A DNA stretch of 44,311 nucleotides, filler included, from Catajapyx aquilonaris (Eukaryota), in assembly GCA_000934665.2 (NCBI GenBank). It is 2 parts of 2 records of this genome, joined end to end, with 100 filler letters (N's around TTAATTAATTAA, not from the genome) between each part and the next. Parts side by side here need not be neighbours in the genome. Positions count along the whole stretch, not along the records: positions 1 to 22,033 come from JYFJ02005933.1; 1 more part is not named here. One strand, given 5' to 3'. Positions within the stretch are counted from its first letter, which is position 1. Each line of letters opens with the position of its first letter. Positions 1-44,311 of the stretch are shown piece by piece. Made by a program: the position numbers and the translations under genes. The notes beneath the pieces are model-generated. The model was not told where the DNA came from, searched no databases, and was given only the letters and a program-made list of their open reading frames with translations.

Positions 1-982
1 ATTTACTAGAGTCAGGAGTGACGTGTACAAGCACCAATTTTTATTTTGGGCGGCACAATTGTCCACCCAAAATATGAAGTCTGTGACATCTCGTTCCTGG
101 CTTATGACTTTGTGAAAAGCGGAAGTCACATCTTCTTTCGATCGTCCGGAAATGGCTTCATGCCACAGCACGATGTATTTCGTACTCTTGTCCAGTGCCG
201 CGAAAGTCTGATTAAATACAACCAAACGGGAAGTAAACAGAATTGATGTCTCTGTCAACAACTTACTGGGGTAGAACGAGCAGCATGCTAAACTCGAACT
301 TGCTGTAACTCCTTACCTGCGTCTTAAGGAAGCAGCAGCTGCAGCTTCAAGCATCCTTGCACCCCTGCTGCAGCTCTTGAAGTTTGTCAAAAACGGCCTG
401 GCCGCCATCTTGGCTTGCTCCAGCATGTAGACTGACAGACTGAGCAGCAGCAACAGCATGCTGTGACATCATCCTTTTGCTGCCTTATTATTGGCTCCAT
501 GAGGATGATGCCTCATAATATAATGTTTACGTATCGGCCATATTGGATAATTCAGGGGCAAATGGCATTAAGCCTCATATGTTTCAAGGAAGAGTTTTGT
601 TTGCTGTGTGTTTTCACAAAGAATAAGGCATTAAGCCACCCATAATTCCCTTTGCCATATATATTCTTCTTTTATATCGGAAAGAATTTTCTAATGAAAA
701 GGAATTATGAGCTTGTAATGCTTTTTGCTTAGAAAATCCACACCATCATGGAACAGATATTATAATTTTACTGCATTATCTACTCTTCATGCCTTTTGCC
801 TATGAATCATTCAATCAAAGGCTGCAGATAATGCCCCCTGCCTTTAAATATCTGGCGAACTGAGCTACGTAGAGCCACCCACCTCAGACCGTACGATAGA
901 GCTCAGTGAGAGCGTTAATGCCATGCTGATAACTCATTTTGTAAACATTTGTGGGTTAATGCCTTTTGCCAAAAAACGGCCG
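1..982 (-). mobile_element. Partial Sola-like DNA transposon with a transposase fragment
   Basis: Minus-strand frame 270->1 reads ...FTSRLVVFNQTF...LWHEAISGRSKEDVTSAF...FWVDNCAAQNKNW.... This fits the recalled W-x-E...GR / DNCxxQNKN signature of Sola-type DDE transposases. Subterminal GGCATTAA(G/C)C / GCCTTTTGCC motifs recur between about 530 and 980. The end at 982 is approximate. Confidence 0.65.
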
Positions 983-1497
983 CATTGGACTGAGGTCTAA
1001 ATAGACAATGTTGTCACATTTTTATTTATTTATAAATAACACCATTAAATGTTGTACACCAACGTGTAGCAAATTCAGAAAAAGTCCGCGAGCCATAATA
1101 TTTTTAAAATTCCGTGTTAGATTTTTTGTAATTAATTTTAATACTGTCTTCGGATTTGTGTGGCCCCTTAGGTTCATTATTAAAATTAACGTCCTGCTAA
1201 GTAGCATATAAATGCAGTGGCAGCAATTTTTACCACACCCCACAGAAATTCACAGTTCAAGATCTAATCATATTTATTTCAGTTGTTAACTGTCAAATCA
1301 ACTTAAACATTGGTGTTCGCCTAACTCCATTGTTATGCTTCATTGTTATCTATTCTAGAGTCCAGATAATCTTAACTGTGATTTTTTATCACATTTTGTT
1401 TATTACCCCACCTCTCAATTTTTTGGGGGGTGGGCGAACTACACTGGGGATGGGCAAGTAGAAAGAGTATCTCATTGTCAGTCTGAAGTAAGGGTTA

Positions 1498-1627
1498 AGG
1501 TGCGTTTACATGTGAGTGATTTGATTGCGCGATGTTATCGCACAGTTACAATCATGGTAACAATCGATTTTCACCCCAAACAATTGGATTCATCGCACGA
1601 TCAAATCACTCACATGTAAACGCACCT
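1498..1627. mobile_element. PIF/Harbinger-like MITE
   Basis: TIRs of about 40 bp (AGGTGCGTTTACATGTGAGTGATTTGAT...), flanked by TTA on both sides. Confidence 0.8.
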
Positions 1628-1870
1628 TTAGGATTGAGAAGTTGTGCTGAACAATCATGAACATCACTACATGAATTGGCTGAGTAAGTTATGATCTTAT
1701 TGTTTTGTAAATGGGTGACCAGTGACTGATTGGAAAACTGAGGTTTTTGTGTTCCATCCATTACGCAAAAACTACCCAAGTTCTTTTTCAAAAGCTGATA
1801 CTGCATTTGTGATAACAAATTTTCTTGGGGTCTGAAAAGTCATGATTTGCATTACACACACACACACACG

Positions 1871-2266
1871 TACTCTTGTCTTGACTAAGGCGTGGGGACG
1901 GACATTGATCACTTTTCACTGCGAGTGTAAACTGATCTAACCTAACCTAACCTGACCTAACCTAACCTAACCTAACCTAACCTACCCTACCTAACCTACC
2001 CTACCTAACCTACCCTACCTAACCTACCCTACCTAACCTACCCTACCCTAAGTAACCTAGGCTGAGAAAAATGGACTTTTGTGAAACCCTACAAATGAAA
2101 ATAGTGGGGACATGTCCCCACTAATTTACACATGTCCCCACTGTAATGGTACACTTCGCGTGTGTGAGACTGTGGGGACCGACAAGTGTCCCCACAATTG
2201 GAACTGGTCCCCACAGCTACAGTAAAACCACAGACTTCCGTCCCCAGACCTTAGTCAAGACCTGAT
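1871..2266. mobile_element. TIR element flanked by (CA)n, with an internal (TAACC)n tract
   Basis: Inverted ends GTCTTGACTAAGG.GTGGGGACGGA / TCCGTCCCCAGA.CCTTAGTCAAGAC. Repeated GTGGGGAC motifs inside. (CCTAA)n and (CCTAACCTAC)n-type repeats at about 1937-2060. CA repeats on both flanks. Confidence 0.7.
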
Positions 2267-3441
2267 CACACATACACACACAAATTTAGTTTGTAGGTCT
2301 TCAAGATTTTGACCAAAATTGGTAACTGTCCTATCCATTACTATTAACAATCAGGGTTACAATGATTGGAAGGTCTGCACTGCTGCTGTTGGGACCCACG
2401 AAACATGACGCCATGTAGGTGGGAACCAAAGAGGGGGGGATGGGGTGGGGAGGAAGCAGGGGATTCAGAGGGTAGACAGGATCTGGCAGTGCACTGGCAG
2501 CAGCGGATTAGATAATGGCATCGGCATCGGATGTACCGCCGACTTGGGCTATGCCAATGGCTAAGATTATATAACAAGACAGTCTTCATTACCGTATGTG
2601 ATGTGGCGTAATTAAAGCAATATTATTGTCGCCACAATGTTATCGCCCAGGCTGAATTGATACGTTACATAGGTTATGGATCCAGTGAAAAAATGCTGTT
2701 GGTCGTAGCTGTATGGCTTTGGGGGGGTCTGTCCGTCTTGTGGCACTGCCAGGCACGGTAAGTTGCATTGCTTGACTATCATAAAAGGTAGTTGCGACCC
2801 GAAAAAGGTTCCACTGCCCTCAATCCTTGTTTCCTTGCACTGGAGAGCGAAGTAAACCACACTACAAAACTGATGGTGGTGTGCCACCCCCTTGTAAGGT
2901 TAGAGCTCTATCACGGGGTAAAATAAATAAATTTAAAAATAAATTAAAAATTAAAACTTTGAACAGTTTGCGNNCACACACCGCACGGAGATGAAACTTA
3001 CACGTTATTGGCGGGAAGGTGCAAGCTCTACTGCCATATCATCAAGGATCTCCTCTGATGTCGTCGCCCAACAGAATAAAATACAAGCCATAACTTTTGG
3101 AGCGGGCCTGTACTTCGTCTGTCGACTGTAGATGGATAGAATTCGTACTACAGGTTTCACAAGACAGTAGGAAATTATACAAGTATGCATATCCTTCTAG
3201 GACTTGTAAAACATTGACCAAAAGTTGTGTCCAATTTTGTATGTAAAACAAAATGCAAAACTATTCAAGTTTAAAATGAGAAAATCATTTTGCTTTTTGA
3301 ACTTTCACTTGCAACTTGCGAAATGTCACTTTGTGTGGAATAATCTTCATGGAAAATAAATTAATGATAATGCCAGGCTTATTTTAATCATTAATTTGAC
3401 CTAAGGATAAATATGTCCCATTCGTTACCTAGATTAATCAT

Positions 3442-3477
<36 letters not shown>

Positions 3478-3500
3478 TAATAATAATAATGGATACCCTG

Positions 3501-4209
3501 ACCGAAGCAGGGGTGGCGGAGGGGAAATGGTATCCGACTGCTAATCGGGAGGTCCTGGGTTCGATCCCCGGGGCCGGCAACCCTAACCGTGGTTTTCTGT
3601 GGTTTCCCATGGTCTCACCAGGTTAATGCCGGGGTTGTTTCCTAAAATAATAGGCCACAGCCGCTTCCTTCCGTCCCTATCCTATCCCCAAAAGCGAAGT
3701 AAAAATGCAAAGAAAGAGTTCCAGTCAAAACATAACTCCCCCTTAAAGAGCCGCCGGCTGATAACGGGGTATGATATTATTATTATTATTACCGAAGCAG
3801 CAGTAGCCGAGGGGATTTGGTATCCGGCTGCGAATCGGGAGGTCCAGGGATCGAATCCCCAGGCCGGCAACTCTGACCGTGGTTTTCTGTGGTTTCCCAC
3901 GGTCACCCCAGGTGAATACCGGAGTTGTTTCCTAAATTAGAAGGCCACAGCCGCTTCCTGCCTTTCCAATCCCTGTCCCATACTGGAGGAGGTGCGGCGT
4001 TTGTGGGAGGTCTCTGACCCGCATCTAGAGGGTCGTCTTGTCAATCTAGCCCTCTGAGGGACTGCACACGTCCTCCACCATGAGACATTGCACTTGCACC
4101 ACTGTCCCCCCCTCTATCCCAGCACTGGAGAGTCAGAAAATGGTGGAAAAAATCTCCCCCCTACATAGGCCAGAAGGCCTCAAGGGTGTAAATAAAAAAT
4201 ATAAAAAAA

Positions 4210-4272
<63 letters not shown>
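3501..4272 (+). mobile_element. Tandem pair of tRNA-derived SINEs (family A at 3501-3790; a variant with a different 3' body at 3791-4272)
   Basis: Both start ACCGAAGCAG and have A/B boxes (GGTTCGATCC, GATCGAATCC) and (ATT)n tails. The pair is flanked by ATAATGGATACCC(T/C)G at 3486-3500 and 4273-4287. Confidence 0.85.
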
Positions 4273-4274
<2 letters not shown>

Positions 4275-4275
<1 letters not shown>

Positions 4276-4531
4276 ATGGATACCCCGTGATAGGCCTCCT
4301 TGGGTCTCTTAGGGGATCATCTTTTATTTAACCGACTTTAATCATTTCCTGCGCTGTGATGGATTTTGATTGTGGGAGGAAACGGGAGAACCCCGAGAAA
4401 ATCCACGCGAACACGGAGAGAACCCATCGAAACTCTATCCACTTAAGTATCCTCTGCGCGACCCGGGGATCAAACTCGGGACCTTAGAGGTGGAAGGCTG
4501 CGGCGCTAACCACTCGGTCACCGTGTTGCCC
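4275..4531 (-). mobile_element. tRNA-derived SINE (family C); its (ATT)n tail is displaced to about 3444-3500 by the SINE-A pair
   Basis: Minus-strand head GGGCAACACGGTGACCGAGTGG...GAGTTTGATCCCC. Homologous to 18737-19009. Confidence 0.8.
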
Positions 4532-4980
4532 TTAGATTATTAATTATTATACCATCATAGATTAATGATAGATTAATATTATACCATCACATGACAACTT
4601 CATTTGAGAATGAACCTATTTTGTTGTTATGATGGTCTTCTACAACTTACTGAAGATGTTATTTCTGAGATGTTCAGGAGAACAGAGTTTTGCTATTTAT
4701 GTGTGCTACATTTCAAATGCATGTCATTTTGTTGTCCCATCCATTACCTGACTTAATGAAATTAAATCACCATGTAAAAACATAAATTACCAATATCTGC
4801 AGTTTCGTAAATGTTAACACCATGACTATGTTGCCCTTGAAATATGTTACATAACATTCAAAAACACTTATACGTTATACCTACATAATTTATATTTGAA
4901 AAAATAAGATCCATTAATTTTGTCCCATCCGTTACCTTGGAATAAGCCATATAATTCACCTTGATATTCATTATTTTCAG

Positions 4981-7900
4981 TCTACTTCAACCAGTTCACC
5001 CGTGGGCCTGTCAGTGACCTAATCAAGCCACCGTATTATAGGCAGCATATGATACCGGCAAGTGAAGGTAAATTAAAATACAGTATATCATTATAAGAAT
5101 GACTGATGTAACCAGATTATCATTATGGTTTTAATTTGTGGGTAAATGTGGGTTTTTGCTCTGATTTTTTTTATAATGTTTGACATGCCACCATTTTTTC
5201 ATTACTATCCAGTCACAATAACAGTGGCAACAGCAATGATTTCATTTAAAACTTTTCAAAATCAGATAATGGTAGAGTAAACCATACAGTGATGGCGCAC
5301 TGTGCCTTGGTTTTTTAAAGGAAGGGTTCAGTGATTTTGCATGTTTGGCTTCAAAGATCAAGGCAGACTCCCTGATTCCAAAATGTGGTCAGTTTTTGAA
5401 TCTGACGCCGCTTAAGCAAATGCTGTTAGGTGAAAGTCAAAATGGCTACTGTATTCGATACGGTACTCATACAGCTGGCACCTCCCGTGGAGATCCCAGT
5501 AACCTGCATGGGCCACCTTTGGCTAAGCATCAATGCTAAGCTGAAGGCGGCCCATGCAGGTTACCGGGATCTCCATGGGAGGTGCTAGCTGTATGAGTAT
5601 CGTATAGAATACAGTAGCCGTTTCAACTTTCACCTGACTGCGTTTGCTTACGTGGCTTGATGAAACAGTTCGTGAAGACATTAAGTAGCCTACTGATGGT
5701 GAATGTTTTCAAGCATGACAATATGCGTTACAGTTTGAAAAATGTAAATAATATCGAAAAATAATGTCCCAATTTTAAAACCCTACAAGTTGAAAACTTG
5801 CAGACATATCCAAATTACTTAAGTTTTGAAATGTTAAGAAATGTCTAAAGGTTTGGTCTCACCTTAGTTTGTTTCAATATGAGCTTCATTTGTCACTCAA
5901 GAAATCAAAAAGATGGTAATCGGTCTTGAGGCAATCCTGCTCAATTGTGTCTGGAAATACTGCTGCGATCCTAACCGTATGTGCTGGAAGTTGACTGGTC
6001 TTTACACCACAAACATTGTTCTTGATGATGCACATGAAAAGTAGCCTCATACAAACAAACCTGCAGAAGGAAAGATTCACTTGTTCAGCCTCCCAGTGTG
6101 TGAAGTCGTGAATGAGAAGTTTCCCAGTGCCTAGCCCCCCAGAAGCCCAGATCTTACCCTGATGGACATTTTTGTGGAGATACATGTATGGTAAAAAGAT
6201 CAGGTATCTCCAACACCTACGAGAAAAGTTCGCAACGGTAACGACACCAGACATGACATGTCTGAACTGGTTAGACAAGACACCGATTGCCATATTTACA
6301 TTTGCCGAGTGACAAATGGAGCTCATATCGAAACAAACTATGGGAAGACCAAAACGTTAGACATTTCTTAACATTTCAAAACTTAATCATTTAGATATGT
6401 CGACAAGTTTTAGAGTTATAGGATTTTAAAATTGGGACATTATTTTTCGAATTTTTTTAAATACTTTTTTCAAACTTTAATGCATATTGTCATGCACCTA
6501 CAACTTGTTGTGAATAAAAAAAGACTATCACTTTATCAAGAGGGTTGTTTAAGCCTAATCTTAAAGGCCAAAACAGAAAAAGATTTTGCGGCAGCGACAA
6601 GCGGCAAACGCGTGCCCCGCCAATTATTATTAATTATTGGCAATAATAAATATAAATAAGAAATATGCCACAACGCGCGCCGTTTGCCGCGCGATTTTTT
6701 TTGGTGAAATGGCCTTAAGACTGCATGACCATAAATGCCTCAGACAGATCATGTCATCATGCGACATGCGTCAAAATGTCACGAAAACTAAAAATTTGGA
6801 ATTGTAGAAAATCTAGAGCTTACAGAGAAAAGCCAACATCAGATTTGAATTCAGCACACTCAAGTTAGGTAAGAACACCTGCTGGTATCAATGCAACAAA
6901 AAATTTGTTGCCCAGTGTTATCATTATTGTTTCAGTTTATGATTTTAATTTGTGTTGTTGCTATGTGGCTTTGTGCTCTGATTTTTTAAAAATGTTCCAC
7001 ATTGTCACCATTTGTTCATTACTATCCCAGCCACAATAACAGTGGCAACAGAAGTGGTTACATTTAAAACTTTTAAAAATCAGAGAATGGTACCTGCATA
7101 TATTTCACCTTGATATTCATTATTTTTAGGCTTCTTCTACCAGTACATCTCATGGATTGGCCAATCTGGGTTAGTGGAGGGTTGCTGGGTCTACGTAATG
7201 TCGCCATCAGATCAAGGTATATTAAAATACAGTTGACTCCAGATATAACAGACTTCAAGGGACTATGAAAAAAAGTCAGTTATAACCAAATCACCGCTTT
7301 TGCAATGAATACACAAGTTTTCTGCTTGATATTTGCAACGTCACCCCAACTCTTGTTTTCTGGCAAAAGAAAACTGAACACACCCTTCCCTAAATCTGGG
7401 GGACGGGGCTGGTCAAGGGTGCAGTCATTCTTTTTAGAGTTAGACTTCTGTTGCCTGTAGATCATTATAATAATGACAACTGTAACCAGATTATGATTCT
7501 TTCATGTTATGGTTTCTAACCCTTTGTCTCCCACGGCCCGATTTCGTTGTATTATACAACCAAACAAAATAATTTTTTGAAATTCACTGGTATAATCCTG
7601 ATGGAAATTTCTTTCCCCATAGCCTTAGGAAATGTTTGTAGTTTCTATGGTCATTAGTATTTACGCCACTTGCTTGATATTTTTAATGGCACAACGTCAT
7701 AGGCCAAAGGATTCATCCATTGCAAGCAATCCGAAACAAACACTTACTGCATGAATTTAAATACACACCGCTCCCTGCAGCTTATTTCCCGGTATGTGGA
7801 CGTCCAGCTGAAAAACATTTTTAAAAATCCCGAAATACTGCTACTTACTTTTCACTGGGGAAAAAATCAGAAGGATCTGTGAAGGGTAGGGAATCTCCCC

Positions 7901-10900
7901 TGGCGCCATTTTAGTCGTAAAAAGCATCCTCGCACCTAATTGGCTGGGCGGACTGCTCCAAGCTCTGGGTGTTGCCCACTTGCTACCTGAGACGCCTTTT
8001 TTGCATCCGGTGGATCACATTACTTCCTTTTGAACCGGACCTTTAAATTTTATTTAACGAACACTTAATGTTTTCATAATTTATCAGAGAGACTGGGCAA
8101 CCATATAGAATTATCTTGGATTTCTTAGAAAGGAAGGAGCCGCATTTAAAGAATTGTGTAGATGACGTAATAAGATGATGTCACCGTCTTGTGGATAGTT
8201 GATGAGGTGGTTGCTGCCCTCTCTCGATATGCAGCGTAGGTTGGTATGTCTCGCAACGTTCAGCTCCCTCTTGTGCATGAATCGAGAGAGAAACCAATGG
8301 TTCCAGATCCAGTGATTTCCACCTAGGGCACTCATTTTAAACCACCACCCGAAGAGTTCAGAATCGCACAGGAGACAAAGGGTTTATTGAAGATCTCGGG
8401 TGAGGAACAATCAAGGTCCATCACGAGTGAAACTGAGATATTGAAATTTCAAATACTTGTAGAAGACCTATAAGGTTCTATTGTAAATCCCACTTTTGAG
8501 GGCTTCCATATTGGACTATGTTCATTACTCCACAACCACGACCTAACCATCATATTCTACACGAGTGAAAGTATCTTCTGCGATATGTAATTCATATTAT
8601 TTTGACAAAAAGTGGACCTTGACCGTTCTTCCCAGAGGTCTTCAATTTGTTGTCGCTACATAATAACAAGTTATTTCATTTAAAACTGTTAAAAATCAAA
8701 TATATGTTCCTGCATATAGTTCACCTTGACATTCATTATTTTCAGTGTTATTGCACATGGCGTTAGTATCAAATAGCAAGCGTGAAAATCCTGAGGATGT
8801 TCAGGGAGCCGCATCAATGCCAACAGCTGGAGGTAAGTTAAAATAGGTTATTACAATTATGACAGATGGACAAGATTGTGGTCAATGCTTCAATTTATGC
8901 TTTTAATTTGTGTTGCTATAATTATGGTCTGATCTTGTTCCACATGTCAGACTTTCTTCATTACTAGCCAAGTCACAATAACAATGGGAACAGAAGTGAT
9001 TTCATTTTAATCTTTTAAGATTCAGAGAATGGTACCTGCATATAACTGACCTTGACATTCATTGTTTTCAGTGCCATTGAACCAGGAGTTCCTATCAAAT
9101 AGGAAGCTTGTGGAAGTGAGTGATAGTCGTGAAAATCCTGAGAATGTTCAGGGAGCCGCATCGATGCCAATAGCTGAAGGTAAGTTAAAATAGGTTATTA
9201 CAATTATGACAGATGGACAAGATTGTGGTCAATGCTTCAATTTATGCTTTTAATTTGTGTTGCTATAATTATGGTTTGATCTTGTTCCACATGTCAGCCT
9301 TTCTTCATTACTAGCCAAGTCACAATAACAATGGGAACAGAAGTGATTTCATTTTAATCTTTTAAGATTCAGAGAATGGTACCTGCATATAACTGACCTT
9401 GACATTCGTTGTTTTCAGTGCCATTGAACCAGGAGTTCCTATCAAATAGGAAACCTGTGGAAGTGACTGATAGTCTTGGAAATCCTGAGGATGTTCAGGG
9501 AGCCACATCGATGCCAATAGCTAGAGGTAAATGAAAATAGGTTATTACAATTATGACAGATGGACAAGATTGTGGTCATTGCTTAAATTTGTTTTTAATT
9601 TGTGTTGCCATAATTGTGGAGTGACCAATCAAAACGCAACATCCACCAACAAAGCCATTTCGAGATATTCAACAAAAACCTATTGCTCCCAAATGGAATG
9701 TGACCAAGAAACAAAATGTGCAGTACGTTATGTCCATATGCAGAGGTGGTTAATGGTGTATGTTAATGAAATCAGGAATTGTCTAGTCACAAGAAAAAAA
9801 TTAATCCATTTTTTTTTTTTGTATTACCCCATTGGGAGTTACATCTCCTTTAGGGGGGTGGAATACCACCATCTGGGTGGAACCGTTATACTAACAACCA
9901 CACGAGCCTCAAGATAGTATTTAGTGTGTTCCAAGGGTAGGTAGGAGGGGATGTGCAAAGTGCAAGTGCAATGTCTCTAATCGTCATTTTGTGAACTCCC
10001 CCGGGTGGCTTAGTCTATCGGAAATTGCCACCCGAAATGAAGCCAGAGATGGCCCAACTCTGCACGGATAAAGGTGGGAACCCCGGGTGGGGATCGAACC
10101 CGGGACCTTAATATCTGTGGGCGCGTACGTTACCACAGCGCCACTTCATCTCCCAAATTAATCCAAATTTGACTTATTGCGTTTTGATTGGGTACATGTG
10201 TCAGATGTTGCGTTTTGATCGTTTATTATCATTGGCCATATTATTAAACTGTGATAAATTCTTAGTATCTTCTATCAGCAGGAACCATGTTACCATATCC
10301 TTGACACTAATTATTATCTAAACACAATGCTAATCATGAGAACATTATTAGCTATTAGTCTTCAAATTTTATTACTTTTACACCCGTCGGGGTTGGAACG
10401 AATCGAAGAGAACAACAAACGTACTACTGTAGTACTGTGTGGGTTGGTTAGCTTACTCTATGGGATTGGTAAGATATCGGCAGCCATTTGTAACAGTTGC
10501 GCATATCCCACTCTCCCATTGGCTGCTTGGCGCATGATGCATTTTGAAGTAGCAGGGACGGAGTAGTAAGATGGAGGGGAAAGCTCCGTAAGCCGCACGC
10601 CAGCTTCTTGGCAGTTTTTGTGTCTGGGGCTTTTCAGTTCGCCGGACGGCCGCCAGTTGTCGCGACAGTCGATTTAGCTTTAGGATCTGGTGATTTACGC
10701 GTGCTTTGAATGGCGAAGCACTGCGTGAACCGCTGATTTTGGCGATTTAACGGAAATGGCTCGTCCTGAGTTGGACAATTTTGATGTGGATGACAACAGT
10801 AGTTATGCACACATATTGCCCTGCCGGTCAAGTAGTGGTGACATTACGGACGGAGCATTACACTACTTGTCAAAAGTTAAGCATCACTCCCAAGGAGAGG

Positions 10901-13900
10901 TTTTTAAATTTCTCAAGTTTAAGCTTACAGTACAAATTGAAAGTGTACGGTACCGTTGAAAGCGTCGTGAATAACTCTACAAAGCAAAAAAGGAACGGTC
11001 ACTCTAGGTTCAACAGAGGCGCAGATATTGCCTATTTAGTTTTAAAAACATTCTCGAACACCTACATTTTCAACTATGAATATTAATAAAGGTAATCGTC
11101 ACGAATTGATGCTTTATAATTTTTATTTATGGCAAGAAGCAAACGCCGAACACAAAAAAATTACCACAAAAATTTAAAAAACTTATTACTCGAACTGTAA
11201 TTTTTTTAATTTGCGGCATTTCTTCTTACATGCACGGTGCCGAAAATTTAAAAAATTACAGTTCGAGTAATAAGTTTTTTAAATTTTTGTGGTAATTTTT
11301 TTGTGTTCGGCGTTTGCTTCTTGCCATAAATAAAAATTATAAAGTATCAATTCTTGACGATTTTTTTGTGTCCGGCGAACTGAAAAGCCCCGGACACAAA
11401 AAATGCCAGGCGGCTGAGGCAGGTTTTCCCTCCATCTTACTACTCCGTGTAGCAGGTATGGGTCACATATTGCGTTTTGAAGCGACACTCCATTTTCCAG
11501 CCCTTATAACGCAGTAGATATTGCATTTAGAGATGTCACAATCTAACACACACGTAGTCGCGAGCCTCAAGGACGTGCTACAACCTATAACTCGATTTTG
11601 AAAATTTTGGCGCTTGTTGCGTTTTGATTGGTCACTCCTCAATTTATTATGGTCTGATCTTTGAATAAAGTTCCACATGTCAGCCTTTCTTCATTACAGC
11701 CAAGTCACAATAACAATAGCAGCAGAAGTGATTTCATTTGAAACTTTTAAGATTCAGAGAATGGTACCTGCATATAACTGACCTTGACTTTCATTGTTTT
11801 CAGTCCCATTGAAGCAAGAGTTCCTATCAAATAGGAAGCCTGTGGAAGTGACTGATAGTCGTGGAAATCCTGTGGATCTTCAGGGAGCTACATCGATGCC
11901 AATAGCTGGAGGTAAATTAAAATAGGTTATTTATTTATTTATTTATTTTATTTTTATTTGTCTTACCCTTTGCTACCCTTTGTGGGGTATTCAGTGGAAC
12001 TCCACTCCCTTACAGTATGTTCATACAATATAAGGGAATGATTAAAGCCCTGCTATACATACATGATACAGATGTGTGACATAATTTGCCGGAGACCATA
12101 ATACTACTCAGTACTGGTACATTTCTAACAAATCATGACAGTCTTGAAAAAAAGAAAGGTCTCCTTGGGAACTGCATTGAAGGACCAAAGCAGGCTGTCC
12201 GGAGGGGCCTTTGTCAGTGCATTTAGGTATTTTTGTCTAGGATAATCAAAAATAGGGCATTCAAAAAAAACATGGTGAAGGGTCTGGTTTAGCCCCATGT
12301 TGCACCAGTCGCATACTTCATCCTACACAATTTTCAGAACTTTCCCCTGAAGATAAAAGGAGGATGATAAGTTACGGATCTTCATTATTAAACGGATAAT
12401 GGGAAAGGGGAGGTCACCACAAAAATATGATTCAGGCATACTTCTGGCTAGTGCCTCGGCATAGTAACAGTAGCTCTTGGATACTACGAGGTCAGACATA
12501 TCTCGCTGCTTGAGCTTCACCAAAATACGCGGGAGAGAAAGAGATAGGTCTACTTTGTTTCCTGTCAGCCAAGGTTTGTTCAATCCCACCATTATTTTTT
12601 CTATCTGGCATAACCAGCTGTATGCTTTCGGTTGCTTGGGTTCAAAGGATCGAGTCACAAATGCCATGGCCATACCAGTTAGCGAATCTGGAGTTTTATC
12701 TATTAATTTGTTACAGAATTTGACCGTCTGACGTATCAAGCAATACGCCAGAGAGGGGAGATTCACCTGGATTCTTAAAAAGAACCCCGCAGTGGAGAGC
12801 GGCAGGAGAAAGATTTTTTTTAGATACTGGTTTTGAATTGTTTCAAAGCTCATATAGGTAGCTCACGCCCCAAGTGGGGAACCCGTATTGGAGGATAGGT
12901 ATAACCTTGACGTAAAAAAGTTTCATCGCTATCTTTAGATCTCTAACCTGAAGCCGTTGAAGCAGTATCCACAGTGCATTTACCGCTTTCTGTTTGCTGC
13001 CCTCCATTGCTTTGGCAAATTTCGCAGATGAGGCAAATGGGACACCTAAGTATTTATACTGATTTAGGATCTCAAGCGATCCTCCGCCTAAGAAAAAATT
13101 CATTTTGGGTGAAATTCTACCACCTTTCCTGAAAATTACTACTTTTGACTTCGATTGATTTATCAGCATCCCCTTGTTCTCGAAATATTTATCCAGCCTT
13201 GACAACTGGTGCTGTAGGTAAGTGGGATTGTCCGCTAGAAGTACCACATCGTCTGCATAAATTACGTATGTATGTCCTCCTGATTGCTTCCCAGATTAAC
13301 CCCCAGCGAATCTTTTTCCCCCAAAAACGCACCAAGGTCAGCTAAAAAGATATTGAATAGCGTGGGGGACAGCGATTCTCCCTGCAAAACTCCTTTGGTG
13401 ACATCAATCGGACTCAACTTCAAAGAGTTCGGACATAGTCTGGCCTTAGCATAGAGATCTCGAAGTAATCTAATGAAATTGTGACTGATCCCATACTTCA
13501 CCATCTCGCCCCACAGAAGGTCATGATTTACTGAATCGAAAGCTTTCGCAAGATCGATGAAAGCCGCATATAATTTGCCTTCCGGACGGGCAACATATTT
13601 TTGTGTTAATATGTGCAATGTGAATATATGGTCTAGACAGCCCGTGCCAGGTCTGAAAGCCGCTTGCGCTTTCGGGATCGTGTTATGTTCATCGCACCAA
13701 TTGCGGAGTCGACAGACTAAGATTAATGTGAAAAATTTAAGGACATTATTCAGCAATGATATGGGTCGGTAATTGCTTGCTATCGATGCATCTCCGCCTT
13801 TAAAGATAGGTATGATTTTGATTTGGGTCCAGCTCGCAGGAACCCTGTTCGTTGATAGACATCTGTTAAAAAGAGATCTAACTATCTGGTTTAACCTTGG

Positions 13901-16900
13901 TATATTTCATTTGTAAAAGGCATTTGGAATACCGTCCGGACCAGGCGCCGAGTTTGCTTTAAGCTGCTTGCAGCCTGAATCAAATTCAGATTGTGATATT
14001 GGGGAATCCAGGATCAGATCAGGAAGGTGCTCATGCAGTTGCGGAGACGGGTAAATTCTCAGTTCAAGGAACACTGTATGCAAATGCTCCCACCAAACCT
14101 CCTCCTTTAGGATAGTGCCCCCTCTCTTTTACGAATTAAATGACTGCACAGTGTCCCAAAATACCTTTGCGGATATCTCTCTCAGCAATGCTTGGATAGA
14201 GAATGCTAAGTATTTCCTTTTCTTGACTTTGATGTGTGCCTTATATTGTTTATTTGTCAGCAGATAGCTATCTCTATCGTGAGCTTCGTCTGTTTTGCGC
14301 CAACTACATAATTTGGACCTCACCTCCAATCTTTCCTGTTTTAACTCCCAGTCAAACCACTTTGCATTTCTCACTCTCCGATTGTTTACATTCACCTCTT
14401 TTTTTTTCACTTCTCAGCCCGAATGCAGAGAGTAGTTCCCAAATAACCACCTTCAACGTACTAGCATCTTCCTCCAACTCCCCTTCCTTTAGAAGCGCAT
14501 TCCATTTCTCCCCTTGAAAGGGAGACGGAGTGGCGCCGCGGTAACGCGCGCGCCCACGGAAGTGAAGGTCCCGGGTTCAATCCCCACCCCGGGTTCCCAC
14601 CTTCTTTCGTGCAGAGTTGGGCCATCTCTGGCTTCGTTTCGGGTGGCAATTTCCGATAGACTAAGCCACCCGGGGGAGTTCACAAAATGACCACTACTCG
14701 ACAGCGCACACGCACTTTGCACATCCCCTCCTAACAACCTTGGAGCATAATAATAAGATCCTTCTTAACACGCTCCAAAAAATAATTCCGATGGTGGTAA
14801 TCCACCCCCCATATATACGCAATAGATATGGGATAATGCAAAAAAACAAAAAAAAAAAAACAAAAAAAAAAAAATCCCCTTGAAGCTCAGGTTCCAAAAA
14901 ATTGAACCCGTCTTCTGGTACAATTGTCCGAAATTCTTTGGACCGCTGATTTATTGGTGGTTGGTCCAGCGGTCCAGCGTATTAATCCACAGGGAGATCT
15001 GAACTGGAAAATGGTCCGACTGGGTAGCTGGCAGGACAGTAAAATCATGCACATTCAGTAATATGCCCACCGACACACAAATTAAATCGACAACACTTGA
15101 TCCTCTACTTGAGGTGAAAGTATATTCGCCCTTACTATCAGATGGAGAAGCCCCATTAAGCACAACCAACAAATGGGTACATAGGAAGTTGAACAAGTGC
15201 GTTCCATACACATTTTGGGTAAAGTCTTTTGTCGCTCTGTGGTATAATTTAAGGTGGTGGGGAAACATGTAGGTCTCAGGACAAAAGGTTTTTTTCCCCA
15301 ATCTAGTGTTTGTATCACTCATCAAAATAAAGTTTGTACAGTTTGTATCGGTGAAGCAGTCTTGTTCGAGTCCATCTAACATCTGCCTTAAATTTCAATT
15401 TGGTGGAAAGTAAACCAGAATTAAAGTTACCGGCTCCTCCATTAGCCCAAACACCTCCACCGCTATATAACTACTGGCAATCTTAACAAACTTCGGTTTC
15501 AGTTTTTTATGCAATAGGAAAATCAAATCACCTGAAGCCCTGCCGTGGTCATGTGTCTTCTTCGCTTGACTTTCGAATTTAACAAAATCACTCCACAAAC
15601 CGGGCACTGTTACCGGCACTGTTTGCCATGTTTCCACTAGCCTCCACGCCCCCACTTCTTGTCTGGTGTTAGGCAAATCATAAGCAAGCACACTCAGGGG
15701 GTGACCTCGAATGTTCCATGCAATTAGTTCGATCTGGATAGGCGATCTAAGGCCTGCTGACACTGCCTCAGTGGGCATATAGTCTTAAGCACCCTCTTCT
15801 GGGTCGGCAAAATTAAGGGCAGTGACAGTATGGCGGCTCTCCACTGACCCCTGGCCCCCCTCTCACTTCTCCCGGAATTACCTCCGTTTCACAGCACTAC
15901 TTCAGAATGCTGCTGATCATCCTTGGGCACCACATCTTCGGAACTGAACTGGCACGGCGCCCCTGTTCTTGGTTGCTTCTTTGATTGAGCTGAGTCCAAT
16001 GGTGACGCGTGGCGCTTCTGAGACTGCAAGGATGGGTCCTTCCTTGCGGGAATTCCGGCCAGAACACCTCACCATGGCCTGCCTCGCGTACGCTGATCTG
16101 CCTTCACCACTGACCCGCCGTTTGCACTAAGCATCCACTGTACTCCATCAACTTAAAGCTTGTCTGCCCTCAGAGAAGCCTTCTTCCCCTCGCGTTTCGC
16201 CTCCACCAAAAATGGAACCAGTGCTCTGCGTGCCTCCCTTGTCATCTGCGAGTAATCTTCCCCAATGGCCAGAGAGGACCCTTGCTTGGCCCATTATTAT
16301 GTCTTTGTTGTAGAATCTCAGTAATTTGGCTATAAGCGGATGGGCGAGTCCCCTCCCCAGCCAGTGAGCACATGCCATTTCCAGATGCTGCGGGTTGAGA
16401 TGTAGATTGTGCTGCGAAATTACACGTCACACCAAGGCCACACAGTCACACCACGATTCCTTTGCCCTCTCAGGAAGCCCGTAAATGATTATGTTGTTAC
16501 GTCTTGATTGATCCTCCAACCTTGAGAGCTGCGACCTTAGGCGGACCACCTGTGCTGATAAAGTGGTAACGGTTTCACCCATCTGCACCACCTCCATGGA
16601 CACCTTCTCCCACTTGACACTCCACGTCTGATCCAGATTGGTCACGGCTCCGTCGATCTTCTCATGGATTACCTTGACAGCTTGGGACATGTCCGCAGAA
16701 AGCTTTCTCTGCATCTCGTCCAGCATAAGCTGGATCTGATTTGCGGTCGCCATTTGCCCCACTTGACCCACGTGTATCTGGCTTTCTCTGCTAGTCTGGG
16801 AGCTCGGTCACGCACACCCTTTCAGTTCTGCTGGCAGGAGGAAAGTCCTAAAATAGGTTATTACAATTATGACAGATGGACAAGATTGTCGTCATTGCTT

Positions 16901-19900
16901 CAATTTATGCTTTTAATTTGTGTTGCTATAATTATGGTCTGATCTTTGAATAAAGTTCCACATGTCAGCCTTTCTTCATTACTAGCCAAGTCACCGAAGC
17001 TGGTTGGCATAGTGGATAAGGCGTCCGACTGCTAATCGGGGAGCCTGGGTTCGAATCCCGGGGCCGGCAACTCTGACCGTGGTTTTCTGTGGTTTCCCAC
17101 GGTCCTTCCAGGGAAATTTCGGAGTTGCTTCCGTAATTAATAGGCCACAGCCGCTTCCTTCCATCCCTATCCTATCCCAATGAGCATAGTAAAATGAAAG
17201 CAAAGAGTTCCAGGCAAAACAAACTTCCCCCCTAAAGAGCCGATGGCTGATAACGGGGTATGAATTTATTTATTTATTTATTTATTACTAGCCAAGTCAC
17301 AATAACAATGACAGCAGGAGTGATTTCATTTTAAACTTTTAAGATTCAGAGAATGGTACCTGCATATAACTGACCTTGACTTTCATTGTTTTCAGTGCCA
17401 TTGAACCAGGAGTTCCTATCAAATAGGAAGCTTGTGGAAGTGAGTGATAGTCGTGAAAATCCTGAGGATGTTCAGGGAGCCACATCGATGCCAATAGCTA
17501 GAGGTAAATTAAAATAGGTTATTACAATATATTATGACAGATGGACAAGATTGTGGTCATTGCTTCAATTTATGCTTTTAATTTGTGTTGCTATAATTAC
17601 GGTCTGATCTTCGAATAAAGTTCCGCATGTCAGCCTTTCTTCATTACTAGCCAAGTCACAATAACAGTGGCAGCAGAAGCGATTTCATTTTAAACTTTTC
17701 AGATTCAGAGGATGGTACCTGCATATAACTGACCTTGACTTTCATTGTTTTCAGTCCCATTGAACCAGGAGTTCCCATCAAAGAGGAAGCCTGTGGAAGT
17801 GACTGATAGTCATGGAAATCCTGTGAATCTTCAGGGAGCCACATCGAAGCCAATAGCTGGAGGTAAATTAAAATAGGTTATTACAATTATGACAAGATTG
17901 TCGTCATTGCTTCAATTTATGCTTTTAATTTGTGTTATTGCTACATGGGTTTATGCTGTGATTTTTGAAAAGTTCCACATGCTATCATTTGTTCATTTCT
18001 ATCCGAGTCACAATAACAGTCCCAATGGAAGTGACTCCATTTGAAACTCTTTAAAATCAGAGAACAGTACCTGCTGCTAATTCACTGTGATATTCACTAT
18101 TTTCAGACTCATTCAACCAGTACACCCCATCAAATAGAAAGCCTGTGAGAGTGACTGATAGCCATGGTAACCCTGTGGATCTTCAGGGAGCCACATCAAT
18201 GCCAAAGGCTGGAGGTAAGTTAAAATTGGTTATTACAATCATCATGACACATGTAACCATATTACCATTGTTGTTTCAATTTATGATTTTAAATTTGTGT
18301 TGCTACATGGGTTTATGCTCTGATTTGTGAATAAATTTGGATCCCATTCTTCATTTCTATCCAAGGCACAATAACAGTGGCAACAGAAGTGATTTTATTT
18401 GAAACTTTTAAAAATCAGAGAATTGTTTCTGCATAAACAGGGTGTTCCGAATTCGTGGGTCGTTTTTTTTAAAACTGATATCGCCCAATAGCAGTCATTT
18501 TTGTGTAGCTTGTTGTGCCCCTATCCAGGTTCTCCATTACTCCCATGTGGTCAAATATAGCAGTTGCTATAGAATGGGGCCAACCCCCGTACACTATCCC
18601 TACAACCTTATCTTATCACCTGACGAGGCGTTTTGCATGAGGTGCTCGCTTGAGAGCGCCATGAGACCTTTCAATGCTTCATTATGTGGTGACCCTACCG
18701 GACCGCGCTGAACTTTATAGGTACAGAAGGGAAGCGCTACATTGGGGGACCCAACATGGTCGCAGGTGGCCATGTTGGGCCCGCATTTAGCGGCTTCCCT
18801 TTTGAATGACCTACTTTAATCATTGCTTGCGCTGTGATGGATTTTGATTGTGGGAGGAAACGGGAGAACCCCGAGAAAATCCACACGTACACGGAGAGAA
18901 CCCATGGAAACTCTATCCACATACGTATCCTCCGTCCAACCCGGGAATCGAACTCGGGACCTTAGAGGTGGAAAGCTGCGGCGTTAACCACTCGGCCACC
19001 GTGTCGCCCTAGGTCGCCACATAATGTAGCTGTGAAAGGCCGTCTCATGGCGCTCTCAAGTGAGCACCTCATGCAAAACGCCCTGGCAGGTGATAAGAGG
19101 GAGTGACCAGACCTTACTATTATAAGACCATGAATGGAGCACATGGTTAGGGGCACAACAACTGATACAAAAATAACTGCTATCAAGCGATATCAGTTTT
19201 TTAAAAACAACCCTCGAATTTGGAACAGCCTGTATAACTCACTGTGATATGCATTATTTTCAGGGTCATTGAACCAGGAGATCCCATTAAAGAGGAAACC
19301 TATAGAAGTGACTGATAGTTTTGGTAATCCCGTGGATCTTCAGGTAGCAGCCTCGGTGCCAAAGGCTAAAGGTAAATTGAAATAGATTATTATAATTATG
19401 ACCCATAGAACCATTTATAATGTGGAACGAAAACCACCTTTTAAAGTCCTTGGGAATTTATCACTATTTCCATGTTCTTTAGGTCACTCATAACTCATAA
19501 TGATCTTAATCCAGTCTGAACTTGGTTTTGACTTTGAGGCAGTCAAAAAACCAGAATTCTATAAATATAGGAGTCATTTCAAAATGAGGTGGTCCAAAAT
19601 GTTTCTCAGCTATCTCAGATTTTGCTGAAAAACGTAGCAGAAGTCCACACCTAAAGCCATAAAGCTATATGTTAAGTTTCAGCCATATTGGGGGAGGGAT
19701 GCACTTGCGTAATTTTAGATGTTAAGCCCTATAATGGCCAATTTTTTTTTATTAGGGCAAGTGGTCAGAAATCAATTAACATATTATATCCAAAGGAGGA
19801 GGAAGACAAGAAGAATTCTACTGTGGAATTCGCTTTCCCCTCCCCTAGAAATGACGTAAAATTTCACAAATGTCATGATAAGTAAAGCACAAGTGTTGGT

Positions 19901-20293
19901 GTTTTCAAATCTTCTCATGGTTCGACTCACAGACATAGATAGTGTTTCACTTTCTTTCATTTCCTCACCTAAATACTTTCAAGGGGCCATGCTTCTCTAT
20001 CTTCTCCCTCTCCCCCGCCCCCCCTTCTTCCCTCTTCCCCCTCCCCCTTCCTCTCTCCCTGTACCTCTCAATGACAGTGGCTACAGAGGTGATAATTTAA
20101 GACTTTTAATTAGAGTATGATGCATGAATTTAATTCACCTTTTTATACATTATTTTCAGATTCAGTATGTTCAAGCTCATTAAAGCAAGTCGAACCACGG
20201 AATCCCTGGTTGAAGGATGTTTGGTCGTACAATGTGGAGCACGAGTTCCGGCGGATTGGACGAGTACTACAAAAGTACAACTATGTTGCCATG
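4981..20293 (+). CDS. Partial multi-exon gene: ten tandem repeat exons plus a CAF1/POP2 (CNOT7/8)-like N-terminal exon
   Basis: AG..GT-bounded exons: 4981-5067, 7130-7216, 8746-8832 (87 nt); 9072-9179, 9419-9526, 11804-11911, 17396-17503, 17755-17862, 18107-18214, 19264-19371 (108 nt); 20160-20293. All are stop-free in phase 1. The 108-nt consensus is about VPLNQEFLSNRKPVEVTDSxGNPxDxQGATSMPIAG. No start codon exon or downstream catalytic exon was found. Confidence 0.7.
5407..5656. mobile_element. Palindromic (foldback) MITE-like element
   Basis: Imperfect inverted arms of about 120 bp centred near 5531. Confidence 0.7.
5713..6495. mobile_element. Non-autonomous DNA element with TIRs of about 190 bp
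   Basis: 5713-5905 is the imperfect reverse complement of 6300-6495. Confidence 0.75.
6566..6714. mobile_element. Small Harbinger-like MITE
   Basis: GGCCA.../...TGGCC ends in a TTAA context. Internal inverted GCGGCAAACG/CGTTTGCCGC. Confidence 0.5.
6770..6917. mobile_element. Truncated end of a Chapaev3-like element
   Basis: Ends ...TTTGTTGCCCAGTG|TTA and shares ATTTGAATTCAGC with the end of the 34470-35658 element. The other end is not seen. Confidence 0.5.
7520..8382. mobile_element. piggyBac-like non-autonomous element
   Basis: TIRs CCCTTTGTCTCC / GGAGACAAAGGG, inserted at the TTAA site of the host repeat unit (flanks are now CTAA / TTTA). Confidence 0.7.
8387..8645. mobile_element. MITE
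   Basis: Imperfect TIRs of about 33 bp: TTGAAGA(T/C)CTC...TCAAGGTCCA. Confidence 0.65.
9809..10154 (-). mobile_element. tRNA-derived SINE (family B)
   Basis: A box TGGCGCTGTGG, B box GGTTCGATCC, poly(A) tail. TSD AAATTAATCCA (9798-9808, 10155-10165). Confidence 0.9.
10558..11448. mobile_element. Mutator-like non-autonomous element
   Basis: TIRs of about 85 bp starting ACGGAGTAGTAAGATGGAGGG. 9-bp TSD GTAGCAGG(G/T). Contains a palindrome with arms of about 120 bp at 11097-11359. Confidence 0.7.
11932..16848 (-). mobile_element. Full-length but disrupted non-LTR retrotransposon (LINE; ORF1 + APE-RT ORF2, possibly RTE-X-like)
   Basis: 14-bp TSD TAAAATAGGTTATT (11918-11931, 16849-16862) and (TAAA)n tail. 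ORF1 coiled coil plus SRRNNIIIYGLPE (from 16771). APE motifs WNIRG, ETW, VVDL, SDHFPV (15778-14951). RT motifs FIDLAKAFDSV, GVLQGESLSP, YADD (13756-13250). C-terminal Cys/His knuckle near 12250-12320. Multiple frameshifts and stops. The clade assignment is tentative. Confidence 0.93.
14519..14874 (+). mobile_element. tRNA-derived SINE (family B) inserted in LINE ORF2
   Basis: A box TGGCGCCGCGG, B box GGTTCAATCC, poly(A) tail. TSD TCCCCTTGAA (14509-14518, 14875-14884). Confidence 0.9.
16993..17283 (+). mobile_element. tRNA-derived SINE (family A)
   Basis: tRNA-like head, (TTTA)n tail, TSD ATTACTAGCCAAGTC (16978-16992, 17284-17298). Confidence 0.92.
18438..19232. mobile_element. Tc1/mariner-like MITE with nested insertions
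   Basis: TIRs CAGG(G/C)TGTTCC(G/A)AATTCG...AAAACTGATATCGC at a TA site of the host repeat. Confidence 0.8.
18737..19009 (-). mobile_element. tRNA-derived SINE (family C)
   Basis: Head GGGCGACACGGTGGCCGAGTGG...GAGTTCGATTCC. Homologous to 4275-4531. Confidence 0.8.
20160..20293 (+). CDS. Exon encoding the N-terminus of a CAF1/POP2-family (CNOT7/CNOT8) deadenylase
   Basis: DSVCSSSLKQVEPRNPWLKDVWSYNVEHEFRRIGRVLQKYNYVAM|gt resembles the recalled CAF1 stretch (I/L)xDVWxxNLEEEFxxIRxVVQKYxYVAM that precedes DTEFPG. Acceptor tttcag, donor gtatgt. Confidence 0.85.
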
Positions 20294-21102
20294 GTATGTC
20301 TCTTTTTGTTAGTTAATGATGATGGTGATGATGATGATGATGATGAAGATAGGGAGCATTTTTCACCATACAAGTTTTGCACTCAATCCTTTATTATTAA
20401 ATCCCATATACCCTCCTGAGACCTGGTGTCGACATATGTCGACATCAGCAAAATATTTTTTTGGCGCCAACTAGTGATGCCAACAGAACTGTAATCTGTT
20501 GGTATCCCATGGTTACAATCTGGCCTCAGTAGGTGTAGCCACCTAGCGTCGAATATCTGACTTGGGCCGCGAAAATTAAATCGCGGATGAAATGGCGGAT
20601 TCCGCTGCTGAAACTAGGCGCTCATCTGATAAGTTTTATTTTTTTACTCACATTTAGAGTGCTATTTTCGCAATGCAGTGAATGTCCTGGGATTCACAAG
20701 GAATGTGTCTTAGGAACTGCGAAAGGAAGTGTTTGTGACAATCTTGGTTGATGTAGAGAACTGGTCATTTTCTTTTCTTCCTGAGACCAAAAATGCCCAT
20801 TTAAATGGACATCCGAAAAATGGCATTTTTAGTTGAATGGGCTGTGACTTTTCTTTAAGTGACCTATACACCAATAAGGAAGTGTGCTTTGCACTATGCA
20901 GTTCAGTTTTAAAATCTAGAATGGCAAGGTACCACTCTAGCGGGTAAGAAGGGAAGGAGCAAGCCCCATCCCTGGAGTGGTGGCGTTCAAAAATTATTTC
21001 ATTTATCTTTAATTGTCTTCTGAGAGGAATTGCTACCACGAATTCCACAAATGAATTTAAAAAACATTGTTTTGAGGATAGAGCACTATGTTAGTGATCC
21101 AT

Positions 21103-22033
21103 TGTCAGGACCCTTGACCTGACCCCTGACCTACCTAGCCTAGTCGCAGGGCGTGGGAATAAGAGACCGGTAGGAGGTTAAAGCAGTGTATTGCAGGAGT
21201 GATACAAGAGACTGAAGAGAGAGAGTCTTCTCGAGGGCCGAAGCCCCCTTCCTTTTATACAGTATTACAGCCACCAGATGGCGCACAAGAACAGGGACAA
21301 TTTCCAAAAGAGGATAAATGCTGGAACCACACACGTGGTCCCCACATACCCCCCTACTTCAAAAACCTGGAGTGACACCGCTCCAGCACACATTCAAAAC
21401 AATTTCAATTATCAAGCCAATCAAGTCCAAAAAAAATTTCAAACAGCAACAGCCCCCCAAAAGGTAAGTTCACTCTAGACACTAAAATTCAATCCGAACC
21501 CACAAACATGTACACAAGTCCACGTACACATCCACCACTGGAACTCGGTTGCAGTATCCAAGCAGCAGCACACACAGGTCAGCCATGGTCCACTGGTCCA
21601 GAAGTCCAGTCGGCACCACCAAGCACACCTTCGTAGAATGGTCCGAACTTCGGAGGCCTCTTCTTCGAATACATCCACGGTGTCCTTCCAGAACGTCGGA
21701 AGCAGCACCAGTCCAGAGCACCAGGCTCCAGACACGTGACACACCCACCAGGGCATGTGCACCGGTCAGGAATGTCCTCCCAACCAAGGCAACACGACGA
21801 GTGACTCAAACATGTCACCGGAGAGCAGTAGCTGGACTTGACCCACCTTCGTCATCAAGGTCAGCACCGGAACCACGTGCTCGCAGCTCCAGGAATTCTT
21901 CTGAAGGCGACGACAACTCGACATCGTCCACCTCTCCTTCCAACCTCCTCTCCATCCATCCTCCAGCTGAGCGCAGCCGGAACAGCCAAACAGCAACATC
22001 CTTCGTCAGATAAAAGCAGCAGGCCGCACTGGA
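21103..22033 (-). mobile_element. Probable LTR, truncated by the gap
   Basis: On the minus strand: TATAAAAG, a pyrimidine-rich R-like stretch, AATACA and a ...CTGACA terminus. Abrupt shift to GC-rich sequence. The other end is lost in the Ns. Confidence 0.5.
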
Positions 22034-22133
22034 NNNNNNNNNNNNNNNNNNNNNNNNNNNNNNNNNNNNNNNNNNNNTTAATTAATTAANNNNNNNNNNN
22101 NNNNNNNNNNNNNNNNNNNNNNNNNNNNNNNNN
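22034..22133. other. Assembly gap with an artificial six-frame-stop linker
   Basis: 44 N + TTAATTAATTAA + 44 N = exactly 100 nt. Confidence 0.95.
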
Positions 22134-23336
22134 TTTTAGACAGGGGATCTGTAAAATTATCATTTGAGGACAATGCCGGGGTGAAAAAATATTAACAGAA
22201 GAAAACAATTGAAAATAATCCAGCTGTGGCACCAGACGGGCTTCGAACCCCTGAGGCATCCAGCCTTTGCTGGCATTCGCTCTTGTTTGATGGGTTCTTA
22301 TCATTCAAATGACTCCCCCCCTTCCCACACTCCTTTTAAATGCATCAATTAGTTAATAATTGCAGCAGCACACAAAAGCAAACAGAATGCTTCCTAAGTT
22401 CAATGATATCTTATTATATGCAGAATGCAGCCATCAAGCTCGTATGCGCGCATTTAGTGAAAGGACACGATGGTTATATTTATCCTCCGGCATGGGCAAG
22501 TCAAAAAATATCAAAAAAAAGGCTTTATCGCTTACGGGGTACGCAAGGTCAGCCCAGCGACCCCCGCCTGGTTCCGTAGCCAGCCCAACCCCCCAAGCCC
22601 TGTTGCCGCTGACTCGCTTCTGTTATCATGCCGTGTGGGTTGCTTAGGATAGCCAGGATAAAGCTCGTTTGCGGGGGGTATGAAACTATCTGTCGTATAT
22701 AGTACATCATTTACATCAATCACGTGACCAGATCGCCTGAGAGATTCAGGGGCGATATAGAACAAATGACAGGGTGTCGACAACCACCTGCAAAGAGAAA
22801 CATCGCCGTAGCAATAGATTGGTGTTGGATCACAAATGACGGGGAGGTGAGCAGAAATAGACCGGTGAAATTTTCCCAGCATCGATAAGTCAATGACGGT
22901 ACGTGGATAACAGCAAATAGATGTCCAGTCCCTCTGTAAACGATCGCGCTGGGGATATCCTGGCCATGGAGCTGCATAATGTCTGGGCGATATACTGTCC
23001 CTCTTGCTTTATAGATAATTCTCGGGCAGTGACTTGAAGGCATCAGAAAAATATATTCAGAGTCACATCGGTACGATGTTATCCTGGGAATATCTCGCAC
23101 ATATTTTTAGGGCGTTATCGCGCATCGCCGCGGCGAAAGCTCGGCGATCATCATGCGACAATTCAGTGTTACTTGGGTAGTTGATGACAAGGCCCAGTAT
23201 TTACCTTTCCTGGATCCTGAGCCATTGAAGGTCCGCCTGCCTGGTAAAGATATGGATTTAATATGGTAGGCTACCACAGGGTTCATTTTTGAAAATAGAA
23301 ACATGTGCAGCAAGGGTAGAAAGGCCTATCAAGACT

Positions 23337-23340
<4 letters not shown>

Positions 23341-23404
<64 letters not shown>
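23341..23404. repeat. (AT)n microsatellite
   Basis: Pure AT dinucleotide run. Confidence 0.95.
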
Positions 23405-23407
<3 letters not shown>

Positions 23408-24559
23408 GACATTTTCGCCCTTTATGATGTCCTGTACAGGCGCGTAGGCAGAGAAAATTTCGGAGGGGGCCAGGGGGTCCATTTCATAAGCCGGAAGTGG
23501 TACTATATCGCTCAAAAACATAAGAGATGATTTTGCATTTGACTCAAGTGCATCCTGCACGTGAATCAAATGCAAAATCGTCTCGATGTTTTTGAGCGAT
23601 ATAGTACATGCAACATGCTGAGCAGACTCTCTCAACCCAAGCTTGAAGTGAACAACAATAATATTATTGCTTCCAGGTAGGCAATGGCTGGTGGGCAATG
23701 AATCTTGACAGTTCATAATAATGTTGCAGATGGACATCCCAGTCAAGATTGGTGGTGGACATGAATGTTGTTGACTGACCAGTGCTGACTGAAGTTGCGT
23801 TTCTGACTCCAAGGTCATGAAGGAGATTGGGGCTATCTTTTACAGTTTTCCACATTTGAAAATAATTCCCAGTTTCACTGCAATCAGAATCAGCTACAGC
23901 TCCACCCAGCCCCCAGACACTACCTCTACGTTCTTATCTTATCGCCTGCCGGGGCGTTTTGCAGGAGGTGCTCACCTGAGAGCGCCATGAGACCTTTTAG
24001 TGCACTGCTATGTGGCGACCCTACCGGACTAGGCTGAACTTTATATTTATAGTGGGCTGCGAGTGAAGTAATCCATTGTTTTTCCCTAGTTAGAAATAGG
24101 GCTTGGGGGGGGGGGGGGAATAGTCATCAAACAATGTGATCTATTGTATTCCTGCCTCAATAAATCAATTAACTTGATGTGTCTTCTTTGTTACTTACTC
24201 CTTGATTTTTTCCAAAGTTGTAAATAGGAAACTAGTCGACAATGTATTCCAGCTTCAATTGCAAAGTCTTCATAGGTGCTCAACACTTATTCCTGCTCAA
24301 GAATCAGAGGTTTTATGCGCATTGTTAATGTTTAATTATATTTCAGGACTACAATGGATGTATATGTATGTCACCCATCCTGTGTCCTACCTGAATTGTT
24401 GGAACAGGATTTACATTGTCAGATGTGAGTAGAGTATGTTGTAAGTGTTATAAAGCTCTGTGAATCAGAAGTGAGAGGAATGTTGAAATTAAGTTGGTTA
24501 CAACAGTAGTCATTTCAATTATTTTATTTCCCTTCTACAAATCATTTCCCTTCTTCACA

Positions 24560-24792
24560 TCATTTTACGATATATTGTGGGGTGTTGCTATTCTTGTTGA
24601 GACATTGAGTGTCAGCCCATTGGTAGAGGTGTTCGGAGGCCATCTTCAAACAGTGTGTCTCACCCCTTCGGTTCATTGGTTGCCTATTTGCCCAGTCGTA
24701 AAAGGAAATAGGTCGTTTCTGGTCATCCCATATCCAGCTCCCTTCATGACCCAGATCATTCCCGGCTAGCCAAAAATCTTCTTCAAAGCCCT
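24560..24792 (-). CDS. Orphan terminal exon encoding the C-terminal half of a C-type lectin domain (possibly pseudogenised)
   Basis: tttttccag|EGFEEDFWLAGNDLGHEGSWIWDDQKRPISFYDWANRQPMNRRGETHCLKMASEHLYQWADTQCLNKNSNTPQYIVK* follows the CTLD pattern WIG.D...EG.W.W...W...QP.N...C...W.D..C. Minus-strand AATAAA at 24523-24528. Upstream exons not found. Confidence 0.8.
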
Positions 24793-25509
24793 CTGGAAAA
24801 AATATATATTACCAACATGAATTACTTAATTAATTTCATATACGGCTGGTTCCATTTCAATCCAGACAGAGGGTGCCCAGTCATGGTCTTAGATTTTGTA
24901 AAAAAATATATATATGTGAAACCCACATCCAATTGAACCCTTATGGAGCAATCGGTTTTACGAGATTAAATTTAGTTATCGAGATATTAATATTTCTTTC
25001 AAGGGGTACCAAAATAACCTTCACGGGAAGGTGCACTTTTTCCATTGCTTTCAATGAGTATATCTCGGGAACTGTTCTGAAAACCAGCATAAAATTTTAA
25101 ACTCATGCTTTTGGAATAACACGCTGTTATGTAATGCATAAATTTACCTTATTTAATGGTACAGTCACCTGCAAAAAATCTCCAACATTGCATATTTTGG
25201 TCAAAATTCGCATATTTCGCAATATATTACGGCGTTATGGTAAACGTGACGGTTATGCCGATTTTATTTTGATATACTCGGTGACCCCCTACAGGTTATG
25301 CAATAAAACCTTTGCTAGCTCCGCGTGTAGTTGAGATATGCGAGGTGAAAATATGGCAACAAGCGAAAACACGCATATTTCAAAATTTATTTTCTCAAAA
25401 ACCCCATTTTTAATTTTTGATTTTACACGGACAGACAGGTTTTAAAATGAGGTAGTGTCAAAACCCGGTGCATACTTGGTGTAATGGATAACGGCTTATT
25501 CTACAAATA

Positions 25510-25940
25510 CAGGGTGTATCAGAACTCTACCGTAAGCTATGTGCCAATGGCATAAGGGGCACCAGAGCATCATTATATGTAGAGGGGTCATCATGTCTAG
25601 GCAGCCTCATTTAATTGCCTTCAAACACGTAGTACAAAGTATCCTGGGAGGTATGGAAACCTTCAGCTCCGACATCGCATCACTCGTGAAAATAGCAGCT
25701 TTTCCATTTAGCTACTAACATGTCGCATGTGTACTGCATGTCGCATGTGATCTGTGACAATTTGTGACAATCTGTGACAATCTGTGACAATCACTCTTAG
25801 GCCCAATTGCTAAATCGCAAATGATCAATTATCTCAGTAATGAGGCTGCCCAGACATAATGACTCCTCTACATTAATTGATCCCCTGGTGCCCATTAAGC
25901 CATTGGCATATGGCTTACGGTAGAGTTTTGATACACCCTG
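25510..25940. mobile_element. Tc1/mariner-like MITE
   Basis: TIRs of about 100 bp starting CAGGGTGTATCA, TA TSD. Confidence 0.85.
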
Positions 25941-26209
25941 TATAGAGGACCCAGGTTCGAGCCCCCTAAGAGCATTAACCGCCACCACATTTCAAAAAAT
26001 TCGCGCTGTAACCAGGAGCAGCCTCGTAACGGTTTCAGATTGGCACCATTGGTATGATTGACAACACTGGTATGATTCGCGCGCTGTTGTAACCGTCACC
26101 AAAAAATATTCACGCTGTAATGGTTTCTGCACTACCTGTACAGCATGGATCGCTATTCTCACCTGATTGATATGTGCACGAGTACATACTAATTGATTTC
26201 CGATAACTG

Positions 26210-26550
26210 ATCGATAGGTTCTTATCTGTGATTGGTTCTTACCTGTGCTGGGAACATCTGTGCATGCCTTGTATGAGTATGTGACGAAAAATCACGGTTT
26301 AAAAATAAATCACGGTTTCTAATGAGGGTAATTAAGGTAATTAAGCTAATTCGCTCAAGGTCACTCCCTAATGATTATTGATCGATTGGTTCATTGACAC
26401 CTGTGCATGCCCTGTACGAGTATGTGACCTCATCTATACGAGTAATTGACGAAAAATCACGGTTTAAAAATAAATCACGGTTTCTCACTAAGCTATTAAG
26501 GTCACTAAGACTCATTGAAAGTAATTAGCTCAAGGTCACTCCCTAATCAG
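26210..26550. repeat. Two imperfect direct repeats of about 170 bp
   Basis: CTGTGCATGCC...GACGAAAAATCACGGTTTAAAAATAAATCACGGTTTCT...GCTCAAGGTCACTCCCTAAT occurs twice. Confidence 0.75.
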
Positions 26551-26740
26551 CCCCAAAATATAACTACTTCAATACAGGTTAGATGCAGCCATGGTGCTGC
26601 ATCTAACCTGTATTGTGTTGCAGAGCTGCCATTGATTGCCTTGAAATAGTACAAGTAGCTGCAATGACCTGATTGTCAACAGCCATAATCACAAATTGAC
26701 TCAGCTGGTGTTTATTTCAAGCATGTGGGTCACTTTAGAT

Positions 26741-27142
26741 CAGTGGTTCCCAAACTATGGGCCGCGAGGCTCCTCCAAGTGGGCCGCGAGCTTTAATTTT
26801 TTTTTAACTATGAAATAATGATCTTGCGAAATGAGGAGCAAGAGCACAGTACGTAAAAAAAATACATATATTGTGTAGCATGATTTTTGCAGCTCTCAAT
26901 AAGGGAGGTGACTCTCACTCAAAAGATTGGGTCGAGTCTTTTTCGCCCAGCTGTGACACTTGACAAATTCCCTCGAATACACACTCATTCAAATCTCCCA
27001 CATTCACCTAGGCTCGTGTGACCTTGAACTCCCCCAAAAAATTACGGCTGCGGCGGGCTTTCTCCCCCACTACCTAGGTGGGCCGCGAGATATTTTCCCT
27101 ATCTAATGTGGGCCGCGACCAAAAAAAGTTTGGGAATCACTG
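26741..27142. mobile_element. hAT MITE
   Basis: TIRs CAGTG(G/A)TTCCCAAACT, perfect 8-bp TSD CTTTAGAT, subterminal GGGCCGCG motifs. Confidence 0.92.
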
Positions 27143-27242
27143 CTTTAGATATAAGATAATTAGACTAGAAGAATTTGGTGTTTTAGAACTGTTTAATAAA
27201 TGGGACATAACAAAAACTTGTACTGTAATATAAGGATCTGGG

Positions 27243-30200
27243 TCATCTAATGGTAAGATTATTATTGCTGCTCTTCCATGCTGCCCCTATCCACAGAGTG
27301 AACTGCAGTAAAGTCAATCTAAACAGCTGCCACTGTTCCTGCATACGAGTCCACAACATCTTCGCAACTGATTCACACTGCTTTGCCCTCTCCCCATACA
27401 CCACCTTGATGCAACTTCTAGACATGGACAATAGTGATGACTGGCTCCGACTCACTCCTAATGAGGAGTCAATGCCTCGTAGCAAATCATTAGTTTTGAA
27501 TGCTAGCAACATTTCCCGCGGTACTGTATCTAAAACAATGGATATCTCGGGAAGGTACTGTGATACATTGGTCTGAAGTACAGCCTGCTCACCCTTTTCT
27601 TCTGACTTCTTATGAATACCTGAAACAATGGTAGCCCAAGGACGAGCTGCCAACATCACTGCAACTATGCCATAGAATCGTTCCACATTCAACTCGCGTG
27701 CTGCAACACGCATCCCTTCAACATCAGCACTAAGTATTGCCAGCCACATTCGTGCATATGATGATTTAAAGCTTGGGCTCATCTCCAGATACAGTCCATG
27801 GTCCAACAAAGTCACCTCTAATTTATTGCCAGGCTGGCAATGGATCAGTATGTTTCCTGGGTGGGGGTCACAATGGACAAGTCCTTCCTTGAAGATCATC
27901 TCAGCATACAGTTGGCCCAAACGGTTAGACACATCTTGGGGGTTTATCCCATTATTGCGAAGAAAAGAAAGGTCATTCACTTGACCTCCAGGGCAGAATT
28001 CCATCGTCAACACCCGACTAGTTGTCATGTCCCAGTAGATCTCTGGAATCTGATAGTGTGATGATTAAACAACTGGCATCAAGGGTTCAAAACATTATCC
28101 TATCCATTTTTCTGCTTTTGTTGGTATCACATACAAGCCCCCAGTGAAGACTTTGCAAAGCCATTTCCTAAAGATTCTGTCAACATATTACTAATTGAGC
28201 AGCACATTTCTGTTACATTTTAAATGCTAAATGAACTCTGAGTGTAGTGATTTACAATATTACTTGCAGAGATGGTTAAACCTCATTCTTTTCAGGCAAA
28301 CCATAAAGGATGCCAGTTTACAACAGCATATACCCTACTGTGCAAGAAAAAAATACAGTAAAACTTGTATAAGTCAAACTTCCCTAAGTCGAAGTTCTCT
28401 ATAAATCAAATTAAATTATGAGCTTGGTTGGTCACAATGTAAAATAATAGGAAATAAACTTCCCTAACTCGAATTTCTATAACTCGAAGTTCTACATAAC
28501 TTGAAGTGCTCGAAGGGCCTTTCGATGGGATATCAATGCATTTTCAGTCTCCCTAAGTTGAAGTTCATGTTGGCGAGTACGGAAAATTGTCTCATTTCCC
28601 AGCCGAAGGGTCGAGAGTAGGCCACATGTACAGAAAGGCTCACATCACATGGGCATCTTGCCAGTCGCAAAGTGGTAAATGGAAGATCACTTGGGGGTGA
28701 AATCTAGAAGGTTCGTGAAGTTGAAAATTCCACGCGCACCATGGCTAGACAACTCTGAACCACTGTGATGGGCAAATGACAGTCCATATCAACGTCCATC
28801 AACGTCAGTCCATCAACGACAGTTCATATCAACGTGTTGACAGTGACTACATAATTATGCAGGGATAGGACTTCTATCAGGAAAATAAGGGCGTACATTG
28901 GAAAAAAAAATCTGCCCAAGTTACAGGTGCATAACAATTGCACTGTTATTGTAGGGAAAGATACGTATCTCACTTGGTGCACTGAATCCGCCGCCGGTTG
29001 TCACCAGGGCTGACCTCAAATATGGACTCATGACTAAAAATGACCTTCGACCAGATCGCTTCCTCCATTTCCTTCTCTCCTTCGCCTATGCTAGTTTTTT
29101 CCCCTTTTGAACAGCCATCAAGAGAGCACGCGCCTTTCCCTACAATAACAGTGCAATTGTTATGGACCTGTAACTTATGCAGGATTTTTTTTCCAATGTA
29201 CACCCTTATTTTCCTGATACAAATCATATCCATGCATATGTAGCCACTGTCGACACGTTGATACAGACTGTTGTTTGCCCATCACAGAGGGTCAAAGTTG
29301 TCTTGCCATGGTGTGGCATGGGTATTTCATCTTTGCGAGCCTTCAAGATTTCACCCCCAAGTGATCTTCCACGTACCATGTTTGCGACTGACAAGATGCC
29401 CATATTGTCGGCCGGCGATCAAAACCTCGTAACTCCATTTTGCGCGAAAATGGACTTACGAGTGAGGTCAGTCGAGAAAATAAGAAAATAATCACCCGTG
29501 TACGCTCAAATCTTCGTATACCTCCAGTGACATCACAACGACATCTATTGACCAATTCTAAAACATTCATGAACAGAAAACATGATTTTACAAAATGTTT
29601 TTTGTCCCTCCTGTAAAATTTGGTCTTGAGGAGTTACGAGGTTCTGATCGCCGGCCGACGATATGATACATGATGAGAATGCCAATGGAACATTTCCATA
29701 TGCCTTACAATTTTCCCTATTACAGTGGTGTCACATCACCTGGCCGATTTATTTTGGCACAGCGACTGCTATGGACAAATTGTTCTGCACCTTGTGACAC
29801 ACTTTAAATACCTTGTATTAAATATGGTAATTATCCTAGAGGTTCCATATTAAGTGCAATCGTGGGCCAGGACCCATCCTTTTCGGTGGGCACCTTTCCA
29901 GTACCGTGGGTGTCAATTTATGAGCATGTGACGCCTCTTCGTAAATCGAGCAGCCACGATTTCAAGGTGGCCGAATTATTCTGGGTTAGGGCAAGTATAA
30001 TGATAACACCTGCATATATTCTGCAATCTGTTTCCCTTACCCTGAGCCATGGTATGTGTCCAAAAACTTTGCGTAATTTTTCTGCATTTTCCCCTTCTTG
30101 CATGAAATCCAGCTCTTTGGGCAAGTTTCGTTTTGTCTCATCTACCAGCCACTGGAATTTGAAGTCCGGAAAGATGCGTGAAACAATGTTCACTAAGGTC

Positions 30201-33200
30201 TCCATCATGTGCATGTCCACTTCAGAATATCGCTTAACCAGGGGGTGCTGAACTTTAACTGCAACTTCATTCCCATTGGGCAAAACAGCACGATGAACCT
30301 GTGCCAATGATGCTGTACCCAATGGTTTTGGATCAATCTCAGCAAATACATCCAATGGCTGAAAAGAGTGCATTATTATCAATGTCATGGGCATACAGAA
30401 GAAATCCACTGTCCAATTTCGGCAGTTTTGAGTTATTTACACCACTAAGGGCTGGTTGTAAGAATATGAGTTAAGGTTGACTACGAGTTAAGGTTGACTA
30501 CGAGTTAGCCTTGTACTTTTTGGAATCCATTGTTCTCTTGATATGGACAACTGGACCTACTCCAAAGGCCGAAAGACATCCCTAAACCATAACTGAACCA
30601 CCACAATATTTGACAGTAGGAGTCTGGTACTTGGGGTTGACTATCTGTCCTGTTTGTTTGGATCGGATGGTGTTAAATGGGTTAGACACCCAGTAGGAAC
30701 AGAGATAAAAACCTAAGTACCTGACACCATGATTCTATGGCGTGAAGATGCTGAGCTGTGATTAAGAATTGTGGCTGTGCCGCAAATTATTAATGTGATT
30801 TGTTTTTGATTAATTCTTGCATAGTTAAAGCAAGTAATTTTTTTTACAAAAGTTTTGTCCACCATGATTTCATCTGCATTAAATAATTCATAAATAATGC
30901 AAGCTTCTGGGACTTTTATTTAATGTAATTAATATAGTAAACACAAAGACCAAAAAAATCTCACCAGGAAAAGGACAAAGAATTGTCAAAAAGAAAATAA
31001 TCATTTTGTGCAAAGATTTTCACAGATGTTACTGTTTATAAGAATCTATACTCAATATCCTACTCGCCATTCTTTATTTAACAGTCTCAGGAATAAACAT
31101 TGATGAATTTGTGGAGATATGGTAGTTTCAAAATGTAATAAAGCAATATATTTCAATGTTATGGAATAAGTATTTAGTTACAAAATGTACCCTACACATA
31201 ATGAAATTCTGCTGCAAGGTTATGGTACAAACACATACATCACACTTGAGATCCTCCTTTAACACCTGCATCACATCCTTCATACGATGTGGTGGTGCCT
31301 TGCTGTGCAACACACTCAGTATCTGGACGTATTCAGGTGGGACCAAATAGTCCCATGCACCTATGTGCTGCCCCACTTTGATGAAGACACCACCATTAGC
31401 ACAGCACAAGGAGAGGAGCTTCTCTGCTGATCTCCGATGGACCTGATAAAAAATGTACATTTAAGTGAACATTGATTCCACAGGTCACACACATAAAATC
31501 TCTTTAATTAACTCCATGCAACTCTGCATGTCTCTATACAGGGTGTTTCAACTTTTTTGCCCCAACAGTTATCGGAAATATTGCACCAAGCTGCTACTTT
31601 GTAAGCAATGACTTGCAACCGGTTTGTCGGAGGTATGGGGAATATTCCCTGCGAATCTTAGGTTGAAGTGGCATACGTGCTTACAAAGTAGCAGCTTTAT
31701 TTGTGCAATATTTCCGATAACTGTTCGGACAAAAAAGTTGAAACATCCTGTGTTACTGTATTACCTCACTTAAAGCTGCATGACGGTGTAATCGAGGTCG
31801 ACCAGGTTTTATAAATGCACGAACTGGTGGCTATAGCGGCATGCTGGTGTAAGTGAGGTATGCCAGTATAAGGCAAGGTTTTCTTAAGCACAGCATTATC
31901 TCTATGAAAATTATTATTACTCAAATGAATGCATTACACCATGTTCTATGGTGAAGACACAGCCCAGGACACTTCTATCGCCTGACGCATGCCATAAGAT
32001 CGTTCGTTAAGTTCAGATTTCATGGCAACATTTTCAATTAAAAGTGCAAGGCTGCAGGCTGCAGGCTGCAGGCTGCAGGCTTGGGCTGCAGGCTGGGCTT
32101 GGATTTTATCTGAGTAACGAGGCTTTTAATAGAAATTGATACCACTACACAAAGTGATCCTCTGATTGCCAATGAGATCTGCGATCAGCAAACTATTGAG
32201 CAAAACGAAGGACTGCAGGAATTTGTCTTGATCCTTTGTAATGCTTTTAGGGGGATTCCCTTCTCATATCAGGCTGGATATGGCCTTGGTCACACTCTAT
32301 GCCATGTGCAACAGATGAACTTGCATATTCTCACAGCCCTGTAGGCCTGTACAGTACTAGCACATTTTTCACCATAACTTTATTTTAGTACAGGTACCAG
32401 ATGCATTCCAAAAAATTTGACAAGCATCAAAATTATAGAAATCTACCTCGGTTATTGCTACATGCCGGCCATGCCCCGGGCTATACCAGCATGTTGGTCG
32501 ACCTCGTTTTATACCTGCATGCCGCTTTAAATGAGGTAATATGGTAACAGTTTCATGCACGTGTGATAATAGTGCCCTGTGTATAAAAGAAAGAATGCCT
32601 TTTGATGCGATGCCTCTAGGGATTATCTGAATTCATGTATAACCCTGCTAATGATAATAATCTTACTGCCATATGGCAATGATGAAACTGTGAGCATGAC
32701 AGTCCAGACAGGTTTGCTGTCATGTAGGAGATGGGAATGTCCTAGAGTCACTGGCTGAAAGGGCTACTGCAGTCCTTTGCTAAATCCTAACTGCCCTGGA
32801 AATGCATACATTTTCACATTATTTTACTCATCTCCAGTTTTTGAACCGGCACCTATAAAGCAGGTTTTTTTTAAAACCGGTTTTGACTTGCTTTTAGCAT
32901 ATTATTCATAAAATTTTATTCTCGCAAATCTTAATCATCCCTTTTGCCTTTCTCCCCCAAGAGTGGAAGGTCGCAAATTGCTGTGTACCTCCAGCACACA
33001 GCCTAGCATCTACAAGATTTGTCTACTAGTACGTATTTCATCTTATACTTTTGGTATGTGGGAGATGTGATGAATAATAATTGAAATGCTGGCCTAGAGC
33101 AACAAAAAAGGTTAATTGGTGTTAATCCCCACACATCGTACCTAACTCATTTCACCAAAAATATGTAAGATTTCTTTTCATTTCAAAAGATGACTATACA

Positions 33201-36200
33201 GTGCACTTGGTTGTAAACCTGGTAGAGGTATATATTTGTGAGTGTGGGCGACGGGGAGGGGAGGGCTGGCAGCTCCTTATAGCATTACTGAACTAAGGCC
33301 CTCAAATTCCAGTTCCACCACTGCACCAAACCAACTCCGGTGTCACCATAATGCACTACTATAGGCATATCACAGCCCACTTTGGAATCCAACTTGCTTT
33401 ACTATATTGATTGTGCAGTTGCATGTCATGTGAATGAACCTCACGCATTAATACAAGGGGTAAATCACTCGTCAAGTCCGTTGTACGGTTGGCGCCAAGT
33501 CCGATAAGTCCGGGCCCAAGTCCGACAAGTCCGGGCCCAAGTCCGACAAGTCCGACCAAGTCCGGCTCTTTACAACTCCGACAAGTCCGACCAGGTCCGA
33601 CCAAGTCCGGCTCTTTACAAGTCCGTTGTACGCTCAACTGCCGAGTGATTTACCCCTTGCATTAATATGTATCAGAAAACCATAGTCTTCCTGTAGGTTT
33701 TTATGAAATTAATAATAAAAATATGAACATTGATGGGTGTTCGATGAGTGAGGGAAATCATGTCATGCAAGCCTACATATTAATCATATTTTGATTGATT
33801 CCTTCTAAATACAGTTGACTCCGGACATAAGAGACTTCAACCTTTTGGGACTCCGGAAATCAGTATCCTATAACCAAGGTTTCCTATATCAAATACACAT
33901 GTCATATGGTATTTAAGAGGGTCAGAAGTGACTAAAAGATCCCCCCCCCCCCCNCCTAAATGGGCCCAAGGCCCTATCACGGGATAGAAAAAAACAAACA
34001 AACAAACAAACAAACAAACAAACAAACACACACACACACAAACAAATGCACATGCCATATGTGAAAGTATGGCAGGACCAGCTTTTTGCTTTGGCTATAA
34101 CCAAGAGTTGCTTATATCCAGAGTCAACTGTAGTATAAGTGATGGTTTGGATTTGGTACGAACATGGGCACAGAATGTGATGTAGTTCAAGGGAAATGCT
34201 TTCTTATTTTTGTGACCATTTGCTAGACCAGGGGTGGGCAACCTAAGACCCGCAGGCCGGATCCGGCCCGCCAAGACAATTTGTGTGGCCCGAGCAAAGA
34301 TGTCGGAATTCCTGAAAATTTGGAAAAATTAAAATTGCAAATTTTTAAGCCTGTGCCTTTCTTTTTAATTCTTTTAAACCCACAAAAACATTGCTTTTTT
34401 TATTTATACAGGCCATTTTCATTGATATATTTCACTAATTTTATCGATTTTCAGAGAATTTAATGATAACACTGGTCTACAAAAAAAAACTTTTTTTGTG
34501 TAGCAAGGGAAGTAATATGTGATTCTAATAGTAAATTTTCCGCCGAATTCGAATATGTAATTAGTTTCTTTCTATCACGCAGGGTTTTTACGTAACACAC
34601 AATTTAAATTTGAAGGAGACATATGAAGCTGGTATATAAGTTACATATGCATTACCCATTAAAAAGAAGCCATTGATGACCTTCTGCTGTATTTTGCTTG
34701 TGGGATATCTCCCTTGAGTGTCCAGCAGTAGTCTGCCAACATATTTGGATTCCATTTTCCTTGGTACCGCTTTTCCATGCTGGTGATGTCTTGATGAAAT
34801 CGCTCTCCTTGTTCATCGCTGACATCACCAAGATTCTCCGGGAAAAAGTCCAGGTGGGAGTTTAGGAAATGGATCTTAATGGACATGTTGCATCCCATAG
34901 CTTTGTGGGAGTCCAAGAGTTCGCGTACTAATTCACGGTAATTTTCAGCCTTTGAATTCCCCAAGAAGGTTTTGGTGACACTTTCAAAGGAATTCCATGC
35001 TGCCTTTTCTACGCTGTTTAAGTGCTCCTCAAATCTTGTATCTCTCATCAACTGCCTTATTTGAGGACCCACAAAAATCCCTTCCTTAATCTTGGTATCA
35101 CTTATCTTAGGGAATTGTTCCTTCAAGTATAGGAAAATCCATCACCAGTGCGGTCCATTGCCTTAATGAAGTTTTTCATTAATCCCAGTTTAATGTGTGG
35201 GGGGGGGGGTAAGTAAACATTCTCAGGTTTGACAAGTGGATGATGGGACACATTTCTTTCTCCAGGAGTAAACGATTCACGTGCTTTCCATTTCTTTGCA
35301 GTGAAATGACTTTTTTTTGTCTCGGCTGTCCCATTCACATAGAAAACAACAATACTTTGTGTATCCAAGCTGCAATCCGAGTAAAAGTGCAATGACTTTC
35401 AAATCGCCACAAACCTTCCAGACATATGTCTCGTAGTCAATCTTTTCCAGGAGGAGTATCATATTTTCGTATGATTCATTCATGTTTGCGCGTGAGCTAA
35501 TGGTACAGAAGGAACTCACAAATTGACACATAAAAACAGTCGTAGCAAAAAAACTATGCGTGATGGAAAGATTCTAATTACATATTTGAATTCAGCGTAA
35601 AAGGTTCTATTAGGAACACTATCAGTGATCTTTGCTACAAAAACCTTGTAGACCAGTGTAATTTATGCAATTAATGGAAGTTCATTTATAACGATGGATA
35701 TATACGTAATTGTAAACTTTTTTAATAAGTTGAAATTTCTTTTGTTACATGCGGCCCGGCAAATTTTTAAAAATCTCTGTGCGGCCCACAGAGAAAAAAC
35801 GTTGCCCACCCCTGTATCTAGACACTTGGCGGACTTTGCCTAACAACCACCAGTGAGACCACAAGCACACTATGATTAATGTGATCAGCTACACAGCACA
35901 GAATAAACTAGGTCCAGTCCACTACTTGGTTTCTAGGCACAGTAGTTCTAACCGAGAGACAGAAACTGACCGTCTGGTTGGTACTATCAGTCCAACATGA
36001 ATTGTCGCAGCGGCAGCGCACGAACTACAATCTACGAGCACAGGTATACGAGAGACTGTAGTTCGTGCGCTGCCGCTTGCGACAATTCTTGTTGGACACC
36101 AGGTACCAACAGAGATCATCCAGGCTGATATTAAATCAGATGATCAGTTTGTCTTCAGGTTTGCAATGTGTCTAGTGAACTGGCTGTGTCCTCAAGATGG

Positions 36201-36536
36201 TAAAACACAACCTGAAATAGCATGCAGTTCTAAAACAACCACTGCTGGGAGCACCCCAAGAACCACCCTCTCACGCACAGCAGACACCACGTTGGGATAC
36301 TCCGGGTCCTCCTTGGTCACACTCTTATTCTTCCCGTACAGCGTCCTGTGGTAGTCCCACACAATGGAGGTTACCACCAGTCCAGTCCTCGCAAACCTGA
36401 CCACCCCAGTCAGCATAGTGATATCCCCCGAGTTGGTGCTCGAGTTCGAGGGCAAACTCAGAGCAGCTCCTCCCGCCGCTCCTACCAGTGTCAGGGCCGC
36501 CCAGGGGCGAATCCCTCTTCTCAAAAGCCACCTCAT
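27243..36536 (-). CDS. ADCK1: aarF domain-containing kinase 1 (ABC1/UbiB family), 4 exons, about 528 aa
   Basis: Exons 36536-36279, 31442-31239, 30358-30041, 28049-27243; all GT-AG, phase 0. Motifs CCANGGVFIKVGQH, ASLAQVH, VAVKVQHP, ELDF, HCDPHPGN, LLDHGLY, FKTNDLLRGI. Arg-rich mitochondrial-type N-terminus. Confidence 0.95.
28648..29403. mobile_element. Foldback element with inverted arms of about 300 bp and an internal Tc1 transposase remnant
   Basis: 28648-28945 is the imperfect reverse complement of 29130-29403. The centre reads WSKVIFSHES on the minus strand (a degenerate Tc1 WxxVxFSDES). Confidence 0.7.
29405..29662. mobile_element. MITE
   Basis: TIRs of about 33 bp: AT(T/C)GTCGGCCGGCGATCA(A/G)AACCTCGTAACTCC. 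Confidence 0.75.
30514..30680 (-). mobile_element. Tc1 transposase remnant
   Basis: Minus strand NPKYQTPTVKYCGGSVMV*GCLSAFGVGPVVHIKRTMDSKKY resembles Tc1 TVKHGGGSVMVWGC. Confidence 0.75.
31539..31750. mobile_element. Tc1/mariner-like palindromic MITE
   Basis: TIRs of about 70 bp starting CAGG(G/A)TGTTTCAACTTTTTTG. Confidence 0.8.
33454..33659. mobile_element. P-element-like MITE with internal CAAGTCCG(A/G) tandem repeats
   Basis: TIRs CAAGGGGTAAATCACTCG, perfect 8-bp TSD CATTAATA. Confidence 0.75.
33812..34130. mobile_element. Tigger/pogo-like MITE
   Basis: TIRs CAGTTGACTC(C/T)GGA(C/T)ATAAG, TA TSD. A related left end starts at 7230. Confidence 0.75.
34229..35814. mobile_element. hAT MITE hosting a Chapaev3-like insertion
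   Basis: TIRs CAGGGGTGGGCAAC, GGCCCG subterminal motifs, flanks TGCTAGAC / TATCTAGAC. Confidence 0.8.
34470..35658 (-). mobile_element. Internally deleted Chapaev3-like DNA transposon with a frameshifted transposase C-terminus
   Basis: TIRs CACTGGTCTACAA, 3-bp TSD TAA. ORF pieces GDLKVIALLLGLQLGYTKYCCFLCEWDSR, HIKLGLMKNF, KIHFLNSHLDFFPENLGDVSDEQGERFHQDI...LADYCW. Confidence 0.8.
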
Positions 36537-37614
36537 AACTCCAAACTATGCACTGGTCCTCACCAAAGCAGCGACCAAAACAGGGAAAAATATGTGTACA
36601 GTTATTTATGGTTGGGCACATTCCATAGAGCACGTGGCAGTGAAAATGGCTTCTCTCCGGTGAGAAGCTAGTTTGGCGCAATGTTCGATAATGATGGCGG
36701 ATAGTGACGTCTCGGGAGCAGGTCTCGGAGGGCAGATTACGCGGAAGAGGTCGGGAGACTAGAGTACATGTTGATAACTGAGATAAGTGAGTGGACTTGA
36801 GTAGGGTGACGTTGCAACAGGTACGTCGCCTGTGCAAGTGCAAGGACTGGTGATAAACCAGTTACCCTTGGATTTGCCATCGTTTATTTTTTTAGCATGA
36901 GATTATGATAGGGAGTGGAAATTATATGGAAGCAGCGTTATATGGAAGCGATGTCGTGACACTGAAGGGGTAATTTATTCAATAAATGTGCCCGGATATG
37001 CAGTCCAATTCACAATCGCATCCATTTGATCAGATTGTGCATTTTAAGATTCCAGTGAACCATGCGCTTATTAGACACCTTAATTAAAGTTAGACCTGTC
37101 TGGAATATAGCGGTATTTTTATCGCATGAAGCTTGTATATGACATGTAATAGGCGTGACGGACCAATTTGACGTAAAATCAATGCAGACATGCACAGCAT
37201 TGTGTGCGTCGACTGCATTTCATTCGACTTGCATATATTTGACAACCGCGCACATTCTAGAGATAGTGTCACTGTAAGAAGGTCCAGCTACTCAGACGGA
37301 CAGAAGTGGACTGGATTTGGCACGAGACAGACTGACCGGCTGATCGCCCGATCAAGATCAAGTAGCCTCATACATCCGTCCACATGTAAGTACACCTCAC
37401 CCTACGTGCATGATGAGCTTAGTACGTAATCGAGTCACGTGACTCTTTAATCTTATCAATGATTCCTTCATATAGGATTCGGAAAAAGCAGCAACATCAG
37501 AATAGGATTACCTCGTGGTTTTTGGGTGTACCGGCACCTTTGGCGTGGTTGCCTAGCCTTCCCCAGTGGAAGGTCAGTTGGTGGCTTCACCTGGGTTACT
37601 GTTGCCTCAGCAGG

Positions 37615-40370
37615 ATGTGGCGGGTGATCAAAATTTACTTGTTGGCGGTCGCCTACGGTATCCGGATATCCGGGCTGCGGCTGTTCCAGTGGCTGTTCAA
37701 GCCGCAAGGATTCTTTACAGTTCGAAAGAGGAACACGCAACCTTCCTGCCTCACTAGTCCGGTCTATGGGAAACATGTCTTCGTCAAGCTAAAGGTTCGT
37801 AGTGGACAAATTGACGTGTGCATATTGGGCAATTTTATCGTTTCAAGTGGGTTTTAAATGGGGTACATTTTTCTGTTGTGTGTGACAGTATGACAGTGAT
37901 TCTGATAACAGCCCATATTAACCTTATTTTTGTCCAATTTTATTATTCAATGTGGGTCATGTGTAATTTCCTGCAAGTTATTGTCATCAGGGTTTCACAA
38001 ATTCTGTAGAGTTGTTCGTATATTCGGCTCCCAAGTGACTAGATACAGTAGCAGCTGTACTCTCTGTTCACGTTGTAGCAGTTAGCCAGTTTTGGAATTT
38101 TTGGTCGCGAGAATGAAACATTTTTTTTCTAAAATATCGCATTTTAGCATGAAGTTATAATAATAATAATTTATATTCAGAATGTGAAGTTGCATTATGT
38201 CGAAAGTGGCGAAGAGAGCAAGAAACTATTACTACTGTTACATGGATATCCCGATTTCTGGTACACCTGGAGGCATCAGCTGCGGGAACTGTCTGAGGAA
38301 TTTTGGTAAGTATTTTAAATGACAATTAGCATCATCCGATACACATTCTTTGCCTTTATTGTCTCAATACAGGGTGATTGCTTTGGACATGAAGGGCTTT
38401 GGCGACTCAGACAAACCACTTGCGAGAAATCAATACAGAATGAGCACCTTAGTTGAGGAGCTGAAGGAGTTCATCAACATCGTAGGTGGGTCAGTGATGA
38501 CTAGTGTCTCTTGGGTCTGAAGAATTAACAATAATACATTTGTCTAATATTTCAGGCAGAGAAAGATGTTTAATGGTTGGTCACGACTTGGGTGGAATGC
38601 TGGGCTGGCATTTTATTTCAAAATACCCGGAGATGGTTGAAAAATTTGTGGCCATCAACAGCCCTCATCCATCTGTGATGCTCTGGGACATCGAGAACAA
38701 CAAGATGCAATCTAGATGGTGGTATTACTTCTGCCACCTTCCTCACCTTCCAGAACTGGAGGCCATGAAGAATGACCTTGCCATATTTGACCGCATTTTT
38801 TCCCGCTGCACCATCACCAAAAGGTCCACGTTTACTAAGGCAGACATGGAGGCGTACAAGTACACATTCAGTCGCAAAGGTACCTCTACTTTCACATGTA
38901 AAACGAGAACATTTCTTAATGATATGTCTCCACAGAGGACTGGACTGGACCAATCAACTACTACCGTAATCTTCTGGACATCTCTCCATGGGAAGAAATG
39001 GGACCATCCAGCAGTATAGTGAAGGTGAAAGTGCCTACTTTGCTCCTGGCAGGAAACAGAGACCCGCAGGTCAGCCTCGAATCCATCTGCAGGTCATCAG
39101 AGCTGGTGGAGACATTTGGTCTGAAGGTGGTAGAAGGAGGTCACTATGCTCATTTGGAGATGCCGTCCTATGTGAACCAGCTCCTTTTGCAGTTTCTGCA
39201 AGGTAGGCCACCCACAGAACATGAACTTGAAAGCCCCAACTCAAAGGGCTTCCTGAGCATTGTTGCCCGCCGAACTTTGCTCATGTGCTTTTGGTTGTCG
39301 AAGATGCTCGGGAGTGTCCTCTGACTATTTCTTTGTTATTGCATTGCTGCATATTTATTGCCGGAGTATTTAGATCTGCCTACCTGCCTACGTGTTTTGA
39401 TCTGATTTTATTAGGGAGGAAAAGTGTTTATATTGTGTAGAAGTGCTCTTAATAATTTATTATAACTGCAAAATAGCACTTGTTTTTCTGTCAAATTGAC
39501 CTCATTAGTATAGTAAGAGTTGAGGTGAAATATTACTCTGCATTTAAAAGGCTAGTCTACGTGTCGTGCCCAGACAGCTTGATGGAATCTCGAAGATGTT
39601 CTCCATAGTAATCTAATCTAAAGTTGTTTGTTTATCGGAGGGGGAGAATTTTTTATACACAAGTCCGAGGACTTTTGCTGATTTCGGAGGGGCAACTTTA
39701 ACAGAACCTACTAATATTTTCCCAGGGTGGGTGATTTTTAATATAAATTATTTGGGCTATTCATTTTCACCGAAGAGATAAGATCCTATCAGTGTTCAAC
39801 TATTTTGTCAGTATATTTGTATAATAAAAATTGTTTGCTAATAGTATGTTCCTCAATATTATCATTGACTATTATCCCCATAAAGACATTCGGCAGTAGG
39901 CTACGTTTGAAAATTGATATTTTGATACGAAAGAAAATCATCTAAGTGATCAATGAGAATTGAGATACATTAACTATCTTAGTACATTATTGCCATGAAA
40001 TATATGACTCATCATTCGAAGAGCCAAACTGGAACAAGAATATTATGTACCTCATACAAATATCAGGAGCTTGTACATGGAGGCATTCATTTCAGATCCC
40101 ATCCCGAAAGACATGACATCAGATGATGAAAAGCCAAAGTCCATATTGGGGAAGATGATAGGAGCCAGTATGAATATGGTGTCCTCTACCATGCAGTATG
40201 GCAACAACGTCATCAGCTCCTCACTGGATGCTGTCTCCAGGAAAGCCAGGTTGCCAGACCCTTTACCCTCACCAGAAACCGATCCTTTCAGTCCTATGCG
40301 CCGTCTGTCACAACACATCACAAAGCCCAATATTCATGAGTTGTCCAGGGTAACTGTACCTAGCTTTTGA
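37615..40370 (+). CDS. EPHX4: Epoxide hydrolase 4-like alpha/beta hydrolase, 6 exons, about 427 aa
   Basis: Exons 37615-37794, 38181-38305, 38373-38485, 38556-38879, 38936-39202, 40096-40370; GT-AG, phases compatible. HGYPDFW oxyanion motif, DMKGFGDS, nucleophile GHDLGG, NYYR lid Tyr, acid GNRD, His in GGHY. The start is uncertain (in-frame ATG also at 37459). The symbol is family-level (EPHX3/4-like). Confidence 0.88.
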
Positions 40371-41857
40371 TCCTTGTGTCGACTCCATTTAGAGATTATT
40401 TGTGTGTGCTGGTCATGAAGTGCAGTTGTTTTATTATATATGATGATTACCTTTTTAATTAGACATGTAGTTGTGAATCGTGCGCAAGTAGTATCACGTA
40501 CACTTAGCTGTACCGAGTGGTGAGGTGAGATCCATCGTTATTAATCCTCCCTCAGCAACACCAGTGGCAGTGTCGTCGGCAAAATTGAGACCATCAGGAG
40601 CGTCCCTAAAGCAAGCACCATTCTTTGGTTGGGAGGAAAGATGGTCAAGCCTTCCTTCTCCACAATGGTCATCTCCGCTACAAGTGCTCTTCAGAGATTA
40701 ACGTGACACCTGGTGCACCTGACTGAACTATTTGCTCAATAATTTCCACACAGTTGTTTTTCCAGAAGGAAGTTATTGCATGTGTTATGTAAATATGTAC
40801 GTTTTTGTCATTACTTGCCAGTTGTTTAGTAGGTGGTGTGTCAAAGAACTAGCATAGAAAATGTTTCAAGGAAGCGAATAAGACGCCAAAGTTTGATTAT
40901 TTGACTGCAGCCTATTGTACTCGCTACACATCAGCTGGACAGCCTGAACTAATATTCTCTATTAGGATGTGTGTTTTTAAATGTGAAATAAAGGTGCTTT
41001 TCAGGCGACGTTTTGTACTTTTTTAGGGTGAAAGTTCCTCGGAGTGAACAAAAGTATGTAGTTAGCTGATTAATTAGACATGCTCCAGTGAGTGCAATAG
41101 GTAGTGTAGTATTGTCATTTTGAAGTGTTTGTCACATTGTCAGAGGTAATTTTCATATTCTGTGGGTGCAGAGGGAGAAACACTGTTAATAAATGGAATG
41201 ATAGTGTCTTAATAATCCTGGCATGATTATTTTATTGATGACTTTTGATATTATCAAACAATTATAATTACTAAAGATGTATACATGAAAGTGTGGTTTC
41301 AGATTTTGGTACATGTAGGCTATATACAGTAGGCTACATGGCACTTCCAGGTTGTGGAAGGTAAAGTTGGTAGACACACTGTTTATACTCGGGGGCCTGG
41401 GTCATTTACCTTCTCACAGGTGCTTTTTGTCGTAACGTGCACATTACGACAAAAAGCACCTGTGAGATCCCACTTCTACAGTACAATCGATGTTGCATGC
41501 AACATATCAATTGTAGAAGTGGGATCTGGAATAGTAACTCCTCAAAGTTGCGTGGTTTTTCTAGTTTTATTTATAAGTGCAGCTACATACAGTGGCGTGA
41601 ATTGAACACTGAATGAGATCAAGGCAATATGAAGAGGCATTTGGAACGGAATGAGAAACCACTCATTTCAATTTAAAGGATAATTTCTAACATGGAGGAT
41701 GAATTTTAAGCATATTAGATGTGCTGTATATTACAGTCAAAATGTTCATACCATGTTTAAGTGCTTAGGATGCAAATATTAAACATTTGCATGAGGGAAA
41801 ACTAGTGATTCAGTAATGATCAATACTGATTGGTCAAGACACAAAATACAGAATCGC

Positions 41858-42130
41858 ACCGAAGCAGGTTGGCATAGTGGATAAGGCGTCCGACTGCTAA
41901 TCGGGAGGTCCTGGGTTCGAATCCCGGGGCCGGCAACTCTGACCGTGGTTTTCTGTGGTTTCCCACGGTCCTTCCAGGAAAATTCCGGAGTTGCTTCCGT
42001 AATTAATAGGCCACAGCCGCTTCCTTCCGTCCCTATCCTATCCCAACGAGCGCAGTAAAATGAAAAGCAAAGAGTTCCAGACAAAACAAACTTCCCCCCT
42101 AAAGAGCCGATGGCTGATAACGGGGTATGA

Positions 42131-42202
<72 letters not shown>
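41858..42202 (+). mobile_element. tRNA-derived SINE (family A)
   Basis: Nearly identical to 16993-17283. (ATT)n tail. TSD AAAATACAGAATCGC (41843-41857, 42203-42217). Confidence 0.92.
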
Positions 42203-42204
<2 letters not shown>

Positions 42205-43817
42205 AATACAGAATCGCTCTTAGGTTTATGGGTGGACTTGAGATAAAATGCTGCAGTTCACATGAAAGAAACAAAAATGAAATAACAAAATGTGATTGGG
42301 TTATGCCGTATATAACGAAGTGTATTGAATAGGCTATTCCAGCAAGATAATTACCTGGTAATTTATGGGATCAAATTTTGGCAGTTATCCCAAATTGGAT
42401 TGGTGCCATAGTTTACATTCGAATTTGCTCCGTGACATGATCTAATGCAATATACATGAGTGATGAGTGTTAGTAAAGCACCCGAGGCGGATTCCTTGAA
42501 TCCCGGCATCGCTTCAGTAGATTAAGCTCGTGATGTCATGGTGTGGAGAGAGGGTGGGTCTGGGGAGAAGGGGGAAGGGAGGGGGAAGGTATAACGAGGT
42601 AGATTCATATTATAGGCGGCACTTTGTGCTTGATACAGATGTGTACTCGCGGTCTTTAATCCTTCAATCCATTTTCTGAATGGAATACTGCGGCACGTTT
42701 TTAAAAAACAGTTTAAGCTGAACTGATTTGTACGTATTGTGAATTGAAGATCCTCTATATAGTCTACACTCCAAGGCTGGGGTGTGTGATCGATAGTCAA
42801 TCTATAACAAGGGGTTGATCCTTGCTATTTATTGTTTGGAATGTTATCAGCAATGAATAACAATGGCATCAACCACTCAAGAGCCGGGTTGTATCAACAA
42901 AAATTAAGGAAAACAAATCTCCGAATTTGTCAGATACTGATGTATAATCGAAGATTTTTCCTGGTTTAACATTAACGATTTATTTTTGAAGTATGCTTTA
43001 AATACTGTATAAGTTTATAAACGTCATATTTAAACACAAAAGTTTCCTGACTAACGTAATAGTGCGATGCCATCACAGTGCTATTTTTTATTTTCAAATT
43101 TTGGATCATTTTATGGAAGAGGAGAGGTCGTAAAGGGAATTAGATGCCAAGTGTCCACAAAAGAGTCCACATAGATGAAAATCAGGTGCAACATGCACAA
43201 AAAAATGAGTGTTTTTTATGTGTTTCTGCTCTTGAAACAATGTACTGTACTAGAAATTCTCCAAGAAACTATTTCATACAGCTACTTCCAAGGGGTCGGA
43301 CAATCAGCTGAATCTTGGGCGAATCTCGTACGTTTAAAGGGCGACGCCCTCATGCAAATCATAAAATCTGGTAGGTTTTTGGCTGAATGCCCAACCCCTC
43401 GGCTACGCCTTTTAAAAAATTAAGGCTCAGATCAGCTCAGATGTAGATCATTATTTCACAAGTATTATATCTGCTAGTAACTAAGATTTTGACTCAAACC
43501 TCCTAATAATTAAATATGATAGTTGAGTCGACATTTTTTCCTACTATCCTCTAGAGACCCAATGTATAGTATGCTATACATCCGGTCTGCATTTTTTTCT
43601 GACAAGGGAAGGTCACGGGGTGATAATGTCGGATCTTGATGAAATTGGACGTGCTAATACAGGTCAATATATGATGCCCAAAAATGAAATATTTCGTGCT
43701 GACGTCCATATTGGCAAAAGTTATGACGTCTTAAAGTTCCAAAAATAATACATTTTCGTACTCCATGGGATTACATTAGCGACCACATATAATGACATTG
43801 AAGTGTGTAATCAGTTT

Positions 43818-44311
43818 CTAGACCTTTTCTCGTCGGAAAAAAGTCCTACAGAACTGCTCTGGCCGTCCGTCCGTCCGTCTGTGGACAGGTATAAAGGCCT
43901 AAACCGTAAGAGATAGCGACAAACGGTTTTCATATTCGGATTGAGAGTGACCAAAATAGGTTTCATGGTCAACTTCTGGTGACCCGCCACTTCCGGTCTT
44001 CCGGGTTCACTCTATCCGCACAAGTCTATACTTTACGGGCGGGTTATCGTTGGATTTCGAAGTTAGTTTCCGTGTATTCCTGACCGTGTTTTTCGGGGAT
44101 TTACTCCGGGCTTTACCTGACTCTCTGGCACAGGGGCAGTGGAATTTATTCCTGACGTTGGACATGTTTGCAATGAGCGTCATCGACCGCCATGATGTTA
44201 TCGCCCAAGCCGACACTGGAATCGATATGTTGCCTAGGTTACGATATATCGATTCACATGCTCCCTGAAAGAATGAGAAAAGGTCTCATCGAATCACGCT
44301 CACGTGATTTT
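43818..44311. mobile_element. Possible DINE-1/Helentron-like non-autonomous element (partial)
   Basis: T-rich start, short internal inverted repeat and (GTCC)nGTCTGT microsatellite, followed by AAACCGTAAGAGATAG. This is the architecture recalled for DINE-1-like elements. Confidence 0.45.

Follow-up and report, generated by a model that had tools for sequence, protein, structure and literature searches.

Ten tandemly duplicated candidate leader exons ahead of a CAF1/CNOT7-type N-terminal exon in Catajapyx aquilonaris

The locus

The window, i.e. the whole stretch of 44,311 nucleotides (filler included) from Catajapyx aquilonaris used for the analysis, carries ten exon-like AG..GT blocks before an exon of the CAF1 family. 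Three of the blocks are 87 nt and seven are 108 nt long. A previous sequence-only reading had listed ten blocks of these lengths, each a multiple of three, and this was confirmed. The blocks, here called cassettes (e1 to e10), and the CAF1 exon (e11) are the following.

4981..5067, + strand: e1, 87-nt cassette of the oldest type, with a body scrambled relative to the other copies
7130..7216, + strand: e2, 87-nt cassette, acceptor TTTTTAG and donor GTATAT
8746..8832, + strand: e3, 87-nt cassette, equal to the 108-nt type minus one in-frame deletion of 21 nt
9072..9179, + strand: e4, 108-nt cassette
9419..9526, + strand: e5, 108-nt cassette
11804..11911, + strand: e6, 108-nt cassette
17396..17503, + strand: e7, 108-nt cassette
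17755..17862, + strand: e8, 108-nt cassette in which the in-frame ATG is lost (AAG)
18107..18214, + strand: e9, 108-nt cassette
19264..19371, + strand: e10, 108-nt cassette without any ATG
20160..20293, + strand: e11, CAF1/CNOT7 N-terminal exon of 134 nt, entered in phase 1 and ending in phase 0 with YNYVAM directly before GT

A phmmer search of the e11 peptide against PDB returned nine sequences at E<=1. The top four contain CNOT7 (E 0.0014-0.0023), and the others were CNOT8 (E 0.071), POP2 (0.24-0.28) and one unrelated adhesin (0.89). Residues 17-44 of the query align to CNOT7 residues 12-39 without a gap, and the part that aligns with solved CNOT7 is the N-terminal strand-helix segment ..VW..N...E...I......Y.YVAM. 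The GT following the ATG of YVAM marks a conserved phase-0 intron. Both the alignment and this intron bear out the earlier assignment of 20160-20293 as the CAF1/CNOT7 N-terminal exon and, judged by sequence similarity, the locus is the 5' end of a CAF1/CNOT7-type deadenylase gene (DEDD RNase, PF04857). The 101-aa stop-to-stop ORF at 20114-20416 matched no Pfam family at E<=0.01; only about 28 domain residues are present in it.

The first two of the catalytic DEDD residues lie within the motif DTEFPG. Neither TEFPG nor EFPG was found in the six frames of the window, including the 1.7 kb from e11 to the contig end. The contig apparently ends at 22033, so the remainder of the gene lies outside the view.

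22034..22133, no strand: spacer, N44 + TTAATTAATTAA + N44, which we read as joining two contigs

Structure of the cassette array

An acceptor AG behind a T-rich tract precedes each of e1 to e11, and GT follows all eleven. Nine of the donors are GTAAGT or GTAAAT, the remaining two being GTATAT (e2) and GTATGT (e11). All ten cassettes thus combine intact splice signals with a frame-preserving length, which argues for cassettes that act as exons. The base composition points in the same direction, as GC is 46-49% in all ten cassettes against 26-38% in their 100-nt flanks; the same contrast is seen at e11 (46% against 30-34%). Cassettes e1 and e2 keep this exon-like GC although their bodies have diverged to 44-55% identity.

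Homologous units of exon plus intron stand head to tail along the array. TRF reported tandem repeats with periods of 347 and 359. A blastn search with one unit gave 18 matches on the + strand at 4948-19396 and none elsewhere in the window, and a search with a profile of the unit gave 18 + strand matches from 4948 to 20159. The proposal that the array was made by duplicating an exon+intron unit of about 350 bp is supported by the TRF periods and by both sets of matches. The body of e2 shows random-level identity to every other copy, whereas the intron upstream of it matches theirs at 83-85% identity.

The sequence ahead of the CAF1 exon belongs to the same family, as the 94-120 nt before e11 are a copy of the intron end of the unit.

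20066..20159, + strand: copy of the 3' end of the unit intron, profile positions 255-353 (E 5.6e-08), directly before e11
20001..20059, + strand: CT-rich tract, specific to the last intron

When the 120 nt upstream of the cassettes were compared with those upstream of e11, the identity was 56-63% at positions -120 to -35 and 71-82% at -34 to -1. These regions are paralogous, and the acceptor in front of each cassette is therefore a copy of the CAF1 one. The cassettes were also considered as degenerate copies of the CAF1 exon body and this was rejected as unsupported: of 500 shuffles, 34 at least equalled the best local alignment, that of e6, and 86-423 did so for the other cassettes.

The units of about 350 bp were later broken up by transposon insertions. 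The mapped insertions are all intronic and leave the ten cassettes uninterrupted, which again speaks for real exons.

5275..6923, no strand: insertion between e1 and e2 with foldback arms; before it the unit intron runs to profile position 316, after it from 158 onwards
9628..11644, no strand: insertion of about 2 kb in the e5-e6 intron, with terminal inverted repeats at 9612-9649 and 11607-11644
11932..16832, - strand: 4.9-kb insertion in the e6-e7 intron with a LINE whose RVT_1 and endonuclease ORFs lie on the - strand; both flanks of the insertion carry a copy of profile positions 101-128
16995..17276, + strand: SINE-like insertion derived from a tRNA, its head (16999-17069) resembling tRNA-Ser
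18436..19222, no strand: foldback (MITE-like) insertion in the e9-e10 intron, its core 91% identical to 4331-4532; a foldback element lies 41 nt upstream of the e10 acceptor in profile coordinates

The unit between e1 and e2 may have lost its cassette, and we count this against the view that the cassettes are exons.

Reading frame and candidate start codons

The phase-1 frame (skipping two bases) is the only one open in all ten cassettes, and it runs into the CAF1 frame of e11, just as the sequence-only reading had it; this continuity favours cassettes read as exons. Taken singly, e2 is open in a second frame too. The cassettes are symmetric (phase 1-1), so any number of them keeps the frame, and the earlier statement that the repeat number could change in frame agrees with this. 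Their summed length is 1017 nt, equal to 339 codons.

The open frame is less striking than it seems, because e4-e8 are 89-96% identical and their openness is inherited. Under neutral change the probability that e4-e10 all stay open is about 0.17-0.20, i.e. only mildly unlikely, and shuffled versions of e1 and e2 are open in a given frame 0.26 and 0.24 of the time, respectively. On the other side, only 20 of 541 108-nt windows in the introns are open. Cassettes e1, e2 and e3 differ by indels from the 108-nt type, yet each is 87 nt long and open; that the old, scrambled copies e1 and e2 remain open with lengths divisible by three counts for the cassettes as exons.

An in-frame ATG lies 16-19 nt before the donor in eight of the ten cassettes (16 nt in e3-e7 and e9, 19 nt in e1 and e2), e8 and e10 having none. 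The first ATG of the array, at 5049 in e1, is in frame, 19 nt before the donor and single in that cassette. In e6, too, the in-frame ATG is the only one. The CAF1 exon has no in-frame ATG ahead of the domain, its first ATG (20167) being out of frame, so a productive start must be located upstream of it. Four ATG-to-phase-1-donor candidates for a first exon were found upstream of e1, all of them weak or inside a SINE-like repeat. Another candidate is found in the flank of e11.

20117..20122, + strand: ATGATG in the CAF1 frame, which stays open from there into e11; a stop (20111-20113) lies shortly ahead of it

Should the AG at 20158-20159 go unused, ATGATG would be a candidate for a canonical short-leader start for which no repeat exon is needed.

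Divergence of the cassettes

Purifying selection on the encoded peptide was not detected among e4-e10: the pooled pN/pS was 0.95 in the proposed frame and 0.95 and 1.01 in the wrong frames, and the minimum numbers of changes by codon position were 11, 14 and 17. Exon divergence is similar to intron divergence, the cassettes being no better conserved than the adjoining introns; the difference between e4 and e5, for example, is 8.3% for the exon, 8% for the downstream side and 0% for the upstream side. The alignment of e1 and e9 needs many indels that are not multiples of three, which means that homologous bases are read in different frames. This stands against the cassettes as coding exons, as does the hydrophobic peptide of e2; the cassette peptides are otherwise hydrophilic, with many P, G, S and N residues. 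An extension of at least 339 aa of repeat had been proposed from the sequence. The 339 open codons are there, but their translation is unsupported in view of the pN/pS of 0.95, the frame-shifting indels and the ATGATG at 20117.

Relatives and known systems

The 44-aa e11 exon was searched by phmmer against 1.84 billion representatives, giving seven matches at E<=0.001, of which only P0005 (59% identical to e11) and P0007 are CAF1 fragments. The remaining ones (P0001-P0004 and P0006) are unrelated repeat proteins. Word-based protein searches produced one candidate for the CAF1 exon and 12 for the repeat ORF, none of which scored. As the protein libraries seem to be made of unspliced ORF calls, a spliced product cannot show there. 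A pattern scan of metagenomes matched 157 stretches and two were confirmed (L001 and L002). The array repeat is absent from both, and L002 has no tandem repeat within 2 kb upstream.

L002, P0005 and P0007 share with the present locus the exon ..DVW..N.E.EF..I......YNYVAM and a phase-0 intron right after YVAM. In L002, DTEFPG follows an intron of about 90 nt (by eye), and in P0005 and P0007 the reading runs into the intron after VAM (V..); L001 differs in having no intron after YVAM. The relatives and this locus also share an acceptor about 56-75 nt ahead of the DVW codons. The start codon of the relatives, in contrast, is inside this exon, with a leader of 9 aa in L002 and 17 aa in P0007; human CNOT7 has 11 aa ahead of the aligned stretch. 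The Catajapyx locus has no in-frame ATG in the exon and ten in-frame cassettes before it.

In tandem exon duplication arrays (reviewed in PMC9013439 and PMC9741552), homologous exons are copied head to tail together with flanking intron, splice sites being kept, and the head-to-tail copies with splice sites in one gene seen here are alike. The classic cases are pairs or clusters of conserved coding exons with exclusive choice. The present array, in contrast, consists of ten copies in the leader region that show no detectable peptide constraint and have a symmetric phase, so that additive inclusion is possible. The cassettes also resemble the symmetric 1-1 exons of disordered segments and the new exons of PMC3632108 and PMC2592719 in their symmetric phase and hydrophilic peptide and in being short, fast-evolving and at the 5' end; those surveys cover human genes, unlike this locus. 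Among the papers listed on tandem duplication of symmetric exons, or on N-terminal extension of CNOT7 in arthropods, none reports a CAF1 gene with such an array.

Explanations for the array

The array is likely a real, fast-evolving set of leader exons. Our preferred reading, held tentatively and with slightly less than balanced confidence, is that ten splice-competent cassettes, arisen as duplicated units of leader exon and intron, give CAF1 a fast-evolving N-terminal leader. A unit of one leader exon with its downstream intron would have been tandem-duplicated repeatedly, with patchy gene conversion, at the start of a deadenylase gene of the CAF1/CNOT7 type. Because the cassettes are symmetric and in the CAF1 frame, and eight of the ten have an ATG near the donor, any spliced subset can start inside the array. 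Translation would then begin in the array and run on to the CAF1 domain, the length of the leader being set by the count of cassettes after the first ATG used. From its composition, the leader is probably disordered. In this reading the cassettes would be spliced and translated, in numbers that may vary between transcripts.

It is possible, though on the unlikely side, that the cassettes are unused pseudo-exons, i.e. an intronic or upstream repeat with copies of the CAF1 acceptor. The first coding exon would then be a 5'-extended e11 with a leader of about 31 aa from the ATGATG at 20117, beginning behind the CT-rich tract (at about 20079-20088) or at a transcription start there. The ATGATG is in the CAF1 frame with an A at -3 and is open to 20160, and in the alignment an in-frame TGA is present at the homologous position in the acceptor regions of all ten cassettes and is lost in e11 alone. 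The CT-rich tract, found before e11 only, may represent either a polypyrimidine tract of unusual length or a promoter element of the extended exon. Relatives that start in the same exon (in L002 the acceptor is 75 nt before the GAT of DVW), a pN/pS of about 1 and exons that diverge as fast as introns fit as well. This reading leaves two things unexplained: a strong acceptor marks the exact point where the units and the e11 flank cease to be homologous, and GC-rich, open blocks divisible by three were kept with good donors in e1 and e2. Furthermore, a stretch homologous to the branch-point and polypyrimidine region would have to be translated.

The cassettes may instead be alternative or mutually exclusive leader exons used one at a time, each providing 5'UTR, start and five codons (of the type MP-x-A-G) before e11, so that a protein of canonical length results and it is incidental that the frame ahead of each ATG is open. 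The in-frame ATG near the donor, kept in eight of ten cassettes even where the body is otherwise scrambled and the sole ATG in e1 and e6, would fit, and according to PMC9013439 tandem exon duplication is often tied to mutually exclusive choice. We nevertheless find this improbable. The ATG is lost in e8 and e10, an out-of-frame ATG precedes the in-frame one in e4, e5, e7, e9 and also e2, and e3 has one between its two in-frame ATGs; the start contexts are weak, position -3 being T or C in most of them. Exon symmetry does not impose exclusive use. In mutually exclusive clusters of the Dscam type, each unit has a conserved intronic element able to pair with a single docking site. No docking or selector complement to the conserved intron element was found here, the best being an AT-rich 13-mer at 3267-3279 (E 0.066) matched exactly in just two units. 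We judge it very improbable that the whole locus is a defunct, incomplete copy of a CAF1 gene's 5' end, with the functional gene elsewhere in the genome. The missing DTEFPG exon, in the 1.7 kb to the contig end and in the rest of the window, agrees with this, and an old frameshift could account for the first ATG of e11, which is out of frame although no stop interrupts its own frame before the end of the exon. However, e11 is intact, with a good acceptor and donor, the identity to P0005 and the gapless alignment to CNOT7 12-39, and a next intron of at least 1.7 kb is unremarkable in a transposon-rich genome.

Implications

CAF1/CNOT7 is among the most conserved components of mRNA decay, and its N-terminus is normally short. 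A further-reaching form of the preferred leader-exon reading, which we regard as doubtful, is that splicing or unequal crossing-over tunes the length of a disordered extension, from 0 up to about 340 aa, before the catalytic subunit of CCR4-NOT, through a variable count of in-frame, fast-diversifying cassettes whose bodies would diverge faster than their own introns and keep only frame, length class and composition. For annotation, the locus is a caution that an open, splice-flanked repeat alone is insufficient for calling coding sequence. If the cassettes are untranslated, the duplication of an acceptor-bearing segment still yields frame-neutral exon candidates. If they are translated, this lineage would have gained a long, evolvable CAF1 tail by which recruitment or localisation could change.

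Structure of the cassette array

The array and the CAF1/CNOT7 N-terminal exon that follows it lie on the plus strand as given here:

e1 to e3 (87 nt): 4981-5067, 7130-7216, 8746-8832
e4 to e10 (108 nt): 9072-9179, 9419-9526, 11804-11911, 17396-17503, 17755-17862, 18107-18214, 19264-19371
e11, CAF1 exon entered in phase 1: 20160-20293

The sequence-only reading had claimed ten AG..GT blocks of multiple-of-3 length, made by duplication of an exon+intron unit and sharing phase 1 as their sole open frame into e11, and it was right on both the blocks and the unit. A T-rich tract and AG stand before every cassette, and the donor after it is GTAAGT, GTAAAT or, in e2, GTATAT; three of the ten measure 87 nt and seven 108 nt, and only phase 1 is open across all of them, with correct entry into e11. 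A profile of the unit (exon 1-108, intron 109-353) mapped 18 pieces, all on the plus strand, between 4948 and 20159, which makes the repeat unit an exon together with an intron. The segment just before e11 (20066-20159) duplicates the end of that intron (profile E 5.6e-08), its final 34 nt being 71-82% identical to those of the cassettes. Because each cassette thus adjoins a paralogue of the e11 acceptor region, the cassette bodies were tested as decayed copies of e11; the similarity was not significant, the best case (e6) being matched by 34 of 500 shuffles.

The array is fragmented by insertions that came after its formation, none of which interrupts any of the ten cassettes listed above:

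5275-6923, foldback-bearing block
9628-11644, element of about 2 kb with terminal inverted repeats
11932-16832, 4.9-kb block with LINE
16995-17276, SINE-like piece, 282 bp
18436-19222, foldback element
19409-20065, block including a CT-rich tract

Overlapping profile positions at the edges of the LINE block (101-128) and of the foldback element at 18436-19222 (309-324) look like target-site duplications. The overlap at the SINE-like piece (about 235-258) was not counted as such, as it is non-aligning T-rich simple sequence. The intron copies separating e1 from e2 are discontinuous (profile 316, then 158), so that one cassette may have been lost there. A common repeat core is found upstream of e1 and of e10 (4331-4532 and 18809-19010, 91% identity over 202 nt), and the units of these two cassettes are interrupted at almost identical positions (profile about 309-324), which reflects either common unit ancestry or target-site preference.

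Neighbouring features

The window is eukaryotic and contains a LINE reverse transcriptase, tRNA-derived SINE-like pieces and a (CCTAA)n tract. Positions 22034-22133 consist of N44, TTAATTAATTAA and N44. With its look of a six-frame stop this would be a spacer between two contigs, and the sequences on either side are possibly not adjacent in the genome. The array and e11 would then be on the piece ending at 22033, and the ABC1-kinase gene, whose exons are taken to be on the second contig, and the hydrolase exon need not neighbour the array.

1937-2059, interstitial (CCTAA)n/(TTAGG)n-like tract, period 5, 25.6 copies
16999-17069 and 41864-41935, two tRNA-Ser(GCT)-like sequences (Rfam tRNA, 39-40 bits)
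27243-30433, minus strand, ABC1/ADCK atypical kinase, two exons (Pfam ABC1, E 1.7e-35 and 7.1e-38)
38501-39016, plus strand, alpha/beta-hydrolase fold ORF (exon) (Abhydrolase_1, E 2.3e-07)

The repeat in the tract at 1937-2059 is the arthropod-type telomere motif. Both tRNA-like sequences are probably SINE heads and not tRNA genes, since 16999-17069 falls within the 282-bp array insertion.

The CAF1 exon

Exon e11 has TTATTTTCAG directly upstream, ends in ATG followed by the donor GTATGT, and reads ..LKDVWSYNVEHEF....QKYNYVAM in phase 1. Against all PDB sequences its best four matches contain CNOT7 (E 0.0014-0.0023), query residues 17-44 aligning with CNOT7 12-39, followed by CNOT8 and yeast POP2, with one unrelated protein at 0.89. 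On a sequence this short, the Pfam CAF1 model stayed above E 0.01. Among 1.84 billion representatives, phmmer recovered seven matches at E<=0.001, of which P0005 (59% identity) and P0007 (48%) are genuine CAF1 fragments and the remaining five are unrelated repeat proteins.

In P0005, P0007 and the metagenomic CAF1 locus L002 an intron follows immediately after YVAM, where e11 also ends, and in L002 DTEFPG resumes past an intron of about 90 nt. These relatives carry the start codon within the YVAM exon, with leaders of 9-17 aa, whereas e11 has no in-frame ATG ahead of its final M. The earliest ATG of e11 (20167) is out of the CAF1 frame, yet open to the exon end (42 codons, 20167-20293); either coincidence or a former frameshift in the leader could account for this.

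Exon signals and coding constraint

Several features speak for real exons, among them the shared open frame, which is the one that suits e11. Splice signals are intact in all ten cassettes, and GC content is 46-49% within them against 26-38% in the flanks, with a comparable contrast at e11. The contrast is shared by e1 and e2 despite bodies just 44-55% identical to any other copy; their last 34 intron bases are 74-91%, and their first 16 intron bases 62-94%, identical to those of the other cassettes. Furthermore, e1, e2 and e3 reached 87 nt by differing indel paths and all are open, while just 20 of 541 windows of 108 nt in the introns are open.

The evidence of divergence speaks against coding constraint on the cassettes. 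Pooled pN/pS over e4-e10 is 0.95 in the proposed frame versus 0.95 and 1.01 in the two alternatives; the three codon positions carry 11, 14 and 17 changes; exons diverge as much as introns; and e1 can be aligned to e9 only by admitting many indels whose lengths are not divisible by 3. That the frames are open is only slightly unexpected: a stop arises from 12 of 315 single substitutions in the consensus, so that 42-45 changes keep all copies open with probability 0.17-0.20, and shuffled e1, e2 and e3 are open at 0.26, 0.24 and 0.17.

Two cassettes are mosaics. The upstream intron of e2 shares 83-85% identity with the upstream introns of e4-e9, its body (7130-7216) being at random level against every other copy; the downstream flank of e3 is 99% identical to that of e4, its upstream intron 54-59%. 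These identities point to patchy gene conversion, and not uniform ageing, as the probable history. In e1 and e2 the body diverges more than its own flanks.

Translation starts and interpretation

An in-frame ATG is present in eight of the ten cassettes, 16 nt (e3-e7, e9) or 19 nt (e1, e2) ahead of the donor, and has been lost in e8 (AAG) and e10 (GTG). It is the sole ATG of e1 and e6, is preceded by an out-of-frame ATG in e2, e4, e5, e7 and e9, and in e3 an out-of-frame ATG lies between two in-frame ones. Since the array's earliest ATG is an in-frame one, a transcript entering at e1 would read through to CAF1; nothing convincing was found as a start-bearing exon 5' of e1. We tentatively regard the cassettes as real additive leader exons, translatable into CAF1.

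A cassette-free start is offered by ATGATG at 20117-20122, which shares the CAF1 frame and meets no stop up to 20160; the homologous position holds an in-frame TGA in all ten cassettes, lost before e11. The CT-rich tract at 20001-20059, which occurs solely before e11, could act as an extended polypyrimidine tract or as a promoter element. That the cassettes are pseudo-exons left unused, translation starting canonically at 20117, agrees with their unconstrained divergence and less well with ten sets of intact signals, and is somewhat unlikely. Use of the leader exons one at a time would draw on their individual starts; no docking or selector-type complement was found, and we consider it improbable. 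A dead partial duplicate is the most doubtful reading. That no DTEFPG exon was found within the window would suit it; the intact e11, with its good acceptor and donor, would not. No spliced product is among the protein library matches, the libraries being seemingly unspliced ORF calls.

Literature listings on tandem exon duplication and on CNOT7 N-terminal extension yielded no account of a CAF1 gene carrying such a cassette array. The array represents tandem exon duplication in an unusual gene.
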